Virus record (IMG/VR): IMGVR_UViG_3300032770_000001
Location: 391,709-455,708 of that record
Reading direction: 5' to 3' (one strand)
DNA: 64,000 bases
Shown: one piece after another, positions 1 through 64,000 of the stretch
How the letters are laid out: each line of letters starts with the position of its first letter
How positions within the stretch are numbered: the stretch's first letter is position 1
Translations under genes and position numbers: made by a program
The notes under the pieces: generated by a model
What the model was told of the DNA's origin: nothing
What the model saw: only the letters and a program-made list of their open reading frames with translations
The model's database searches: none

Positions 1-2105
1 TCATCCTCACCGAACGACTTGGCGACTTCAGTGAGCTTGTCACCCAAACCGCCCCCATCCAACGCCTGACGATCCCAGAATCCTGCACCGTGACCGTTGC
101 GGGTCAGCCAGAAATCGTGTCCAGCTTGCTCTTCTGACGACCACTCACCGTGTCCGTCGTAGCCGGGACGCTGGTAAGCCTCGTTGAGCAGGGCTTCAGC
201 TTTCTGTTGGAACGCCTGACAATCCTGAGACATCTTGTTGAGCGTCTCTGGAGCGATGTCGCGGATATCGTAATTGCGATCCAAAGGCTCACCGCCACTC
301 GGATCGGAGTTGTCATTCGAAGACCACAGGGCGGCTGTAACATAAGCCGTCGTGAAGTCATCAAGCTGCTGAGCAAGCTTCTTCATAGAGCCAGCCCACC
401 ATGCTGCTTTCTTCGACTTCTGTTTCTTGAGCGAAGATGACATCGACATCGGATTCGGCCCCCACTTGCCAGCGTCGATCTCAGCCTGATGATCGAACGT
501 TGCGTGATGTGCCTGATTGTCCTGACTCATGCTGGCAGCGTATTCCATCATGTGGTCTTTGTGTTTTTCGAGACCCTTCTTGTCGCCAACACGGGCAGCT
601 TCCCAAGCGGCACTTGCGGATGCGCTCAGGCTGTCTGTTTCTTGAGCGTGTAGACGCCCAACGTCTGCCTTCGGAGTAAACTCCATGCGCTTTGCTTGCT
701 TGCGCTCTTCTTCCGGACGGCGAGGAACACCAGTCTCATCCAGAGCGATACCAATCGGTGCGCTCGTGAGTTCGACCACAGGCATGTCTTTTTCGGATGT
801 GTAGCCTTCCTTCTCCTGATTGCCCTTTTCGGCGGCTTCGGTGCCCGGCCCAACGTTTGTGAACGGGGTCTCGTGCACTGCGGCACCGCTCTTGTTCTTC
901 TCGCGAATCTTGGCGAAGTCGATACGCATACCAGTACCCTCGCACTGAGGGCAGTTGTCGCGCTGGACACCGGGCTTGCAAGAACAAGGCTGTCCGGTCT
1001 TCGGCTGGTATTCAGCCGTTGTAGGCATCGGCTTCACTGGGGTGCCCGGACGCGGGACGGAAGTCACCGCCTGCGGACGTGAAGATGGATCGGCGAACAG
1101 ACTCATGTCCTTTGGATTGCCGGAGATTTCGTCGGTTTTATCAGCCGGACCAGCCTTCTTGACAACGTAACCCTTGTCATCGCAATAGCGGCAGCCGTCG
1201 CCCTCACACTTCGGGCACTCTTCCTGAGCCGTCTTCTGCTCGGAGGAGATACGTGGAACCTGCACGTTCTTGGTTGGAGCCTTGCCTTCCGACGCATCCT
1301 CAACGCCCTCAGTTTCCGGCAACATGGAGTTGCGGAGTGCCTGATCGAGCGACTCGAATACGTTCATTTCCTGAGGATCGAGTTCCTGTTTGGTGACCTC
1401 GTCGGCAGTCTTGCGGGTCAGCAGAATGGTCTTCTTGAGCGAACTTTGCTTGGTCAACAGCGGGTATTCCTTCAGCGGATTCTCAGCAATCGCCGGGAAG
1501 TTCAGCTTCGGAGTGATGTTGTCCACGCTCCACTGAGTCGTATCCACATCGGTCATGATGGCGTCGAACGCCGAAGAGAGACGCGGATCGAAATATGCGG
1601 AGAAGATCAGGTGACGAACCAAATTGGCGAGTTGGTTGTCGTCCTTGGTAAAGTGGAAGCCGATGTACTCACGCTGGTTAACCCAGTGTGGGGCGAAGAT
1701 GATGAGGGCGGCGAATTTGCCGTCGCCGACACCGAACAACTCTTCCTTGATGGAATCGTAATCTGCCTGCGAATACTCGTCGAACTCGCTATCGCCGATC
1801 TTGTGCGAGATCAGGTCGGACATTTCCTCACCGCCGTAGGTACGCACGAGGCAACCGTAAAGCAGAGAGGTCGGGAATTCAGCACCGCTCTTGCCCGTTA
1901 CAGACGGAGGAATGACGTAGATGCGACCGATGGAAATGTTCTGACGGAAGCCCTTGTAGAAGGCTTCGAAGGACTGAATCGTGCCCGAATTGCGAGCTTC
2001 CTTTTCGCCAGCCTTAATTGCCTCGACAACTTTGGCGAGGAGTCCATCGTTCACCATGTAGCCTTGGAACGACTTCAATGCGATGCTGTTTCCACTGACG
2101 CCCAT
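1..2105 (-). CDS. K-x-A-punctuated modular polyprotein, putative internal head protein (3' end runs off the window)
   Basis: Absent from the ORF track because it has no stop in the window. ATG at 2105 with RBS AAGGGG. Translation MGVSGNSIALKSFQG...; includes KTAQEECPKCEGDGCRYC, CSCKPGVQRDNCPQCEGTG and KKLA-QQLDDFTTAYVTAALWSS...GHDFWLTRNGHGAGFWDR modules. Confidence 0.85.
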   Translation of the reverse strand, partial: MGVSGNSIALKSFQGYMVNDGLLAKVVEAIKAGEKEARNSGTIQSFEAFYKGFRQNISIGRIYVIPPSVTGKSGAEFPTSLLYGCLVRTYGGEEMSDLISHKIGDSEFDEYSQADYDSIKEELFGVGDGKFAALIIFAPHWVNQREYIGFHFTKDDNQLANLVRHLIFSAYFDPRLSSAFDAIMTDVDTTQWSVDNITPKLNFPAIAENPLKEYPLLTKQSSLKKTILLTRKTADEVTKQELDPQEMNVFESLDQALRNSMLPETEGVEDASEGKAPTKNVQVPRISSEQKTAQEECPKCEGDGCRYCDDKGYVVKKAGPADKTDEISGNPKDMSLFADPSSRPQAVTSVPRPGTPVKPMPTTAEYQPKTGQPCSCKPGVQRDNCPQCEGTGMRIDFAKIREKNKSGAAVHETPFTNVGPGTEAAEKGNQEKEGYTSEKDMPVVELTSAPIGIALDETGVPRRPEEERKQAKRMEFTPKADVGRLHAQETDSLSASASAAWEAARVGDKKGLEKHKDHMMEYAASMSQDNQAHHATFDHQAEIDAGKWGPNPMSMSSSLKKQKSKKAAWWAGSMKKLAQQLDDFTTAYVTAALWSSNDNSDPSGGEPLDRNYDIRDIAPETLNKMSQDCQAFQQKAEALLNEAYQRPGYDGHGEWSSEEQAGHDFWLTRNGHGAGFWDRQALDGGGLGDKLTEVAKSFGED

Positions 2106-2116
2106 GTCTATTCCCC

Positions 2117-2767
2117 TTACTTAGTCTGTGCGATATCACGCCGCACTTGATCTTCTTCAGTCTTCCAGAGTTCACGCCACGCCATCAAGAAGTTGCTGAT
2201 GGTGTGGTCACTGACCTGAACCGAGTGCAGAGCACGTTTGTTCATTTCAATGATGTAGTGCATGAGCTTCGCGAATTTCACGCCTTCAAAGTTGATGTTG
2301 TCAACTTTGGCATCGTTCGCTTCGAGAAGCTGCTTACCTAACTCGCGTGCGCCCTTGAGTTGTTCCAAGGACGTTTTCATTCCCTCTTTGTCGTTAGAGC
2401 CGGATACCTTCAGTTCCTCAATGTAGCGGAGCAATGAAGCCATCTCCAGTGCAATCGTTTTGGAAATCTCTTCGTTGGTTGCGGACGGATCGGCAATCAA
2501 CTTCTCGATCTCCTGAATTTTCGACACACGTGTCGGCTTTTTCTTGTCTGCCTCGCTCTGACCTTCGACCGCAGCATCGGCAGCCTTTAGCAGCCCTGCG
2601 GCATCGACCTTCGCCGGGGCCGGGGTTTCCGGTGCTACCGGGAGGTTGCCTACCGCTGTGCTCGCTAAACGTTCAGCGACGGTTGTAGTTTCGGTTGCTG
2701 TTGATGTCACTTCTGCACCCTCTTCCTTAAAATCAACGCTCATACGTTGGGATGTTGACTCGTGCAT
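2117..2767 (-). CDS. Helical hypothetical protein (terminase small subunit is a weak possibility)
   Basis: 216 aa ORF coupled to the upstream gene by TAATG overlap; amphipathic helices. Function is a guess from size and context. Confidence 0.6.
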   Translation of the reverse strand: MHESTSQRMSVDFKEEGAEVTSTATETTTVAERLASTAVGNLPVAPETPAPAKVDAAGLLKAADAAVEGQSEADKKKPTRVSKIQEIEKLIADPSATNEEISKTIALEMASLLRYIEELKVSGSNDKEGMKTSLEQLKGARELGKQLLEANDAKVDNINFEGVKFAKLMHYIIEMNKRALHSVQVSDHTISNFLMAWRELWKTEEDQVRRDIAQTK

Positions 2768-4713
2768 TAAAAGTCTCCCAACTTCGATGAGTTCGGCATC
2801 TGCACATCGCCGAAATCACCGCTGTATTCGATGTCCGCCATCTTGGTGTCGCCCGGACGACCGCTGCTCGCAGTCAGTTCGAACTCAGCGAGAATTGAAC
2901 GTCCATCTTCCGGCACCGATCCGGTCTTGTGACCTTCAGATACCGTAGCGACCTTCTTGGTGCTGCCCTGCTTGTCCATACCGGGGAACGTTAACAACGT
3001 CCCACCAGTCAGACCGCAATGCATACCCTGACGGTACACGCATGTGCCGCACTTCGCAGCGCCCACAATCGGGTTGTGCACGGCGAGCTTGTTCTTGAGG
3101 AACGTGCAATCAATCTGCGACAACGCAACCTTGATCGGCTTATTCTTCAGGCTGGCAATGAAATCCTTCACTGCCTTGCTCGCCTTGGCAGACCCGACTT
3201 TGGCTGCCGCTGACTTGTAAATCTTCTCCAGTGAGTGACCCTTCTTGTGGTAGTGCTCGATCACGCTGGCATCGATTTCCGGACTTGCAGCCAGACGCTC
3301 ACGGCGCAACTGATCCGGGTTGGACTCGACGTAGTTCTGTGGAACGCGAGACAACGGGCTGGCTTTCATTGATTTCTCAAAGCCAGCAGTTTTCTCGATC
3401 TTCTTGCAGCACGCACATTTGGCAGCCCCAACCAGATTCATGGCGTGAACGCCACGCTCTTTCAGGAACTTCACATCGGCGGCAGCGAGAACAACCTGCC
3501 CGTTCACATTCGGACGCAGAGTCGCGACAAAACCAGACAACGCTTTGGCTGCCGGGTAGGTGCCGAACTTCTTCTCAGCGGCGGCTGTGATCGCTTTCAA
3601 GCTGTGACCCTTCTGGTGCAACTTCGCAACATGCGAAGAGTCCCACGAAAGCGGAGCCACGCGGTTAGCACGCTTCGCCTGCGCATCGACGTGACCGACG
3701 ACTGGAGCCGAAATGCCGGATGACGCCGTCTTCGGGCTCTTCGGCATAACCGGAGATTTGGTGCCATCGTTTCCATTGGCGATGTTCACCAAAGCAGCAC
3801 GCTTCATCTTTTCCGGCACACCCGCCGTCAGCTTGTTGACAATCGGAGTCAGTTCCTTGGTGTTTGCCACGATGGGAAGCTTGTACAGACCGCAAGTCTT
3901 CTGGGAACCGTTCTTCTGGAAGAACTGGCAACCCTGACATGCACTGATTTGCTTCACCGACGCCGCCTTCGGCTTAATGCCTGCGGCTTTCCACTGCTTT
4001 GCTTGGCGCAGGCAGTCGTTCGAATCCGAACCCTGCTTCTTGCGCTCATAGGTCGGCGAATTCTTGTCCATGTAAGTATTGGGCTCAAGATACGCCATAC
4101 CGAGCAGTCCCGCGTTGTCCTGCAAGTAGCGGGTGCCGATCTGGTGATTCATCAATTCCAATTCAGCCAGCTTGCGAGCGATCTTCGCCGGGGACACACC
4201 CTGATTGAGCAGATCGTGAATGTATTTCTTGACTTCGGCATCCGAGATGGCTTTCTTCTCGGCGCTGTTCTCAGCAAGATTGTTGTCCTTGCCAGCCTGT
4301 TCGAGACTCTGAGTCACTTCGGCGAACAGAGATTCGTCATCACCAAAACTGTTCTTGTAGTCCTGAGGGCTGCTGGCTTCGTGGTTGCGCCAGTTCTCAG
4401 CCGAGCCGCCGACGCCGGAGAATGCCTGATCCTTGTGCGCCATGCGATCAAGATGTGTCGAGCGGGCCTCAGCGAGGCGCTGCTTCTTCAAATCATTGAG
4501 GTTCGAGCTTTTGCCAGTCGGCCAGACCGGAGTGTGGCGGGAGGCGGACTCGGCGATGTCGTCCGTAAAATCCTCGTCCACGTACTGGTGCGTGCGGTCA
4601 AGCTGCTCTTCGCCAGATTCCTTAGCTTCGTCGAGACCGAGGTCCTTCCAAGCGGGTTCGCGATCTTCCAAAAGCTGGTCGATGAGCGGGGTGTACTTTT
4701 CTTTATCTGCCAT
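2767..4713 (-). CDS. K-x-A-containing putative head protein with internal helical+Cys repeats
   Basis: 648 aa, RBS AGGAG; repeats KGHSL...VGAAKCxxC; motifs KKAIS, KTAS, KTAG, KVAT. Confidence 0.8.
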   Translation of the reverse strand: MADKEKYTPLIDQLLEDREPAWKDLGLDEAKESGEEQLDRTHQYVDEDFTDDIAESASRHTPVWPTGKSSNLNDLKKQRLAEARSTHLDRMAHKDQAFSGVGGSAENWRNHEASSPQDYKNSFGDDESLFAEVTQSLEQAGKDNNLAENSAEKKAISDAEVKKYIHDLLNQGVSPAKIARKLAELELMNHQIGTRYLQDNAGLLGMAYLEPNTYMDKNSPTYERKKQGSDSNDCLRQAKQWKAAGIKPKAASVKQISACQGCQFFQKNGSQKTCGLYKLPIVANTKELTPIVNKLTAGVPEKMKRAALVNIANGNDGTKSPVMPKSPKTASSGISAPVVGHVDAQAKRANRVAPLSWDSSHVAKLHQKGHSLKAITAAAEKKFGTYPAAKALSGFVATLRPNVNGQVVLAAADVKFLKERGVHAMNLVGAAKCACCKKIEKTAGFEKSMKASPLSRVPQNYVESNPDQLRRERLAASPEIDASVIEHYHKKGHSLEKIYKSAAAKVGSAKASKAVKDFIASLKNKPIKVALSQIDCTFLKNKLAVHNPIVGAAKCGTCVYRQGMHCGLTGGTLLTFPGMDKQGSTKKVATVSEGHKTGSVPEDGRSILAEFELTASSGRPGDTKMADIEYSGDFGDVQMPNSSKLGDF

Positions 4714-4724
4714 GGTCTCCTACC

Positions 4725-5048
4725 TTAAAACTCGATGTCGTCCATCACGCTGGACATAAAGCCAGTCGGGTTGCGACGGGGTGCCGCCACAATGGACTCG
4801 CCGTTGTCAACCTCGTCAGCGCCAACGAGTTTGATGATCTTGTTGCCCTTCACCTGCCAGAAGTCGCGGGTGCTGGGACACTCGTAAATGTTGCCTGCCA
4901 CGCGCTCTAAGCCGAGGGAGGCGATCTTCTGCTTGACCTCCGGATCGAGGGGAACGCTGGAAATAAAAGTGTTCAATGTGAATCTGCCGGAGACCTTTTC
5001 TTTGGATTGCCCCAGCCCAAACGATGCTACGTGACGAAGTTTGCCCAT
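4725..5048 (-). CDS. Small putative virion head protein
   Basis: 107 aa downstream of a late-promoter motif; KIAS and RVAG motifs. Confidence 0.7.
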   Translation of the reverse strand: MGKLRHVASFGLGQSKEKVSGRFTLNTFISSVPLDPEVKQKIASLGLERVAGNIYECPSTRDFWQVKGNKIIKLVGADEVDNGESIVAAPRRNPTGFMSSVMDDIEF

Positions 5049-5057
5049 GTCGCTGAC

Positions 5058-5079
5058 CTCTGATTAGAAGTTCGATAGT
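5058..5079 (-). promoter_or_regulatory. Putative late promoter (ACTAT-N12-CAGAG)
   Basis: Match to the recurring bipartite motif upstream of structural genes. Confidence 0.55.
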
Positions 5080-5118
5080 TGATTTTCGGGTAAATTTCCC
5101 CAAAACCGAAATCTCGCG

Positions 5119-5138
5119 ACTTCGGAGTTCCTTAATAG
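5119..5138 (+). promoter_or_regulatory. Putative late promoter (ACTTC-N12-TAG)
   Basis: Same motif, divergent orientation, upstream of 5151. Confidence 0.55.
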
Positions 5139-5150
5139 CGAGGCTTTCTC

Positions 5151-5936
5151 ATGCAGATTAAGAACATCAAAATCTTCGACTCCACCAACGCCGCCGATGG
5201 TTCGTGGATCGATATCAGCAATTGCGTAGCACTCTCGGTCGGTCTTTCCGGCGTCGAAAGCAAAACGTGGATCGAGGTCTCGAACGACCCGAATATCATG
5301 ATCGACGGCACTTCTGTCGTCAGTCCGCCTGCGACTCCCGTCCTGAGCCAAGCCCCCGCGCCGAACGGCGGCGGATTGACATCGCAAGGCACCTACTTCG
5401 TGAAGCTGACCTATATCACCAAGTACGGGCAGACTCTACCTTCTTCGGAAGCAAGCCTCGCAGTCAGCGACGGCAACGTTCTGAGCATCGCGGCTCCCGG
5501 TCCTGATCCAGCAGGTCTGGCAATCGGCTATTTGATCTATGCCAGCAAGACCACTGGCACCGAAAGACTTCAGAACGGTCCGCAATTCGTGAATTCAATT
5601 ACGGTCGATTCCACACCCGGCTACCACTACACTTCCAATACCGCGTTGCCTGTCAATCAGCCTGCGGCTTTGCCGTATCTGTTCAGCACGAGCGGTCCGA
5701 CCGTTCCGGTCTCGAACACGTCCGGCGGACCGGGCATCGGCATCAACATCACCGGAGACTTGGGGACGTTTACGCCCCCGTCCGGGCTTGATGAGATTGC
5801 GATTTTCTATGACAACGTCAACAAATTGGCGATGGTCAATCCATCATGTCTGTGCTGGAAGTTCCTGCGCGTGCGCAAGGACAATACTGCGCAGACGCTT
5901 GAAACCATTGCGTGGTTGATGGGTCAGAACGGATAA
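5151..5936 (+). CDS. Putative virion structural protein (beta-rich)
   Basis: 261 aa, S/T/G/P-rich; GTYFVKLTYITKYGQTLPS-type fibre repeat. Confidence 0.7.
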   Translation: MQIKNIKIFDSTNAADGSWIDISNCVALSVGLSGVESKTWIEVSNDPNIMIDGTSVVSPPATPVLSQAPAPNGGGLTSQGTYFVKLTYITKYGQTLPSSEASLAVSDGNVLSIAAPGPDPAGLAIGYLIYASKTTGTERLQNGPQFVNSITVDSTPGYHYTSNTALPVNQPAALPYLFSTSGPTVPVSNTSGGPGIGINITGDLGTFTPPSGLDEIAIFYDNVNKLAMVNPSCLCWKFLRVRKDNTAQTLETIAWLMGQNG

Positions 5937-6010
5937 AGCTTCCCCGCCTTCGATCAAGAGGGGCTCGTGCTCCTCTGAGGCACATACTAGCCTCTTTACG
6001 GGGGTTGCGG

Positions 6011-6454
6011 CTAGGCGGGGTTAACAGTCGCAGCCTCAACCTTCGGTGCCAAGTAGATCGAGGCACGAAGCAGGGTCTTTGAATCCTGAAAGACCTGAAG
6101 ACCCTTCTGGCAGTCCGAGCAAATCAACCCATGGACGTGACCATCGCGGTAATCGACCACCGTCTTGCGGTTGTAGAGCACCAACGGGCGTTCGCAGATC
6201 GGGCATTGCTGATTCTGAGTACGCCACATGTTGAGATACTCTCCCGGCTGCATGTTGAACTGAGCGAGAAGGTAGGCGTCCTGAACCTTGACCTTCGTCC
6301 AGAAGGTGCCGCAATAGGCATTGTGGCAGGTTTTGCAGTAGTGGGACTTGCCGGAGGCGGTGCGTTTGTTCTCACCGAAGGCACCTAAAGGCAACCATTT
6401 CTTGCACTTGTTGCACCACTTCTCTTTTTCGTTGAACAGCCGTTTACGTCCCAT
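6011..6454 (-). CDS. Endonuclease VII-like protein, apparently catalytically degenerate
   Basis: N-terminal KWCNKC...YCKTC Zn finger; C-terminal CPIC...VDYRDGHVHGLICSDCQKGL where the family normally has DHDH...RGLLCxxCN. Confidence 0.75.
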   Translation of the reverse strand: MGRKRLFNEKEKWCNKCKKWLPLGAFGENKRTASGKSHYCKTCHNAYCGTFWTKVKVQDAYLLAQFNMQPGEYLNMWRTQNQQCPICERPLVLYNRKTVVDYRDGHVHGLICSDCQKGLQVFQDSKTLLRASIYLAPKVEAATVNPA

Positions 6455-6510
6455 GCAATCCTCCTATTTCCTCTCTAAAAATAGGGATTTGATAGTCGGC
6501 GAATTCGCCC

Positions 6511-6531
6511 AATATCAAACCGTAGTTAGAG
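6511..6531 (+). promoter_or_regulatory. Putative late promoter (AATAT-N11-TAGAG)
   Basis: Variant of the bipartite motif upstream of 6558. Confidence 0.45.
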
Positions 6532-6557
6532 GAAACTTTCCTTAGAGGCACACATCA

Positions 6558-7889
6558 ATGGCAACTCCAACACTGGTTTCAGCGGGTTACGGCAACCCGG
6601 TAGTCTACGGTGGGCACATTCAGAACGCTTGGTCAAACAACCAAGGCGACAACATTGTGGTCAGCCCGACCGCTGGCAACACGCTTGTCGTGTTCGTCTT
6701 CGGTTTCCGCACCTACGATCCGTTCAACTTGTTCCACAACACAACTCCGGTTGTCCCGACTGGCTGGTCCGTCGGTATCAACGACATGACTCTGACCCCG
6801 ACGATCACGGACAACTCCGGTGACTCTGTTGCCGTCACGTCCGTCACTGAGACCACAACGGCACTGACCCTGACTGATGTCAACACGGCGGTGGGTGGTT
6901 CGGCAGTCTACGATGGCACCATCACTGGTGGTGCTGCGAACGCTCTGGCTGGCTACAAGTTCCAAGTAGCAGGCTTTACGACCGCAGCCAACAACGGCAC
7001 ATTCCTTTGCACGGCGTCTACCGCGACGAGCTTGACTCTGTCGAACGCAGCCGCAGTTGCCGAGACGCACGCCGCAACCGCGACGTACTCGTCTGTGGCA
7101 CTGACGACCGCGAGCAACAACTTCGGCGTCGGCGACGTAGTCGTTCTGGCTGGCTTTACCACGCAGACGTGGTTGAACGGTCAGTCGCAGGCTGTTGTGT
7201 CTTCCGGCTCGACCTTCAAGGTCAATGACAGCACGTTCCACGCAACCTCCGGTCCGACTGCACAGGCAGCCGCAACCGCAGCCCGTAACTCCGGCAACGA
7301 CTGGGTCACGGTCACTGGCAAGGTTCAGAACGGCGACGTGGATTACACCCCGTCCGGTGTGACCGACTTTACCGTCTCGTCCAAGTGGGACTTGAACGGC
7401 AAGTACCCGTCCGTTATCGCCTACTACGCGACAAACGTTTCGGGCGGCACCTACAACCTGAACGTCAACTCCTGCTATCAGGATGGCACGATCCGCCCCG
7501 GCGATCTCGCGGCTGGCAAGCCGTACTTCGATGGCGGCGTGGACATCCACGTTCTGGAATTCTCCGGTCTGTTGACTTCCGGCATCGGCGATCAGTCCGC
7601 AGGTGCAATGACGGCGTCCAACCCGGCGACGGTTTCTTACACCACGGCGGCGAGCGGCGACCTGATCCTCACGGGCGGTCTCATGAAGAACGGCAACGCC
7701 TTCTCGACCTATGCTCCAGTTGGCACCACGGGCACTTTGATGCTCGCGACTGGCAAGGGCGTAAGCTCGCAGGCTCACTGGGGCATCCAGATGCAGCTTC
7801 AGACTGCGAACGGCGCAATCACCCCCGGCTTTACGAACCCACTGGGTTACGAAATGGCCGTGGTTTCACTCGCACTCAAGCACGCTTAA
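6558..7889 (+). CDS. Virion surface/fibre protein sharing a 73-aa module with the tail sheath
   Basis: 443 aa, T/A/G/S-rich; followed by a strong terminator. Confidence 0.8.
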   Translation: MATPTLVSAGYGNPVVYGGHIQNAWSNNQGDNIVVSPTAGNTLVVFVFGFRTYDPFNLFHNTTPVVPTGWSVGINDMTLTPTITDNSGDSVAVTSVTETTTALTLTDVNTAVGGSAVYDGTITGGAANALAGYKFQVAGFTTAANNGTFLCTASTATSLTLSNAAAVAETHAATATYSSVALTTASNNFGVGDVVVLAGFTTQTWLNGQSQAVVSSGSTFKVNDSTFHATSGPTAQAAATAARNSGNDWVTVTGKVQNGDVDYTPSGVTDFTVSSKWDLNGKYPSVIAYYATNVSGGTYNLNVNSCYQDGTIRPGDLAAGKPYFDGGVDIHVLEFSGLLTSGIGDQSAGAMTASNPATVSYTTAASGDLILTGGLMKNGNAFSTYAPVGTTGTLMLATGKGVSSQAHWGIQMQLQTANGAITPGFTNPLGYEMAVVSLALKHA

Positions 7890-7908
7890 TCCTTCACGGA
7901 TTAGCGCG

Positions 7909-7940
7909 AGGGGCGGCTGATTTGCCGCCCCTTCTTTTTT
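7909..7940 (+). terminator. Rho-independent terminator
   Basis: aggggcggc-tgattt-gccgcccct followed by a T-tract. Confidence 0.85.
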
Positions 7941-7986
7941 CCCATAAAAATGGTCGAAAACCTCTCTTGGAAGTCGAAAAAAGTTC

Positions 7987-7995
7987 GTATTATAT
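7987..7995 (+). promoter_or_regulatory. Putative middle-class promoter element GTATT-N3-T
   Basis: gtattatat upstream of 8019; the motif recurs before other non-structural genes. Confidence 0.4.
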
Positions 7996-8018
7996 CATAG
8001 AGGTCGAATTTTAGTCAA

Positions 8019-8777
8019 ATGAGTGAGAATACACCGTACTTCGACAGCATCACATCCGCCCGTGCAATGCTCCTCGATGAGGATGAAGCCCTTCATGGCG
8101 CAACCCTGCTTTCGATGGAGTCCGATCCGGAGTTTGCCCGTGAGCAGAAAACCCTTGCCTACATCCAAGACAACTTCCCATCGTTCCTGAAGTACCTGCG
8201 GGAACTGAAAAAGGAAGATCAGGAATTGCTCCTGAGCTACTACATTCTCGCCAAGACCCAGAACACGCTCGCGGTGATCCACCGCAGCACTCAAACAGTG
8301 TGCAGCTTCCGCATCCGCATGGCCCGCAAGGTGCTGGGAGCCATGATGCTCTGGAACGGCGTGCCGGACGAAACCATCATGAGTCCGATCCTTGCCAAAG
8401 CAGGACTGGAAGACGGTTTGGCTCAGGAGGATGGCACTCCGGTCGCCCTGTCCACCGTGATCGCCATGTACGCCAAGACCCGCAGCTTCCAGAAGATCGC
8501 CGAGGTCTTCAAGCTCCACCGCCCGGACATCCGCCGCGCCATGAGCCGTTCATCCAAGACCTTGATGGAGACCAAGGACCCGGAGCAGCACGCACTGGGA
8601 GCCTACATCCACAGCTTGATCGACAAGGCAAATCCCAGCGGCACCGGATTTTCCAAAAGAAAAGTCTCGAAACTCGGTAATATATATCGTACAGACCCGG
8701 ATATTCTGGGTGAGTTCCGCATCAAAGTGGATGACCCTGAGTTCGAACACATGTTTGTTTCGAGAGCTAACCGATGA
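8019..8777 (+). CDS. Transcription factor with tandem sigma-region-4-like HTH domains
   Basis: LKKEDQELLLSYYILAKTQNTLAVIHRSTQTVCSFRIRMARKVL and YAKTRSFQKIAEVFKLHRPDIRRAMSR resemble sigma-70 region 4. Confidence 0.6.
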   Translation: MSENTPYFDSITSARAMLLDEDEALHGATLLSMESDPEFAREQKTLAYIQDNFPSFLKYLRELKKEDQELLLSYYILAKTQNTLAVIHRSTQTVCSFRIRMARKVLGAMMLWNGVPDETIMSPILAKAGLEDGLAQEDGTPVALSTVIAMYAKTRSFQKIAEVFKLHRPDIRRAMSRSSKTLMETKDPEQHALGAYIHSLIDKANPSGTGFSKRKVSKLGNIYRTDPDILGEFRIKVDDPEFEHMFVSRANR

Positions 8778-9046
8778 ACGATCAAGAGCTTCAGCAACAT
8801 AGATTAGAGCAAGAACGCGAGGATTCGCGCAGACGGTATCGACTCGTATGCATCAAACAACTGTTGGAAAGCGAGGGCGGTCGCGACAAGTTCGCAACCT
8901 CGTTGGCGGAAGTTCTTCGTCGGAAGCCGGAGGCAACTCGCTTCGCAATAACCGAGACTAGGATTGAGGAAACGGTCGAGGCTCTCGGTAGGGAGTATGA
9001 GCAGCGTTTGCGGGATGTTTTTGAAGTTGCAAAAACGAGAATTTAG
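8774..9046 (+). CDS. Small protein carrying an MCP N-terminal-arm-like motif
   Basis: QLLESEGGRDKFATSLAEVLRR vs MCP QLLKTAGGRQKLAASLGPSLRR (13/22 identical by hand); ATGA-coupled to 8019..8777. Confidence 0.75.
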   Translation: MNDQELQQHRLEQEREDSRRRYRLVCIKQLLESEGGRDKFATSLAEVLRRKPEATRFAITETRIEETVEALGREYEQRLRDVFEVAKTRI

Positions 9047-9054
9047 GAGAGAGT

Positions 9055-9237
9055 ATGACACTCGATATGGTCAAAGCAGTGATTGAACGCGCCAGCGTGG
9101 GGCGCACACCCCAAACGATCAAGTCTTCAGTCGGCTTGTCGTTCCCGGAAGTGAACTACATCATCGAACAGTTCCGCCGTGGTCAAAACGCGAAGCAGAT
9201 CACTGAGACGATGAACAAAAAAGGCTTCAAGCTGTAA
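9055..9237 (+). CDS. Small hypothetical protein, possible HTH with an internal duplication
   Basis: 60 aa, RBS AGGAGA; IERASVGRTPQTI / IEQFRRGQNAKQI. Confidence 0.7.
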   Translation: MTLDMVKAVIERASVGRTPQTIKSSVGLSFPEVNYIIEQFRRGQNAKQITETMNKKGFKL

Positions 9238-9248
9238 GGAAATCCTCA

Positions 9249-9257
9249 GTATTGAAT
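9249..9257 (+). promoter_or_regulatory. Putative middle-class promoter element GTATT-N3-T
   Basis: gtattgaat in the intergenic region upstream of 9310. Confidence 0.4.
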
Positions 9258-9309
9258 AGTGTGTCCCTAACGGGCATGTACCAATTTTCAAGATACTGAG
9301 GATAGTTCC

Positions 9310-9807
9310 ATGCGTACTTTTTCTGTTGAACCGCAGTTCAACGACACCGTTGACATGCTTGCCCTAGCCATTGGCTATCTTTCCGAACCAACCCCCAACA
9401 ACTCCATCGGACAAGCGGCGACCGACGCCGAGGCCGAAGCTCTAATCAAAGAGGCTGAGAAAGGCGGTCAGGTCGCTCAATACGTCATCTTCAACCCGCA
9501 AGATTATCACCTATTTCGCTACCGCAATCCGCGTCTCATCCATCACTTCGATTACGAGACACAGCAGCGCCTCGTCCGCCGTGGCATCGTTGGCTACCTG
9601 TGGGGAACCACGGTCGTGCTCGACAAGAATGTCACACGCGGCTATATCGTAGTCAGTGCGGACAGCCGCGAGAATGCGTTGAAGAGCGACAAATCCCTTA
9701 TTGTCGAGATCAGCAAGTTGGAAATTCCGAATCTTTCGATCACTGTGTCGAAAGCGAGTACGGACTGGTCGAACGGGCCATGCCCGGTATCGCAAGATCA
9801 AGACTAG
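9310..9807 (+). CDS. Truncated MCP paralog (A-domain-like segment only)
   Basis: VIFNPQDY...DYETQQRLVRRGIVGYLWGTTVVLDKNVTRGYIVVSAD aligns to MCP VFFNPRDY...DRETQRKLLKTGVMGYLWGATLLQSRKVGYGSIYILAD; RBS GAGGA. Confidence 0.85.
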   Translation: MRTFSVEPQFNDTVDMLALAIGYLSEPTPNNSIGQAATDAEAEALIKEAEKGGQVAQYVIFNPQDYHLFRYRNPRLIHHFDYETQQRLVRRGIVGYLWGTTVVLDKNVTRGYIVVSADSRENALKSDKSLIVEISKLEIPNLSITVSKASTDWSNGPCPVSQDQD

Positions 9808-10811
9808 GACTTTGGGAGACCCAACACGCTCATGATCCGGGCGACTTCGGCTGGATCATTCTTGATGGGTGCTGTCGCAAAGGGATCGGTCGGATTAAAG
9901 CAGGAGCGAACCATCTCGCTCCATGTCCGGTCGGATTCCCATCGACAGTTTTCCTCACTCCAATGGATGGATGAGAGTCTGGTTTTGAACACTGTGCGCT
10001 TGCCGAACTTGATGAGCACGTATGGCGTGCCGAAATCGGTGATTATCTGCCAGACCACGCCTGTACCCTTGCCGACGACCGTGATCTGCGTCCCCGGCTG
10101 GATTCCCCTGCCGTAACCACGCAACGTTTCATGTCGCCACGCTTCATCTTGAAAGTACCGCAGTCCATCATCCTTCCAGCCGTAATCCTTCACCCAGAGG
10201 GGCACACGCAGGCTGCTCTCGCCGTTGTCGAAACGAGACTCGGTAAGAAACATATCGACGTTGAAAGCTGACAGGTTCTTCAACCATTCTTCGGCGACAC
10301 GCACCTTCGGCGGCAGTACGTCCATCGGGATCACGAAATTCTTTGGATACCCGTACTGCGCCCTGTAGCCGACCTCGCATTCAATGATCGAGCCCCACAG
10401 TGCGACCTGTCCGTGGATGCCCTTCTCCGCGTATTTGATCCGCACCAGATGGGCGAAGTCCTTGGCGGCATAGATACCGCAGCGGCAGTCATCGACTGGA
10501 GATTCGTGTTTCACGACGTTCAAGAAAAACCATCGGGCTTCCGCCTCGGTCATTGGTTCCCTCGCACCGAGGTCGATGAACTGACCATCGGCGGTGAGCG
10601 AGGGACTGGCTCCGCGAACGCGAGTGTTCACCCAACTGGTAAAGTTGTGAACCTTCGGCTTCATGTAATGCTTGGTGATGGCTTTGTTGCAGGTCGCAAC
10701 CATTGCCTGTCCGGGAACCCACGGCTCATGGTTGAGCGACGTGAGCCCCCTAGCGTCCCAATCCCACGTGCGGTACGCGATGAGAGGATCGATGTAATCA
10801 GGGATTATCAT
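9804..10811 (-). CDS. Conserved phage hypothetical protein (AYRxW...CxCGIYA...GxVxLWG...GYRAQY)
   Basis: Start moved to MIIPDY at 10811 (ATGA overlap with the upstream gene); motif pattern recognised from other phage proteins. Confidence 0.75.
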   Translation of the reverse strand: MIIPDYIDPLIAYRTWDWDARGLTSLNHEPWVPGQAMVATCNKAITKHYMKPKVHNFTSWVNTRVRGASPSLTADGQFIDLGAREPMTEAEARWFFLNVVKHESPVDDCRCGIYAAKDFAHLVRIKYAEKGIHGQVALWGSIIECEVGYRAQYGYPKNFVIPMDVLPPKVRVAEEWLKNLSAFNVDMFLTESRFDNGESSLRVPLWVKDYGWKDDGLRYFQDEAWRHETLRGYGRGIQPGTQITVVGKGTGVVWQIITDFGTPYVLIKFGKRTVFKTRLSSIHWSEENCRWESDRTWSEMVRSCFNPTDPFATAPIKNDPAEVARIMSVLGLPKS

Positions 10812-10993
10812 TCTTGTCCGAGGAATGGGTGAAACTCTTCCCACGGCCCGTCGCCGAAGTTGTAGACCGAGACCACGCCGTCATCCCAATGGATTTCGAA
10901 CTTGATCCAACTGAGCACCTTGACGGTGCCCTTGACGCCGGAGTCGTTCAGAATGACGCGGCGTCCTGTCACAATTTCCTGTGCGAATGTCAT
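10808..10993 (-). CDS. Small SH3-like early protein
   Basis: 61 aa; overlaps both neighbours by coupled start/stop codons. Confidence 0.7.
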   Translation of the reverse strand: MTFAQEIVTGRRVILNDSGVKGTVKVLSWIKFEIHWDDGVVSVYNFGDGPWEEFHPFLGQE

Positions 10994-11136
10994 TAGGGCA
11001 CCAGTACAGGTTCCCGTTCGGGAACATTCGGCTCAGGTTCAGGGGTGACAGGGGGTAAATGTTCCCGGTCGGGAACATGCGCCGGGGCTTCCAGCGGCTC
11101 GATCACGAAGCGGCGAACTGGCTCTCCGATGTTCAT
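10993..11136 (-). CDS. 47-aa Pro/Glu-rich peptide (MNIGEPVRRFVIEPLEAPAHVPDREHLPPVTPEPEPNVPEREPVLVP)
   Basis: Below the ORF-track cutoff; leaderless TGATATAAT-N6-ATG start; TAATG coupling to the next gene. Confidence 0.75.
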   Translation of the reverse strand: MNIGEPVRRFVIEPLEAPAHVPDREHLPPVTPEPEPNVPEREPVLVP

Positions 11137-11152
11137 GCCCCGATTATATCAG
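11134..11152 (-). promoter_or_regulatory. Sigma70-type extended -10 promoter, leaderless
   Basis: cTGaTATAATcggggcATG. Confidence 0.7.
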
Positions 11153-11316
11153 TCTCCTCGCGTTCCGACAATGAATGTCAGATCGCCGTCCCGGTGCCTG
11201 TTGATGTGGCCGAAACGCCGCTGGCATTTCACCCGGCGTGGCGATGTATCCAGATAGGCGGGGCAGCGTTTGCCGAGTAATCCGAGCACCCAACCCCAGA
11301 ACGTCCAGTCTCTCAT
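11149..11316 (-). CDS. Small hypothetical protein
   Basis: Start MRDWTFW at 11316 (ATGA overlap). Confidence 0.55.
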   Translation of the reverse strand: MRDWTFWGWVLGLLGKRCPAYLDTSPRRVKCQRRFGHINRHRDGDLTFIVGTRGD

Positions 11317-11531
11317 GCGTATTCCTTCTGAACTCGTTCTTCGATGTGCTTGTACTGATGCCGCATCTGCATGATCGCCGATTGCGGCAGGTATTCTTTC
11401 CCGCACTCCTCGCACTTCACCGCAGAGGCGATACCGAGACAGAACTTGGACTCAATCGCGACAAAGCCACGTGCCTTCCAGACATCTTTCCACCCGGCGA
11501 TGCGATAGCGATTCGGGTCTTTGGCTCTCAT
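11313..11531 (-). CDS. Small C2H2-type Zn-finger protein
   Basis: CEECGKEY...HQYKH; start MRAKDP by ATGA overlap. Confidence 0.65.
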   Translation of the reverse strand: MRAKDPNRYRIAGWKDVWKARGFVAIESKFCLGIASAVKCEECGKEYLPQSAIMQMRHQYKHIEERVQKEYA

Positions 11532-12043
11532 TCTGCCCACCCCAACTCAGCCAGAATCGCCTTACCCTTCTTGGTGCTCGGATTGACGATGCACTTGGTC
11601 AGGCCATCGACGATTTTCCACGTCTCAGTCGGGGTCAACATGATCGCCTTGAACTCGCGACCCTCGCGATGCGCACGCACCGCCCGGTGGTTGCCGTCGA
11701 TCAGGATCGCGGACATCTTCGGACCGCCATCCGGCTTCGCCCATAACACGGTCGCCAGAATGCCGGGGCGCTCCGGGTCTTGCAGGTGCGCCAGATGCGG
11801 CTCGTTGATATAGACCATGCTCATGTGGTGCGACTTCTTGCCGCAGGAGCACTGCGAGATCACGACGCCGCAGTTCAGGCACTTCTCCTCTTCCAGAGGC
11901 AGCCCGATACCCTCCAAGAAAGCCTTCGGCACCGTGCGCAACGGGCGCTCCGGCGTCACCAGCTTGTTGGCGGCGGCGACATCAAACTCCAATGCCAGCA
12001 TCCGAAACCGTTCGTTCTCGTAATTTCCGCAGTTATCGCACAT
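11528..12043 (-). CDS. ParB/Srx N-terminal domain protein
   Basis: ILIDGNHRAVRA motif; RBS GGAG. Confidence 0.75.
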   Translation of the reverse strand: MCDNCGNYENERFRMLALEFDVAAANKLVTPERPLRTVPKAFLEGIGLPLEEEKCLNCGVVISQCSCGKKSHHMSMVYINEPHLAHLQDPERPGILATVLWAKPDGGPKMSAILIDGNHRAVRAHREGREFKAIMLTPTETWKIVDGLTKCIVNPSTKKGKAILAELGWAE

Positions 12044-12055
12044 AAGTCGTCTCCG

Positions 12056-13534
12056 TTAGAACCGTGGCGGCATGTACTCGTTACGACGCTGCCGCATTTC
12101 GCAAATCAAGGCATCCGCCAGAATCCATTCCTCGCGTTCCTTCTGCTCAGCCGCACGCTGCGCCTTACGCGCCTTGGCAGCGGCTTTCTTTTCTTCCTTG
12201 GTCTGGTAAGCCTTGGCGCGGCTGATGGTGGTCTGCTTCACGGCTTCCCTCTGCTCACCCGTGCGCTGATCGGTTCCGGCGTATTCCTCATGCTTCTTCA
12301 CAGTCGCCGTCAGGCTAACCACGTCGCCGACGTTGATGTCCTGCTCAGTCGCCGGGTTGTAGTACACGTTCGAGGAGAACCACACGATCACGTTGCCAGC
12401 CGCATCCTTGAACTTGTACAGGTGCGATACGCCCCAATCGCTCTCAAGATCGCGGGTGAACACCAGCGTCAGGTTCAGGAAGTCGCTACGCTTACCAACT
12501 TCGCCGACGTACTGACTGTTCTTGTCCGACTCGAACTGCTTGCGGCGGTTGATCTCGCGTTCCATCTCACGCATGTAAGTCGGGATCGCGGAGCAAGCGA
12601 TGCCGAAATTCTTGCTGGTGAACGTCGCACCCTTGCCGAGAACCGACAGGTTGTACATGTAGTCGTTCAGGTTCTCGCGTTCCGACAGGGACGCCAGCCA
12701 CTCGGCAACTTCGTGCGCCGTCGCCTTGTCCTCATCGGTCGGCTTCAACGGCTTTTCCCACTGCTTGCGCTCGTGCGCCCGTGCGAAAACCCAATTGGAA
12801 ACTTCGTTGGAAGTCGAGAGCGTACCGTACTCACGGGCCGTCTTGTTCGAGCGCCAACCATTCAGGCGAATCTGGCACGCGGCGAGGGCAAGAATCTCTT
12901 CCGCCATGAACCGCTCGACGTAGCGTCCACCCGCCCCACCGAAGAAGTCGTCATCTTCGGAGCCCATGCACAAATCTTCGGCGGACATCAGGTACTCGGC
13001 GTAACGGCAGAAAACCTCAGGCGATGTGTGACCCAAAAAATCGCGGAGGCAGTTGCGACCGACCTGCTTGTAGGTATCGTCCTCGTGACGCAGGACGAAG
13101 GTCTCGTTGCGGCGGCGGATCGTATTGCAATGATCGCAGTGATTTTCAGCGGAGCGATAGGCAACCGGAACTTCGTGCGAGGCTCCGGGGACGTTGCGCA
13201 GCATGTTGCCGAGGCTCTTGCCTTCCTCGTCGGTGACAGGCTGGATGACGGCGATGAATTCCCAACCGTTCAGCTTGGGGGCTTCGCCGGAGACGGTGAT
13301 GTCGAACACCTTGCGGAAGCAGCGAATCTTGTTGGTCGGGAACCCGGTGTATTCATCGTTCTCGTAAACCGGGACTTCCTTGGAGCCGAGGACGTTGATG
13401 ATGATCGTGCCGCAATTCAGCTTCGCAGCACGCTTGTTCAGCTTGGCGATCTGCTCTTCCAGCTTGGGAAGGTTGAATTCAGGAACTTCGAAGATTTTCG
13501 GCTCGGCGGCGACGTTGTTCATAACCTGTTCCAT
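12056..13534 (-). CDS. Conserved phage early protein, Zn-binding, with C-terminal OB-fold-like region
   Basis: 492 aa; CDHCN..RRRN..KQVGRNCLRDF; YVGEVGKR...YKFKDAAGNVIVWF; first gene behind a leaderless promoter. Confidence 0.8.
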   Translation of the reverse strand: MEQVMNNVAAEPKIFEVPEFNLPKLEEQIAKLNKRAAKLNCGTIIINVLGSKEVPVYENDEYTGFPTNKIRCFRKVFDITVSGEAPKLNGWEFIAVIQPVTDEEGKSLGNMLRNVPGASHEVPVAYRSAENHCDHCNTIRRRNETFVLRHEDDTYKQVGRNCLRDFLGHTSPEVFCRYAEYLMSAEDLCMGSEDDDFFGGAGGRYVERFMAEEILALAACQIRLNGWRSNKTAREYGTLSTSNEVSNWVFARAHERKQWEKPLKPTDEDKATAHEVAEWLASLSERENLNDYMYNLSVLGKGATFTSKNFGIACSAIPTYMREMEREINRRKQFESDKNSQYVGEVGKRSDFLNLTLVFTRDLESDWGVSHLYKFKDAAGNVIVWFSSNVYYNPATEQDINVGDVVSLTATVKKHEEYAGTDQRTGEQREAVKQTTISRAKAYQTKEEKKAAAKARKAQRAAEQKEREEWILADALICEMRQRRNEYMPPRF

Positions 13535-13580
13535 GCCTATATTCTACCAGTGGAAGGCGCGAAAAAGGTAGTATTTTATG
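13532..13580 (-). promoter_or_regulatory. Early leaderless promoter, copy 1 (CTGGTAGAATATAGGC-ATG)
   Basis: Exact 19-bp repeat including the ATG; extended -10 TGnTAGAAT 6 nt before ATG; upstream AAAATACTACCTTTTTC. Confidence 0.85.
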
Positions 13581-13592
13581 GCTATATTTGCC

Positions 13593-14024
13593 CTATTTTG
13601 AGGCACTTACGGATAGTTTTAGCTGATGACCCACGTGCCAGCCCTCACAAAACGGGCAGTGGTAGACATCGTAGGGGACGCCCTCCCGATCCTGCACGGC
13701 GCGTCGGTGCGACTCGGCGAACGACTGGAACTTATGCCGCTGCTTGCCCCGGCACATGCGTGACCACTGGTCGTAGTTCTCGGCAGTGATGAACCGGGGA
13801 CGCTTCACCCGCGTACAGGCTCCGGCGTGCGGCAGGCGCTCCAGCTTGGCGTTGTAGTAGTACGGGCCGAAGTTGTTTGTAGGACGGCTCCCGGTGGTGT
13901 CTTTGCCAACCCTGCGCAGGACGCCGCAGACACAACGGGAAACGTAGATGAGACCGCCGTGGTTGTTGTCCCATACGCCGGGGTTCTCTTTCATGCCGCC
14001 ATGGGGCTTGAATTCGTGGTTCAT
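13593..14024 (-). CDS. Early hypothetical protein with C-terminal CxGK...YxCPFCxGWH Zn finger
   Basis: Probable start MNHEFK at 14024, just after the upstream stop. Confidence 0.65.
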   Translation of the reverse strand: MNHEFKPHGGMKENPGVWDNNHGGLIYVSRCVCGVLRRVGKDTTGSRPTNNFGPYYYNAKLERLPHAGACTRVKRPRFITAENYDQWSRMCRGKQRHKFQSFAESHRRAVQDREGVPYDVYHCPFCEGWHVGHQLKLSVSASK

Positions 14025-14025
14025 G

Positions 14026-14274
14026 TCAGTTTCCCATTTGAATGCCGGACATACTGATGCCTGCATCCTGCGGTTGTTCGGCACGTTTGCGCCGGGGCGT
14101 ATCGAGACTTTCACTAGCTGTGAGTTCTTCCAGACTTGCGGCTGCCCGGAGATCAACGCCCAAAGTTCTAAACTGCCCGTATCCCCGACGATTCGGAGCA
14201 TACCAGCGCGTTCGTCTCTTTGTCCAGCCGATCTCTTTCAGCTTGTTCACGATCTGCAATCGAGTGTATCTCAT
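14026..14274 (-). CDS. Early hypothetical protein
   Basis: MRYTRLQ start with GAGGAG RBS and ATGA overlap. Confidence 0.6.
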   Translation of the reverse strand: MRYTRLQIVNKLKEIGWTKRRTRWYAPNRRGYGQFRTLGVDLRAAASLEELTASESLDTPRRKRAEQPQDAGISMSGIQMGN

Positions 14275-14666
14275 GATTGCTCCTCTTCCCACTCGTTTAG
14301 ACGAGCCATCATATCACGGGGATTATCGGAAAGGCGACCCCACCTTGTGGCTATTCGCGAGGAGCCGACATCGTGGAAATGGTTGTGCATCTTCTCCACC
14401 AGTTCGGACAAGCGGAGCACCAGCGCCATGTCCTTCGCCTTGTTGGAATTCAGGATGTGCCAGTCGGCGATGATCTCGTCTGCCTTGTCGCGTAGATGCT
14501 CAGGGAACTCGTAGTCCGATGTGATCGCTCGGATGTCCTCGATCATTTCCTTCTCGATCTCAGCGACAGCCCGGAGGAATGCGTCGTCAGTGTAGAACGT
14601 GATGCGGGGGTGCTGCTTGGAAGCTTCCCCCACACGTCGCGACAGGTTGTCGAAATAGCTGCTCAT
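14271..14666 (-). CDS. Early hypothetical protein (helical)
   Basis: MSSYFDN start, ATGA overlap. Confidence 0.65.
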   Translation of the reverse strand: MSSYFDNLSRRVGEASKQHPRITFYTDDAFLRAVAEIEKEMIEDIRAITSDYEFPEHLRDKADEIIADWHILNSNKAKDMALVLRLSELVEKMHNHFHDVGSSRIATRWGRLSDNPRDMMARLNEWEEEQS

Positions 14667-15097
14667 AATTCCACTTTGGCAACCGGGTACGTGACTTCCC
14701 ACGCCTCGTACACGCAACGGTCGGTCGAGTCCCAACTATCGTACACGCTGCCGTTGACAACAGCAACTACGTGATGTGCCTGATGCAGGATGAACCGCCC
14801 TTTGCTGTACAGCTTCACGAACTTCTTGGCGGTCATGCGCTTCTCGCCGCGCTTCGCCGGGAAGGGGATGCGCTGCTTGACGCCGAGTTCGTAGCGATCC
14901 AGATAGAGACAGATGTTGAACCCGTTTGTGCGGTACTTGCCCTGCAAAGCGTACAGCTTGTCCCACGCTTCGCCGTAGGTTGTCCCGGCTGCGACCGTCA
15001 AGGCTCGAACCTGACAATCCCCGTTGTCGTCCTCATCGCGGACGTGTTTGCCGGGGTCATACTTCACGAGAATTGGATTGATGCGCTCTAGGCTCAC
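14663..15097 (-). CDS. Conserved phage early protein (GDCxVRA...HVVAVxxGxxYDSWDS; papain-like Cys/His/Asp pattern)
   Basis: GTG start with GGAGGG RBS; C, H and D residues ordered as in a peptidase-like triad (inference). Confidence 0.65.
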   Translation of the reverse strand: MSLERINPILVKYDPGKHVRDEDDNGDCQVRALTVAAGTTYGEAWDKLYALQGKYRTNGFNICLYLDRYELGVKQRIPFPAKRGEKRMTAKKFVKLYSKGRFILHQAHHVVAVVNGSVYDSWDSTDRCVYEAWEVTYPVAKVEL

Positions 15098-15276
15098 TGA
15101 CCCTCCAGAATCTTTGCGCTTGCGTTGTAATAGGCTGAACAAATCAGATACAACCGGGCGACAGCTTCCGCTCTGCCCGATTCGTTTTCAATCGACATCA
15201 GGCGTTCGGTCTGGAACTCGAACCAGCCCATCGAGCCGACTTGAAATCCACCATTCTCCAGTTTAGGCAATGCCAT
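15094..15276 (-). CDS. Small early hypothetical protein
   Basis: 60 aa, fills the operon. Confidence 0.5.
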   Translation of the reverse strand: MALPKLENGGFQVGSMGWFEFQTERLMSIENESGRAEAVARLYLICSAYYNASAKILEGQ

Positions 15277-15484
15277 GACGTTTGTCCCTCGCCTTTTCCC
15301 ATTTCCGCATCTGCTGGCTGCTCAGCGTTGCCGACGCCAGTGCTTGATCTTCCGGGTGCGCCTCGACCACATGTTTCAGGTGGTCTCCCATCCTCGGCGA
15401 CCGGGTGCCGCACTCGCAAACGTAACCGCCGTTCACGATGTCATACGCCGGGTGTGTCGATGCCCACAGTGCGCTTCTGCTCAT
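15263..15484 (-). CDS. Small Zn-finger early protein
   Basis: CECG...HLKH; start MSRSAL by ATGA overlap. Confidence 0.6.
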   Translation of the reverse strand: MSRSALWASTHPAYDIVNGGYVCECGTRSPRMGDHLKHVVEAHPEDQALASATLSSQQMRKWEKARDKRHGIA

Positions 15485-15687
15485 TCTGGGACCGCCTTGA
15501 TCTTCGGCTGCCGGACGTTGGGCAGCTTCACTTCGTGCCCGTTCTGGCATTTGTGCACCGACCCCGGCGTCATTTCGTTCACGCTCCAGTAGAGCGATCC
15601 AGTAGTCGTCTCCGGGACGCACTCGCCGCACGTCGGGCAGATGACATCCACGGTCGTGATCTGGTAGGACGCGGTCTTAGCTGACAT
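15481..15687 (-). CDS. Small Zn-ribbon early protein
   Basis: CPTCG...CQNGH; start MSAKTA. Confidence 0.6.
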   Translation of the reverse strand: MSAKTASYQITTVDVICPTCGECVPETTTGSLYWSVNEMTPGSVHKCQNGHEVKLPNVRQPKIKAVPE

Positions 15688-15937
15688 AGGCGTTGACCTC
15701 GTAGTTACCAGAGTTGTCCATCTTGTGCCACGTGAAGAGAATCCAAGTGCGCTCACCAACCTGCTCGTGGACGCGGCCATCGCGACCGCAGTAGATGCCT
15801 TCCTCCAGCGACTTGAAGCCGTTGGAGGTCAGGATGGCGTCGATGTCAGCGAGGGGGAGGGTTTCCGAGTAAATGGGGAGGGCGTGCAGGGCGTCATTGA
15901 CCGCGTTGCGTGCGCTGCGCTCTTGAGAAGCCGTCAT
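15677..15937 (-). CDS. Conserved small early protein (C-terminal ...GNYEVNAYVS)
   Basis: First gene behind leaderless promoter copy 2. Confidence 0.75.
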   Translation of the reverse strand: MTASQERSARNAVNDALHALPIYSETLPLADIDAILTSNGFKSLEEGIYCGRDGRVHEQVGERTWILFTWHKMDNSGNYEVNAYVS

Positions 15938-15980
15938 GCCTATATTCTACCAGCCAGACGCGACTTTTGGTTAGGATTTA
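15935..15980 (-). promoter_or_regulatory. Early leaderless promoter, copy 2
   Basis: Exact catgcctatattctaccag repeat on the + strand. Confidence 0.85.
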
Positions 15981-15999
15981 CGCCTTTAATTACAACAGT

Positions 16000-16233
16000 T
16001 TACGTGGCGTCCGAGTACAGATAGCGCGTGACGTAACGCTCCGCTTCTGACTTGAGAAGCAAGTTGCCGTTCTCCAGACTCCACAGAAGATTGAAAACTT
16101 CTTCCGGCGTACCGCCAACCTCAAATTGAACGGCAACGAATGCGTCGAAATATCTATCGAGATCGCTGGCACCGCCGTGTACGAAATCGGCACCCTCGTC
16201 TTGCAGCTTGAGTTGCTGTAGCGTTGATGGCAT
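16000..16233 (-). CDS. Small early hypothetical protein
   Basis: 77 aa, RBS AAGGGG. Confidence 0.65.
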   Translation of the reverse strand: MPSTLQQLKLQDEGADFVHGGASDLDRYFDAFVAVQFEVGGTPEEVFNLLWSLENGNLLLKSEAERYVTRYLYSDAT

Positions 16234-16245
16234 ACTGTCCCCCCT

Positions 16246-16437
16246 TTACCAGAGTTCAAGAACGTAGAACGGTTCGTTTCCGATCTTCCGAATTTCCACC
16301 ACCCGAACTTTGTCCCACTTGCCCCGGCTCAATACGAACGGGCGAATCTCAATGATGTCGCCAGCCTTGACGACCCGTTTGTATAGGACGTTGTAGTATC
16401 CTGCCGGACCAGTTCCGAGTTTGGCATGAATCATCAT
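16246..16437 (-). CDS. Small beta-barrel-like early protein
   Basis: Start MMIHAK coupled to the upstream stop. Confidence 0.6.
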   Translation of the reverse strand: MMIHAKLGTGPAGYYNVLYKRVVKAGDIIEIRPFVLSRGKWDKVRVVEIRKIGNEPFYVLELW

Positions 16438-16748
16438 TGCTTTTTCGAGCAGGACTTGAGTTCGTAAAGAACGCCATGATCTACGCCGCCCGGTCGCGTG
16501 ATTTTGTACAGGCAACCATCGGCACCGTAGGTGTCCAGTTCCTTCCCATCTGCACTGACCGGGCATTTGCCGGACGTAACGATGAAAGTGTTGTCAGCCG
16601 ACACCGTGTACTGGCAGGCGTCCACCGTAATCCCGTGATCGACGTATTCGACGGTGCGCACAGGTTGCGTCTGAGCATCGAATTTGGTGCTCGGCATTGT
16701 ACAGGCCGTCAACAGCAAAGGCAGCAGAATTGTAATGGACGATTTCAT
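16434..16748 (-). CDS. Lipoprotein, possible superinfection exclusion protein
   Basis: MKSSITILLPLLLTAC signal peptide with lipobox; TAATG coupling. Confidence 0.7.
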   Translation of the reverse strand: MKSSITILLPLLLTACTMPSTKFDAQTQPVRTVEYVDHGITVDACQYTVSADNTFIVTSGKCPVSADGKELDTYGADGCLYKITRPGGVDHGVLYELKSCSKKQ

Positions 16749-16927
16749 TAGCTCCCCCATCCGCTATCGTCGCGGGTCGTCAGCGATTTCAACATCTTCG
16801 CGGCTTCACAACTATCCACTTTCTCGGACGCCACGAGCAGGATCGCATTGCGTTCATGCTCCGACCGGGTGAAGATCGTGTTCAGAAGTCGTGCCAGTTC
16901 ATCAGCTTTGTCTACGATGTTGCTCAT
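16748..16927 (-). CDS. 59-aa hypothetical protein (MSNIVDKADELARLL...)
   Basis: Hand-translated; coupled to both neighbours. Confidence 0.65.
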   Translation of the reverse strand: MSNIVDKADELARLLNTIFTRSEHERNAILLVASEKVDSCEAAKMLKSLTTRDDSGWGS

Positions 16928-17163
16928 GGCTTTCCCCCCATCCCGAAGAGATACTCAAACGCCGCGATCACGGCTGGCTCATTGCCCATCGTTCGACGAA
17001 GATCAGTCATCAGACGGTATCGCTTGGCGAAGTCCATCAATTGTGACATCGAACCCAATCCGGCTTCGTAATGTGCACGAGCCCATGCCTGCGGGTCTTC
17101 GAGAATGTTGATGTGGTCGATCTTGCACGTCAACGGTCGGCAATGTGGACAAGTCCAGTTCAT
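16924..17163 (-). CDS. Small early hypothetical protein (CPHC)
   Basis: Start MNWTCPHC, TGATG overlap. Confidence 0.6.
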   Translation of the reverse strand: MNWTCPHCRPLTCKIDHINILEDPQAWARAHYEAGLGSMSQLMDFAKRYRLMTDLRRTMGNEPAVIAAFEYLFGMGGKP

Positions 17164-17585
17164 CAGTCTACTGTCTCCTCGTCGCTGGTATCCTGCCACT
17201 CAGCGATACGATCCTCTTCGACGTACCAACCCACAACCTGCCGGACGACTGTGACGGCACCGAAAGCTGTCTTGCCAGAGTCTATCACCTTCCGACCGTA
17301 AGCCAAAGCCTTCTCTTTCGCTCCCTCACCCCGGAAAACCCTCATCAGGTGATCCAGATCGGCGTCGATGTCGATGTCCAGTTCGTACCGCTTGAGCCGA
17401 CACGCTTCGATCTCGCACTTGTCGAAATCCCCGGCGTGCCCTAGCTGCGCGTGCTTGCGCTTGGCGTTCATTTCGACCATGCGGATACGCCGCTGTGCCG
17501 AAACTTTCACCTGCTCCCACGAGCACTTCCACCGCTCGGCACCGAACTCCTCGTGCGTCCTGTCTGGATAGAGCCAAACCTGCAT
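17163..17585 (-). CDS. Early hypothetical protein
   Basis: 140 aa, RBS GGAGG. Confidence 0.7.
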   Translation of the reverse strand: MQVWLYPDRTHEEFGAERWKCSWEQVKVSAQRRIRMVEMNAKRKHAQLGHAGDFDKCEIEACRLKRYELDIDIDADLDHLMRVFRGEGAKEKALAYGRKVIDSGKTAFGAVTVVRQVVGWYVEEDRIAEWQDTSDEETVD

Positions 17586-17597
17586 ACCAGCCTCCGG

Positions 17598-17867
17598 TTA
17601 CGCTACGGCGGTTTTACGGATGTGGTACATCACGAAACTCATGTCCTCGGTGCGGACATAGTTCGAGTTCTCGCGAACCCACACGATTGGACGACCGTTC
17701 TTTCCTGCCTGCTTGCGATAGTCCTTCTCGGCATACTGCTTCGCCGTGGCGAGATCGCTGAACGGCTTGGTGAAGTTGGTTGTCGTGTACTCGGAACCCA
17801 TCTGACCGCCAAGGTGCGTCAGGTTCTCGGATGTGAGTTGAAAGACCACTACTTTCTTTTTCGCCAT
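17598..17867 (-). CDS. Early hypothetical protein
   Basis: Start MAKKKV at 17867 with GGGAG RBS. Confidence 0.65.
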   Translation of the reverse strand: MAKKKVVVFQLTSENLTHLGGQMGSEYTTTNFTKPFSDLATAKQYAEKDYRKQAGKNGRPIVWVRENSNYVRTEDMSFVMYHIRKTAVA

Positions 17868-17869
17868 AG

Positions 17870-18004
17870 TTATGCTCCCAAGTGAATTTTGAGATAAACG
17901 TAGAACAGCGTACCGACGATCAGATAGCTCCACATGCGAATGTTGCGCTTCTGCTTTGCGGGGCTCTCCTGCTCGATGTTTCCTTGATCCCAAGCTGCGC
18001 TCAT
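17870..18004 (-). CDS. 44-aa single-pass membrane peptide
   Basis: MSAAWDQ...MWSYLIVGTLFYVYLKIHLGA; ATGA overlap. Confidence 0.55.
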   Translation of the reverse strand: MSAAWDQGNIEQESPAKQKRNIRMWSYLIVGTLFYVYLKIHLGA

Positions 18005-18702
18005 TTCCATCCCCTTCCGATATCGTATTCGACTCCATCGATCCTGATGACCTTCGGCTTGCCGCCAGAAGTCACCGCCGTGCGGTCGTATTTAGGCAAC
18101 AGTCCAAGCCAAACCATGGCGTAGCACCACTCCCACCAAATCTCGATCATGCCGTCCGCGCTCTCGATGACCATCATTTCATCGTTCACGACCTGCAATT
18201 CGTTCGCGTCCGGCTTGACCCGGTCTTTCATCTTCCGAATGGCTGAACGCAGGTACGCCACATCGATGCGTTCCGAGGCGTCGATGGGAAGTTCGTCCTG
18301 TTCGCAGACATCCTCCAGAACGTCCGCCCGGTGCTCCAGTTCCTCGATGATCGTTTCGGAGACATACGCGGTCGAGAGTCGCCGTGGCTTGCGGGGACAG
18401 TCGTCCTTGTGCGCCCGGTTGAACTCGCAGATTTCAATGTTGCAGATGCACGACTCCGTCGCACTGATCTTAGGCTGAAACCAGACACCCGGCTCCGGCG
18501 TAATACCGTTCATGTCCTTACCCCAACAGCCTTCGTTGTAGTAAGTGTTGAGTTCGTGCAGGTTCATCCTGCCGCTGCTATACCCGGCTTGATTGATGAG
18601 CTTGACCGCTTGCGTCTTGGTCTCGGCGCACACGAAGATGTGTCCGTCCAGCTTCCAGAAGTCGCCGCGACCGTTCCAGATTTTGAGCGCCCTCTTACCC
18701 AT
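18001..18702 (-). CDS. Early hypothetical protein (two-domain)
   Basis: Start MGKRALKIWNGRG at 18702. Confidence 0.7.
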   Translation of the reverse strand: MGKRALKIWNGRGDFWKLDGHIFVCAETKTQAVKLINQAGYSSGRMNLHELNTYYNEGCWGKDMNGITPEPGVWFQPKISATESCICNIEICEFNRAHKDDCPRKPRRLSTAYVSETIIEELEHRADVLEDVCEQDELPIDASERIDVAYLRSAIRKMKDRVKPDANELQVVNDEMMVIESADGMIEIWWEWCYAMVWLGLLPKYDRTAVTSGGKPKVIRIDGVEYDIGRGWK

Positions 18703-19156
18703 TGAGCACCACCTTGAGTTCCGCACGCTTCGCGGCAAGCTGCTTCTCCAGCTTCTCGATATCTTCCTCGATCCGCTGCGCCTTGTTGTTGCGGTCGGCA
18801 GTCTTGCCAGCCTCCCGGAGTTCCGGGTGCTCACTCATGAACTTGTTCACTGCTGGAACCCACGCGGCGAGAACCGCCTTACGCTGCGCGTCGGTCGCGG
18901 AGTTGCCGAAGGAACCCTCTTTGTTGATGTAGAGCGAGTTCCACGTCATGCCGCTGGAGTCCTTCGAGGGCTCGAAGCCGTTGCCGTAGTCGTTGACATG
19001 GAGAGAGCCGCTGATCTGCTTGCCCCGGACGATGCACTTCTCGCCGTCCGGCGTGCTGATGTAGATGTGGTTGAAGTCGGTGATCGCGAGAACCACCGCA
19101 CCGATGGCGGTCTCAACTCGAACCTTGTCGGGATACTGCTTCCATTCTCTGCTCAT
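18695..19156 (-). CDS. Early hypothetical protein with C-terminal coiled coil
   Basis: Start MSREWK, ATGA overlap, GGAG RBS. Confidence 0.7.
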   Translation of the reverse strand: MSREWKQYPDKVRVETAIGAVVLAITDFNHIYISTPDGEKCIVRGKQISGSLHVNDYGNGFEPSKDSSGMTWNSLYINKEGSFGNSATDAQRKAVLAAWVPAVNKFMSEHPELREAGKTADRNNKAQRIEEDIEKLEKQLAAKRAELKVVLNG

Positions 19157-19395
19157 TTGGACTCCAGTGATTCTTCGGAGATCACGTTCTCGGCGGCGAA
19201 GCGGCAGTGCCAGCACGACATCTTGCTGCCCATTTCGTAGTGGAAAATCTGGTTGAAGGTGCCCGTGTGACCGCAGGGCGAGAAGGTGATGTAGGTGCCG
19301 TCCGTCTGCTCGTTGATCGCGACGACCTCGCGCTCCGGGCCGGACGAGTTCCTCAGGTTGACCCGCATGTTCCGGTCATAATCGATAACGATCAT
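19153..19395 (-). CDS. Small Zn-binding early protein (CGH...CWHC)
   Basis: First gene behind leaderless promoter copy 3. Confidence 0.75.
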   Translation of the reverse strand: MIVIDYDRNMRVNLRNSSGPEREVVAINEQTDGTYITFSPCGHTGTFNQIFHYEMGSKMSCWHCRFAAENVISEESLESK

Positions 19396-19440
19396 GCCTA
19401 TATTCTACCAGCTAAGGGTCTGAAAAAGGTAGGATTTTAG
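19393..19440 (-). promoter_or_regulatory. Early leaderless promoter, copy 3
   Basis: Exact 19-bp repeat; upstream AAAATCCTACCTTTTTC nearly identical to copy 1. Confidence 0.85.
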
Positions 19441-19475
19441 AGGTATATTTGTATTATAATCAACAGTTTGGGGAT

Positions 19476-19504
19476 GAAATAAAGGCGGGGCTATCAACCC
19501 CGCC
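19476..19504 (-). terminator. Rho-independent terminator (second of a tandem pair)
   Basis: ggcggggtt-gat-agccccgcc followed by tttatttc. Confidence 0.75.
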
Positions 19505-19545
19505 CCCTGTTTTGCTGCATTTCACATGCAGTCCTCCGATAGCTC

Positions 19546-19573
19546 AAGAAAAGGGAGGCGATGAACGCCTCCC
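19546..19573 (-). terminator. Rho-independent terminator (first of a tandem pair)
   Basis: gggaggcg-ttcat-cgcctccc followed by ttttctt. Confidence 0.8.
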
Positions 19574-19600
19574 CAGTTCCTCGTACACGTGGTACGTGAA

Positions 19601-19828
19601 TTACGCGACTGGATCAGTCGGTGCGCGGCGAGCGCCTTGACGCTTCGGACGCGGACCGCCTTTGCCGAGAACGTAGTTGACAAAGGTGTTGATGTCGAAA
19701 CGCGGATTCTCCGCACTCAACGGTTGTGCAATGCGACGTGCAAATTGTTCCATCTGCTCAGGCGAGAGACCCGATTCCTTGATCGCATCTGCGATCATGA
19801 TGTAGTCCTTACGGCTCAGGGCAACTTT
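19601..19828 (-). CDS. SRKDY...ENPRFD module, probably the +1-frame C-terminal extension of 19830..20594
   Basis: The frame reads KVA-LSRKDYIMIADAI...; the recognisable SRKDY lies upstream of the first ATG, which has no obvious RBS. Confidence 0.6.
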   Translation of the reverse strand, partial: KVALSRKDYIMIADAIKESGLSPEQMEQFARRIAQPLSAENPRFDINTFVNYVLGKGGPRPKRQGARRAPTDPVA

Positions 19829-19829
19829 G

Positions 19830-20594
19830 CTAAAGACTCCCGGAGGCTGATTTCGCGCCTGCGGGGGTAACCTTTGCAGAAGATTTGTTCACTTCACTAA
19901 CACCCTCAGCACGCGGAATTTCGAGCTTACTCGGAGCCTTCGGTTGTCCGGCTGCGTCACGATCAGTGACGTATGCGTCGGAGCCAACGGCGGCTTCTTT
20001 TTCTTCAGGTTTCTCTTCCTTGTCTTCGGATTCGGACTTGTCCTCGGACTCGGATTTTTCTTCCTTCCCCTTCTCGAACGAGGGCTTTTCGTCAATCGGA
20101 GATTCCTGCGACTCTTCGCCCTTTTCCTCACCAAGCTCAAGCTCAGCCTTGCCTTCGTCAGTGAATGCTTGTTCGGCTGGGGTTGCGCCCAGATCGACAC
20201 CGAGAACCTCGGCTGCCATCTCGATAGCGGCTGCCTGCTCATCCAGTGCCTTGTAGGACTGACGGAGGGCGTCTGCCAGCATGTCCGGCTTTTCGTCGGC
20301 AGTCTGACGGAATCCCTTGGCGTAGTTACGGGCGGCGGCGACACGAACCTTTGCCGGAGCATCGGCGGCGGCACGGACGAGACCGAGATTGGTCTGGAGA
20401 CCTTCCATCCAGTCAGCCTGACGTGCGGACTTCTCTACCAGAGAAGCCAGAATCTTCTCAAATTTCTGCGGGTTCTTGGCAGCGGCACGCATCTTCTCGT
20501 ACTTCGCCGCCTCTTCCGCTTTACGGGCTTCCTTACGGGCTACGATAGCCTCACGGAGCGCCTTGCGGTCGATTGCTTTCTTTTCCTTTGCCAT
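19830..20594 (-). CDS. K-x-A-containing putative head/core protein
   Basis: 254 aa, GGAGG RBS, late promoter; RVAAA, KEAAV, KSAS; shares the TDRDxxGQPKAP module with 48685..50214. Confidence 0.85.
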   Translation of the reverse strand: MAKEKKAIDRKALREAIVARKEARKAEEAAKYEKMRAAAKNPQKFEKILASLVEKSARQADWMEGLQTNLGLVRAAADAPAKVRVAAARNYAKGFRQTADEKPDMLADALRQSYKALDEQAAAIEMAAEVLGVDLGATPAEQAFTDEGKAELELGEEKGEESQESPIDEKPSFEKGKEEKSESEDKSESEDKEEKPEEKEAAVGSDAYVTDRDAAGQPKAPSKLEIPRAEGVSEVNKSSAKVTPAGAKSASGSL

Positions 20595-20606
20595 GTTTCC
20601 TCCACC

Positions 20607-20627
20607 CTATTAAAGGGGTCAAAAAGT
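20607..20627 (-). promoter_or_regulatory. Putative late promoter (ACTTT-N13-TAG)
   Basis: Bipartite motif upstream of 20594. Confidence 0.55.
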
Positions 20628-20634
20628 TCAGTTG

Positions 20635-23600
20635 TTAGGCGACTTTCAGCCCGTCGCCCTGAATACCTGCAACAATATCTTGAATATAGCGGTGCTCGAC
20701 AACCACAGAGTCGCCCCAGTATGTTACCCCGCTTTCAGGGTTAGGCTCGCCGCTGCTGTAGCTTGAGTCGAGGTTTTCGATGATCCAGTCCTCAGCCGCC
20801 GCCGTCATTGGGGTCAACAGGAAGATGCCGCCCTCGTTGCGAACTTCAAAATCCGGCCCCTCGTAGGGAGCACCTTGTGGGGTGTACTGCGGCTTATCCG
20901 CCTTTTTCTTACGACCACGTGCGCCGGGGTGACCGCTTGACTTCTTGCTGCTGGTCAGCGGAAGTGCCTGCTGATTCGGATCGGGAGCAGGTGCTTCCGG
21001 TTGCTCTTCCTCGTACAGGTTGCCGCCGTACTGCATGAAAACCTCGTGCCCCTGCTTGAGTTCCTCGACCATATCTTCGATCTGGTAACGCTCGTGCCAG
21101 TACAGATTGCCGTTCGGATCAGCGAAGATTTCACCGGAGGTCAGAGCCCCGATGTCGGCGGGATTGACATTCTCCCAGCCGTTGGTGAAGAAGTCTTCCA
21201 TGAGTTCCCAGATGCTCTGGTACGTCTGCGCATCTTGCGGTCCACCCTGAGCAACTTCCTGAAGCAACTGTGCAGTCGGCTTCAGTTTGATGCCGCCCTT
21301 ACCGTAGAGGACATCGACGTAGGTGCCTTTGTCTTCGCCCTTGGTCGGCGTGCGTGCTTCCTGCGCATCCACTTTGTTCTGCTCGTCCTGCTGTTTCAAC
21401 TCATCAAGCGTCACAGCCGTTTTCTTTGATGCGACAGCGGAGTTCGGAACGTAACCGACTTCCGGCTGTTTTGGCTTCAGACCGAGTTGGTCTGGAGTCT
21501 TCGGATTGCCACGCTGCTTCATGTTGAGAATTGCTGGATTTGCCGCTTCCTTGTCAGATGCGATCACTTCACCTTCCTCGTCATCATCATCGAACGGGAC
21601 GTAGCCATCATAATCGGAACGCTCCGGATAGAATGCTGCCCATTCCGCCAATGCTTCAGCGTTGCCGCGACCGGATTCCTTGAAGCGAGCGATCATCTCG
21701 TTCAGATACTCATAGCCATGCGTGGTCAGCGGGTTCTTTAGGAACTCACCGCAGCCTGCGCAGTTCTGCGGACTGTCGGACTCTTGATCGAAGAACGGAC
21801 CTTTCGGATAGTTGTCGGAGTCATAGCTTGACTCGTCTTCCGGGTTCTCCGGGCCTTCGCCGTTCGCGTCGATTCTCTGCGCGATTTTTATAGCGCAGTC
21901 TTCGCACCACACGTCAGCGGCGTAGATGTATTCACCGTCGTTAGAACCACGGATACCACTGTCGGCACCGGGCTCGAATGCTTCTTTTTCCATTGTGCCC
22001 TCTTTCACTTGCTCGTTCTTAAATGTCACGAAACGGTGACGCCCACCGTGCAGAGAAGTTCCGCAGCAATCGCAAGGACGTTTCGAAAACTCATCGATGC
22101 CTTCGCCCGTCTCGCTGTCGAAGTCAGGAACCAGCCAACCCAATCTCTGGATGCCTGCCTGAATCTGCTCCATGCGCTTGTTAGCCTCTTCGCCCTGATA
22201 GTAATAATCAAGGCCGGAGTAGTCATCGTTCACTGCCGCTTGCAGACAGTCGTCGCACAACCACAAATTGTCCTGCTCAATTTCAGCGGCAGTTTTGTTT
22301 GCCTGAATGCCCATGTCTTTCAACATCTGCTTCTCTTCGTCCGTGGGGTTGTATTCCTTCTCGTGCCCGTGGAACTCTTCGATACCCGCAGGCTCTTCCA
22401 ATTCTACGTCACCGGGGGTGATGTAGTCCGCGAGGCTCTGCAACTCAGCCAGTTCCGCATAGCTAATGCGCTCGGCACGAAGTTGGCTACGGAGATATTC
22501 CAGACGCTCCTGAATTTCCTCTGGCTCCAACTCGTCCTCGTCCTCATCAATCCATGCCTTCTTGCTCGATGCTTCCTTGGAGCAAGTGCCGCAGTACCAC
22601 TTGTTGCCGATCTCGTGGCTGCCTTCGTCTACGTCAGATGAATCGAACACCTTACCGCAGCCAGCACATTCAACTTCGCGTGAAGAGGTCTTGTCGCTGC
22701 TTTCGACCGCATCCAGTCCCTCATCCACATGACGATCCATGCAGGATTCGTCGCCAGACTCAATCTCTTCGAGGTCGAGACCTTCGATGCTTTGCCCACC
22801 CTCGGCATCGACCACCGACCAAATCGCACCACACGGTCCGCACGTAACCCACCACTGTCCGTGCTCGAACGCAGGCACGCAACCTTCGTGAATCTCAGTG
22901 AGAGGGTGAGACGCGATTAGACGCTCTACTTCCATCTCCATTTCCGGAGTGTTCTGCTCCGTTTTCAACGCTGCTTTCTTCATGGTGCCCTCTTCTGACG
23001 ACATGTGGAATTTCTTGTTGGGAAGCTCCGGTGGGACGGTCTTCCGCTTCAGCCCTTCGTTTTCTTTCTCCTGTGGCAGCACAGCCATCGGTGCCCCCGG
23101 CTGTCCGGGGATCGGCTGCACTACCGGATTTGGTTCCGCTGTGGGTGCTTGCGGTTGCGCTGCTGGTGCCTGAACCGGAGCCGGAGCCGCCGCCACAGTC
23201 ATGGAAACAACCTTCTCACCCGGCTTGAGCTTCTTGGTAACGGCTTTCTCCGCTCCCTGATAATCGTTGCCGCCTACGGTTTCTTCACGCTGATTGCCTT
23301 TGGTGTCACGCAGGGTGACCTTCCACTTGGCTTCCTTCAACATCTTGATACCGTGATTGCGATTGACACTGTGCTCATTCGCGGTGTCTTCAGTCGTGCC
23401 CCATACCGGACAATTGCGGCACTGCCACATCTTCTCCGGAACGGTGACGCCCTTGAGAGCGTCCGGGTTGCGAGCTAACAACTTGTCCAAACGTCCAGCC
23501 GTCTTGCTTGCACCCTTCATTTTCTTATAAGCTTCGAATTTCTGATCCTGCGGTACACCCGGCATGTGTTCTCCACCACCACGACAAGGGCGTAAATTGC

Positions 23601-25683
23601 AGGTTACACATTCCAGACAACGAGGGCAATACAGATGCGTGCGCTCTTGCTCATCATAGTCCGGTTCCTCAGGCATGTCGGCAGGCAAGAGGTTCTCCGC
23701 AAATTCTGCGGTCTTTGACGCTTGCTTGAGCTTCGAATAACGTTCCCGCATCTGTGCTAATGTCTTTTCGTCGAAACGGATGATGTCGGCATTGCGCTTC
23801 AGACCCTCTTCAGAGCCAAATCCGCCAGTCACCAACTTCTCCTCATCGTTCACGAAATGGTAGGAACCGTCGTTGAGCTTCTCAACTTTCCACTTGGGGT
23901 CATCGAGTTTGATGCCAACGGTCTTCGGCCCGGCGGGTTTCTTGCCGCCATGAATGTATTGCTCGTAATAAGCATCGTGCTCTTCAGCACTGATTTTGCC
24001 AGCATAGCGCAATGCGTCAATCACGCCAGCGATGTAGTTGTAGGCGTTTGAATTCTTTGCTGAGTCATCCCAGATTTTCGTCAGGAAGGTGCCGACATCC
24101 AAACCACGGAGGCTATCCTTCAACTCGGCGACTTTAACTGCTCCGGCATGATAACTGCCTTGCGTGCGTCCATGCGGTGGACGCCCGGTGTCGCCTTCAG
24201 TGATCTGTGGCTGAATGCCATCATAGAATTGATCGCCGCCCTCAGCGCCGTCTTTCTTCTTAGGTTCGGTCTTCTTCATCAACTCCACGGTTTTGTCGAA
24301 GTTTTCGCTGTAGACCGGGCAATCGATGCGGTGCCGTCCATGATAGCCGCCGCAGCACTTTGAAGTGTCAATCGTCGGAACCGAAGTATCGGCAGCTTCT
24401 TTGCAAATGCAATTTTCCTTCACCCGGTCACACGCATCACAGTACGGCACACCAGCAGGCGGGTGAATATCCCGCTCAGTCTGAACCGCAGCCGCTTTCG
24501 GATCATTGATGCCGGGGACGATACCGTGTTCCCAATTCTTGCCACAGTCATTGCACTTGGCAGTCTCGAAGTCGGTCGGCATGAGCCCGTAGTCTGAGGA
24601 GCCGCAGTGTGGGCACTTCGGTTTAGCCGATGCCGTGGCGTGTACTTTCGCCTGCGGTTCTTTCATCTGAGTGATGAGATTGATAAGTTGGTATCCAGTC
24701 TCTTCGCCACGAGGCAACTGTCCTTCGGTCGCAAACTCTTCAAGTAGACCGGGCAGTTCCGAGTAGTAACGCTTCAATGAGTCCTGACCGAGGTTGGTGA
24801 CTTTCAGCCAGTCCTGTACCAGATCGCTCACCGTAATCTTGGCTTCCCCAGTGCTCTCCTGTGCGTGCTTCCAGAACAGTAAGAGAACGATCATGTTGTA
24901 CTTGGCAGCCGTGCGGGATACCTTGGTTGGGAGCCATGCGGCGAATCGCTTCGCTACGTTCTTGAATTCCTGCTCGGATTCAAACTCAGTGTGCGGCGAT
25001 GGAGCATTCAACTGCTGACTGTCGATCAAACTATAAGTTTCGTCCTCCTCGTGCTTGCCGCCAGCAGGCTGCTCGCCGGAGACTTCCTCCGGATGCTGCA
25101 CCTGACGGATATAGCTCTTGGCACGCTCGATGCGGAAGGTAAACTGCTTCTTCAGGAATTCCGTAATCTGTTCGGCCACTGGGAGCTTCTTGACGCCAGC
25201 GGGAAAGTTCTTGATGGCTCGCGGAAAGTCCTGCATCGCCTTGCCGTGCTGGAGCACGTAAAGGATGACGTGATAGATCGCCTCATCCTTCAGTTCGAAG
25301 TCGAGGGTTGTGGATGTGAGTGAGGGAACGAAGACTGTCTGAAACCACTTCGACCAATCCATCTTGGGATCGACCGGATATCCCGCCTGCTCAATGTAGG
25401 ACTTGACGAACTTGTCGAAATCCTTGTTGTAGGCGAAGACGTAGCGGATTCGTGACGCAATACGCGCCTGACCCGGTGAGATCGGGTGGAAATTGGCTGG
25501 GGTCTGAACAGGCTTCCCGGTGTACGGGTCGGCCAACCTGAAGGCGTAGCCGTCCGGTCCGGCGACTTTAGACACCACCCGGTAGGCGGAACCATCGAGA
25601 GTATCGACAATTTGCCCCGGCGCGATAAGGCGGGAAAACTTGGTCAGGTTCGCCGCTGGTACTCGTACAGCGTCCTGAGGCAT
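20635..25683 (-). CDS. 1682-aa modular polyprotein: sigma-like N-terminal domain plus more than 15 K-x-A-delimited modules
   Basis: Linkers KAAA, KEAA, KVA, KQASKTA, KGASKTA, KEA, KKAA, KEASSKKA, KTAA, KKTA, KKKA separate Zn-finger and acidic modules. Confidence 0.9.
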   Translation of the reverse strand: MPQDAVRVPAANLTKFSRLIAPGQIVDTLDGSAYRVVSKVAGPDGYAFRLADPYTGKPVQTPANFHPISPGQARIASRIRYVFAYNKDFDKFVKSYIEQAGYPVDPKMDWSKWFQTVFVPSLTSTTLDFELKDEAIYHVILYVLQHGKAMQDFPRAIKNFPAGVKKLPVAEQITEFLKKQFTFRIERAKSYIRQVQHPEEVSGEQPAGGKHEEDETYSLIDSQQLNAPSPHTEFESEQEFKNVAKRFAAWLPTKVSRTAAKYNMIVLLLFWKHAQESTGEAKITVSDLVQDWLKVTNLGQDSLKRYYSELPGLLEEFATEGQLPRGEETGYQLINLITQMKEPQAKVHATASAKPKCPHCGSSDYGLMPTDFETAKCNDCGKNWEHGIVPGINDPKAAAVQTERDIHPPAGVPYCDACDRVKENCICKEAADTSVPTIDTSKCCGGYHGRHRIDCPVYSENFDKTVELMKKTEPKKKDGAEGGDQFYDGIQPQITEGDTGRPPHGRTQGSYHAGAVKVAELKDSLRGLDVGTFLTKIWDDSAKNSNAYNYIAGVIDALRYAGKISAEEHDAYYEQYIHGGKKPAGPKTVGIKLDDPKWKVEKLNDGSYHFVNDEEKLVTGGFGSEEGLKRNADIIRFDEKTLAQMRERYSKLKQASKTAEFAENLLPADMPEEPDYDEQERTHLYCPRCLECVTCNLRPCRGGGEHMPGVPQDQKFEAYKKMKGASKTAGRLDKLLARNPDALKGVTVPEKMWQCRNCPVWGTTEDTANEHSVNRNHGIKMLKEAKWKVTLRDTKGNQREETVGGNDYQGAEKAVTKKLKPGEKVVSMTVAAAPAPVQAPAAQPQAPTAEPNPVVQPIPGQPGAPMAVLPQEKENEGLKRKTVPPELPNKKFHMSSEEGTMKKAALKTEQNTPEMEMEVERLIASHPLTEIHEGCVPAFEHGQWWVTCGPCGAIWSVVDAEGGQSIEGLDLEEIESGDESCMDRHVDEGLDAVESSDKTSSREVECAGCGKVFDSSDVDEGSHEIGNKWYCGTCSKEASSKKAWIDEDEDELEPEEIQERLEYLRSQLRAERISYAELAELQSLADYITPGDVELEEPAGIEEFHGHEKEYNPTDEEKQMLKDMGIQANKTAAEIEQDNLWLCDDCLQAAVNDDYSGLDYYYQGEEANKRMEQIQAGIQRLGWLVPDFDSETGEGIDEFSKRPCDCCGTSLHGGRHRFVTFKNEQVKEGTMEKEAFEPGADSGIRGSNDGEYIYAADVWCEDCAIKIAQRIDANGEGPENPEDESSYDSDNYPKGPFFDQESDSPQNCAGCGEFLKNPLTTHGYEYLNEMIARFKESGRGNAEALAEWAAFYPERSDYDGYVPFDDDDEEGEVIASDKEAANPAILNMKQRGNPKTPDQLGLKPKQPEVGYVPNSAVASKKTAVTLDELKQQDEQNKVDAQEARTPTKGEDKGTYVDVLYGKGGIKLKPTAQLLQEVAQGGPQDAQTYQSIWELMEDFFTNGWENVNPADIGALTSGEIFADPNGNLYWHERYQIEDMVEELKQGHEVFMQYGGNLYEEEQPEAPAPDPNQQALPLTSSKKSSGHPGARGRKKKADKPQYTPQGAPYEGPDFEVRNEGGIFLLTPMTAAAEDWIIENLDSSYSSGEPNPESGVTYWGDSVVVEHRYIQDIVAGIQGDGLKVA

Positions 25684-25695
25684 GTTCTTCCGTCC

Positions 25696-25926
25696 TTAGT
25701 CGATGTGGATGTCGTTCGGGTCGCCTTCGGTCTTCTCGTCTTCCTTCATGATCTGCTCAAGGGTCTTGAGGTACTCTTCGTGATCCTCAAAAGCCTGCGG
25801 GTCATGCGGAGCGCCCTTTTCGTCCTTGATCGTGGACTGAGCTTTCTTCAGTCCAAGGCGGTCAAGCTCGCCTGCGTACAGGCGGTTCATTGCGGATGAC
25901 TCTGCTGCTGCGAATTTCTTTGCCAT
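25696..25926 (-). CDS. Small putative head protein
   Basis: 76 aa, AGGAG RBS; KKFAAA, KKAQ. Confidence 0.75.
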   Translation of the reverse strand: MAKKFAAAESSAMNRLYAGELDRLGLKKAQSTIKDEKGAPHDPQAFEDHEEYLKTLEQIMKEDEKTEGDPNDIHID

Positions 25927-25960
25927 TTGTTATCTCCTAGCTAGGGAAAGCGGAAAACCG

Positions 25961-25982
25961 CTCTATACTTGAATACCGTAGT
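25961..25982 (-). promoter_or_regulatory. Putative late promoter (ACTAC-N12-TAGAG)
   Basis: Would drive 25926 and the 1682-aa polyprotein. Confidence 0.6.
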
Positions 25983-26004
25983 AAGGATTTGTGTTCACAA
26001 CCGT

Positions 26005-26676
26005 TTAGGTGATCGTCACCGTTGCGCTCGCGGTCAGCCCCAGAGGGTGCCCCGTCGCGTCGTAGCACGTCATGGTCAGCAGGATAGTGTGAGTCCACCC
26101 CGTGCCCTTGATGTAAATACCTGATCCAGCAGTAGTTATGCGACCGGAATCGAACGGCGGATCGATGCCGTTGTTTCCCGTAATCTCAATCTGAGCCACG
26201 TTGATGGTGTCCCAGATCAGGGTGACGGAATGTCCTGCCGTCGTGTTGCTGGGATTGGCTGCCAGAGCCGCCTGTGGCGGCAGGCTGCTGTCCCCGGTGG
26301 ACTGATAGCTCGCGATCAAAGCGAAACCGGGCACAATCGGTGCCGCCGAGACGACGGCGATGACCTGCTGTACAAATGGGTCCGGGGTTGCCGTGCAACC
26401 AATGTAGTTGGCATCACCGACGTAAATAGCCGACAGGTTGTGGAAGCCGACTGTCAGGATGGTGAGATCGAGTTCTGCCGTGGAAATTGTGCTGGTCGGC
26501 GAGAGCGGCGTCAGGTTTACGGTCCCGAGCAGGTTGACGCCATCGAAGAAATTGACCGCGCCTGATGGCGGGGCAACGTTAAACGAAGACGCCGTGACCG
26601 TGACCGTCATCGCGATCTGTTGTTCGAACTGCGACGGCGACGGCGAAACGACGAGAGTGGCGGTTGTGGATACCAT
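26005..26676 (-). CDS. Ig-like (Big_3 type) domain virion protein
   Basis: STTATLVVSPSPS...PSGAVNFFDGVNLLGTVNL...GFHNLSAIYVGDANY matches the bacterial Ig group 3 pattern. Confidence 0.8.
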   Translation of the reverse strand: MVSTTATLVVSPSPSQFEQQIAMTVTVTASSFNVAPPSGAVNFFDGVNLLGTVNLTPLSPTSTISTAELDLTILTVGFHNLSAIYVGDANYIGCTATPDPFVQQVIAVVSAAPIVPGFALIASYQSTGDSSLPPQAALAANPSNTTAGHSVTLIWDTINVAQIEITGNNGIDPPFDSGRITTAGSGIYIKGTGWTHTILLTMTCYDATGHPLGLTASATVTIT

Positions 26677-27297
26677 TTACTGTAACCCCGGCACTTTCAC
26701 GACGTACCAACCAACATTCGACGCGGCACCGACGAGTTCCTGCGTGTGCACCGTGAGGTTCTGAGTGTCAGCCGGATGCATGGCGATCACTGGACGAATC
26801 ACGTACTTGCTCAAATCAAAGCCGTTGTTGTAGGTCTGTAAAGTCGAAATTGACGATTGAAACAAAGGGTCAATTGCAGCGTACAGGTTGTGGTGTAATC
26901 CGTCATCCACCATGAGCAGATACGCCGGAGGGATGCTCTGTGGAACATACGTGACCGAAAACGTCACGATACTGGAGACGTTAATGTTATCGATAACCAC
27001 CTGCCCACCGAGCAGCGTGTACGAGATGTGGTGCAGCGAGCCATTCATGTCCGCGTAATACACGTGAACGATACCGGGACGGGAGATAGTGCCAACCCAC
27101 GCAACATTTTGAGCCAGAGAGAAAGCCGTGTTGCCGGGAACTGCCGATCCTCCGGTACTAATCATGTTGACCACGCGAAGCGATCCCGTCTCTGTGATGT
27201 AGAAAAACAGATCGGTACCGTTCAAGGTCGCATACGACTTGGAGATGAACTCCGACCCCGGCGTTACGATGAAGTATGTGTCAACAGGAATGCCCAC
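26677..27297 (-). CDS. Putative tail-fibre-associated beta-rich protein
   Basis: GTG start, AAGGGG RBS. Confidence 0.7.
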   Translation of the reverse strand: MGIPVDTYFIVTPGSEFISKSYATLNGTDLFFYITETGSLRVVNMISTGGSAVPGNTAFSLAQNVAWVGTISRPGIVHVYYADMNGSLHHISYTLLGGQVVIDNINVSSIVTFSVTYVPQSIPPAYLLMVDDGLHHNLYAAIDPLFQSSISTLQTYNNGFDLSKYVIRPVIAMHPADTQNLTVHTQELVGAASNVGWYVVKVPGLQ

Positions 27298-27306
27298 GGA
27301 GCCCCC

Positions 27307-30300
27307 TTAGATTCGGCGACCCCACTGGTAGTTGATCGAAACGTTGGTTCCAGTGATAGTCTGCACGCCGCCGTCCTGACCACCGTTCTGGAACTGTGTG
27401 AAGCCGAAGAACGGGTGCACTTTGTAGCAACCCAGCGAAGCCCCAGCCGGAGCGTTCGTCGGGTTCTGCACGGCGTACCAGTCCCACCAGCCATGAACCG
27501 CAGCACTCTCAAGGCTGCTGTACGGAGCCAGCAAGTTCGGACTCTGACTGTCTATGCTGATGTTCGCCACGTCGGTCGCGATACCAAGGCAGTTGGGATC
27601 GAACGAAGCTGCCGGAGCCGTGCCAACAGCGGCGAGGCTGTTACCCAGACGAGCCGCATCTATTGCTACCTGTGAGGCGTTGTAGTCAACCAGATAGAAC
27701 GGGCCGAACTCAGTGATTGTGTTGCTGGTCGCGGAATTGCGCCCATGCTGCACAGTCACACGAAGATTCGTGATACCAGTTTGACGGGCAAACGAGTACG
27801 CATAACCGTTATGGGCACGCCACAGCGGAGTGATTTGCGTGTAGCTAGTTCCGCCGTTGGTTGAAACTTCAAACTTCAAACCACGGCACAAATTGCGATT
27901 CTGCAAGAATTTGTAAGTTGAACCCTCAGCAGGGTTGACTTGCGAACCGTAGCTGTAAAACACCAGATCAACGAAGTTGCAGGTTGTCTGCAATACTGAA
28001 GTGCTGAGACGGAACGTGCTGACCGATGGCAAGCTGGAGTTCGTTGCCGTGATGTTCAAGCGGTAGTAACGGTACGAACCCGGTGTCGTCACATTATAGG
28101 CGTAGCCGCGTGACGCCGATACACCAGTGCGTGTATCCAGCGTAGTCCACGAGGAGTTATCATTCGAACCCTGCAACTGGAAATTCGTCGGCAGACCGCT
28201 GCTTGGGTTATCCGAAGTGTCATAAACGGTGCGGAAACCATAAGACAGAACTGTCTGAGCATTGCCGAGACCGAGATCGATTTCGAGCCATTGTGTCGGA
28301 GAGCCACTAGCCTGCCAGAACTCTTGCGGGTTATTCATGAAGGCTTTCCAGCTTGCGGTAGTCGTACCGCTTTGTGAACTGCTGGAAGCCGTGTAAGTGT
28401 TGGAGCCCACCGTCCATGAGTACGGGTTGCTGCCTGTGACGATGTTAACGTTCGCCGGAGCATAAGCATAGCTTCCGGTAGCGAATCCGTTCGGCGTCCA
28501 TACCAGAACCAGCGGTGAGGCGTCGAAGCCTACGTTAGAGCCGTCCAATTTGTTCCACGAAGCCGACGTTGTCCAGCCCTTATAAGCTGTAGTCAACGAC
28601 GCAGTGTTCGGCGTTGTGCTGGTCGGAGCAGTCCAAGTCGCACCACCCGGATCGGTGTCGATAAAGTACGGAGTGATGGCTTCTTCTTGAGCAATGGTGC
28701 GGCTATCAGTGTTGGTGAACGTCTGACCCGCGAATTGTGCCCACGAAGAGCGCAACTTACGAGCAAACTTGGTGTTGCCATAGCACATGTTCCACGTGTG
28801 GAACTCGCCGTTAGTCCATGAAGTCGAAGACAACGGGCCGAACTGTACAGCCAAACCATACGGCAGGTTGATCGTGCTGGTGTAGCCGCCAGCATACGCA
28901 CCCACAGTGTAGGGGTTGCTCGAAGCGTCGGAGAAACTGTCCGCCATTACCCAATTGCCGCCCGAATATTTCCAGTAAGTTGGCAGGAATGCCATGCCCT
29001 GCCCAGCCGCACGACCATAGGTCGCGTTTGAGGGCAAACCATCCTGTCCACCACCAGCGCAGCGCAAGAACACCATGTAATTGTCGGTCAACGAAACTGG
29101 GAACATCCACGCCCCACGGTCGAGGAACTGTCCGGAAACCGGAGTCAAATCCATCCAAGACCAATAATCTTGCTGAACGCTTTGAATCGATGGAGGATTG
29201 CTGCTGTAGCTGTTGCGTTGAATCAACGACAAGCTGGTCGGCGAACTCCAGTTAAACCCCGGAGGAGCCAAGTAAATTGGGCACGTAGCGTTGTTCGAGT
29301 GAATCGGCTGATGCGGGAAGAACGTGGTGCGGTCGGCGTTCGTCGCATAGTCACGTGCGTGCGTAATCGAGATCGGCTGCGTGGCCGGGTTGAACTGGCT
29401 CGGATTGAAGCTATCGTTCGCGAACAATGTGCTTGACGCGACAGCGGTCAACTGCGTATTGCTCAGCGAAGCCGTAGAGCCGGATACGTTGAGTGTAAAG
29501 ACCGATGCGCAATGCCAGCTACCCTGAACCAACAGGATGTTTGGAGCCACGTCATGCATGAATGCGTTGATGTCGTAGAACCAAAAATCTGGGTTCTGGC
29601 TTGGTGAAGTCGCATTGGCACCGAAGTTCGTACCGTACTGAATCGGTGAAGAACCGTTGATCTTGGACGTGTTCCATGTCGCAGCGACCGGATCGTATGC
29701 CTGCACTTGCCAGTTGACATTAGTGACTGCACCGAAAGCGTTCGATACAGTGTACGGGCCGCCGCCCGAAACGCTAACGTCCTCGCACAGAATGTAGAGC
29801 TTGCCATCGCGAGGGGAAATCATCTCGCTCAATGAACGACCGTTATGACGCCCGGTGTTTCCACTGAAGGTGATCGAACCCCATGCGCCCGTACCGATGA
29901 AGTAATTGACGACACCAATGCGAGCCGTAGCGACCAAGCCCGTCTGTGTAGTGCGCGGATCGGCTGTCATGGTGCCGTAAAGCGCCCACAGTTCGTAACA
30001 AGTCGCCGTACCTGTGTCGGAGGCGTTGGTGTAGTTGCCGACCGTTGTCGGGACTTGGAAGCTGCTTGTGGATAATCCGGTTGCCGACACCACATAGGTG
30101 ATGTTGTTAATTCCGGACTCCTGCGTGCCTGTGATGTTCACCACATCGCCAGCTTGGAAATTATTTGCTGCCGTCACAGTCAGAACGCCGCCAGTTGCGG
30201 AAGTCGCCGTGATCGGCCCGGTGATTGTGCGCGTCTTCAATGCGCCGTAAGCCTCGCCCACGTGCGCAACTGCTGGAGCATTGGTCGCGAAACTGAATGA

Positions 30301-31893
30301 ACCGGAGCCAGCCAGTTCGAGAACACCGTTGGTCTGCGTGAAATCGTAACGAGCCAGTTTGCCATCCTCAGAGAGGAAGAAGACCTGATATCCCAATACC
30401 TGCGTAGAGTTGCTGGTATAGTAAGTCGGCACAGTCGCAACACCTGCAATACGCATCGCGGTGGAGCCTGTCCACGTATCCGCAAGATCAAAGAACAAGA
30501 GCGGCACCATCGAAGACTTATTGCTCCAGATCGAGCATTTGGTGTCCATCACCAAGCCGTAATATTCTTCGTTGATGTTGAATGTCGCCGCCTGACGAAC
30601 GCGGAAGTCCGGGTTATAAACTGCAATACCACCCGAAGTTTCTCCCTGTGCGGAGTAAACACTGTGCACCGTGTTGATGGTGAATTGGGTGCTGGTTGCA
30701 GTAGCCACAGTCCAAAGCTGACCATTGAGCCACGTGTTGTTGCCGTTGGTCAAACCCTGAATGAAGACAATCTGGTTTGTCGAGAACGTATTTTTCGCAG
30801 TGACCGTAACTACGGTGCCGGATGAGGCCACAGAAGTGATTGCCGCACCCACATCACGCCCACCTGCCCAAACATATTCCTGTTGATCGTTGACGTAGGT
30901 ATACGGGTTCTGAATATTCTGACTTGAAACTACGACGCCCGTGCCGAGTGTCTGACCATCTTCCTCATACGGATAAGCGAATGAGTTGAAGCCGTTGTCA
31001 AATACTTTTGCCAAATGGAACGATAGACCACGACTGTTCAGCTTGCGCACACCTGTGATCTGGAACAGTTCGCGGTAGTTGTCGCTCGCGGCTGAGTTAA
31101 GACCGCCGCTCTGACGCAGAGGATCGCTAGTCGCCGGGTATGTCTGGCCTAAAGTATTTGGAGTTTCCGCACCCGACCACGCTGGCAACTGACCTGACAC
31201 GCTGTTGTTGTCATTAAATCCCGTCATGCGGAGCGAAGGGCGATTCTCCATGAAAAACTTCAGGCTGCCGGAGCCAGTTGACTGTGAGCCCGTGCTTGCA
31301 ATGTGGAAAATCATGTAGCTCGCAGGCATGTAGATCGAGCGTGTCAACGCCGAGGACATGTTAATGATCGAGTCTGTACCATCGGAGGGCGAAGAGTTCG
31401 AGTCTAGCCACTGATGAGCAATGTCCGCCGTCATCGGCCATGACGCTACACCATGCCCGTATACGGGTTCATAATCCGCAGATTCTCCATTTGGATCGTG
31501 GCTATAATCGGCATAGACAAGACCACCGACAAGACTCCCAATGTAGCCGTCACGAAAACCGCTCACAGCAGGCGGAACAGCGGTTCCCACGAATGCCATT
31601 GTGCGAACGAAATATCCACCGTTCGGACGCCATGCCTGACCACTGGACGTACCATCACCGGAGCCCGTTGTCTGCATGTAGCAATCGCTGCTCGGCGAGG
31701 CTGGGTTTGTTGAAGCCTGAGGATTGATGCTTCCCCATGTACTCAGAAGATGGAAGTAACGTGCGGTCTGTCCGTTTACGTTGTCCGGAATGATACCGAA
31801 TTCTGAAGCGAATGCACTGGCATTGCGTGTGACCGGAGAAGTAGCAAGAAACTGCCAGTTTAGATCGGCGATTTGATATGGGTGAATTGCCAT
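27307..31893 (-). CDS. Large tail fibre / receptor-binding protein with a discoidin (F5/8 type C)-like domain
   Basis: 1528 aa, S/T/G/N-rich; ASSSSQ...WKAF...QWLEIDLG...PTNFQLQGSNDNSSWTTLD...YRYYRLNIT. Confidence 0.85.
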   Translation of the reverse strand: MAIHPYQIADLNWQFLATSPVTRNASAFASEFGIIPDNVNGQTARYFHLLSTWGSINPQASTNPASPSSDCYMQTTGSGDGTSSGQAWRPNGGYFVRTMAFVGTAVPPAVSGFRDGYIGSLVGGLVYADYSHDPNGESADYEPVYGHGVASWPMTADIAHQWLDSNSSPSDGTDSIINMSSALTRSIYMPASYMIFHIASTGSQSTGSGSLKFFMENRPSLRMTGFNDNNSVSGQLPAWSGAETPNTLGQTYPATSDPLRQSGGLNSAASDNYRELFQITGVRKLNSRGLSFHLAKVFDNGFNSFAYPYEEDGQTLGTGVVVSSQNIQNPYTYVNDQQEYVWAGGRDVGAAITSVASSGTVVTVTAKNTFSTNQIVFIQGLTNGNNTWLNGQLWTVATATSTQFTINTVHSVYSAQGETSGGIAVYNPDFRVRQAATFNINEEYYGLVMDTKCSIWSNKSSMVPLLFFDLADTWTGSTAMRIAGVATVPTYYTSNSTQVLGYQVFFLSEDGKLARYDFTQTNGVLELAGSGSFSFATNAPAVAHVGEAYGALKTRTITGPITATSATGGVLTVTAANNFQAGDVVNITGTQESGINNITYVVSATGLSTSSFQVPTTVGNYTNASDTGTATCYELWALYGTMTADPRTTQTGLVATARIGVVNYFIGTGAWGSITFSGNTGRHNGRSLSEMISPRDGKLYILCEDVSVSGGGPYTVSNAFGAVTNVNWQVQAYDPVAATWNTSKINGSSPIQYGTNFGANATSPSQNPDFWFYDINAFMHDVAPNILLVQGSWHCASVFTLNVSGSTASLSNTQLTAVASSTLFANDSFNPSQFNPATQPISITHARDYATNADRTTFFPHQPIHSNNATCPIYLAPPGFNWSSPTSLSLIQRNSYSSNPPSIQSVQQDYWSWMDLTPVSGQFLDRGAWMFPVSLTDNYMVFLRCAGGGQDGLPSNATYGRAAGQGMAFLPTYWKYSGGNWVMADSFSDASSNPYTVGAYAGGYTSTINLPYGLAVQFGPLSSTSWTNGEFHTWNMCYGNTKFARKLRSSWAQFAGQTFTNTDSRTIAQEEAITPYFIDTDPGGATWTAPTSTTPNTASLTTAYKGWTTSASWNKLDGSNVGFDASPLVLVWTPNGFATGSYAYAPANVNIVTGSNPYSWTVGSNTYTASSSSQSGTTTASWKAFMNNPQEFWQASGSPTQWLEIDLGLGNAQTVLSYGFRTVYDTSDNPSSGLPTNFQLQGSNDNSSWTTLDTRTGVSASRGYAYNVTTPGSYRYYRLNITATNSSLPSVSTFRLSTSVLQTTCNFVDLVFYSYGSQVNPAEGSTYKFLQNRNLCRGLKFEVSTNGGTSYTQITPLWRAHNGYAYSFARQTGITNLRVTVQHGRNSATSNTITEFGPFYLVDYNASQVAIDAARLGNSLAAVGTAPAASFDPNCLGIATDVANISIDSQSPNLLAPYSSLESAAVHGWWDWYAVQNPTNAPAGASLGCYKVHPFFGFTQFQNGGQDGGVQTITGTNVSINYQWGRRI

Positions 31894-32504
31894 TATGCTA
31901 CCCCAACGATGGACAGGAAGTAGGAGACCTGAAGAATGTCAGGTGTTCCCGAACCGCCGTTACGTCCATGAATTAAAATCGATGACGGCAGAACCACGAG
32001 GGTCTGCGGAATAAAAATTGTCGGCTGTTGGTTAACCGCACCGAACTGTGCGTCCGGAATGTCTCCACCTGCGGACGATGACTGCCAACCTGTCAGACCG
32101 AGAGCTTTCAACTGAAAATCCAGCGGCAACTTTGTCCACTCGAAGAACAATTTGTGGCGTCCACCGACCGGAGTCAACGGTGCCGTGTAGGTCTGACGGG
32201 TCTGCCATTGCGGGTCGGCCCCAGTATCTACCGAGTTGTTTGCGGTTGCACAATACGGGGCATACGGATTGGTGCGATCAAATGTGAAGCCTGTCCAGTT
32301 CGTATAGCCTATAGGATCATCGGGAAGCAGGAAGCACCACGGCGCTCCACCGCCCTGCATCTGAGTGATGAAGATGTGCCCGTAAGCGCAGAGAACGTCA
32401 TCCGAGATGGCGTTATCCTTAGACCACTCGGCGACCGTCTCACCTGTCTTGCCGGAGATGACCTTAAGCTGGACTTCGTTTTCGAATTTCAATCCTTGAT
32501 ACAT
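31893..32504 (-). CDS. Putative tail/baseplate protein
   Basis: 203 aa, translationally coupled within the structural operon. Confidence 0.7.
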   Translation of the reverse strand: MYQGLKFENEVQLKVISGKTGETVAEWSKDNAISDDVLCAYGHIFITQMQGGGAPWCFLLPDDPIGYTNWTGFTFDRTNPYAPYCATANNSVDTGADPQWQTRQTYTAPLTPVGGRHKLFFEWTKLPLDFQLKALGLTGWQSSSAGGDIPDAQFGAVNQQPTIFIPQTLVVLPSSILIHGRNGGSGTPDILQVSYFLSIVGVA

Positions 32505-33539
32505 TTAGTTCCCCATCCATGCTGGCAGAGCATTGCCGCCTGTCGCTAACTCTTGCGAGAGACTCAAAGTGATCTCATCCGCACCCGCTTCATTTACAAA
32601 GGCTTGACGAACATCGAAGAAACTGAACGTGTTACCGTTGCCTGCTTCTAAAGAAGACTTCGAAAGTTGAATTGCATCATCTGGCCCCTCATTCAGGAAT
32701 GCCTCACGAGTATCGAAACCAGCGAATGCCACGCTGCTCGCATATTTCAGCGTAAGTGACTCATCCAAAAAGAGTTGAGTATTGGCGTGCTGCGTGTTTG
32801 AATCCACGGTAACGGTCGTCTGACCGGGGATTCCCTCGTTGTGGAGGACTGGATTCCATGGGTGCTGCGCGTTGACACCATCTCCCCACGTGACAGAAAA
32901 CTGGTAGCGCAGGCTGCCGACATTGCTGAACGGGAAGCTGAAGTACGGACGAACCGGAGAGCCGAGGAATGTGTTAATCGGAGTCCAGTCCTGAACAAGC
33001 ACCCATGATCCGGTGTATGGGAACGGACGTGCATAGAAACGGAAGAGAACTGAAGCGGCATTCGGCGTCGGCTGCCACGGTTCCCACGTACTAAGCTCAG
33101 ACACGGTGACCGAATAGGTGTTCGTGAATGCATCGAGGAAAAGACTTGGCTGCGGAAGCAATGGCGGATTGAAATAGTCGTCAACCACAGCGGTTGAAGA
33201 TTGGCCTTCCTGTTTCGCCGTCAGTGAGTCCTGAAGCAACTGGAAATTGTAAGTGAATGGCGTCGGTGGATTCGGACCGCCGGAAACCTGCACCGGGTTG
33301 ACCTGTGTAGGAGGCCACGTTGCGGTATCAACCACGCGGCAAAACAAATGCGATAGATATTCGAACGTTAAAATGTACTGCGTGCCGCTGTAAACCTGAA
33401 TTGATGGGCGTGCGCCCGGCCCGACAAAGTGCCAGACATCTGGGACACCCGGCTGCGTGCTGCTGACAGTCTGCGGCATCCGCGTGACGTACACGCTTCC
33501 GTTGATCTCTTTGCAAGCGAGAATGTAGGCGGCTGGCAT
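32505..33539 (-). CDS. Putative structural protein
   Basis: 344 aa, coupled; short D-x-L-T-L repeats near the C-terminus. Confidence 0.7.
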   Translation of the reverse strand: MPAAYILACKEINGSVYVTRMPQTVSSTQPGVPDVWHFVGPGARPSIQVYSGTQYILTFEYLSHLFCRVVDTATWPPTQVNPVQVSGGPNPPTPFTYNFQLLQDSLTAKQEGQSSTAVVDDYFNPPLLPQPSLFLDAFTNTYSVTVSELSTWEPWQPTPNAASVLFRFYARPFPYTGSWVLVQDWTPINTFLGSPVRPYFSFPFSNVGSLRYQFSVTWGDGVNAQHPWNPVLHNEGIPGQTTVTVDSNTQHANTQLFLDESLTLKYASSVAFAGFDTREAFLNEGPDDAIQLSKSSLEAGNGNTFSFFDVRQAFVNEAGADEITLSLSQELATGGNALPAWMGN

Positions 33540-33865
33540 TAGGTGTCCTCACCCGGCTCGATACCCGGCGTCAAGTCATACAACGGCGGATTGACGAGAG
33601 CAGTAAATGGCGGTTGTGGCATGTGATGCACCACTTGAATCACACCCTGAAGATTGAACGATTGCTGCATGAAAATCAGATAGCGATTGTTCACTGAGTC
33701 GAATGACCACGACTGCACAACCTGTAAAGAACCATCGACGTAAATTTCCAGATCGCGCTGCGGATTGAAAACACCCAGCGGACCGTCCTGCACGAACGGG
33801 CCGATGTACGGTGCCAGCGTGATCTGAAGTCGATTTGGATACGGGCCGTTGGTGATCGCCTGCAT
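33539..33865 (-). CDS. Putative structural protein
   Basis: 108 aa, TAATG overlaps on both sides. Confidence 0.7.
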   Translation of the reverse strand: MQAITNGPYPNRLQITLAPYIGPFVQDGPLGVFNPQRDLEIYVDGSLQVVQSWSFDSVNNRYLIFMQQSFNLQGVIQVVHHMPQPPFTALVNPPLYDLTPGIEPGEDT

Positions 33866-34833
33866 TATTCTTCTTCCTCTTCTTCTGGTTCCTGCTTGTA
33901 CGGCAGACCTTTGTGAAGATGCGGTTTGTGTTTCTTGTGCGCATCCTCGATCCGTTTCTGCTCACCCTCAAATAGATCGCCGATAGATTCTTCTTCCGTT
34001 TTCTGCGGAGCCTTCGGCTTGTACGCTTCGGGAAGCTCCATCCACGCTGGCTGCTTCTTCTCTTGAGGCGCAGTAGCGGGGGCTTCACGCTGCACCAGCG
34101 GCTCAGCCTGCTCTTCCAAATCTTTCTCATGGAGCATACGAGCTTCTTCTTTTTTGCGCAGAGCTTCGAGCAGCTTGTCCTGAATTTCCTTATCCTTGAC
34201 CTTCCGGATTTTCTCGATCTCCTGTTTCTTCTTCATCCGGTCTTGCTTCTTCTTCAACTCCTCCGGCGTCATGTCGCGCTCTTCCTTGTGACGCTCAACC
34301 TCACGCTCGCGAAGAATCTTCACGATGTTGTGTTGCACTGAAGGCAGGATGCGTTCGAACACCGCGTGAATGTGTTTGCAGATGACGTAGTTGCCACGCA
34401 AATCGAGACGCTCGGTCGGCGGCGACAACTCCGGTCGTGGCGTACCCAGCAGCCCGTCACGCTGGTGGAGATTCCATTGGGCTCCCCAGTACAGAAACGC
34501 GGGGCACGAGCAACTCACCTGCACATCGAGGTCTTTCGCCTGAGCCGACTCCTGCACCTTCGTAACATCGAATTGCACTCTAACATCGTGACCGTTAGGG
34601 TCGCTGTCTTCCTTGCTGCACTTCACGTTATAGTGGAGGAAGAGAGCTTTGGGGTTCGAGTCGAGCAACTTCGGCTGGCAGCCGCCACGATACTTTTTCG
34701 AGAAAGCGTTGGTCTGCCGGACGATGTCAGGCAGTGAAACTGCGGTCTTGACGGCCCGGTTCCCCACGCCATCGACCACGTCCACGGCGGCGGACAGTGG
34801 AATTGTCATTGTGACTGGGAGATTTCCGCTCAT
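33865..34833 (-). CDS. SWIM-type Zn-finger protein with charged C-terminal coiled coil
   Basis: VSCSCPAFLY...ICKHI; N-terminal leader ending in KTA. Confidence 0.8.
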   Translation of the reverse strand: MSGNLPVTMTIPLSAAVDVVDGVGNRAVKTAVSLPDIVRQTNAFSKKYRGGCQPKLLDSNPKALFLHYNVKCSKEDSDPNGHDVRVQFDVTKVQESAQAKDLDVQVSCSCPAFLYWGAQWNLHQRDGLLGTPRPELSPPTERLDLRGNYVICKHIHAVFERILPSVQHNIVKILREREVERHKEERDMTPEELKKKQDRMKKKQEIEKIRKVKDKEIQDKLLEALRKKEEARMLHEKDLEEQAEPLVQREAPATAPQEKKQPAWMELPEAYKPKAPQKTEEESIGDLFEGEQKRIEDAHKKHKPHLHKGLPYKQEPEEEEEE

Positions 34834-34846
34834 GAACGCAATAAAC

Positions 34847-34868
34847 CCTCACTGAAGAATCAGAAAGT
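34847..34868 (-). promoter_or_regulatory. Putative late promoter (ACTTT-N12-TGAGG)
   Basis: Heads the fibre operon. Confidence 0.55.
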
Positions 34869-35203
34869 CACCATCTCAGAGGACTGGGATTTCCTTCCCC
34901 GTAAAACACTATGCGGAAAGACTTTAGGCTGACAACCACGCCCAGTTCCCACAGTTGACGGGCAACCAGATGCTTCAGGTAGCGGCGGAATTGGCTGATC
35001 GTCATGCTGTCCTTCATCTGGTTGCAGTACAGGCAGGCAGGGAGCAGATTGGACATGGCATTGGTTCCGCCCCGGCTTTCAGGCAGGGAGTGATCGACGG
35101 TCAAGTCCATCAGGTCTTGTGGTTTCCAGCCACAATACCAACAACGACCGCCGCATTTGCGAACGGTTTTCCACCACTGGGTCTTACGGGTTGTGCGCGG
35201 CAC
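34868..35203 (-). CDS. HNH endonuclease
   Basis: CWYCG...TVDHSLPESRGG..NLLPACLYCNQMK. Confidence 0.9.
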   Translation of the reverse strand: MPRTTRKTQWWKTVRKCGGRCWYCGWKPQDLMDLTVDHSLPESRGGTNAMSNLLPACLYCNQMKDSMTISQFRRYLKHLVARQLWELGVVVSLKSFRIVFYGEGNPSPLRW

Positions 35204-35205
35204 GA

Positions 35206-35682
35206 TTAGACTGTCTTATCAACGATGGGCTCAGGGATTTCTACTTTGAGCGGCGGACGCTTGGACTCTTGGTCTTTCAGAGCGAGAGCCTCTTTAAGGC
35301 GCGGAGGGAAGTTCTCCTCCCCCTCGATAACGGTAGGTACGGCCTTCTTGCGTTTCTGTTCAAGTTCCTCTTTAGTCGGCTTGATCGCTTCCTTCTTCGG
35401 CTCCGGCTTAAGATCGGGCTTGAGCTTCGGCAATGAACGCTTCAACATATCAATTACGGCAGGTGCCGGAGGAGCCGGGATCGTCTGCTCGTAGATGAAA
35501 CCGTTCTTGATGAGGGCAGCCATGCCCAAAGAAGTCTGCTGGAGGGTTTTAACGATCTCGCCAGCCCGATATACCGTCAAACGGTGACTCGCGAGTTCAT
35601 GGACCAGAACGTCCCCGGAATTGACCCGGAAATTGAACTCGACGAAGTTGATCGGCGATTTAGCTATGTAGCTCTTTTGCAT
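35206..35682 (-). CDS. Hypothetical protein with Lys/Pro-rich C-terminus
   Basis: 158 aa, GGGAG RBS. Confidence 0.7.
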   Translation of the reverse strand: MQKSYIAKSPINFVEFNFRVNSGDVLVHELASHRLTVYRAGEIVKTLQQTSLGMAALIKNGFIYEQTIPAPPAPAVIDMLKRSLPKLKPDLKPEPKKEAIKPTKEELEQKRKKAVPTVIEGEENFPPRLKEALALKDQESKRPPLKVEIPEPIVDKTV

Positions 35683-36157
35683 CTACAAGGCTCCCTTCTA
35701 TGTAATACTCTGGATTTTCCGCATGAAATTGCAAATATTGCACCAACCCCAGTAACTTGGAGACACTGTCATTTACATGCCCTAAAGCTATGTTGCACCC
35801 TCCACATAAAACCCCTCGCTTTTTACCCGTTTTGTGATTGTGATCGGAGTGACCCCCACCGCTGGGAAGTTCCTTACCGCAGCCGGGATTCGCGCAACGG
35901 TAGTCCTGCGCCTTTAATTGTTTCTCACGGTCCGCCTGCTTTCTTTTCGTTTGTTGCCGCGATACTTCTCGTTGCTTCCCTAATATCACTTCTTTATTGG
36001 CTTCATAGTAATTGCGTGCCGCTTCTGAATCATGAACACGAGGTTGTCCCTGACCGCAGAGACGACAGCGAGAATACACTTTACCGTGGTCTCGAACCTC
36101 AACCATGTTTTCAGGGGTTAAAGGATGAAGTCTGTTAGAGCACAATTCAACGGACAT
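35660..36157 (-). CDS. Endonuclease VII-type homing endonuclease
   Basis: CANPGC...SDHNHKTGKKRGVLCGGCNIALG; AT-richer than its neighbours. Confidence 0.85.
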   Translation of the reverse strand: MSVELCSNRLHPLTPENMVEVRDHGKVYSRCRLCGQGQPRVHDSEAARNYYEANKEVILGKQREVSRQQTKRKQADREKQLKAQDYRCANPGCGKELPSGGGHSDHNHKTGKKRGVLCGGCNIALGHVNDSVSKLLGLVQYLQFHAENPEYYIEGSLVDAKELHS

Positions 36158-36175
36158 TTTCTTTTACGGGAAGGC

Positions 36176-36197
36176 TCCTATAAAAGAAAATGATATT
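36176..36197 (-). promoter_or_regulatory. Putative late promoter (AATAT-N12-TAGGA)
   Basis: Bipartite motif variant. Confidence 0.45.
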
Positions 36198-36204
36198 GGG
36201 AGAA

Positions 36205-36711
36205 TTACTGAGAAACTTCCTCTTCGTAATGCACGTGCCAAGGCTCCCAGTAGATGAGAGCCGCCAATTCGTACAGGAACTTGCGCTGTCCGGGCAGAAT
36301 GTAGTCGTAGGCTTCTTCTTTTAGCTTGAACCAGCTAGCCCGGTCGATTTCCGGGATCGTAAGCATCTTGCCGGAGCCCGCTGGATATTCGATCTCACAC
36401 GTGTTGCTCTTGAGCCTAGATACCTCCCATTCGCCTTCAAAGGCGAATACAGAGACCTTTTTAGTCTTGGACTGCTGGTGGGTACCCAGAAACTTCGGAG
36501 CCACTACAGACGGCGTAAAGCCCAATTCTTCCTCGAACTCGCGCATGGCGGCACCGAGGATTTCTTCCCCGTCCTCGACTTTGCCTTTGGGGATCGACCA
36601 CCAGCCTTTGTCGCGGTGCTGCCAGTACGGTCCGCCGGGGTGCACGAGGAGCACCTGCGTGCTATAAGCAGGACGCCAGCGATACATCAACAAACCTGCG
36701 GAGTGATCCAT
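36205..36711 (-). CDS. NUDIX hydrolase
   Basis: LLVHPGGP...WSIPKGKVEDGEEILGAAMREFEEELG Nudix box. Confidence 0.9.
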   Translation of the reverse strand: MDHSAGLLMYRWRPAYSTQVLLVHPGGPYWQHRDKGWWSIPKGKVEDGEEILGAAMREFEEELGFTPSVVAPKFLGTHQQSKTKKVSVFAFEGEWEVSRLKSNTCEIEYPAGSGKMLTIPEIDRASWFKLKEEAYDYILPGQRKFLYELAALIYWEPWHVHYEEEVSQ

Positions 36712-37037
36712 TATGGCTCCAGTTGATCGGATTTGTCGCTTGCGTAAGCGAAGGCATCCCGCCGCCCTTCGTTCGTCGCCGGAAACCGGGCGAGCAGGTG
36801 GTTGCTCTCAGTGAAGTGCGGGTCGAGTTCATCGATACCCTTGAAATGCTTGGGATCGCCCCGGAAGACCATGACTTTTTTACCCTCGAATGTCGTGCAG
36901 CCGGGATAGAAAGCTTCGACGATCACGATGCATGATTTGTGCTCAACCGCCGTGATGCCGAGGATTTTGAATTTCTTCGGGTCGGGGTTCGGTGGTGTCG
37001 GGTTGTTGTCGCTAGCTCTGAAAAGGCTCAGTCCCAT
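36711..37037 (-). CDS. Conserved phage hypothetical protein (YPGCTTFEGKK...LDPHF)
   Basis: 108 aa; TACAAT-N6-ATG suggests a leaderless start. Confidence 0.75.
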   Translation of the reverse strand: MGLSLFRASDNNPTPPNPDPKKFKILGITAVEHKSCIVIVEAFYPGCTTFEGKKVMVFRGDPKHFKGIDELDPHFTESNHLLARFPATNEGRRDAFAYASDKSDQLEP

Positions 37038-37055
37038 AAGAAAATTGTATACTTG

Positions 37056-37493
37056 CTATTGTAGAGCAGGGGGATGCTTGATGTAAAGAGCGGCTCTTTC
37101 CAGAAGCTCCGGAGAATCATAGAAACTACCGAGACCCCAGTTACATGTCCCGCACAGCAATCCGCGAAACTTTCCTGTTTGATGATCGTGATCTGGTTTC
37201 GCCGCTTCAGCGCGAGTCTTACCGAATGGTTTTCGACAAATCCAACACTTGTGCTCTTGACGTTCTGACTGGTCAAAATATTCAGTCAGCGTGATGCCGC
37301 ACAGCGCCTCCAACCGCTCTCCGAATCTACGTCTAGCTCTTGCGTTGGCAGCCGCTATTTTTCTTGCTCGATGTTGGGGGTTGGAATGGTATTTCTCTCG
37401 TTCAGCATCTCGACGGCACTTCTTACAGTACCCCTGTTTTGATGTGATAAGAGATTTCGGGTCTTCGCATTTCGGGCAAATTCTTGTCTCCAT
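37056..37493 (-). CDS. Endonuclease VII-type homing endonuclease
   Basis: CWICR...PDHDHQTGKFRGLLCGTCNWGLG. Confidence 0.9.
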   Translation of the reverse strand: METRICPKCEDPKSLITSKQGYCKKCRRDAEREKYHSNPQHRARKIAAANARARRRFGERLEALCGITLTEYFDQSERQEHKCWICRKPFGKTRAEAAKPDHDHQTGKFRGLLCGTCNWGLGSFYDSPELLERAALYIKHPPALQ

Positions 37494-37558
37494 ACTCAGG
37501 AGCCCGAAAGTCGTTTCTTACAATTCTGACAATGCAAGTTCCTTACAAAATTGAGGGC

Positions 37559-37714
37559 TTAACGACTCAAAGCGATGCGAAAAAGTTCTTTCTCACGCAC
37601 TTTGTATTCAGGCGTGCCTTCTGTCATCTTAAGCCACTCAATGTAAAGAGACTCGAATTGCTGCTTCGAGATCGAAGAAGTTGTCTGAGTAGCGGTTGCT
37701 GTGGTCTGTGCCAT
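37559..37714 (-). CDS. 51-aa hypothetical protein (MAQTTATATQ...)
   Basis: ATG at 37714 with GAGGGG RBS, behind GATTT-N12-TAGAG at 37730..37751. Confidence 0.6.
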   Translation of the reverse strand: MAQTTATATQTTSSISKQQFESLYIEWLKMTEGTPEYKVREKELFRIALSR

Positions 37715-37749
37715 GTTCACAAAAATCCCCTCTAAATAGAGTTCCAAAA

Positions 37750-38154
37750 TCACTTTTTAGCCGCCAGTGCCGTGATTGCCACGGTCTGTCGCCATGCATC
37801 CAAGTTCACACCGTGTGGGTTAAACCCCCTCGGTAACACCGAATGAATCCATTCCGCGTAACCTACTACGATAACGTGGTGTTCTTTCAATAGTTTATAC
37901 CATCCCCCATAACCTGTCTCACCCGGCGTTTGAGCATTGCCATGTTCAGCCATCCAAATCAATGCCTCTTCGGTTGTGGGAGCAAATGGCTTTGGGTTTT
38001 GAGAAGTACGCCATTCACCTAAGGCCCACAGAGCATCCATTCCCTCCATCCCAGCGCGACGAGCCCCGCTCATGATATGCTCTAGCAGAGTTTCTCGACG
38101 GTCAAAAGGCCGCTGGTCGTACATCTCCCAGTCGAAGTTGATGTAAACAGGCAT
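37750..38154 (-). CDS. Hypothetical protein
   Basis: 134 aa; GTATT-N3-T-N4-ATG upstream. Confidence 0.7.
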   Translation of the reverse strand: MPVYINFDWEMYDQRPFDRRETLLEHIMSGARRAGMEGMDALWALGEWRTSQNPKPFAPTTEEALIWMAEHGNAQTPGETGYGGWYKLLKEHHVIVVGYAEWIHSVLPRGFNPHGVNLDAWRQTVAITALAAKK

Positions 38155-38196
38155 TATTACTTAATACGCTGGCCGCTAGTGACTTCTTACAAATTT

Positions 38197-38802
38197 TCAA
38201 AGGAACCGGGCGTGCACTTCACGCATGTACGCGGGGTCGCACTTGTGGGTCGTAATCATGTCGTTCCCCGGCGTCGGGAACCGCCAGTGCAGGTTGCTGT
38301 GCACATAACGTTGGTCGTCGAACAGCGGTGCTTTCTGGTTCATTACCAGATAGTAGCCGACCGAGGAATCTTCGAGCTTACGATTCTTCCATTCTTGCTC
38401 CGGCTCGGCGACGAGAATCTTCATCGCACGCCGCGACAGCCAGTACCCGCAGCCGCCTGCCGCATAGAACAGTTGCCGTGCGCTTCCGCAATAGTCATGG
38501 TACTGATAGCCGGAGGCGAGCAGACGGGGGATGTGCACATAGGTGTCATCATCCGCTTTGAACAGGTTGGTGTAGTCGCGCTCCAGCGTCCACTTCATCG
38601 TGTAAAACAGCTTCAGCGGCAGACTCTCGTAATTGTCGGGAACGGGTAGGTAGACTTCATCCTTCTTGGCCCGTTTCTTCGGATCACCGATGAAGAATCG
38701 GTAGTCGATCTCTTTGCCCCATGTTTTCAACCACGTGTCACGGCAGGCGTCCTGCTGTTCTTTGAAGGCGTGACAGGTGAGGATGGCGAGGAGAGGTTTC
38801 AC
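38197..38802 (-). CDS. Glycosyltransferase, GT31 (galactosyltransferase/Fringe-like) family
   Basis: RDTW, DNYESLPLK, FKADDDTYV (DxD), GGCGYWLS, EDSSVG, TTHK motifs; GTG start at 38802 behind GTATT-N3-T-N4. Confidence 0.85.
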   Translation of the reverse strand: MKPLLAILTCHAFKEQQDACRDTWLKTWGKEIDYRFFIGDPKKRAKKDEVYLPVPDNYESLPLKLFYTMKWTLERDYTNLFKADDDTYVHIPRLLASGYQYHDYCGSARQLFYAAGGCGYWLSRRAMKILVAEPEQEWKNRKLEDSSVGYYLVMNQKAPLFDDQRYVHSNLHWRFPTPGNDMITTHKCDPAYMREVHARFL

Positions 38803-38836
38803 ACTAAATAAATACCGCGTCCTATGTCCAATCCAC

Positions 38837-38867
38837 AAAAGAAAAGGGCTCGCATCGCTGCGAGCCC
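38837..38867 (-). terminator. Terminator after the MCP gene
   Basis: gggctcgca-gcga-tgcgagccc followed by ttttctttt. Confidence 0.9.
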
Positions 38868-38895
38868 AATCTGATTATCCAACCAGAGAGAACGA

Positions 38896-39855
38896 TTAGT
38901 TCTCGCCGTAGTTGGCGGTCGAGTTGAAGCGACCATTGACCGTAAGACGCTGCACGCCGGACGGGTTGAACACGAGGAAGCCGAGGTTCTCGAAGATCGA
39001 GAAGCCGATCTGACGGAGGTCAGGACGGTCGGCGCTCATGACCGTGAGCGGAATACGCTCTGGGATAACGCCGAGGAACTCTGCGTCCGCCAGAATGTAG
39101 ATCGAGCCGTAGCCGACCTTACGCGACTGGAGGAGCGTTGCGCCCCAGAGATAGCCCATCACGCCCGTTTTCAACAGCTTGCGCTGTGTTTCGCGGTCGA
39201 TGTTCTGTTGGGTCCACTTCAACAGGTCCGTGTAGTCACGGGGGTTGAAGAAGACGAACGCGACTGAGAGGTCATGACGCTGCACCTGACCAAAGCCGTC
39301 TGCCATCGAGTTGATGTCAATCGGAGCGTTGATCGGAATGTCAGGGTTGTAGACCGGATCATTCGAGTTCTTACCCGCTGCGCTGTTCGCGACACCGTCA
39401 AACAGAACGAACACGTATCCGTCTTCGGCTGCGCCCACTTCGGCTTTCGCCAAGTTCAGTGAACGAGCAACCAAGTCGAAACGGCGCTCTTTGATCTGCG
39501 TGATCGGGATCATCGGATTGGACACGATTTCGAACGTCGGAACCGTGACGCGCTTCGGTTTTGTAACGCGGACGATGTCACCACCTTCTTCGCCGACGAT
39601 GAATGCTTCGACGAAGGACGAACCCGGAGTCGAGCCAACGGTCATCGCGTTGACATCGAATTCCTTGTCGTAGATGGGCAGTGCGCCATCCGGAAGAGTT
39701 TCGACCATGAGAGCCTTGCGAGCAATGCTCATATAGTCACGGCGACGACGCAGGGACGGACCGAGCGAAGCCGCAAGCTTCTGACGCCCACCCGCCGTCT
39801 TCAAAAGTTGGCCGAGCATTTGCGTCTGCTGTTGTGTGCGAGAAAGTTGTGCCAT
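38896..39855 (-). CDS. Major capsid protein (HK97 fold)
   Basis: 319 aa; gene order protease-scaffold-decoration-MCP-terminator; DYMSIARKALMVETLPDGALPIYDKE, VPTFEIVSNP, GFSIFENLGFLVFNP; GAGGAG RBS. Confidence 0.9.
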   Translation of the reverse strand: MAQLSRTQQQTQMLGQLLKTAGGRQKLAASLGPSLRRRRDYMSIARKALMVETLPDGALPIYDKEFDVNAMTVGSTPGSSFVEAFIVGEEGGDIVRVTKPKRVTVPTFEIVSNPMIPITQIKERRFDLVARSLNLAKAEVGAAEDGYVFVLFDGVANSAAGKNSNDPVYNPDIPINAPIDINSMADGFGQVQRHDLSVAFVFFNPRDYTDLLKWTQQNIDRETQRKLLKTGVMGYLWGATLLQSRKVGYGSIYILADAEFLGVIPERIPLTVMSADRPDLRQIGFSIFENLGFLVFNPSGVQRLTVNGRFNSTANYGEN

Positions 39856-39870
39856 TGTGAATTCTCCTCG

Positions 39871-40437
39871 TTAGATCAGTGACGCTACGCCGAGCCATGC
39901 TTCCGAAGCGGAAGGAACGTGAGTGCAAATGCCAATTGCAATTGGAGCGGAACCGCCCGAATTGCCAGCACGAGCCGCGCTCGTGTACTGTCCGACATTG
40001 TTGTGCGTGGTCGTATGCCCGCAGTAGACGTATCCACCGAGAGTAAACGTCGCATTCGTGTCGTAAATTGAAACCGTTGCACCCGAAGTGAAGCTAGTGT
40101 TGCCAACGTTGCCCTGCCACATCGCACGAACTACAGGGGCACGCTTGGAGCCAGAAGCGCCAATTGCACCGGAGAATTCGTTTGCAGAGTCGTTGAGCAA
40201 GGTTGCGAATGGGATTTGACTATCTGTGTCGCACGGCGCGATAGCACCGATTGCACCAAAAGCAGGCTGATTGGTGTATACGCCAGCGGAAGGCGTGGTC
40301 AAAGCCACGATCTTTCCACCGTAGTACCCAGCGTTATCCAGTGTGAACTGGTCAGTACCGGGATCACCAGTCAAAACTACGTTCGGTGTGCAGTTGACAG
40401 AGTCGTTCTGCCCCATGTAGGTCAGCTTAAGGGACAT
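39871..40437 (-). CDS. Head decoration/cement protein
   Basis: 188 aa, directly upstream of the MCP; G/T/A-rich, ends IAIGICTHVP...LGVASLI. Confidence 0.75.
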   Translation of the reverse strand: MSLKLTYMGQNDSVNCTPNVVLTGDPGTDQFTLDNAGYYGGKIVALTTPSAGVYTNQPAFGAIGAIAPCDTDSQIPFATLLNDSANEFSGAIGASGSKRAPVVRAMWQGNVGNTSFTSGATVSIYDTNATFTLGGYVYCGHTTTHNNVGQYTSAARAGNSGGSAPIAIGICTHVPSASEAWLGVASLI

Positions 40438-40537
40438 GCTGATTCCTCCACCTTGAGTTTTGGTTCAGTTGAGCAGTTTGAATTTGCCGTTCCCAATCCG
40501 GCCTGTGTTCGCAGGCTAAAGGACTATAGGACAGCGT

Positions 40538-40559
40538 GCTCAATAAAGAGGCAGGTAGT
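40538..40559 (-). promoter_or_regulatory. Putative late promoter of the decoration-MCP operon (ACTAC-N12-TGAGC)
   Basis: Bipartite motif about 100 nt upstream of 40437. Confidence 0.55.
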
Positions 40560-40631
40560 GAAAAAACCCAATTACTTGCGAAAAAATTATTTCGATGGGA
40601 TTTCTGCTATAATTTTCAGGTATTTACCGAT

Positions 40632-41093
40632 ATGAGTGTCTCCACAAACAGACGCCGTCTGAGAGAGCAAATCTTCACTCTGCTCGGCAATCGCTGTGTC
40701 GGGCCGGATTGCGGGTGGATTAACGAAGACGGGACTCGTGGGTGTACCGATATCCGATGCCTTCAAATTGACCATAAAAACGGCGGCGGACATCAAGCAG
40801 TTCTCAAAGCCGGAAACAACTACGAGCATTTGAAAGAAATCTTACGAGACCCAGAAATTCACGAACACTATCAGCTTCTCTGCGCCAACTGCAACTGGAT
40901 CAAACGACATCTGAACAACGAATTCAATCGCAAAGGAACTCGACAATCGACCGAGCGTCAACTTCGTATTCGAGACATGATTTTAGAACGACCTGATCTC
41001 ACTCAAGCGGCTATCGGAGAGATTTTCGGCATCAGCCGGGTATCGGTGTACCACATATCCAAAAAGTTTGGAATCCAACCCACCAAGCAATGA
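40632..41093 (+). CDS. HNH-type homing endonuclease with C-terminal HTH
   Basis: LQIDHKNGGG...YQLLCANCNWIK; LTQAAIGEIFGISRVSV; TGcTATAAT at 40605..40613. Confidence 0.85.
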   Translation: MSVSTNRRRLREQIFTLLGNRCVGPDCGWINEDGTRGCTDIRCLQIDHKNGGGHQAVLKAGNNYEHLKEILRDPEIHEHYQLLCANCNWIKRHLNNEFNRKGTRQSTERQLRIRDMILERPDLTQAAIGEIFGISRVSVYHISKKFGIQPTKQ

Positions 41094-41100
41094 TCTTTTA

Positions 41101-41673
41101 CTATTTCTTCAAACAACCACAGGGGTAGCCCGGAGGATGCACATGGTTCTTGTTGGGGGTAATCATCTTTCCGCTGTAGAACGGCCCGTCACGATGCACG
41201 GCTTCTGTGTTAGCCCAGCCTTGGAAAATCGGGCTGGTCAGCCAGAAGTTCCCCGCGAACTCCAACCACATACCGATCTGCGGATCGCTCCCGGCGTCGA
41301 GAAGAGTCATAGTGCCCTGAGAGACTGGACGCTGATTGATGGCGTCCATCGTAGCCAGTGTTTGAAGGTTGGTCGCATTCTGAAGCGGAACATGCGTCAA
41401 CTGCACATACGTCATCGGCACGTTGAACCAGCCCGACAAAGCCATGTGGAAGATGTAGTCCGTGTCGAGTGATCCCTGCCAGCGTCCACCGGGCACGACA
41501 AGTTGATTGCCGAAGAAGATAGTGGTCTGCACCTTGCCGAAGATTTGCGTCACTGACAGCAGCGGTCGCCACGATGGTGTGAATGTCAACTGCCCCGCTT
41601 GGTTGGCTTGCGGTGCTTTGGGCTGTTGAAGCTGAATCGCGAGGACGCGAGAATCGAGAGGACTGAGTGCCAT
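41101..41673 (-). CDS. Hypothetical late protein
   Basis: 190 aa behind ACTTT-N12-TAGAG at 41681..41702. Confidence 0.7.
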   Translation of the reverse strand: MALSPLDSRVLAIQLQQPKAPQANQAGQLTFTPSWRPLLSVTQIFGKVQTTIFFGNQLVVPGGRWQGSLDTDYIFHMALSGWFNVPMTYVQLTHVPLQNATNLQTLATMDAINQRPVSQGTMTLLDAGSDPQIGMWLEFAGNFWLTSPIFQGWANTEAVHRDGPFYSGKMITPNKNHVHPPGYPCGCLKK

Positions 41674-41696
41674 AAATGATCTCTATCTATGGTTCC

Positions 41697-41726
41697 AAAA
41701 GTGAAGGGCTGGCTTTCGCCAGCCCC
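41697..41726 (-). terminator. Terminator after the scaffold gene, overlapping the next late promoter
   Basis: gggctggc-gaaa-gccagccc followed by ttcactttt. Confidence 0.7.
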
Positions 41727-41752
41727 TCGGTTAACTACCGTGTAACGGTGGA

Positions 41753-44008
41753 TTAGAACTCTTCGCTGCCGAACAGCGCGGTTGCAATGTCCACAGGCTT
41801 CGGCGAAGCGACGACCGGGCGAACACGCTTAATGCTGCCCTTCTTCTCGTCCTTCTTCTCTGATGCCGCCTTTGCTGACTGTTTCGGAGCCTGCAATTCC
41901 GGACGTGCATCTTGAGGAGTGCGCTTTGCGCCCTGCTCTTCAGGCTTGATGTCCTTCATTGCTTCCGCGAACAAGTCCTCATCGTGATCGGTGTCGTTGT
42001 CGCGTGCTTCCGAACCGTCCTGCTTGAAGTGGTTCGCCGCGTCAACAAACGCCTCGACCACGTCTTCGCCTTCAACGCTGGTTGCCGTTTTGTTGTCAAC
42101 CGACGCCATCAGGCTGGCAAGCGGATCATTTTCCGAGCCCTGAACTGTGAAGTAGTCCTCGATTGAAGCGACTTGCATACCGCTGTCTTCGAGTGCTGCT
42201 TCCATCTGTGCCGCCGAGGTCGGTGCGAAAAAGTCTTCCGCAGCCATGTGCTCGACGCTACCGTCGCCTTCGTTTGCAAGAGCCGAAACTTTATCGTCCA
42301 TTGCACCCTCATCAAATACGGACGAAAGGTCAAGCTCGCCCTCTGCCGGGCCTTCAGTCTCTTCGAGCGAAATTTCTTCCTCGCCTTCCAACGGAAGAGC
42401 AGGCTCTTCCTCGGACTCTTCGAGAATTTCCTGTTCGAGTGCCTTGATCGCTTCCTCGGCTTCCTCGATCTTTTCCTGCACGACCATCTTCTTCTCGTCG
42501 GTCAGGATTGCACCAGCGGCTTCCTCAGGCGGTGCGCCTGCATCGCCAGCCGGAGCTTCTGCCAACGGATCGCCCGGTGCTTCAGGAGCAGGCGGTGCGT
42601 CTGGAGCCGGAGCATCGACCGGAGCTTCCGCTGCCGGATCGTCTGCGACTTTCTGATCTGCGCCCTTTACTGGAGGAGCAGGGAGATCGGCCTTCTTTTC
42701 GGCAGCAGCTTTCTTCTCTGCGGCAGCCTTGCACTCAGGGCAATCACCAGCACACTTGCCGTCCTTGCCATGAGCAGTCTTCGCGGCAGCCTTCTTGCTG
42801 TCGCCTTCGGAGAGGTTCACGGTCTGACCCGGCTTCTCACCAGCGTCCGGACGCTCGGCGGCTTTACCCGCTTCGAGTTCCTTCGGCTCAGTGTGCTCAC
42901 CGCCGCCGCAACCGCGACCATCGTTGTACGTGCCTGTCTGTGGACCTGCATCCTTGCGGTCGTCGGCAGTCTTCGCGGCTGCTTCTTTCGCAGAACCATG
43001 AAGTTCCTTTTCGACGGCGGCACGCTCAGACTTGAGCACGGACGGGTCTTCAAGATACTGATTGAGTTCGGTCTTGTGGACTTCTTTGAACTGTTCAGCA
43101 AGGTGGGTGGAGTGAGCGTTCTTTGCGGTCTGACGGAGGGCGGCGACGAGAGTCTTCGTGTCATTGCCATCCAGCAGCGATGTCGCGAATGCTTGACGAC
43201 GCTCGACGGAGGCTGTCGGCAACATCGTGTTAGCGATGGTATACGCCGCAGCCGTGCGAATCTGTGCTTCTTTCTTGATAGACTCGCGCTGTTTCTTTGC
43301 CTCAGCGAGCTTCTCTTTCAGATTCGCGGGCTTGGTAGCAGTCTGATTTGCCATGGTAGAGCCTTCCTTTTTCATGTCAGAACGGGCAGAAACGCCCTTC
43401 TTTAGAGGTACTTGATAGTTATTTTTCTTGCTAATTGGAGCTTTTGCACTAGCAAGGGGTGCTTCCAGAGGGGCTGCTTCCGCAGCCGCATCATCTGTGG
43501 GAAGTGGTTCTGCCGCCCCAGCCGCGCCGTCAACCGGGGGCTCAGGGGTAGCTGCCGGAACAGCAGCTTCAGGGGCAGGAGGGGGTTCCGGTGCCGGGGG
43601 TGCTGCCGGAGCGGAAATGCCAAGATCGGGTGCCGGGGGTGCCAGCGGTGCTGCCGGAGCAGCCAAGGGATCGATAGCGGGTTCACCGCCAGATGCGTCG
43701 GCGATCTGCGAATCCAGACCATCCAAAACGGACTTGATCTCTTCCGACCACGGTCCGCCCTTGAACTTTTCCCACTCACCAATCAATTGCACGCCTTCGC
43801 GCATGTGACGAATTTCTTCTTCGAGTTCTTCGCGCTTCTGGGAGAGGAGGTCGAATTCCGGCGATGGGCCGAGATCAGTGGGTGCGTCGGGAGCCATCTC
43901 AGGCATACCCATAAGCTGGTCGTCCATGCCGTCCAGCAGGGCTTGTTTACGAGCGATTTCCGCCGCTACGTGTGATTTGATCTGTGCAACTGTCTTCGGT
44001 TTTGCCAT
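41753..44008 (-). CDS. Prohead scaffold/core protein
   Basis: 751 aa, acidic, Pro/Ala-rich, coiled coils; many K-x-A motifs (KEAAAKTA, KKAAAKTA, KKAAAEKKA, KVA, KTAT); lies between protease and MCP. Confidence 0.8.
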   Translation of the reverse strand: MAKPKTVAQIKSHVAAEIARKQALLDGMDDQLMGMPEMAPDAPTDLGPSPEFDLLSQKREELEEEIRHMREGVQLIGEWEKFKGGPWSEEIKSVLDGLDSQIADASGGEPAIDPLAAPAAPLAPPAPDLGISAPAAPPAPEPPPAPEAAVPAATPEPPVDGAAGAAEPLPTDDAAAEAAPLEAPLASAKAPISKKNNYQVPLKKGVSARSDMKKEGSTMANQTATKPANLKEKLAEAKKQRESIKKEAQIRTAAAYTIANTMLPTASVERRQAFATSLLDGNDTKTLVAALRQTAKNAHSTHLAEQFKEVHKTELNQYLEDPSVLKSERAAVEKELHGSAKEAAAKTADDRKDAGPQTGTYNDGRGCGGGEHTEPKELEAGKAAERPDAGEKPGQTVNLSEGDSKKAAAKTAHGKDGKCAGDCPECKAAAEKKAAAEKKADLPAPPVKGADQKVADDPAAEAPVDAPAPDAPPAPEAPGDPLAEAPAGDAGAPPEEAAGAILTDEKKMVVQEKIEEAEEAIKALEQEILEESEEEPALPLEGEEEISLEETEGPAEGELDLSSVFDEGAMDDKVSALANEGDGSVEHMAAEDFFAPTSAAQMEAALEDSGMQVASIEDYFTVQGSENDPLASLMASVDNKTATSVEGEDVVEAFVDAANHFKQDGSEARDNDTDHDEDLFAEAMKDIKPEEQGAKRTPQDARPELQAPKQSAKAASEKKDEKKGSIKRVRPVVASPKPVDIATALFGSEEF

Positions 44009-44904
44009 TAGCGTATTAGCCTCCCGCGTAAATCGGCGTTGAGTAAAGCTTCCCCCAAATCAAGGGTCTCGAAATCATTATTTTTACTGGCAATTTTTGT
44101 AAGCTTTGCGATCTTGCCAGCCCCAGCCGCTTTGGTGTATGGAGATTTGGGACCGATCCATACCTCGCCGCCCTCGATAATGTTGCGTTTCGAGGCTCCG
44201 GGGAACGCTGGGGTCGCAACCCAAGAAGCTTCCACGAACTTCACACCGCCGTTCGGCAACGTCTTGTGACCGCAGAGTTCAGCGATGCGACGGGCGATGC
44301 CGTCTTCGTCCGGAAGGAAAGTGCCCTTCTGGTACGACAGATGATTGCAATAGGTGCTTTGATCGGTGACATGGGTGCCGCAATAAGAGCAGATCACCAG
44401 ATCGGTGACGCAACCCATCGACAGATAGCGAACTTCCTCGTTCTTGATGTCCTCAATCAGTTTCTCGTGTCCGAGATCGGTAGCGACGAGGATATCGACG
44501 AAGTACACCCAAACTTCGTTGCCGACAACGTGCACCTTACGAAGCTGGGAATCCAGAATGTGCCCTTTGGCGTACTTGCTGTTCTGGTAGTGCTCAACGA
44601 AGTTGAAGGCACCAGTGAAACTCTTGTGCGAAAGCTTTATGACCTCGTTCGTCCATGCGTCATCGTTGTTGTTGACAAGATGCGCAGTCTCCGGCTTGAT
44701 GAGGTAGTCGTAAGGATCGTGCTCAGTCATCACGCTCGCCATGATGGTGCAATGCGAAAGCATGTACCGGGAATTGTCGGCGGCGATTTTGATTTCCGAC
44801 GCTTGCTTGTGACCGAAGGCACGATTGCCATACATCAACTGCCAGTCGTTGGCAGAGACAATGGGGTCTTCGATAAGCGCGTTGGCAAACTTCTTGAAAG
44901 GCAT
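44008..44904 (-). CDS. Prohead maturation protease (assemblin/HK97-type Ser protease with Zn-finger insert)
   Basis: NNNDD, FVEH (His), LSMGC (Ser), CSYCG...CNHL, FVEASWVATPAFPGA. Confidence 0.85.
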   Translation of the reverse strand: MPFKKFANALIEDPIVSANDWQLMYGNRAFGHKQASEIKIAADNSRYMLSHCTIMASVMTEHDPYDYLIKPETAHLVNNNDDAWTNEVIKLSHKSFTGAFNFVEHYQNSKYAKGHILDSQLRKVHVVGNEVWVYFVDILVATDLGHEKLIEDIKNEEVRYLSMGCVTDLVICSYCGTHVTDQSTYCNHLSYQKGTFLPDEDGIARRIAELCGHKTLPNGGVKFVEASWVATPAFPGASKRNIIEGGEVWIGPKSPYTKAAGAGKIAKLTKIASKNNDFETLDLGEALLNADLRGRLIR

Positions 44905-44909
44905 AGGTC

Positions 44910-44932
44910 TTCTATTAAAATAGGGCTAAAGT
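44910..44932 (-). promoter_or_regulatory. Putative late promoter (ACTTT-N13-TAGAA)
   Basis: Upstream of the protease gene. Confidence 0.55.
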
Positions 44933-47778
44933 CAGAAAAAGCTCCCACAACGAGTACACTCTAACATCCCGGCGACTGCCGCGACCTTTTTCCCCTGTGT
45001 ATTGTTGCAGTTACCGCATTTTGATCCAACACGGTGCTGAGTGCCTTCAAACCACTCATTGGTGTACTCTTCACCCAGTTCATCCCACAACTGCTCCATA
45101 CCGATTCCGGCATCCTGAGCCTGTTGCAGCATAAATTTGTCTTCCATGAACGCAGCTTTGGCTTCTTTCTGAACGTCGCGGACCTGATCCATGAAATGTT
45201 CGTCTTGCTCATCCATGCGCATCTCTTCGCCGAGGTCGGCGGTCTTGCCAGCGACCGAAGTCATCGTGAGAAGACTCGATTCCAATGAATCCGCTTCTCC
45301 TGACGGATTGAGATTCGGATCAATCTGACCGTTCGAAGGTTTCTGCTGCGGTTGAGCAGGCTGCGCAGGGTTGACACCTTCCATCACTTCGTCCTGAACG
45401 TTCTGGTCGATGTGACGACGCATGTCATCGCGTTGTGGCAGGAACTTCGGAGTTTCATGGAACTCAATCGACTCAGCCGGAGGAACAACGGCTCTTTTAT
45501 CGAGCGTGTCTGCGGTGCGCAGGGCTCTCAGCAGCGAACCGAGATGGCTACTGGCAGTCGTTCCCTCTTCATCCTCTTCTCCCTGAAGTATGTCGATGGC
45601 GTTGATATCGCCGCCAATCGGCACACCCGTACCATACGTCTTGGTGATGGCTGATTCTTTCTCATGCGGTGGATCAGAAATCTTTTTGAATTTGCCTTCG
45701 CAGTTTGCGCAGGAGTCAACTTCTACCGTGGTTTTTGGTGCTGAGCAACGGCAGGTCTGCACGCTATGGCAGTTCTTGCACACGATGCGTTCATGATGAT
45801 GTTCCGCATGTTTGACACCCAGATAACCTTCACTCCCGTCATCCTGACCCAATGCTTTCTTGAGTTCACGGTGGAAAGTTTTGGCGTATGTTGCCATCGA
45901 CGATTCTTTCGGTTCTGCCTTTTCGGGCTCACCCTTTAGGGCTTCAACCGGGACATCGATATTGCCCCCAGCCTCAGTAAACATGGTGTCATCATCACCC
46001 TCGTTCTCTGCGCAGCACGCATTCGGAACCACGTGCATACCCCAGAACGAACACCACGACTTGCGCCCTTCCGGGTCTTCACCCTGAGCTTCGCTACCGT
46101 ATTCGCAGCGGTGACAACCGAAACCTTTCACGTGCGGACGCTCAGTATACTTGGCGTCTTCCTTCGTGAATTTGTGCTTCATCGGTGCGTCAGTTTCGGG
46201 GTCGCCCAGATGATAGAGACGGCAGGAGCCCGTCGTGAAACTGATCGGGCCATTTACACGGGCGCACTCATCGGTGCCCCGGCGCATATCGCAGGTACCG
46301 CACAAGTAGTTGCCGCTCGGATCGAACGGCTTAATCGTGTCAGTGTTGTCGCTCTCTTCCGCATACTGAGCCCAGTCTTTTGCCTCTTGGCGAACGTGCG
46401 CTTCGTGCTCGAAATCGTATTCACCCGTGTCTGGAACGTTGCCTTCCTCTTCTTCAGAAGCATCAGCCTGTTTCTCAACATCCTCATCGGGACGAAGAAC
46501 CTGCCCTTCCGTGTCGGGACGCACAATACCAGTAGCTTGATCGACTTTATCTCTAAAAAGGTCGGACGGAGATGGACGGATCGCACCGGACTTGGTGACG
46601 GTCACATCACTCTGACTGCTGTAACGCTGGGAATACAACTTACGCTGCTCCTCGGTCGGTGTGGCTTCCTTGGCTTTGATGGCGTTGCTCAGCACGAACC
46701 ACTCGGCTTGCATACCACAGTAATTGCTCTCTTTCGGACGGAGGCGGTTGCGTGCCGTGCAAATGTCGGCGAGAGCCACGCCTTTGATCTTGCCTACGGT
46801 CTGCCAAACGAACCCACGGTTTTCGGCGAAGTATTTGGCGGTGTCCCAGTTCGAAGACCACGATGTGACTTCACGATGGCTCCCAGTCCACGTCGGGATT
46901 CCCTCGTTGTGATACTTCTCGTTATACTCCCCGTAGTACCCCGGCTCGCCGCGATACAAGCACTTGCCTTGCGTCCACTGATTCGGTACGAACGCAGGAA
47001 TAGTCTTGATGATCGGAGCCAGCTTTTCGATGGGAGCATCAGGGACAGAAACATAGTCGGCGACCATGTTCCAAAGCTCATCGTCATCGGCAATCAGATA
47101 GCAGGCACGTTCGTACTTGCTATTTGGGTCGTCAGCCAGTTCCTTGAACCGTTTGTCGAAATCGCCGCCGACCGCAGCCTTTTTCTTGAGGCTGGCTTTG
47201 ATGCCAATGTCCTTCAACCACTTTTTCTCATCATCAGTCGGATTGTAAGTTTTCTCGTGAACGACGGGCTCAGATGTCGGGTTCGGGTCGTCCATGATCT
47301 GCAACATGTCGGCGAGGTCTTCAGTGTTGCGGCTCCAAACCTCGATTTCGCCCTCGTCGAGCATCATCCAGAACGGCCCGGCTTCGTCGGCATGAACCAC
47401 GATCTGCGTGTCCGGCCACTCCGGGTACGTCCATGATTCCATGCCGCTCAATGAACTCGGAGTATAGCCGTGCGACTGGAGGATGTCCCGCCACACGTCG
47501 TCCTGATATTGTTTGTTCGGATCGCCCTCTTTGAAGAACGTGCCCTTTTCGATAGTCGGCATCTCCTCGACAAGATTGTCTCCGGTGTCGGGATCGGTGA
47601 CTTCCTGCGCGGTAACATTCAGCGCACCTTCCTCAACCTCGGTGCCCTTGCCCATCAATTTACCGTTCTGGGTGGTATAGTCGGGATCGGAATGCCACAT
47701 GCCTGACTGCGCACGATCAGGATCGTTGTACATCTGATTGAGTGCTTCGAGTGCCCGTTTTTGGAAGAGAGGATTCAT
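44932..47778 (-). CDS. 948-aa modular polyprotein with ADP-ribosyltransferase and HiPIP-like modules
   Basis: LYRG...TSWSS...QAEWFV; two CxxC...C...C modules; linkers KRA, KKKAA, KQA, KKA, KHA, RTA, KTA. Confidence 0.85.
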   Translation of the reverse strand: MNPLFQKRALEALNQMYNDPDRAQSGMWHSDPDYTTQNGKLMGKGTEVEEGALNVTAQEVTDPDTGDNLVEEMPTIEKGTFFKEGDPNKQYQDDVWRDILQSHGYTPSSLSGMESWTYPEWPDTQIVVHADEAGPFWMMLDEGEIEVWSRNTEDLADMLQIMDDPNPTSEPVVHEKTYNPTDDEKKWLKDIGIKASLKKKAAVGGDFDKRFKELADDPNSKYERACYLIADDDELWNMVADYVSVPDAPIEKLAPIIKTIPAFVPNQWTQGKCLYRGEPGYYGEYNEKYHNEGIPTWTGSHREVTSWSSNWDTAKYFAENRGFVWQTVGKIKGVALADICTARNRLRPKESNYCGMQAEWFVLSNAIKAKEATPTEEQRKLYSQRYSSQSDVTVTKSGAIRPSPSDLFRDKVDQATGIVRPDTEGQVLRPDEDVEKQADASEEEEGNVPDTGEYDFEHEAHVRQEAKDWAQYAEESDNTDTIKPFDPSGNYLCGTCDMRRGTDECARVNGPISFTTGSCRLYHLGDPETDAPMKHKFTKEDAKYTERPHVKGFGCHRCEYGSEAQGEDPEGRKSWCSFWGMHVVPNACCAENEGDDDTMFTEAGGNIDVPVEALKGEPEKAEPKESSMATYAKTFHRELKKALGQDDGSEGYLGVKHAEHHHERIVCKNCHSVQTCRCSAPKTTVEVDSCANCEGKFKKISDPPHEKESAITKTYGTGVPIGGDINAIDILQGEEDEEGTTASSHLGSLLRALRTADTLDKRAVVPPAESIEFHETPKFLPQRDDMRRHIDQNVQDEVMEGVNPAQPAQPQQKPSNGQIDPNLNPSGEADSLESSLLTMTSVAGKTADLGEEMRMDEQDEHFMDQVRDVQKEAKAAFMEDKFMLQQAQDAGIGMEQLWDELGEEYTNEWFEGTQHRVGSKCGNCNNTQGKKVAAVAGMLECTRCGSFF

Positions 47779-47799
47779 CCTATTAAAGGATTGAAAAGC
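47778..47799 (-). promoter_or_regulatory. Putative late promoter (GCTTT-N12-TAG) abutting the ATG
   Basis: gcttttcaatcctttaatagg-ATG. Confidence 0.55.
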
Positions 47800-47827
47800 A
47801 AAATAAAAGGGCGGTTTTAAGCCGCCC
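47800..47827 (-). terminator. Terminator after the tail tube gene
   Basis: gggcggc-ttaaa-accgccc followed by ttttatttt. Confidence 0.8.
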
Positions 47828-47851
47828 CCTCATTCCGTGCGAAGATCATGG

Positions 47852-48517
47852 TTATGTGCTGTAGAGGAGTGAACGGCCCGTCGAATCGCCGGAGTTCATA
47901 CCAGCGTCGAGGAACTCGCCGTACACCGAGCCAGCCACGTCGAAAATGTCGGTGACGATGACCGTGCAGTCTTCCTGCACTGCGGCGGTATCAGTCGTGA
48001 AGCCCGTGTTATAAGTCTCCATCCAGCAACCTTCGTAAACTGTTGCAATGGCGAAGAGTCCGGGGTTACCGAGGTTGTTCAGACCGCCCTCGTTCGGGAT
48101 GTCTGCCAGAGTCGCCTGACCCACGTTCGGGTCTTCCGATGCAAGCTGCGAGAAGACGATCTCCTGCTTAATGTCGAACGGCCAACGGTGATGCTTGAGC
48201 GAACGCACAGCGCCCGACACGCCAGCCTTGTAGCCGAGAACCTGCATAAGGTTCGCCAGATACAGGCAAGTACGTGTGATCGAGATGGACAAAGGCTGGG
48301 TCACGCTCGGAACGAGTTCCGCAACCTGATCGCCGTATCCAAGACCGCGCACCGGATCGATGGTCTTCGATTCGTTGTAATTGAACGCCGAAGTCACACC
48401 GAGCTTCACGAACTTGCCGACATCAACGGCGTCCGTAAAAATCTTGAACCGCGACGAAATTACTGTCTCGGTGTTAGGCGATGTGCCCTGACGATATACA
48501 TATCCACCTTGGGGCAT
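47852..48517 (-). CDS. Tail tube protein
   Basis: 221 aa downstream of the sheath; ESKTIDPVRGLG..VAELVP, WPFDI, YEGCWMETY; GGAGG RBS. Confidence 0.8.
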   Translation of the reverse strand: MPQGGYVYRQGTSPNTETVISSRFKIFTDAVDVGKFVKLGVTSAFNYNESKTIDPVRGLGYGDQVAELVPSVTQPLSISITRTCLYLANLMQVLGYKAGVSGAVRSLKHHRWPFDIKQEIVFSQLASEDPNVGQATLADIPNEGGLNNLGNPGLFAIATVYEGCWMETYNTGFTTDTAAVQEDCTVIVTDIFDVAGSVYGEFLDAGMNSGDSTGRSLLYST

Positions 48518-48600
48518 GTTTGTTTCCTCCAGCCTCTAAAAAGAAGGCTTCTGACTTAATGACCGCGTAAACGGTCTTTGCGAAATCACCTGCGAACCAC

Positions 48601-48682
48601 TTTAGCGGGTCGGGGCGTTTCCAAACGCACACAAAGTAACGTAACGGTCCTGAGTTCGCGTGCCCGAACCCGACCCGCTAAA
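48601..48682. repeat. 14-bp perfect inverted repeat enclosing two hairpins (candidate structured RNA)
   Basis: tttagcgggtcggg ... cccgacccgctaaa; internal gcgtttccaaacgc and ttcg-cgtgcc-cgaa. Confidence 0.7.
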
Positions 48683-48684
48683 CT

Positions 48685-50214
48685 TTACTCAGCGGCGGCT
48701 ACCAGCTTGAGACCACCGAACACCGAGGACTGCTTTCCTTTGCTGCCCTTGGCATCCTTGATCTTCTCGGCTTCTGCCGCCGACTCTTCCTGAATCTCCT
48801 GCTTGTTGAGGACTTTCACGGCCTCATCAAACATGTCGCCTGCGCGGAAAATGGCTTCAACCGCTTCACGCACCGGACGCGAACTGTTGGTCTGAACCAA
48901 CGGCTTTGCATCCAAATACATGCGCTTCAGCGTTTCGCCTAGCCTTTCCGCCTCCTTCACAGCCTTGCTCGTGCTCATCTCGGCTGCTAATTTGATAGGC
49001 GCTGTCGTTTCTGGACGCTTGATCCCGGTGTTGTCGTCACGCTCTGAGTGCGCTTTCGCGATCTCAGGGACGCGACTTCCACCGTCTGTCACATCCATCG
49101 TGTCTTGATCCTGAACGAACCAAGCACCACCGTTGCCACTCGCAATCTTGCGTGCGATTATGGCAGCCGCGTACTTCGCACCTGCATCAAATGCAGCTTC
49201 GATCTGCTGTGAAGATTCCTTCTTGTTGTGAATTGACCATGCCGTTGCATAGGCTTTGTCTTTTTCGCCGGGGTACTCATCCTTCAGCTTGTGCATGAGG
49301 GATTCGCTGATTCCCGGAGGCGTAACGGCAACCTTTGCCGAGGCGTCCTTCTCATCCTCGAAACCGACGAGGGCGAGACCGCCAAAACGCTTCAGGTCGA
49401 AGATCGGTGACGCGGCCTTGGACGAAGCAGCTTTCGGCGCTTCAGGTGCCACAGGCTCAACGGGGCGATTCTTCAAAATTTCCGCGAGGCGTTCAACCGC
49501 AGCTTGCACGGACTTGTTGGCTTCGAAGCCCTCCAGACCCGTAAGGTCTTTCACTAGCTGAGCGATGAACTCGCTCGGCAGCGACTCGAACAGCGTGTCG
49601 AGAGACCCATCACCAACCGGGCCGCCCGGTGCCGGAGCAGCGGGAGCGGGGGCTGGAGCCGGAGGCGGCACAGGAGCGGCAGCCGCAGGAGCAGGAGGAA
49701 TCGGGGCGGCACCAGCAGCCGGGTCTTCCGCTTCCTTCTTTTTCTTGCGTGCAGCTTCTTTATCAGCAGCCAAACGAGGAACATCAGCCTTTTCAGGAGC
49801 TTTCGGCTGACCCTTCTCGTCACGGTCGGTCACGAAGGCGGAATCCGCTGAACCAGCGGCATCCTTCTTCGACGCCATTGATGGCTTTCCGACTGGAGCA
49901 GTTTGAGTTACCTTTGCGGGGCGTTGTTCCCCACGCCAATTTGCAATCATGTCAACCTCTTGTTTTACTTTCTGTGCGATCTCCGGCGAGTACGAATCGT
50001 CGAGATAGCTGTCAGAGTTTGGTGCTGCTGAAACTTCTTTCAGGTAATCAATCGATGATGCCAACTGATCGACCTTTGGATCATCCAGCCCTTCCTGCAT
50101 CCACTGATTCAGAAGCGATTCACCAATCGAAATCGCATCACGTACAGTTTCAGGTGACGTGAGGATCGTGCTTTTCTTCGTTGCCGCTGCGCGGCGTTCC
50201 ATCAGTTTGCTCAT
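48685..50214 (-). CDS. K-x-A-punctuated putative head/core protein
   Basis: 509 aa; KDAA, KEAA, KEA, KAASSKAAS, KDASAKVA, KIAS, KLAA; KAYATAWSI motif. Confidence 0.8.
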   Translation of the reverse strand: MSKLMERRAAATKKSTILTSPETVRDAISIGESLLNQWMQEGLDDPKVDQLASSIDYLKEVSAAPNSDSYLDDSYSPEIAQKVKQEVDMIANWRGEQRPAKVTQTAPVGKPSMASKKDAAGSADSAFVTDRDEKGQPKAPEKADVPRLAADKEAARKKKKEAEDPAAGAAPIPPAPAAAAPVPPPAPAPAPAAPAPGGPVGDGSLDTLFESLPSEFIAQLVKDLTGLEGFEANKSVQAAVERLAEILKNRPVEPVAPEAPKAASSKAASPIFDLKRFGGLALVGFEDEKDASAKVAVTPPGISESLMHKLKDEYPGEKDKAYATAWSIHNKKESSQQIEAAFDAGAKYAAAIIARKIASGNGGAWFVQDQDTMDVTDGGSRVPEIAKAHSERDDNTGIKRPETTAPIKLAAEMSTSKAVKEAERLGETLKRMYLDAKPLVQTNSSRPVREAVEAIFRAGDMFDEAVKVLNKQEIQEESAAEAEKIKDAKGSKGKQSSVFGGLKLVAAAE

Positions 50215-50222
50215 GTCGCCTC

Positions 50223-50657
50223 TTACACCGTGAAATCAGGCAATGCTGGCACAATCATCTTGGCTCGAAGTGCCATCATCGACTGCTGAATACGACTCAC
50301 GACCACGTTGTACCAAGCAGTCGCAGCCTCAGTCGGATTGGTCGTAATGCAATCCAACGGCCCCTGATTTGGGGCTGGCTGGTTGGGGTTGCTCGCGTTC
50401 GGCAACGCCAACATAAAATTCGCCGTCTGAGAAGAGAGTTGCGTAGTGATACCCACGTACTTCTCAGTCGTCGGGAACTGGAACGTGAACGACGGATTCT
50501 GCGGGTCAGCAAAGCTTCCAGCGATGTTCACCAGCGGATCGCCAAACGCCCCGATCTTCGCAATGTCCGTTGCATCTGTCGGATCACCGACGAATGTAGC
50601 TTGGATCACTACGCTGATGATGCCATTCGCCTGTGTCACAATCGGATGAATCTTCAT
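50223..50657 (-). CDS. Putative structural protein
   Basis: 144 aa, downstream of the sheath. Confidence 0.7.
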   Translation of the reverse strand: MKIHPIVTQANGIISVVIQATFVGDPTDATDIAKIGAFGDPLVNIAGSFADPQNPSFTFQFPTTEKYVGITTQLSSQTANFMLALPNASNPNQPAPNQGPLDCITTNPTEAATAWYNVVVSRIQQSMMALRAKMIVPALPDFTV

Positions 50658-50676
50658 TTCTCAGCCTCAAGTATTC

Positions 50677-50698
50677 AAAGGGCGGCTACTGCCGCCCT
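50677..50698 (-). terminator. Terminator/hairpin after the sheath gene
   Basis: agggcggc-agta-gccgccct followed by tt. Confidence 0.65.
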
Positions 50699-50703
50699 CT
50701 GCC

Positions 50704-53700
50704 TTATGCATTGTTCAAGTTCGTGTTGACCGTGAAGACCACGCTCACATACAGCAAGCTGAAGAGCGGCTGGTAAGTCACAGTAACGTCTGCCTGCGTC
50801 GGATCGACCGGGTCTTGCACGACCGACAGGCTCTTGTAACCAGCGATGATCTGCTGATCCACCAAGCTCTTCAGGCGAGCATTGCAAACCACCTGAATGT
50901 CTGTGGTGAGCGAGTCCAGCATCTTGCGACCGATGAACTGGTTGAGATCGCTGCGGAACACCTGAGCCACGTAGTCAGAGATCGTGGTCGAAGTCGGCTC
51001 GGAAGTGAGCGGGTTCGACGGATCAGTGGACTTGTAATGGCGAATCTTGAGCGAACCATTGTTGTCCAAGATGCAGGTTAAGCCGTCCGCTGCCATCAGG
51101 TCCATCGTCGGATCATCGTACTTGATGAACAGGCGGGTGAACCCAACCAAATTCTGGAACGTCAGCGTGGTCGCCACGTCGTTCGCCGGGTTGCAGTTCA
51201 AACCAGCCATTGCCGCTGCGATGAACTCGCCGGAGACCGGGTACTCGACTGTCACACCCGTGGACGGGTTGGTGATGTTCACACCGGACAGCGGGGTGCC
51301 GATGGCGATGATGCGCTTGTTGGCGATGCTGCGTGCCGATTGACGCATCGAAGCCGGAGTTGCGAACTGATCGTAACCGATGAAGCCGATAGCCTCACCC
51401 TTGTTGCGGATCGTCGCCTGACTCGTCAGGAAGCGGCTGAGGTACTGTTGAACTGTCGGGCTGGTGCTCAGCGGAACGATAACGTTCGCCTTGCTGCTGC
51501 TACCCGGCAGCGCAGTTGCCAGAGACGCGATTGCGTTGATGTAGTCCTGATCGGACGCCTGATTGGTGCCCGGAACCACAGGAACCTGAATGACGCCGAA
51601 CAACTGCACACCGTTCTGCGACATGAACTGGATGCCCAGCGAAACGCGGTTGACCGTGTTCGGCTGACCATACACAGCGTATGCGTCGGCAGGGTTGGTG
51701 TACATCTGGATCGCGTAGTCGGCAGCCGTCTTGTTGCGCGTGTAGCTGACGTAGTAGAACTCGCCCACGTTCGGATCGTTGCCGGACTTCACGAAGGTGC
51801 TCACGATCACCGTATCGCCAGCGGTCGAACCGTAGTTCGATGACACAATCGTCCAAATACCGGGAATCGCAATGCGGTTGTTAGACTCAGCCGGAGCAGT
51901 TCCCGGATTGCCGCAGTGACGGATCGCTGCATTTGCGCCAGTGGCGTCTGCCTTCACAATGAAGTTCAGCACGTCGCCGACTTGGAAGTTGTAGCTCGCC
52001 GGGATGCTCGGCACGCCGTAAGCGGCGTGATCGGCAGGATTGACCACCGTGATGCGGAAGCCAGTGACCTCGTCCTCGTAAGTCTGATCGAGGTAGCCGA
52101 TTGCGGTGCCCTGTGAACCGGAACCCTTTGAATTGGTCGAAGTGACCGTGTAGCTGTGGGTGACCGGAGTCGTAACCGCATCATGGCCGCTAGCCAGCGG
52201 AGTTGCCGCCGTGGTGCTTGCCTGACCGGAGGTTGTACCCGAAGCCACGCATACGATCTGACCGCCGCTGATGGTCTCAGCAGACGGGAACCATGTCTGG
52301 ATCACAGCCAGAGTGTTAGCAGTAGCGTTGCCGTTCCAGTTGGCGTAGATCGTGACCACGTCGCCGACCACGCTCACCGGGATCGCGTTGAGGCTCGAAG
52401 CATCGATTGCGATCTGAACGTTGTTGCCATTTGCACCCGGCGTTGTTGCCGTGAAGGTCAGAGTGCCTGCACCCTGAACGATAGCGACCGAAGCCGGGAC
52501 CGCAGGAGAGATAACGTTTGTACCGTCATTGTTGAAAGTCAGTGTGACCGTTTCATCAACTGCCGCACCAGCTTGCGCCTGAATGTCAGGGAAGTTGAAC
52601 GGATAGACGATGCCAGTCGCTTGGAAGGCTGCGTTCTGCGCAACCGTCGCACTTGCGAAGGTCACCAGCGGCATAACGCGCTGGAGTTCGTCGGAGATGA
52701 TGAAGGTGCCGTTGCCAGCGTAACCGGGCTGAACAACCTCGACCGTATACTGGTGGTCTGACAAGCGGCTACGGTAGTAGCTCGCCCACACACCCACAGG
52801 TTCGAGTGGCTGATTGCTGACGCTCGTTGACGGTGCCGGAGGATTGAACAGAGTTACAGTCTGTGCTGCACCAGCGAGACGGGCAACCTTGACTGCGCCG
52901 TTGAGGAACGCGGTTAGAGGATCGCTGCCGACGTAAACCTGAATCAGGCTGACATCGTCAGTTTCGACTGCCTGTCCGCTGCCATCCACCGGAACATCGG
53001 GGATGGAGTAAACTGTGTTCTTACCGTTGACTGCGCCTGTCAGCGGTTGCAGGTAGACCTTTTCGTCAGCGAGAGTTGCGTTAATCTCGGACGGGGTGAA
53101 GTTCGCCTGCTCGCCAGCGGCAGAGATGTCGATAGCTTCCGTGACATAGGAGCCCCACTGCACTGTGCCGTTACCAGCGGAGTCCTTGCCGAGCACGTAA
53201 TCAGTGCCCTGAATGAAGTCTGCACGATCCGGGCCGAGACCGACAAGCGTGATTGCTTCCACATTGGAATCGGGGAGCAGATCGAACGTGTTCGGCCACG
53301 TGTTGAAGTAGTAGCTGATCGTCAAGGAAGAGGTTGTGCCGCCCTGTGCCGTGGTAGGAGGCACGGGACTCGCCAGTGTGACGAGACCATGCTGACCGTC
53401 GAGCGATGCAACCGTTACCGGGTTGCCATTCAGTTCAACAGTCACCTTGGTGACATCGGTTGTCACGACGCCGCCGTTGGTGCCATCGACCACCGGGGTG
53501 TGTGCGACCTTGAAAACTGTGTTGCTGTTCTGACCGGAACCACCTGAGTATGCGACCGATGCGCCTGCCGTCAATGCCTGCGTTGGCGCTGTCGAAGTAC
53601 CTGCGGTAAGGAACCCGCCGTCCAGCGTCGGGATGCCAGCCGCGATCAGAGTGATGAGGCTTGCAACCGTGCGGAGCGTGCCGTTCGCGTTGCGGATGTT

Positions 53701-54642
53701 GATCGTGACCGCATCCGAACCTGCCCCGCTGACCGCCAGAGCATCAACCACACCGCCCGTAGCCGAAGCTGCGGTCGCGGCATGAGTCTCAATTACCGCG
53801 TTGGCGTTCGCCAAGGTAAGGGTCGTGATGCTCGAAGCAGTGCAAAGGAAGGTGCCGTTGTTTACGGAGTTGGTGAAGCCGGAGACCGTGAAGACATATC
53901 CGGCGAATGCGTTAGCGGCACCGCCAGTGATCGTACCCGTGTAGACTGCGCTCGAACCAACCGAGGCCGCAACCGAAGCCAGCGTGAGGCTGACCGGGGT
54001 GCCGCTATCCACAAGCTGGATCGTAACGAGATTGCCTGTTGCGCCGGGGGTGGAAAGACCGAGAGCGAGAATGTTGCCGCTCTGCGTCTGGGTCAGTGCA
54101 CCGCTGGAATTGACGTACAGGGCCGCTGTGACCGGAACCTGATAGAGCAGGCTTTCCGGCACGTTGTAGGGAGCCACACCACCCACACCGATAAAGGTGT
54201 CGCCACGTTTGAAGAAGTAGTCGATGGTGAGTTCGGTGCCCTGCGGGATGATCTGCTGTGTGCTGAACTGACCTGTTGCACCGTTGAGCGAGATCACTGT
54301 AACTGGGAAGATGTTGCCTGACGAATCAACAGCCTGAACTTGAACCTTGCTCGGATCGTTTGTGACGGTGCCGTGTCCAGTACCGTCTGTGACCGGGAAA
54401 TAGGTCGTCTGGAAGTTGCGGGTCAAACCCGTGACTTGAGGCGTGATATTTTCGTTGACCGCTTCATCATCCTGCACCGCAGAGGAACCACGGAACAACT
54501 CGACGTTGTTCACTGCGAAAAATTGCTGACCCTCGCCAATGATGACGGGTACACGCTGCGTTCCATTCGTCGGAGCCGCGTTCGTCTGAATAATAGTCTG
54601 CGTGTATACTCCGGGCGGGGCATACGATGTAAACAGTGCCAT
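50704..54642 (-). CDS. Contractile tail sheath protein (large, with inserted domains)
   Basis: N-terminal YAPPGVYTQT; C-terminal sheath domain (IAAAMAG, IRHYKSTD, FIGRK, VTVTYQPLFSLLYVSVVF). Confidence 0.92.
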   Translation of the reverse strand: MALFTSYAPPGVYTQTIIQTNAAPTNGTQRVPVIIGEGQQFFAVNNVELFRGSSAVQDDEAVNENITPQVTGLTRNFQTTYFPVTDGTGHGTVTNDPSKVQVQAVDSSGNIFPVTVISLNGATGQFSTQQIIPQGTELTIDYFFKRGDTFIGVGGVAPYNVPESLLYQVPVTAALYVNSSGALTQTQSGNILALGLSTPGATGNLVTIQLVDSGTPVSLTLASVAASVGSSAVYTGTITGGAANAFAGYVFTVSGFTNSVNNGTFLCTASSITTLTLANANAVIETHAATAASATGGVVDALAVSGAGSDAVTINIRNANGTLRTVASLITLIAAGIPTLDGGFLTAGTSTAPTQALTAGASVAYSGGSGQNSNTVFKVAHTPVVDGTNGGVVTTDVTKVTVELNGNPVTVASLDGQHGLVTLASPVPPTTAQGGTTSSLTISYYFNTWPNTFDLLPDSNVEAITLVGLGPDRADFIQGTDYVLGKDSAGNGTVQWGSYVTEAIDISAAGEQANFTPSEINATLADEKVYLQPLTGAVNGKNTVYSIPDVPVDGSGQAVETDDVSLIQVYVGSDPLTAFLNGAVKVARLAGAAQTVTLFNPPAPSTSVSNQPLEPVGVWASYYRSRLSDHQYTVEVVQPGYAGNGTFIISDELQRVMPLVTFASATVAQNAAFQATGIVYPFNFPDIQAQAGAAVDETVTLTFNNDGTNVISPAVPASVAIVQGAGTLTFTATTPGANGNNVQIAIDASSLNAIPVSVVGDVVTIYANWNGNATANTLAVIQTWFPSAETISGGQIVCVASGTTSGQASTTAATPLASGHDAVTTPVTHSYTVTSTNSKGSGSQGTAIGYLDQTYEDEVTGFRITVVNPADHAAYGVPSIPASYNFQVGDVLNFIVKADATGANAAIRHCGNPGTAPAESNNRIAIPGIWTIVSSNYGSTAGDTVIVSTFVKSGNDPNVGEFYYVSYTRNKTAADYAIQMYTNPADAYAVYGQPNTVNRVSLGIQFMSQNGVQLFGVIQVPVVPGTNQASDQDYINAIASLATALPGSSSKANVIVPLSTSPTVQQYLSRFLTSQATIRNKGEAIGFIGYDQFATPASMRQSARSIANKRIIAIGTPLSGVNITNPSTGVTVEYPVSGEFIAAAMAGLNCNPANDVATTLTFQNLVGFTRLFIKYDDPTMDLMAADGLTCILDNNGSLKIRHYKSTDPSNPLTSEPTSTTISDYVAQVFRSDLNQFIGRKMLDSLTTDIQVVCNARLKSLVDQQIIAGYKSLSVVQDPVDPTQADVTVTYQPLFSLLYVSVVFTVNTNLNNA

Positions 54643-54665
54643 GGGTTTTCCCTCTTAAAAATGGA

Positions 54666-54687
54666 CTTCAACTAGGAAGCCCATAGT
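54666..54687 (-). promoter_or_regulatory. Putative late promoter (ACTAT-N12-TGAAG)
   Basis: Upstream of the sheath gene. Confidence 0.5.
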
Positions 54688-54721
54688 TCATTTGTCGTCA
54701 AATCTGCGATTTCTGAGCCCT

Positions 54722-55105
54722 TTAGTCTTCCTTTGGCGGTTTCGGCAGTTCAACGAACGTCAATTTCTTATCGCTACTCTCGACTCCAGAAAACTGATAG
54801 TCGGAATCGCCAGACCCAGCAATCGTTTCTTGCACAGCACGCTTGCCAGCCGCCTCACGAACCTTGTTGCGCTCTTCTCTACGTTCGTAAATACGGTCCC
54901 AGCGTTTGGCTGCTGCCTGTCCGATCTTCACGTCGTCGGACGCATTCGACATGCCGCCTGTCAGGACGGCTGCGGCGGTGATGCGGTGAACCGCAACGCC
55001 CCCACACTTTAAGCATTCTCGATCTTCGAATGTTGCCGAACCTATCGGCTGAACAATGTCGCGGATCGCCCCGCACTTCTCACATTTGAATTCGTAAACT
55101 GCCAT
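54722..55105 (-). CDS. FmdB-family Zn-ribbon protein
   Basis: MAVYEFKCEKCG...CLKCGG; GGAGG RBS. Confidence 0.8.
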   Translation of the reverse strand: MAVYEFKCEKCGAIRDIVQPIGSATFEDRECLKCGGVAVHRITAAAVLTGGMSNASDDVKIGQAAAKRWDRIYERREERNKVREAAGKRAVQETIAGSGDSDYQFSGVESSDKKLTFVELPKPPKED

Positions 55106-55173
55106 TGAATTCCTCCAAATATGTCGTTCTAATTAGTGGTTACGGAAGATGGTTTCTCGCGTTTGCCTGTAAG

Positions 55174-56913
55174 CTAGACATACGCCGGAATAAATCGAGA
55201 CGCCCCGAACGCGGTCATGCGCGGGGTGTTTTCAATGCGGCTGGTAGTACCCGTCACAGTCGCCATTTGGGAAATTTCAAAGCTCAACAGCCGTGTAACC
55301 AATGGTTTATAGACCTTCCAGTCGGCTGCCGCCGTGCACGACACGTCGTAGACGTAGTTGGTCGCGGTGCCGGAGGGGTCACGCATCTCGCCTCGGAAGT
55401 CGCGGGTCATCTCATAGATGGTCAGACCATCAGCCTCGACATCCTTGCGGCTGGTGATGAGCAAATACTGCTTGACCATCTCGGACATCTCCGAAGATGT
55501 CTGTAAGTCATTGGATTTGAACTCCAAAGTGAATGTCAGGTTCTCTTTGGTGCCGTAAACCGCGTGCGTTTCGGTCATCGTCGGGCTGATGAGGATCGCC
55601 GCCTGATCGCCGACGAAGACGTTGTCGCCGATTGCCAGCCAAAGGCCGGGGAAGACGTACTGATGTTGACCAGTGCTGGTTAACATAGGATCGCCAGCGT
55701 TGACCTGCACCTGCGCAGGCGGCGGGGCTCCCACCGGAAGCGGCTGGGGTGGGACCGGGGTCTCGAACTTGATCGAATTCGGATCGACAATCGTTAAGCT
55801 ATTGACTTCGTACTTTTTAGCCTTCGCCTTAAATTGTCCGGCGTCGATACGGAAGCTCCAGTAGGCGTTATCACCCGGCTGCAAAAGCTGGGGGATGGTC
55901 ACAGTCCCATCTGGATTCGGCGTCACCGCCGTGTAAGTGCCGCCAGAAGTCTGGATGACGACCTGATTGGGGGCGAGCGTCTGGCTCCCCGGCTGCAATC
56001 CGATATTCAGGACGTTCTCCGGGTTGGTTGCATTGCCAGTCAGGGGGCTAACTTTGACTACCAAGTTCGCTGTGACTGTGGTTCCGGGCGGCGTCCACTG
56101 GGAACTGTGAACCCATTGCGGTCCGCCGTAGAACGTATAATCAATGTTGGGACGCCATACGTAGCCAGTCTGATCTACCAGTTCCATCGTCACGTACTGC
56201 TCTGGAATGTTGAACAGGACTTGTCCGGAAATGTTGGTCGCAACCACGACGCTGAGGTTGCGCTGATACCAATAGTCGGTCTCGCGTGCGAGCGGCATAC
56301 CGTTCGCAAAGTACAGAACAAGGTTGGTGACCGGGGTCAGAAGGATGATCGTGCCGCCGAATGATGAATTCAATGCGGTAAACTGCACGAGTTCACCAGT
56401 CTCGCCATCACGGGCGATGATCGTATTCAAATCGACCTGCTGCGATGTGCCGGGATCGATCAGGCCCTGTTTGAAATAAACGATGGAACCGACAGCGTTT
56501 TTGTAGTTGCCTTCCGCCCACGTGTACTTCTGCACTGTCAGGCCGATGTCGCGGGTACGCTCATCCACAAAATCGACGTTCATGTAGTAAACGCCGGGTT
56601 GCGGGGTCTTGTGGGTGGGATCGACTTCTTTGATCCATTCCACGAACAGGCCATCCTTATCCGCGACCTTCGCGAGGATGGCGCGGCCAATTTGCGTGCA
56701 CATGAAATAGTCGGGTGAGAAACGGTTGCCGGACGTAGTGACACTTTTAACGATGACCTGCACGTCCTTCCAGCGAAGGGCGGTGGTCGGGTTCGAATTC
56801 ATTGGGTACGTCACGTCGCCCAATGCGTTCCGAAACCGGGGATTCTTGTAGATAACGTCCCGGATGATGCGCATTAGGTAAGCGACGAGATTGGCCCCAG
56901 TTAAATCGATCAT
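55174..56913 (-). CDS. Putative tail completion/terminator protein
   Basis: 579 aa between neck genes and sheath; C-terminal LTFTLEFKSNDLQTSSEMSEMV pattern. Function inferred from synteny. Confidence 0.6.
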   Translation of the reverse strand: MIDLTGANLVAYLMRIIRDVIYKNPRFRNALGDVTYPMNSNPTTALRWKDVQVIVKSVTTSGNRFSPDYFMCTQIGRAILAKVADKDGLFVEWIKEVDPTHKTPQPGVYYMNVDFVDERTRDIGLTVQKYTWAEGNYKNAVGSIVYFKQGLIDPGTSQQVDLNTIIARDGETGELVQFTALNSSFGGTIILLTPVTNLVLYFANGMPLARETDYWYQRNLSVVVATNISGQVLFNIPEQYVTMELVDQTGYVWRPNIDYTFYGGPQWVHSSQWTPPGTTVTANLVVKVSPLTGNATNPENVLNIGLQPGSQTLAPNQVVIQTSGGTYTAVTPNPDGTVTIPQLLQPGDNAYWSFRIDAGQFKAKAKKYEVNSLTIVDPNSIKFETPVPPQPLPVGAPPPAQVQVNAGDPMLTSTGQHQYVFPGLWLAIGDNVFVGDQAAILISPTMTETHAVYGTKENLTFTLEFKSNDLQTSSEMSEMVKQYLLITSRKDVEADGLTIYEMTRDFRGEMRDPSGTATNYVYDVSCTAAADWKVYKPLVTRLLSFEISQMATVTGTTSRIENTPRMTAFGASRFIPAYV

Positions 56914-56914
56914 T

Positions 56915-57490
56915 TTAAGCCCTCCCCGCCCAATGAGCTTTTACAGCCTCACGAATTCGATTTCGAGTTTCAAGACTGCGTTTCTTACCTCGATGGCTTT
57001 GTCCACCTTTACGACAACCCTCTAATCCTTGACCTATATGAGTCTTCCCGAAGAAACCGTTTCGTTCACCGGATGTCGCTCTACTTCTCTTTTCATTAGA
57101 CTCCGGACTATTTTTCGTTCCTAAACGTAGAGCCCGAAGTTTAGCTTTGACTTGATCCGTGTGGGTTTTTTCCCACATAGGATTCAATTCACCCGGAGCC
57201 GCACCATCACCACCGAGGGTAAGGTTGTAACCATTTTCAGGTTTATGGGATTGGTGCAGAACGATAAAGAAGGTTTCCATCGCGTTCAACTCTTCAAAGG
57301 TCTTCGCGACGTGTAAAATCTCAGTTTTGAAAGCAGCAGCGCCGTACTTACGAATCGCGTTATGCACTGGATTAGTGCTTCCACGCTTCACTTCGGCAAG
57401 CAAATTGATCCAGCGTTCCTCAGGAGTCCGCGTTGTCTTCCCGATGTACACTTTGCCAGTCTTCGTGTTGGTTCTGCGATAAACGTACAT
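56915..57490 (-). CDS. GIY-YIG homing endonuclease with NUMOD3 repeats
   Basis: MYVY...KVYIGKT...AIRKYG...GYNLTLGGDG; late motif GCTAT-N12-TAGGG at 57498..57519. Confidence 0.9.
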   Translation of the reverse strand: MYVYRRTNTKTGKVYIGKTTRTPEERWINLLAEVKRGSTNPVHNAIRKYGAAAFKTEILHVAKTFEELNAMETFFIVLHQSHKPENGYNLTLGGDGAAPGELNPMWEKTHTDQVKAKLRALRLGTKNSPESNEKRSRATSGERNGFFGKTHIGQGLEGCRKGGQSHRGKKRSLETRNRIREAVKAHWAGRA

Positions 57491-57522
57491 CCAAAGCCCC
57501 TATTTATGCTTCAGATAGCCGT

Positions 57523-58035
57523 TTACCAGCCTCCCGAAACAGTCGGGCGAACCTGCGGAAGCGCGTCAGCGTCCGTGTTCTTGTCGTCCACAATGCGAAC
57601 CTTCAATGTGCCGTAATCGACACCCGGAGGCGGCGGTGGGACAGTTTGCTGAATTGGTTCCACCCACTGATCGATGGAGCGGCGGACATCGTAAACCGAG
57701 ACCTGTGCGTTCCAACGCGGGTACCAGCGGTTCTCGATGTGCACCATGCCCTGCCACGGATAGTCCAGAATGTTCCATTGGCTGCCGTCATGGGCTTGGA
57801 AAGTCGCACCGGGGATCATGTAGGCAAAGAAAATTTCATCGCCCTCAATCGGGGAGAGCGGATTGGGCAACTGAAGAGTGCCCGGATTCGGCTTGGTCTG
57901 CGCGAACGTCGAAATGCGAGCGTCGTCAGGGTCGCCGACCATCTTCTGAAGCTCCGGATTGGAGTTCGGAACGTCGTCTTCGACGAGGATACGGGCTGAT
58001 TTTGCCAGTGTTCCTGCTAAAACTTTTGCATCCAT
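57523..58035 (-). CDS. Hypothetical late (virion) protein
   Basis: Start MDAKVL at 58035 with GAGGG RBS and ACTTT-N12-TAGAG at 58045..58066. Confidence 0.75.
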   Translation of the reverse strand: MDAKVLAGTLAKSARILVEDDVPNSNPELQKMVGDPDDARISTFAQTKPNPGTLQLPNPLSPIEGDEIFFAYMIPGATFQAHDGSQWNILDYPWQGMVHIENRWYPRWNAQVSVYDVRRSIDQWVEPIQQTVPPPPPGVDYGTLKVRIVDDKNTDADALPQVRPTVSGGW

Positions 58036-58070
58036 AGCGTTGCCCTCTACTTTATTGTTCGAAAGTCCAT

Positions 58071-58619
58071 TTATGTCTGAATCTGTGGTCTCCATCGACC
58101 CATCGGCAATCCCTGAGCCTTCTTTTCAGCCCAAATGCGTTTCAAAGCCGCCGACGTGCTTTTACGAATTTGTTCTTTTGTTTCTTCAGGATGAGTCTTC
58201 CCGAACATCGGGTGTTTTTGACCATCCACCAACCCCTGATGGGCATTAGACATCCGCTGTCGTGTCGCCTCGGAATGCTTCTTGCCCAGCATCCCCTTCG
58301 GGTGTTCGACGTATTGATTAAACCACCCGCCCTCACCACCAACAGTCATGTTGTAACCGAAAGCCGGGTCATTGCTGCGGTATTCCGCTATGAACTGTTT
58401 TTCTAATCGATCAAGCTGAGCCGGAGAAGAAGCCTCAGCGAGAATTTCAACCTGAAACGCCGGGACCCCATACTTACGAATAGCTCGGTGAATATAGAAC
58501 GGGCTGCATTCAGTCAGAGCCGCCGCGATATGCTTTTTCCAACGATCCGCCGCACTCTTCTCGGTTTTTCCGATATAGACTTTTTCGTTCTTCAAATTCC
58601 TAATGAGATAAATGACCAT
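58071..58619 (-). CDS. GIY-YIG homing endonuclease with NUMOD3 repeats
   Basis: Start MVIYLIRN at 58619; KVYIGKT, AIRKYG, GYNMTVGGEG, GKKHSEATR. Confidence 0.9.
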   Translation of the reverse strand: MVIYLIRNLKNEKVYIGKTEKSAADRWKKHIAAALTECSPFYIHRAIRKYGVPAFQVEILAEASSPAQLDRLEKQFIAEYRSNDPAFGYNMTVGGEGGWFNQYVEHPKGMLGKKHSEATRQRMSNAHQGLVDGQKHPMFGKTHPEETKEQIRKSTSAALKRIWAEKKAQGLPMGRWRPQIQT

Positions 58620-58620
58620 G

Positions 58621-59958
58621 TTAAGTTTGTATCTTCCCAAACGTGACCGTGCGACCGATAGGAATGTGCGGATTCTCCCAGTCCTTACCCGGCACCGTGC
58701 GCGGATCGAAGATCGGCTCCCCGCTGCCTTGCCCGGTGTACGGGCTAGCCTTGCCATCCTGCGGGTCTTTGTGAACCACAGGGTTGTAAATCGTTGGCAG
58801 CCCGGTGTTAATCGGGATCAGATAACGGGTATCGCCCTCATCCAAGAGACTGGTATTGAAGCTCTGCATTAACAGAATGCCGCGAGGGTTCTTGTAGGTC
58901 ACCCCGGAAATCACCAGACGCTCGAAGTTGCGGCGAACAATAAGGTCGCCGTTCTGAACGATGGGCGTAGGACCGAGGAAGCTTCCCGAATCACGAGTCA
59001 CCTTGCGACCACCTTCGTTCAGTTCCACCTGCAAAGCGGTGTCCGGTGGGACGTAAACGAAATCGTAAGGACCGTAGTAACCGCCAACGATACCGACGCC
59101 GAAACATACCGGGCAGGCGGTGCGTGCCGAGTTGAGCCCGGTGTTGGAGCAGCCGCAAAGCTCACCACGGGTTTTGCGGAACAACAGATAGGCGGGTTCG
59201 CCCACCTGCTCAAAGAGCCAGTCGTTGCGGCGTACCATCTCTTGGTACTCCCACGTGATCTGATCGACTTCCATCGTGTTGACGATGATGCTGCCGTGCG
59301 CACCGGGCGCGTGGCATTCACCTTTGTCGCCAACCGGGACAACCGTATAGAAGGTGCGAATCAGCGAGGCGTAAACTTCGACGAAGTTTTGGAGCTTCTT
59401 GTAGACCACTTGAAAGGTCTTCACCCCGGAGTAGTCCGCCTGCCATACGACGCCGTTGGACTTGATCGGATATGCTGACGTTGAGCCGCCAAGCGGCACC
59501 GTATTGTCCATCTGCAACCAAACTTCACGGTCGAGCCCGTTGACGCGGGCCGGACGGAACGATTGCCCATCCATGATGACGGTGACATCGTTGACATCGT
59601 TACTGATGACCGGGCGTCCCTTGACTACGTCACTGTAGATGTGATCGGGCACGCGAAGCACCCAGCGTCCAACGTTGAGCGGATTGCCGAGGACATTGTC
59701 GATGACGTTGCCCTGCTCGATCCAGTCTTGCGGCTGAACCGTATAGGTCACCTGCTCCAACGAAGACATATCGCGATAGAAGTGGCCGACGTGAGGAGTC
59801 TCATTGATCTTGATCCAGTGAGTCGGGTGATCGAACGCACGGTAGATGTTGTAGCCTTTCGTGGCGGCGGGGTCATCCACCCACCACAGATCGCGGCTGC
59901 CCACATAGCTCGAATTCAGAACGATTAGTTGTTCAACCATTTTTATCCCAGCAACCAA
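58621..59958 (-). CDS. Putative neck/head-closure protein with Zn finger
   Basis: GEPAYLLFRK..GELCGC...CPVCFGVGIVGGYYGP...GDLIVR; follows the adaptor gene. True start may be MVEQL at 59940. Confidence 0.65.
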   Translation of the reverse strand: MVAGIKMVEQLIVLNSSYVGSRDLWWVDDPAATKGYNIYRAFDHPTHWIKINETPHVGHFYRDMSSLEQVTYTVQPQDWIEQGNVIDNVLGNPLNVGRWVLRVPDHIYSDVVKGRPVISNDVNDVTVIMDGQSFRPARVNGLDREVWLQMDNTVPLGGSTSAYPIKSNGVVWQADYSGVKTFQVVYKKLQNFVEVYASLIRTFYTVVPVGDKGECHAPGAHGSIIVNTMEVDQITWEYQEMVRRNDWLFEQVGEPAYLLFRKTRGELCGCSNTGLNSARTACPVCFGVGIVGGYYGPYDFVYVPPDTALQVELNEGGRKVTRDSGSFLGPTPIVQNGDLIVRRNFERLVISGVTYKNPRGILLMQSFNTSLLDEGDTRYLIPINTGLPTIYNPVVHKDPQDGKASPYTGQGSGEPIFDPRTVPGKDWENPHIPIGRTVTFGKIQT

Positions 59959-60899
59959 CGCTGCTGACGCAAGCCGACGCTGACTGGACGGTTCGCGGTC
60001 ACCAACGGTGCCATGTTGTTAAACTGTTGCATGTATGCATCGCCCAGTCCGCGATACAGGTCAGCCTTATTGATGTCCAGCGTGACGCCGTTCAATGAGT
60101 ACGCGAACTGATCGCCTGCCCAGCGGATGGCTTCGCTTGACAGACAGAGCCCAGCGGCACCGAGAGCGGCGATGTTGCCCCAGTCCTTCGGAATCGTGTC
60201 CAGCGTCCAGTTGTAAATGTTCTTCGGGTTGTACAGGTTCAGCATGGAGATCGCCTGATCCAATGCCATGAGAATCTGGGTGTCCAGCCAGATAAAGCCG
60301 ACGCGGGTGTTAAAGCCTGCGACCACGCGACCGGGGGTTGGCGGACGGAAATGATAGTTGCGATCCGGATTGGTATCCGATAGGTTCCAGCGGACGTACA
60401 TGACCGCCTTGGCGATCATCTCCGGAGTTGCGTTGCCGACGTTCACGATGGATGGCGGCACAGCGATGACGGTCGAGGGTGCCTCGAAGCCGGGGTTGGT
60501 CGGATCGACGTTCTGCACCACGAAAGTTTCCTGCACGGTGTCAATCGGGCAGTTGGTGGAGTAAAGCTGAAGGTTCCAGACCAGACGATAGACGCCCTTC
60601 CACGTGGTAGGGATCGTGATCGGCACATAGTAAGCGCCTTGGGATACACGGGTCGGCACCTGCTGAGGCAGGCTTGCCAATGTCCAGCCCTCAGGCGGGA
60701 GCGGCGGGCCGCCAGCCATGTTCTGCGGCTGGTGCAAATCCCACTCATACGCTTGATCGATCTTCATGGGGATGGTGTCAGTGATCTTGAAAATCGTGTA
60801 GTTCAACAGTGCGGGGTCGATCAGAGCCCCGTTCGCATCTCGAACAAGGATTGAGAGATTGTTCGGACCCAACGTTGTGCCTTGCGTAAACGTAACCAT
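59943..60899 (-). CDS. Putative head-tail adaptor (neck) protein
   Basis: Start MVTFTQG at 60899 (TAATG overlap); helical C-terminal domain IWLDTQILMAL...FAYSLNGVTLDINK. Confidence 0.7.
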   Translation of the reverse strand: MVTFTQGTTLGPNNLSILVRDANGALIDPALLNYTIFKITDTIPMKIDQAYEWDLHQPQNMAGGPPLPPEGWTLASLPQQVPTRVSQGAYYVPITIPTTWKGVYRLVWNLQLYSTNCPIDTVQETFVVQNVDPTNPGFEAPSTVIAVPPSIVNVGNATPEMIAKAVMYVRWNLSDTNPDRNYHFRPPTPGRVVAGFNTRVGFIWLDTQILMALDQAISMLNLYNPKNIYNWTLDTIPKDWGNIAALGAAGLCLSSEAIRWAGDQFAYSLNGVTLDINKADLYRGLGDAYMQQFNNMAPLVTANRPVSVGLRQQRWLLG

Positions 60900-61489
60900 T
60901 ATGCAACCCCCGGAAAGCGGCTTTTCTTGTGAGTTTCTACCCAATTTTTGGATGGGAGAATCTGTCGAAGGATCGGACTTAGCCGCATCATGTCCTCATA
61001 AGAGAGATAGTTATTCTTAATCCGATTGCAAACAATACATGCGACCACGCAGTTCTCCGTTGAGTACCCTTCTTCGTTGTTTTTTCTATCTAAATTTGTT
61101 CGACCATTCCCGGTCTTTCCCATGTTGTGTTTTGTCCACGAGATGGCTGAACCACAGTAATGACATTCGGACACCCTCGTGAACTGCAAGAATTCTTCAT
61201 AGGTCAGATCGACCTCAACGTCTCGTTTCTCCGAGATATGACGGAGCCTATTTAACAACCACTCATACGGACGGAGAATCTTTCCCCGTTGATGCGGAAG
61301 GATTTGCAGCATTGAATTTCGTCTCACACATTTGAGACAAAATCCTTTATGCTTTTCAAAACGTCTCGGTTCCACCCAAAACTCGTTGGGACATCCTTCA
61401 GTCGCACAACGGAAGAGGTACATATTCTTATTCTGACGCCCCTGCGGGCGTAACTCTTTTCGGAGCGCATCTGTGATTTGCAAACTCAA
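60899..61489 (-). CDS. HNH homing endonuclease
   Basis: CHYCG...LDRKNNEEGYSTENCVVACIVCNRIK; TTG start; AATTT-N12-TAGAG at 61497..61518. Confidence 0.9.
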   Translation of the reverse strand: MSLQITDALRKELRPQGRQNKNMYLFRCATEGCPNEFWVEPRRFEKHKGFCLKCVRRNSMLQILPHQRGKILRPYEWLLNRLRHISEKRDVEVDLTYEEFLQFTRVSECHYCGSAISWTKHNMGKTGNGRTNLDRKNNEEGYSTENCVVACIVCNRIKNNYLSYEDMMRLSPILRQILPSKNWVETHKKSRFPGVA

Positions 61490-61548
61490 GGTAGTCCTCT
61501 ATATATGAGTTTGAAATTGGGTATTACATAACGAGGAGGATTATTTTC

Positions 61549-61836
61549 ATGGAACGCAAAGTCGTGGATTGTGATCGCTGCGGTGCCCCGGACTCGGTCG
61601 AGCAGGGCAGATTTAAGGTTCCCGTGCATCGAGGACTCGATGCGGCAGGTTCTAACTCAACGGATTTTCAAGATATCGATCTGTGCCCCGGTTGCATGGC
61701 GGCAGAACTGAAGGCAATCATCAAGGAAATGTCGTTTGAGCAGGGGAAGGCGTTTGTAGATCGCGTCCTTAGTTCAACGGCTCATCCGAATCGGAAGACT
61801 GGGAAGGGTCTGACGGGATGGCGTAGTCTTCAGTAG
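61549..61836 (+). CDS. Small Zn-binding protein (CDRCG...DLCPGC)
   Basis: GAGGAGG RBS; gtattacat at 61521. Confidence 0.75.
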   Translation: MERKVVDCDRCGAPDSVEQGRFKVPVHRGLDAAGSNSTDFQDIDLCPGCMAAELKAIIKEMSFEQGKAFVDRVLSSTAHPNRKTGKGLTGWRSLQ

Positions 61837-62263
61837 CGATGTCCCACGGCGTCACGCCTGCCGCAACGAGGGCCTCATAGAGCTTCTGGTTTTCCGGCAA
61901 GGTGAAGTCCAACGGATAGTCGATGCCGGGGACGGGCGGCACATCTCTCCAGTGCGGTTTGACGAGTTGATCTTCGGTCACGTACTTGCCGTCCACCGGA
62001 AGTTCAGTACCGCAATAGGTGCAGCGGGGCGGCTCGAACCGCTCTTCGGGCTCCAGCTTCCAGTAGAGCACATCAAAATCACTATGCCCGTGACGCATAC
62101 AGGCGAGGCTATTCAGCACGGTACAGATCGCCTGCTTGAACCACCGGGGAAGCCATTGACCCCAGCCGGAGTCCATTCCCCATGTGACACGACCGTCCGC
62201 GTCGAAGAATAAACCCCAACCCTTTTCAAAATCGTCGTCAGTTCTGTTTAGGACGAGCCCCAT
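61769..62263 (-). CDS. Hypothetical protein (C..GH...CTYCG)
   Basis: ORF in the minus-strand operon; start uncertain. Confidence 0.6.
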   Translation of the reverse strand: MGLVLNRTDDDFEKGWGLFFDADGRVTWGMDSGWGQWLPRWFKQAICTVLNSLACMRHGHSDFDVLYWKLEPEERFEPPRCTYCGTELPVDGKYVTEDQLVKPHWRDVPPVPGIDYPLDFTLPENQKLYEALVAAGVTPWDIATEDYAIPSDPSQSSDSDEPLN

Positions 62264-62612
62264 AGACCACACGCTTTCCGTTCTTCTTGATGACCGTCAG
62301 TCCGCCGTCTTGCAGGCGTTCCATCATGCAGACGATCAACCATTGTGCTGCCACGCACGCACCTGTCGCCTTGAGGGTCGTCGGCTCAATCGTAATGGGC
62401 TCGACCTTGAATCCCTTGGGGGCGACTTTCTCGATCTTGCGCTGTGACTCAAACAGGTAGTTGATGACTTGCAATCCGCCGCGAAGATTCTTGGCGACGA
62501 TAATGTTGGTGGGATCACCCGTGGCGACGAGGGCTTTCTTCGCCTTCGAGATCATTGCACTCTGGCTCTTGGTCAACTTCGGGCCGACCATCGGAACCGT
62601 CAATTTGGACAT
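62238..62612 (-). CDS. Hypothetical basic protein
   Basis: 124 aa, GGAG RBS. Confidence 0.7.
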   Translation of the reverse strand: MSKLTVPMVGPKLTKSQSAMISKAKKALVATGDPTNIIVAKNLRGGLQVINYLFESQRKIEKVAPKGFKVEPITIEPTTLKATGACVAAQWLIVCMMERLQDGGLTVIKKNGKRVVYGARPKQN

Positions 62613-62624
62613 AGAACGCTCCAG

Positions 62625-62963
62625 TTAACCGTGTGCTTGTAGTGTATCAGCAGACAGGTTAGCTGGCAAGCGTGTGGCAAGAGCCCGGATTTTCTCGGTG
62701 ATTTCGATGATCTCCGGCACGTCGCCGTTCTCTCGAATCTTCACATCCTCATACTCAGCAGCAACGCGGCGATACATCTCCATCAGGGACATGACGAGGG
62801 TGCCGAAGGTGTTGTTGATGTTCTCGTACTTGAGCCCCGCGTCCAACAGGGAGTGCAGGGTCAGGCGGGTAATGACGTAATTAAGGTCTCCGACGTTTTC
62901 CATCACCGGAAACAGGTCTACGAGGAGAGCGTCGATTTCCTCGCGGTTACGAATGTATGGCAT
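62625..62963 (-). CDS. DUF6899-like protein
   Basis: MPYI...GDLNYVITRL...EMYRRVAAEYEDVKIRENGDV pattern, recalled from phage nucleotide-metabolism clusters. Confidence 0.7.
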   Translation of the reverse strand: MPYIRNREEIDALLVDLFPVMENVGDLNYVITRLTLHSLLDAGLKYENINNTFGTLVMSLMEMYRRVAAEYEDVKIRENGDVPEIIEITEKIRALATRLPANLSADTLQAHG

Positions 62964-62973
62964 GATACCTTCC

Positions 62974-63960
62974 TTAAGCGCAGTTTGTCTCTACCGCAGA
63001 GATGCGCATCCCATCTTCAATGGAAACCTTCTGTCCGCGATGCAATGACCCGGAACCGGACTTTTTGTGGTAGATCACGGTCGGCATTCGCTTTGAGCCA
63101 GCACCGTACACGTGCTCCACAATGTCCTCAAACGAGATCGATTCCCGCAATAACGGGATGTTCTTCCCATTAAGGTTGATGGTGATTGTCGGTAGCTCCG
63201 GTACTGGGTGCGATTCGAACATGTACAGTTCGCGCACCAGACTCCACGCAATCACGGAGTAGCCGAGCAGGTCCTTCACGGCGTCTGTTTTCGGTTCGTA
63301 GTTAGCTTCGCGACCGAGCGCACTCAATTGAGCGTACCGGGCGATCTTGTCCCACAAACGCGGGATCGTACCCTGCAACCCATGGCGGCGGTAGCTCTCA
63401 CCGTAATCATGGGTCTTAGACAGAAGCGTCTCAATGATCTTCGTAATGCGGGCCTGTACCATCGGTTTGAGGGTCATGAAACTTTCTTTGGTCGGGGCTC
63501 CCTTGATTTGCCCCTCTTCGAGCAAGCACAGGACGGCTGCCACGTAGGTCAGGAATCGAAGCTTCTTTTCCGCCAGCACCACTATGCTGACAGGCCACTC
63601 GCCAAGCGGTTTATTCCAGAAGACATTGGTGACGCCTTCGAGAATAATGAACTGGTAGACCCACTGAAGCGTAAGGAATTCACCGTTGTAATGCCCATTT
63701 GGGGGCAACCCGGCTTCGATGATCGCCGAATCGAGCGACCCGGTAACCAGTTCGCCGTTAACGATGGACTGACCGCTGAGAGAGAGCACGAGTTGCTCAC
63801 GGGTCTGGAGTTCCTCGACTATGGATTGATCGATGTCAAATATCTGAGGTAGGGTGTTCAGAGTCGCTTCCCAATCATAATCCTGAAGCACGAACAGCCC
63901 TTTGCGGACGTTTTGCCAAAATGGTGAACCTTTGAAAAGGTCGGTTGTAGACGTTCCCAT
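62974..63960 (-). CDS. Nucleotide-modification-associated (DUF1599/Nmad1-like) protein fused to a C-terminal multi-ubiquitin-like domain
   Basis: KTHDYGES...RLWDKIAR...DAVKDLLGYS; C-terminus ITINLNGK...SISFEDIV...TVIYHK...GSLHRGQKVSIEDGMRISAVET. Confidence 0.75.
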   Translation of the reverse strand: MGTSTTDLFKGSPFWQNVRKGLFVLQDYDWEATLNTLPQIFDIDQSIVEELQTREQLVLSLSGQSIVNGELVTGSLDSAIIEAGLPPNGHYNGEFLTLQWVYQFIILEGVTNVFWNKPLGEWPVSIVVLAEKKLRFLTYVAAVLCLLEEGQIKGAPTKESFMTLKPMVQARITKIIETLLSKTHDYGESYRRHGLQGTIPRLWDKIARYAQLSALGREANYEPKTDAVKDLLGYSVIAWSLVRELYMFESHPVPELPTITINLNGKNIPLLRESISFEDIVEHVYGAGSKRMPTVIYHKKSGSGSLHRGQKVSIEDGMRISAVETNCA

Positions 63961-63998
63961 GCTTATTCAATACCAACTTTCGAGTATTAAATATTGTG
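63961..63998. promoter_or_regulatory. Divergent pair of GTATT-N3-T elements
   Basis: Minus strand gtattgaat-aagc-ATG (63960); plus strand gtattaaat-att-GTG at the window edge. Confidence 0.5.
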
Positions 63999-64000
63999 GG

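What the first reader, a model, noticed from the sequence alone, without database searches (positions are those of the whole stretch)
44008..44904. The prohead protease domain is itself bracketed by K-x-A motifs
Seen: the catalytic region starts right after KQASEIKIAA and is followed by KAAGAGKIAKLTKIAS. Known: prohead proteases typically self-trim N- and C-terminal extensions at their own recognition site. This independently supports an Ala-P1/Lys-P3 specificity, closer to herpes assemblin (cleaves after Ala) than to the Glu-specific T4/phiKZ enzymes.
Basis: partly seen in the sequence, partly recalled or inferred. Interest (0 to 1): 0.7.

Follow-up and report, generated by a model that had tools for sequence, protein, structure and literature searches.

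The report
Prohead protease flanked by Lys-x-Ala sites
A capsid-maturation protease of a 456-kb soil phage has short, conserved Lys-x-Ala-Ser/Ala motifs in the disordered linkers on both sides of its catalytic domain, most likely self-cleavage sites that point to an Ala-specific (herpesvirus-like) rather than Glu-specific (T4-like) enzyme, but nobody has yet measured the cleavage.

Summary
ORF 44008-44904(-) encodes a 298-aa protein with KQAS/KIAA at residues 33-42 and KAAG/KIAK/KIAS at 258-273.

It is a prohead protease: PHROG 18299, assemblin/T4 gp21 fold at Z about 10, invariant His105 and Ser162, and a position between head genes with a TAATG overlap onto a scaffold-like gene.

Three of the motifs (K33-x-A35|S, K39-x-A41|A, K270-x-A272|S) are conserved in 120 close homologues. 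They lie exactly in the only two segments with pLDDT below 50. The other two (K258, K264) are not conserved.

Among 150 representatives at 50% identity or less, K.A is the most enriched of all gapped dipeptides just after the core. [KR]-x-A-[ASG] occurs there in 99/144, against about 23 in shuffles.

K.A is also the top-enriched pattern in this genome's structural module. The same statistic recovers I.E and L.E on T4.

Published N-terminal sequencing of phage G capsid protein, whose protease gp19 is a homologue, implies cleavage at ALA27|Q28. That site aligns exactly with K26-L-A28|A29 here.

Ala at P1 is therefore well supported. Lys at P3 is a strong preference, not a rule. Self-trimming is inferred, not shown. 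The herpes likeness holds at P1/P1' only. This is a new variant of a known kind.

The parts
44008..44904 (-). Prohead (head maturation) serine protease gene, 298 aa plus stop (P0001)
   Evidence: ORF. PHROG 18299 'head maturation protease', E 2e-15. Tunturi_5 gp331 is 58.6% identical and annotated the same way. Assemblin/T4 gp21 fold.
44800..44904 (-). Predicted N-terminal propeptide, residues 1-35 (or 1-41 if the second site is used). It holds the conserved F3-x-K5-x-A7-N-A9, W21 and a helix at 18-25.
   Evidence: Conservation, model. Removal is inferred.
44797..44808 (-). Motif 1, K33-Q-A35|S36: predicted N-terminal self-cleavage site
   Evidence: K 116/120, A 99/120 and S 89/120 in close homologues. 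pLDDT below 50. The Q-A-S-E-I element recurs in distant relatives.
44779..44790 (-). Motif 2, K39-I-A41|A42: second predicted N-terminal site, 4 residues before the first core strand
   Evidence: K 102/120, A 98/120 and A 100/120. pLDDT below 50.
44134..44778 (-). Catalytic core, residues 43-257 (assemblin/T4 gp21-like fold), pLDDT mostly above 90
44590..44592 (-). His105, predicted catalytic histidine (motif V-E-H-x-Q)
   Evidence: Invariant in 78 diverse sequences. By extrapolation from the 24-column hhalign register it would correspond to T4 gp21 His in 'ELNHP'. Assignment is inferred.
44419..44421 (-). Ser162, predicted catalytic serine (motif L-S-M-G)
   Evidence: Invariant. Resembles T4 'VSSRG'. 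Relatives carry inteins immediately after this motif. Assignment is inferred.
44341..44391 (-). Zinc-ribbon-like insertion C172-x2-C175...C186-x-H188 inside the protease core
   Evidence: C172, C175 and C186 are invariant. Weak Pfam zinc-ribbon hits below cut-off. Also present in phage G gp19 and Catera gp94. Metal binding not tested.
44104..44133 (-).
   Evidence: position 258 is Q/R/K, and position 264 is a gap in 76 of 120.
44086..44097 (-). Motif 3, K270-I-A272|S273: predicted C-terminal release site, 26 residues from the C-terminus
   Evidence: A 119/120, S 113/120, K 84/120 with M 29. A272 is at least 90% conserved in the diverse set, where 'KAAS' is the only consensus in the linker. Family-wide enrichment. 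pLDDT below 50.
44011..44085 (-). C-terminal tail, residues 274-298, with a conserved amphipathic helix (283-289); proposed capsid/scaffold-targeting peptide that is cut off
   Evidence: Conservation, helix. Function inferred by analogy with HK97, T4 and herpes proteases.
41753..44008 (-). 751-aa Ala/Pro/Glu-rich scaffold-like protein whose start overlaps the protease stop (TAATG). It has 7 K.A[AS] sites and about 12 positional clusters of [KR].A[ASG] among orthologues.
39769..39780 (-). K26-L-A28|A29 in the major capsid protein (gene 38896-39855): predicted maturation cleavage site
   Evidence: It aligns exactly with the phage G gp27 A27|Q28 site implied by N-terminal sequencing.
48685..50214 (-). 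509-aa head-module protein with 8 K.A[AS] sites (2.0 expected): candidate substrate
20635..25683 (-). 1682-aa protein of unknown family with 8 K.A[AS] sites (1.4 expected): candidate packaged substrate

Best explanation
The gene encodes the prohead maturation protease of a 456-kb phage, with an assemblin-fold serine protease core (predicted His105/Ser162) that carries a zinc-ribbon-like insertion. It is made as a zymogen-like precursor: an N-terminal propeptide, a disordered linker, the core, a second disordered linker and a C-terminal amphipathic tail.

Proposed mechanism, all inferred:
1. The tail, and possibly the N-terminal peptide, targets the enzyme into the assembling procapsid next to the scaffold-like product of the overlapping downstream gene.
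2. Once concentrated there, the enzyme cuts after the Ala of [K/R]-x-A|[S/A/G] motifs.
3. It cuts itself at A35|S36 and/or A41|A42 and at A272|S273. This frees the core from its tethers, much as herpes assemblin does at its R and M sites.
4. It cuts the capsid protein at A28|A29.
5. It cuts the scaffold-like 751-aa protein and several large head-associated proteins at multiple sites.

Shown here: the motifs, their conservation, their location in disordered linkers, the fold, the enrichment statistics, and the alignment to an experimentally derived Ala|Gln capsid cleavage in phage G.
For: Identity as a prohead protease:
- PHROG 18299.
- Fold match to VZV protease (Z 10.2) and T4 gp21 (Z 10.0).
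- BFVD neighbours are phage G gp19, RSL1 and PaBG proteins, then XkdF/HK97-type prohead proteases.
- H105 and S162 are invariant.
- Gene order and the TAATG overlap with the scaffold-like gene.

Motif conservation:
- Conserved in 120 homologues.
- 'KAAS' is the only consensus in an otherwise unalignable linker among 78 diverse sequences.
- Among 150 representatives at 50% identity or less, K.A is the top gapped dipeptide in the 45 aa after the core (159 against 57 expected, z 13.5), and R.A is second.
- [KR].A[ASG] is present in 99/144 C-flanks (shuffle mean 22.7, max 38) and 92/146 N-flanks (shuffle mean 15.6, max 27). Glu-type motifs are not enriched in the C-flank.
- Phage G gp19, Tunturi_5 gp331 and Catera gp94 show the same bracket.
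- The motifs fall in the only two segments with pLDDT below 50.

Substrate side:
- K.A is the most enriched of 400 gapped dipeptides in the structural module (z 4.7) and unremarkable elsewhere in the genome (z 1.6).
- Thr at P2 and Ala at P1' are preferred only in the structural set.
- Orthologue families of the protease, MCP and the 751-, 948- and 509-aa proteins carry 2-8 times the expected motif count. Four other neighbouring families carry about the expected number or fewer.
- In the cultured Tunturi_5, four head-module proteins have 20 sites against 3.6 expected, and 13 other (mostly tail or unassigned) proteins have 1 against 3.2.

Method control: the same statistic on T4 gp67/68/21/22 returns I.E and L.E, the known gp21 motif.

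Experiment in a relative: phage G MCP is 282 aa as precursor and 255 aa when mature by N-terminal sequencing (PMC5646251 Table 1). Masses recomputed as 31.19 and 28.17 kDa fit cleavage at GRVALA27|Q28. That position aligns column for column with K26-L-A28|A29 here.
Against: - There is no direct cleavage data for this protein or any close relative.
- The MCP N-terminus is conserved throughout, so conservation of its K-L-A-A says little on its own.
- Positional conservation of individual sites in the 751-, 509- and 948-aa proteins is patchy, and alignments of these low-complexity proteins are unreliable.
- The phage G MCP site has Ala, not Lys, at P3, and Catera's aligned site is R-L-G|Q.
- Phage G gp20 and gp21, next to its protease, show no [KR].A[ASG] motif.
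- The enrichment counts use related sequences, so they are not independent events.
- The N-terminal 32 residues and the C-terminal helix are themselves conserved and could stay attached.
- A complex prediction of core plus C-terminal tail gave no verdict. The full-length AF2 model did not dock either linker into the active site.
Confidence: 0.62

Rival explanations
1. The protease does cut at these linkers, but the true determinant is small P1 Ala with small P1' (Ser/Ala/Gly/Gln) plus hydrophobic P4/P5. On this reading Lys/Arg at P3 is a frequent but dispensable preference, so 'Lys-P3 specificity' overstates the case.
For: The phage G MCP site is A-L-A|Q with no basic P3. A subfamily has L-V-x-Q-A|S-E-I before the core without Lys at P3. 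The C-flank logo shows hydrophobic P5 (L/F/I/Y) and P4 (L/Q/A/M) and a K61/R38 mix at P3. K270 is Met in 29 of 120 close homologues.
Against: K or R at P3 is still present in about two thirds of diverse flanks, against about 16% in shuffles. K.A, not x.A in general, is the top-enriched pattern in the structural module.
Confidence: 0.2
2. The conserved K-x-A-S/A elements are not cleavage sites. They would be short linear docking or structural motifs, for example contacts with capsid protein, portal or scaffold, or helix caps, and the protease stays full length or is trimmed elsewhere.
For: No cleavage data exist. The flanking N-terminal segment and the C-terminal helix are conserved, which is expected if they function in the mature enzyme. 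No confident docking of the linker to the active site was predicted.
Against: The same tetrapeptide recurs many times in unrelated head-module proteins and in fast-evolving low-complexity regions. It lies in disordered linkers. It coincides with an experimentally implied cleavage position in phage G MCP. The T4 control shows that this kind of enrichment marks protease sites.
Confidence: 0.1
3. The sites are cut by a different protease, either a host enzyme or another phage-encoded one such as a ClpP-type protease, and not by this enzyme.
For: Some phages use host proteases for capsid maturation (Staphylococcus 80alpha, listing). Phage G also packages ClpP/ClpX.
Against: The motif co-varies with this protease family across hosts as different as Acidobacteriota, Bacillus/Lysinibacillus and Mycobacterium. 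It also brackets the protease domain itself in fused and unfused forms.
Confidence: 0.04
4. The bracket arises by chance or from composition, because Lys and Ala are common in these linkers.
For: The linkers and scaffold-like proteins are rich in Ala and Lys.
Against: Composition-corrected expectation is 0.27 against 3 observed. Shuffles of the same flanks give 23/144 and 16/146 against 99 and 92 observed. Column conservation stands out amid variable neighbours.
Confidence: 0.02

Closest known systems
Herpesvirus assemblin (MEROPS S21; VZV, HCMV, HSV and KSHV proteases)
   Same: Shared fold (VZV Z 10.2, HCMV Z 8.0, KSHV Z 6.8). The predicted P1 Ala and P1' Ser match the herpes (V/L/I)-x-A|S rule (established knowledge). 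Self-release would occur at a site just after the catalytic domain (R-site-like) and at a site about 25 residues from a C-terminus (M-site-like). Many relatives have the protease fused to a long C-terminal extension.
   Different: No sequence match to Pfam Peptidase_S21. P3 is basic here but hydrophobic in herpes. Here the protease and the scaffold-like protein are separate genes that overlap by one base. The zinc-ribbon insertion is absent from herpes enzymes. A Ser-His-His triad has not been established.
T4 gp21 prohead protease (MEROPS S77, Pfam Peptidase_U9; PDB 5JBL)
   Same: Fold match at Z 10.0 over 127 residues. Local motif match V-N-x-N...(Y/W)...L, and similar H and S-x-G motifs by eye. 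Both are zymogens bracketed by their own recognition motif: T4 has L-I-E near the N-terminus and I-T-E near the C-terminus. Both have many sites in scaffold or core proteins.
   Different: T4 cuts after Glu in [L/I]-x-E. Glu-type motifs are not enriched after this protease's core. There is no Pfam U9 hit, and hhalign finds only 24 alignable columns.
phiKZ gp175 / SPN3US gp245 giant-phage prohead proteases (MEROPS S80)
   Same: Giant-phage setting, self-cleavage, and processing of many head and ejection proteins at a short motif (PMC10052503).
   Different: Those enzymes cut after Glu (A-x-E or S/A/G-x-E), and for gp245 only a C-terminal self-cleavage is described. Direct sequence or fold comparison with gp175 was not run here.
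Bacillus phage G gp19, Tunturiibacter phage Tunturi_5 gp331 and mycobacteriophage cluster C gp94 (PHROG 18299 / 2774)
   Same: True homologues with the same H, S-M-G and C-x2-C...C-x-H motifs and the same K-x-A bracket. Their capsid proteins are homologous.
   Different: None of them has a described cleavage motif. gp94 is a 1369-aa fusion. Phage G's MCP site lacks the P3 Lys.
HK97 gp4 / XkdF-type prohead proteases (MEROPS S78, COG3740)
   Same: BFVD fold hits at E 1e-8 to 1e-6. HK97-fold capsid protein of about 300 aa.
   Different: No Pfam Peptidase_S78 hit. The capsid protein here has only a roughly 28-residue N-terminal extension and a separate scaffold-like protein, rather than a delta domain.

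Membership tests
Phage prohead serine proteases of the assemblin fold (MEROPS clan SH, broad sense) | Assemblin/T4 gp21-like fold | tested here: met
   VIA-align gave VZV protease Z 10.2 and T4 gp21 Z 10.0, the only two hits with Z of 8 or more in the whole-model count (HCMV protease scored 8.0 after realignment). Foldseek's top hits were the same proteins but weak, at E about 0.03.
Phage prohead serine proteases of the assemblin fold (MEROPS clan SH, broad sense) | Conserved catalytic His and Ser | tested here: inconclusive
   H105 and S162 are invariant in 78 diverse sequences. By extrapolating the 24-column hhalign register and comparing the sequences they resemble the T4 'NHP' and 'SSRG' motifs. 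The residues were not superposed in 3D, and the third catalytic residue is unassigned (H188 may be a zinc ligand).
Phage prohead serine proteases of the assemblin fold (MEROPS clan SH, broad sense) | Located in the head-assembly module next to scaffold and major capsid protein genes | tested here: met
   Gene order. The Tunturi_5 synteny is protease, gp332, gp333, then major head protein. The MCP matches PHROG 2522 at E 7e-42.
Phage prohead serine proteases of the assemblin fold (MEROPS clan SH, broad sense) | Profile match to a curated protease family | tested here: met
   PHROG 18299 'head maturation protease', E 2.1e-15. No Pfam family passes its threshold.
Herpesvirus assemblin (S21) | Sequence membership (Pfam Peptidase_S21) | tested here: not met
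   No hit at E up to 1. No PDB sequence hit.
Herpesvirus assemblin (S21) | Cleavage after Ala, before Ser, at release and maturation sites | not testable with these tools
   Only indirect support: conserved K-x-A|S/A in the linkers, and the phage G MCP A|Q site from N-terminal sequencing.
Herpesvirus assemblin (S21) | Protease translated as an N-terminal fusion to the scaffold protein | tested here: not met
   Here the two are separate ORFs joined by a TAATG overlap. Many relatives are 450-1400-aa fusions, but similarity of their extensions to the 751-aa protein is weak (E about 1e-4).
T4 gp21 family (S77, Pfam Peptidase_U9) | Sequence membership | tested here: not met
   No Pfam hit. hhalign aligns only 24 columns, with low probability.
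T4 gp21 family (S77) and phiKZ gp175 family (S80) | Recognition motif ending in Glu ([L/I]-x-E or [S/A/G]-x-E) bracketing the enzyme | tested here: not met
   Neither motif is enriched in the C-flank (62 against 57, and 161 against 146). L.E enrichment in the N-flank comes from one conserved subfamily segment.

The most novel reading that the evidence does not exclude
A very large, mostly uncultivated clade of jumbo and megaphage proteases would share a basic-x-Ala|Ser/Ala specificity. The clade has 887 representative clusters at 50% identity matching at E <= 0.001 and includes phage G, Tunturi 5 and cluster C mycobacteriophages. It would also share a herpes-like self-release architecture: an R-site-like cut after the core, an M-site-like cut about 25 residues from a C-terminal targeting helix, and protease-scaffold fusions in many members. 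If so, Ala|Ser cleavage and the release logic of herpes assemblin exist within tailed phages, either as an ancestral Duplodnaviria trait or as a striking convergence.
Probability: 0.3. Interest if true: 0.75.

Novelty: new variant of a known kind. Interest (0 to 1): 0.55.

Why it matters
Experimentally defined cleavage rules for phage prohead proteases of large phages are essentially all Glu-P1 (T4, phiKZ, SPN3US). A defined [K/R]-x-A|[S/A] rule for this widespread clade would have three uses.

- It would let mature ends of capsid, scaffold and packaged proteins be predicted directly from metagenomic huge-phage genomes.
- It would give a sequence handle for finding head-internal or ejected proteins, which are the proteins enriched in the motif.
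- It would provide a phage counterpart to the herpesvirus Ala|Ser assemblin system for studying how specificity evolved on a shared fold.

The prediction is directly testable in three cultured systems: phage G, Tunturi 5 and Bxz1-like mycobacteriophages.

Tried and rejected
- Complex prediction of core (43-257) with the C-terminal tail (258-298): no answer, score 0.01. This is neither for nor against binding.
- PDB sequence searches: the single sequence gave nothing. The profile gave only low-complexity artefacts such as huntingtin polyQ and designed repeats.
- hhalign against T4 gp21: global mode failed. Local mode gave 24 columns only, so the catalytic-residue correspondence rests on motif resemblance and invariance.
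- Pfam: no family for the protease, the 751-, 948-, 509-, 221-, 190-, 188-, 144- or 1682-aa proteins, or the + strand ORF at 40536-41093.
- Site-by-site conservation in the 751-, 509- and 948-aa orthologues: patchy. Most exact K.A[AS] positions of this genome are kept in fewer than a third of orthologues. Clusters appear only under the relaxed motif. I therefore rely on family-level counts rather than on individual substrate sites.
- MCP site conservation among close relatives: uninformative, because the whole N-terminus is nearly invariant.
- Literature searches for a described cleavage motif in this family (Tunturi, phage G multi-omics, jumbo-phage comparative genomics, Bxz1): none found. 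The only relevant datum is the mature length of phage G MCP.
- Homology of the relatives' C-terminal extensions to the 751-aa protein: only three weak hits, so 'protease-scaffold fusion' in relatives remains a suggestion.


Full report
**Setting.** The window is bases 391709-455708 of a 455,708-bp IMG/VR phage record. The target ORF, 44008-44904 on the minus strand, encodes a 298-aa protein, P0001. It lies in a minus-strand head/tail module, in this order:
- sheath (50704-54642; PHROG tail sheath)
- a 144-aa protein
- a 509-aa protein
- a 221-aa protein
- a Cys-rich 948-aa protein
- the target
- a 751-aa Ala/Pro/Glu-rich protein, whose ATG overlaps the target's stop codon (TAATG)
- a 190-aa protein
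- a plus-strand ORF
- a 188-aa protein
- a 319-aa major capsid protein (PHROG 2522, E 7e-42)

The closest cultured relative is Tunturiibacter phage Tunturi_5. Its gp331 is 58.6% identical and annotated 'head maturation protease', and the neighbourhood is syntenic. The paper describing Tunturi 5 contains no proteomics or protease analysis.

**The observation.** KQASEIKIAA is residues 33-42, and KAAGAGKIAKLTKIAS is residues 258-273. K.A[AS] occurs three times against 0.27 expected from composition (p about 0.003).

**What the protein is.**
- No Pfam family passes threshold, and there is no PDB sequence hit.
- PHROG 18299 'head maturation protease' matches at E 2e-15.
- An AF2 model built on 78 diverse sequences has mean pLDDT 80.7, with the core mostly above 90.
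- In an exhaustive structural search the model's best matches are varicella-zoster virus protease (Z 10.2) and T4 gp21 (Z 10.0), followed by HCMV and KSHV proteases. Foldseek ranks the same proteins first, but weakly.
- Among predicted viral structures the nearest are phage G gp19, a Gordonia phage protein, and Ralstonia phiRSL1 and Pseudomonas PaBG proteins. XkdF/HK97-type prohead proteases follow.
- H105 and S162 are invariant across the diverse set. By extrapolating the short hhalign register they would correspond to the His and Ser motifs of T4 gp21.
- An invariant C172-x2-C175...C186-x-H188 element forms a zinc-ribbon-like insertion.
- Relatives carry Hint+LAGLIDADG inteins right after S-M-G and before C211. 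Inteins typically target essential sites.

I conclude that this is a prohead serine protease of the assemblin fold. It belongs to a distinct sequence family that is very large in metagenomes: 817 clusters at 90% identity and 887 representatives at 50% identity.

**Are the flanking motifs meaningful?**
- In 120 close homologues, K33/A35/S36, K39/A41/A42 and K270/A272/S273 are kept in roughly 70-99% of sequences. The P2 residues and the surrounding linker vary. K258 and K264 are not conserved.
- In the 78-sequence diverse alignment, the only consensus in the long post-core linker is 'KAAS', and A272 is at least 90% conserved.
- The AF2 model's only segments below pLDDT 50 are 28-42 and 258-281, which are exactly the two motif linkers.
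- I ran an unbiased scan of all gapped dipeptides in the 45 residues after the core end, using 144 representatives that share at most 50% identity. K.A ranks first (159 observed, 57 expected, z 13.5, in 115 sequences) and R.A second.
- [KR].A[ASG] is present in 99/144 C-flanks (shuffles: mean 22.7, maximum 38). It is present in 92/146 N-flanks (shuffles: mean 15.6, maximum 27).
- The C-flank logo is hydrophobic at P5, L/Q/A/M at P4, K61/R38 at P3, A/K/T/V at P2, A at P1 and S61/A31/G7 at P1'.
- Glu-type motifs ([LI].E, [SAG].E) are not enriched after the core.
- Phage G gp19, about 26% identical in the core, shows KTA|A before the core and KVA|S and KIA|S after it. Tunturi_5 gp331 shows KTA|A and KVA|S. 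Catera gp94 shows KTA|G after the core.

**Do other head proteins carry the motif?**
- Genome-wide, K.A[AS] occurs 130 times against 84 expected. The excess sits in about ten large proteins of the structural region (54 against 16), and the rest of the proteome is at expectation (76 against 68).
- Of 400 gapped dipeptides, K.A is the most enriched in the structural region (239 against 177, z 4.7). It is unremarkable elsewhere (z 1.6).
- Only in the structural set does K.A show Thr at P2 and Ala at P1'.
- Orthologue families drawn from 80 related loci carry 7.8x (protease), 6.4x (MCP), 2.8x (751-aa), 2.5x (948-aa) and 2.0x (509-aa) the expected count. Four other neighbouring families carry about the expected number or fewer, and two of them have none.
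- The sheath has one site, and the F5/8-domain tail protein has fewer than three.
- In cultured Tunturi_5, gp328, gp331, gp332 and gp334 together hold 20 sites against 3.6 expected. Thirteen other proteins, mostly tail or unassigned, hold 1 against 3.2.
- As a positive control, the same statistic applied to T4 gp67/68/21/22 returns I.E and L.E as the top two, which is the known gp21 motif. Applied to this phage's protease plus the 751- and 509-aa proteins, it returns K.A.

**An experimental anchor.** Hua et al. 2017 (PMC5646251, Table 1) list the phage G capsid protein gp27 as 282 aa and 31.2 kDa as precursor, and 255 aa and 28.2 kDa when mature, based on N-terminal sequencing.
- Recomputed masses of 31.19 and 28.17 kDa fit removal of 27 residues, that is cleavage at G-R-V-A-L-A27|Q28.
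- gp27 is 34% identical to this phage's capsid protein (E 2e-65). Both pairwise and multiple alignments place A27|Q28 exactly on A28|A29 of K26-L-A28|A29.
- Because phage G's protease gp19 is a homologue of P0001, Ala at P1 has experimental backing in this family.
- It also shows that Lys at P3 is not obligatory, since phage G has Ala there. Catera's aligned site reads R-L-G|Q.

**Mechanism.** The shown parts are the motifs, their conservation, the disorder, the fold, the enrichment and the alignment to the phage G cleavage site. The rest is inferred.
- The enzyme would be made with an N-terminal peptide (1-35 or 1-41) and a C-terminal amphipathic tail (274-298), each joined to the core by a disordered linker.
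- Once concentrated in the procapsid it would cut after Ala in [K/R]-x-A|[S/A/G]. That would release itself, trim 28 residues from the capsid protein, and fragment the scaffold-like 751-aa protein and other internal proteins.
- The C-terminal site lies 26 residues from the end. This resembles the herpes M site, which removes a capsid-binding tail of about 25 residues. The post-core position resembles the R site (established knowledge of herpes assemblin).
- Many relatives are 450-1400-aa proteins with the protease domain at the N-terminus. Homology of their extensions to the 751-aa protein is only weakly supported.

**Comparison and verdict.**
- The herpes likeness is real at P1/P1' but not at P3. 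By fold the protein is no closer to herpes enzymes than to T4 gp21.
- I found no published description of this motif.
- The protease itself is an annotated, known kind. The predicted specificity and the release architecture make it a new variant of that kind.
- My confidence is about 0.75-0.8 that the family cuts after Ala. It is about 0.6 that this enzyme trims itself at the three conserved sites.

Noticed in passing
Relatives P0137, P0122, P0150 and P0166; insertion points correspond to window 44410-44421 (after S162-M-G) and about 44270-44275 (before C211): Several homologous protease genes are interrupted by inteins with Hint and LAGLIDADG domains. The inteins sit immediately after the catalytic S-M-G motif or before the invariant C211-G-H. 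This window's gene has no intein.
   Followed up: partly
Window 40536-41093 (+): This is the only plus-strand ORF inside the minus-strand head module. It has HNH-like strings (IDHKNGGGH...CANCNWIKRH) and looks like a homing endonuclease inserted between head genes. Pfam gave no hit.
   Followed up: partly
L085:5932-10041 (Mycobacterium phage Catera gp94): The cluster C mycobacteriophage homologue is a 1369-aa protein, annotated only as hypothetical. The protease domain is at its N-terminus and a Phage_L5_gp82 domain lies at residues 640-757. It sits two genes upstream of the major head protein.
   Followed up: partly
Window 44880-44892 (residues 5-9 of the protease): The extreme N-terminus, F-x-K5-x-A7-N-A9, is conserved across the whole family, often as K-x-A-S-A in distant members. 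It could be a further site or a pseudo-substrate peptide. No explanation was tested.
   Followed up: no
Window 44932-47778 (-): This 948-aa protein just upstream of the protease carries many CxxC pairs and has no family match. Its orthologues range from about 380 to 2000 aa and also carry excess K.A[AS].
   Followed up: no
P0097: One 63%-identical protease homologue is recorded on an 894,233-bp contig. That is longer than any phage genome I know of. It could be a very large phage, a host contig with a prophage, or an assembly artefact.
   Followed up: no
Window 41753-44008 (-), residues about 251, 341, 352 and 403 of the 751-aa protein: Under the relaxed motif [KR].A[ASG], the scaffold-like protein family shows about 12 positional clusters kept in 30-86% of 43 orthologues (for example R-T/V-A|A at about 251 and K-D-A|G-P at about 352). 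This suggests fragmentation into many peptides, as happens to T4 gp22.
   Followed up: partly
L084 (phage G gp20, gp21): Phage G's two genes downstream of its protease carry no [KR].A[ASG] motif, although gp19 itself is bracketed by K-x-A-[AS]. Either its scaffold is cut at a looser motif or it is not cut at all.
   Followed up: no

Follow-up and report, generated by a model that had tools for sequence, protein, structure and literature searches.

The gene lies on the minus strand near the end of a 64,000-nucleotide stretch (the window, the last 64 kb of the 455,708-bp IMG/VR virus record IMGVR_UViG_3300032770_000001) and encodes a protein of 328 amino acids (P0001) that ends in E-T-N-C-A followed by a TAA stop codon. 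CheckV rates the record as complete (100%). Its two ends overlap by 149 bp with one mismatch, so that the genome is circular or terminally redundant and the upstream neighbours of the gene are found at the start of the record. The window encodes a tail sheath and a tail protein, in line with a phage origin. The sequence recurs in at least three wetland metagenome samples; no RNA run was found to hold the locus. The features are as follows (window coordinates):

62974..63960 (-), whole gene, 328 aa: DUF1599-family helical body, flexible linker and C-terminal BubA-like Ubl domain; stop codon TAA at 62974-62976.
63211..63960 (-), residues 1-250: mostly helical body.
63247..63417 (-), residues 182-238: match to DUF1599 / nucleotide-modification-associated domain 1 (NMAD1), with the invariant core K..YG.S.RR..G...R.WDK.AR.
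63187..63210 (-), residues 251-258: linker of low model confidence (pLDDT about 59) between the two domains.
62977..63186 (-), residues 259-328: Multi_ubiq / BubA-type beta-grasp (Ubl) domain.
62977..62988 (-): C-terminal tail T-N-C-A.
62625..62963 (-): downstream gene, 112 aa, DUF6899 (75 bits), starting 10 nt after the stop codon behind a GGAAGG ribosome-binding site.

The initial annotation had described a prokaryotic Multi_ubiq beta-grasp pattern at 62974-63200, i.e. in the last ~75 codons plus the stop, fused to a nucleotide-modification-associated protein and without a terminal glycine. This observation was confirmed. A Pfam search with the C-terminal 76 residues gave Multi_ubiq (PF14452) as the only family hit, covering model positions 2-67 of 69. 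The score of 17.1 bits (E 0.0063; 13 bits for the whole protein) is below the gathering threshold of 24.5 bits. Three orthologues with the same extension (P0002-P0004, 324-325 aa, 63-66% identical, all ending in TNCA) scored 29.2, 20.4 and 29.0 bits, again without any other family, so that two of them pass the threshold. In the domain itself the orthologues are 59-61% identical, and the TNCA tail is identical in all four proteins.

AlphaFold2 predicted a beta-grasp with the topology beta-beta-(beta)-alpha-beta-beta-beta-beta, both for the whole protein (64-sequence alignment, pLDDT 88.9 overall and 84-95 in the domain) and for the domain alone (pLDDT 85.9). The absence of such a fold had been named beforehand as the outcome that would overturn the annotation. 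A Foldseek search of the PDB placed the multi-ubiquitin protein of E. coli ZDHYS365 (PDB entry 9cd2) first for both models, with a TM-score of 0.75-0.80, 28-32% identity and E 4e-5 for the domain alone. An independent VIA-align search of 48,161 chains ranked 9cd2, 9d5b, 9d59 and Citrobacter BubA as the top four (Z 7.4-8.8), followed by a long list of eukaryotic ubiquitin-like domains. A fold search of BFVD gave no match at E <= 0.001.

The N-terminal body is a helical protein with a borderline match to DUF1599/NMAD1 (PF07659): 24.1 bits at a cutoff of 25, with 25.1, 24.8 and 24.5 bits in the orthologues. Many shorter homologues carry the precomputed PF07659 label, and 29 of the 30 nearest named language-model (Atlas) clusters are DUF1599. 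NCBIfam gave no hit, and PHROG 1485 is of unknown function. A sequence search of the PDB with the whole-family alignment found nothing for this part and Foldseek gave no significant match. The only structural lead, a resemblance to dimeric dUTPase with Z 6.1 in VIA-align, is within noise for helical proteins.

About 120 phage homologues of the body were found, many of them on contigs of 180-890 kb. All but P0002-P0004 are 240-277 aa long (mostly about 250-260 aa) and stop where the Ubl begins; these short forms are 37-62% identical over residues 1-250. The DUF6899 gene is the conserved downstream neighbour of both long and short forms, among the short forms in the closer relatives, and NAMPT and a NUDIX/NMNAT gene lie upstream in most relatives checked. 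A second IMG/VR contig (locus L086) carries the same 328-aa form. The fusion therefore recurs, and the Ubl is an addition specific to this jumbo-phage lineage at the 3' end of an otherwise conserved gene, placed between that gene and its DUF6899 neighbour.

To classify the Ubl domain further we built a profile from it and its orthologues. This profile aligns to residues 142-220 of the 222-residue chain of 9cd2, i.e. to its third and last beta-grasp, which is the conjugated one. 9cd2 is BubA of a Type II Bub operon (formerly 6E.2 / DUF6527), which consists of BubA, the E2-E1 fusion BubBD (DUF6791-ThiF) and the DUF6527 serine protease BubE, with no JAB (bioRxiv 10.1101/2024.11.21.623966 and 10.1101/2024.11.21.623953). 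A word-index search with the 76-aa domain alone had found nothing, but an exhaustive search with the profile over 1.84 billion representative proteins returned 109 hits at E <= 0.001. In almost all of them the match lies at the very C-terminus of a protein of 67-290 aa, which fits a need for a free carboxyl end. Apart from the representative of the query clade itself, 89 of these 108 relatives end in Ala, 14 in Ser, 4 in Gly and 1 in Thr, with a consensus tail of T-[G/D/S/N]-N-A. A profile of 108 aligned domains (104 of the hits plus the phage domain and its three orthologues) hit 9cd2 end to end at E 1.4e-17, and showed that the solved chain ends in T-D-K-S, which corresponds position by position to the T-N-C-A of the phage protein. 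The same profile did not reach Bil or Type I Bub chains by sequence. The phage domain scores 88 bits against it.

Genuine Type II Bub operons were collected in two ways, from plasmids and from metagenomes. Seven annotated or verified operons came from plasmids of six genera in three phyla, plus one IMG/VR contig; each has the order multiubiquitin, ThiF/DUF6791, DUF6527, and all seven Ubls end in Ser. A metagenome scan gave 53 loci, which were scored with HMMs built from those seven BubBD and BubE sequences. All 52 Ubls with a complete 3' end finish in Ser, mostly as T-[D/N]-[K/R]-S, and BubBD follows directly wherever enough downstream sequence exists; the one exception is L064, which ends in T-D-N-S. 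In the set of operon copies used to compare tails, 37 of 37 end in Ser, with K, R or Q before it in 33 of 37 (T-[DNG]-[KRQ]-S), and in nearly all of those loci with enough flank BubBD and BubE lie directly downstream.

The Ala-type Ubls, in contrast, were orphans in phage-like DNA in each of the about 15 cases examined in context. Standalone genes of 62-80 aa lie in arrays of small unknown ORFs (relatives P0122, P0125, P0129, P0131 and P0141; IMG/VR loci L021, L022 and L087-L089); L090 is a like orphan that ends in Gly (T-N-N-G). Longer proteins carry additional N-terminal parts: P0127 (176 aa), P0133 (SSB plus Ubl), P0181 (histidine phosphatase, His_Phos_1, plus Ubl), P0167 (235 aa, on a 191-kb contig) and a 148-aa zinc-ribbon-like protein in the 595-kb phage LR756511.1. 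None of them has BubBD, BubE or ThiF within the available flanks, although several of these contigs are only 1-3 kb long, so that about nine or ten of the cases are decisive. In a tblastn search of GenBank phages the domain was found only in LR756511.1, as a weak case; a query with P0133 hit only SSB halves. The complete 455.7-kb genome studied here has no ThiF, BubBD or BubE and only this one Ubl. Its only JAB gene lies about 93 kb away, beside a RelA/SpoT-like gene.

With the last four residues removed, the domain of the window scores 86 bits against the Ala-type profile and 32 bits against the operon profile. Since the Ala-type set was retrieved with the profile of the window's own clade, this contrast and the proportion of 89 of 108 are biased towards it. 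Ser-enders with Asn at -2 also score as orphan type, so Asn at -2 may be the sharper marker. In a tree of the 70-residue domain the terminal-residue label is strongly clustered (16 changes against 45 in shuffles), but most forks are unsupported and the tree could not show whether the orphans form one clade.

In order to get an idea about a possible interaction with a conjugating enzyme, we co-folded the domain with a dimer of a genuine BubBD (from locus L024). The prediction reached a score of 0.65, against 0.00 for the best of three controls (a mark reached by 51 of 78 solved complexes and 2 of 108 mismatches), but it used a non-cognate enzyme and may only reflect memory of the solved BubCD-BubA complexes, and thus indicates likeness rather than proof of binding. 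The runs agree in at least 89% of contacts and the pLDDT of the partner is at least 81. In the predicted pose residues 323-328 sit in the adenylation pocket of the ThiF domain, in contact with loops 186-191, 273-278 and 298-303.

The interpretation given in the initial annotation is only partly supported. From the missing terminal glycine it had inferred a non-conjugatable decoy, possibly directed at Bil-type defence, or a co-opted oligomerisation domain. The closest family, however, is BubA of Type II Bub and not Bil, and its operon-encoded members end in Ser. E. coli BubA is reported to give ATP-dependent BubA~BubBD and BubA-BubA products in vitro (bioRxiv 10.1101/2024.11.21.623953), and T-x-N-A is the normal kind of tail in the subfamily to which the phage domain belongs. 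In this Ubl family the absence of a terminal glycine thus says nothing about whether a protein can be conjugated, and the idea that TNCA marks a disabled Ubl was rejected. The decoy idea survives on other grounds: the domain is an orphan, lies at the extreme C-terminus in nearly all relatives and has a tail that differs systematically from that of operon BubA. Oligomerisation is neither supported nor excluded. The Ca-dependent filaments reported for bacterial Ubls belong to three-domain Ubl3 proteins, while the single-domain fusions with DUF1508 that were tested were monomers (bioRxiv 10.1101/2024.11.21.623966).

A comparison with related systems places the domain as follows. It descends from the same stock as Type II BubA, with a tail of the same length that begins with the same conserved Thr and, in our reading, works like it, but it lacks two defining features of BubA, the position next to BubBD and BubE and the tail motif T-x-[K/R/Q]-S. 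We therefore do not classify it as a BubA. Type II Bil Ubl3 structures (9d5b) are among the top structural matches; BilA, however, has a universally conserved Gly at or near its end, which is exposed by the JAB protease BilC, and belongs to an E1/E2/JAB operon, neither of which is present here. ThiS and MoaD are likewise small beta-grasps with a functional free C-terminus, activated by ThiF/MoeB-type enzymes, but they end in Gly-Gly, gave no Pfam or profile hit and match only weakly in structure. The architecture of a variable N-terminal module followed by one C-terminal beta-grasp parallels the bacterial coiled-coil-Ubl1, DUF1508-Ubl1 and N/G-rich-Ubl1 proteins of Gong et al. (bioRxiv 10.1101/2024.11.21.623966). 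Those are operon-encoded Ubls, whereas the N-terminal module here is a full-size phage protein that exists without the Ubl in most relatives. Eukaryotic viruses also carry copies of a host protein modifier, such as baculovirus v-ubi. Those belong to a different host domain and a different Ubl family and keep the Gly-Gly end, and such proteins appeared only as weak matches in BFVD. In the literature searched, only the two Bub preprints mention BubBD or DUF6527, and we found no report of phage-encoded BubA-like domains. The interest lies less in this single fusion than in the orphan, phage-borne subfamily with its own tail signature.

Based on these results we tentatively propose that the phage protein is a mimic of a host Ubl. 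In this view the free, conserved tail would be presented to an E1-type adenylation site supplied by the host, i.e. a BubBD-like E2-E1 and possibly the BubE protease, and the protein would act as a competitive or dead-end substrate and blunt a Bub-type conjugation response. The change of the terminal Ser to Ala, together with that of Lys/Arg to Asn or Cys at -2, is a candidate for what makes it a poor or dead-end substrate. Our analysis establishes the identity of the domain, its predicted fold, its membership in the subfamily, its C-terminal position with a conserved tail and a conserved flexible linker to the body, the orphan status and the dichotomy of the tails; binding to a host enzyme, competition with the host Ubl and any counter-defence effect are inferred, without any experiment linking an orphan Ubl to a Bub system. 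The proposal also presupposes that the host of this phage, which is unknown, carries Bub. Moreover, the authors of the Bub work report that they found no Bub operon that protects E. coli from phage, so the antiphage role of the supposed target is itself unproven. The two differences in the tail could equally mean that a different, unidentified enzyme reads it.

The biochemistry of Bub operons is known (oxyester intermediates), while their biological role is open. A recurrent set of phage-borne BubA-like domains without enzymes of their own, which differ from operon BubA at exactly the reactive end, is the kind of counter-measure signature that has revealed the function of other defence systems. 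The subfamily gives a way to test this role, with the domain, a tail swap and cognate BubBD as reagents. A more far-reaching version of the proposal, which we consider doubtful but not excluded, is that the T-x-N-A orphans are a phage-specific family of mimics that poison Type II Bub-like E2-E1 enzymes, the replacement of the terminal Ser and the preceding Lys/Arg turning a substrate into a dead-end ligand. Their existence would then be the first evidence that Bub pathways act against phages, and the proteins they are fused to (DUF1599 protein, SSB, phosphatase) might point to what Bub targets.

Among the alternatives, a docking, regulatory or oligomerisation module independent of E1/E2 chemistry is less likely than the mimic, but survives best. 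It would work like the integrated UBL domains of many eukaryotic proteins, for example by binding the DUF6899 neighbour, tuning the DUF1599 body or recruiting the protein to a phage complex. Beta-grasp domains are common interaction modules, the linker is flexible, the fusion partners are diverse (DUF1599, SSB, His_Phos_1 and a zinc ribbon) and the genome has no conjugation enzyme. However, a pure docking module would not need the extreme C-terminal position seen in nearly all of the 108 relatives and a conserved four-residue tail. Standalone versions of 62-80 aa exist, and of the bacterial single-domain fusions that were tested those with DUF1508 were monomers and only one of two with a coiled coil dimerised.

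It is unlikely, though possible, that the domain is a conjugatable tag used for the phage's own benefit. A host Bub/Bil-type enzyme, or an unrecognised one, would then activate the Ala terminus and attach the whole phage protein, or the standalone Ubl, to host or phage targets, which would be a hijack rather than inhibition. The tail has the same length and register as that of conjugation-competent BubA, the predicted pose has Ala328 in the adenylation pocket, and bacterial Ubls also carry varied N-terminal domains. The systematic change of the last two residues relative to operon BubA argues against an ordinary substrate of BubBD, and no target or enzyme is known.

A sulfur carrier of the ThiS/MoaD/TtuB type, thiocarboxylated by a host ThiF/MoeB-like enzyme and serving a nucleotide thiolation step linked to the DUF1599 domain, is very unlikely. 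ThiS and MoaD do appear among the weaker structural matches, DUF1599 is described as nucleotide-modification associated, and the huge phage LR756511.1 has a ThiF-family gene 209 kb away from its orphan Ubl. On the other hand there is no Gly-Gly end, sequence and structure are much closer to BubA (TM 0.75-0.80 against 0.51; E 1.4e-17 against nothing for ThiS), the same domain is fused to SSB and to a phosphatase, and the present genome has no ThiF. A chance resemblance or a decaying remnant without function, for which only the score of the window's own copy below the Pfam cutoff speaks, is contradicted by the 88 bits against the family profile, the confident fold prediction, the conservation of domain and tail in four orthologues and the identical tail on another contig.

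The two ends of the 455,708-bp record (window 63852-64000 and positions 1-149 of the record, the latter also numbered 1-149 in locus L009 at its start) overlap by 149 bp with a single mismatch (A/G at window 63874). The first 36 codons of the gene are therefore present twice. The genome is circular or terminally redundant, although it is listed as linear in IMG/VR. The neighborhood of the gene, across this junction, contains the following features:

L009 509-904 (-), immediately upstream of the gene: a 131-aa phage protein with a TonB C-terminal domain (26.9 bits in Pfam, 30.5 bits for TIGR01352).
L009 2373-3806 (-), a few genes upstream: NAMPT (NAMPT_N plus NAPRTase, 477 aa).
L009 3784-4716 (-), likewise a few genes upstream: a NUDIX protein with a weak cytidylyltransferase-like N-terminus (310 aa).
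Window 62625-62963 (-): a DUF6899 protein (112 aa, 75 bits).
Window 60899-61489 (-): an HNH/endonuclease VII-like protein (196 aa).
Window 58071-58757 (-): a GIY-YIG plus NUMOD3 protein (228 aa).

The TonB-type protein is also found as the neighbor of orthologue P0004 (locus L003). The pairing of NAMPT with the NUDIX protein is seen next to the short homologues as well and looks like a phage NAD+ salvage module. The DUF6899 protein is the constant downstream partner of the DUF1599-family gene in its long and short forms, to which it appears to be translationally linked (10-nt spacer with GGAAGG). The HNH/endonuclease VII-like and GIY-YIG proteins, located among the genes just downstream, are both likely homing endonucleases.

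The only JAB-family gene of the genome was observed in the region 361597-363593 of the record (locus L008), approximately 93 kb away from the Ubl gene. It encodes a 183-aa Prok-JAB protein (29.8 bits; L008 1303-1854, minus strand) and lies directly downstream of a gene for a 477-aa protein (L008 1869-3302, minus strand), which combines an inorganic-pyrophosphatase-like domain with a RelA/SpoT nucleotidyltransferase domain.

Other C-terminal fusions of the same Ala-ending Ubl domain were found on two short, phage-like contigs: an SSB plus Ubl protein of 176 aa (P0133, L019 2173-2703) and a histidine phosphatase plus Ubl protein of 287 aa (P0181, L018 678-1541). A 595-kb uncultured huge phage (LR756511.1) encodes a 148-aa protein ending in the Ubl domain with the tail T-G-D-A (locus L031 2776-3222, plus strand). 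The same phage encodes a ThiF-family protein (110 bits; record positions 280703-281230, minus strand) at a distance of about 209 kb.

Among the Ser-enders of the metagenome sample, a 74-aa Ubl ending T-D-N-S (locus L064 4995-5219, plus strand) is the only one without an operon, with no BubBD or BubE within 5 kb. With Asn at position -2 it fits the orphan type. Some metagenomic Bub loci (L035 and L059), in turn, show a second BubE-like or BubBD-like ORF within a few kb of the operon, which could represent tandem or paired Bub systems.
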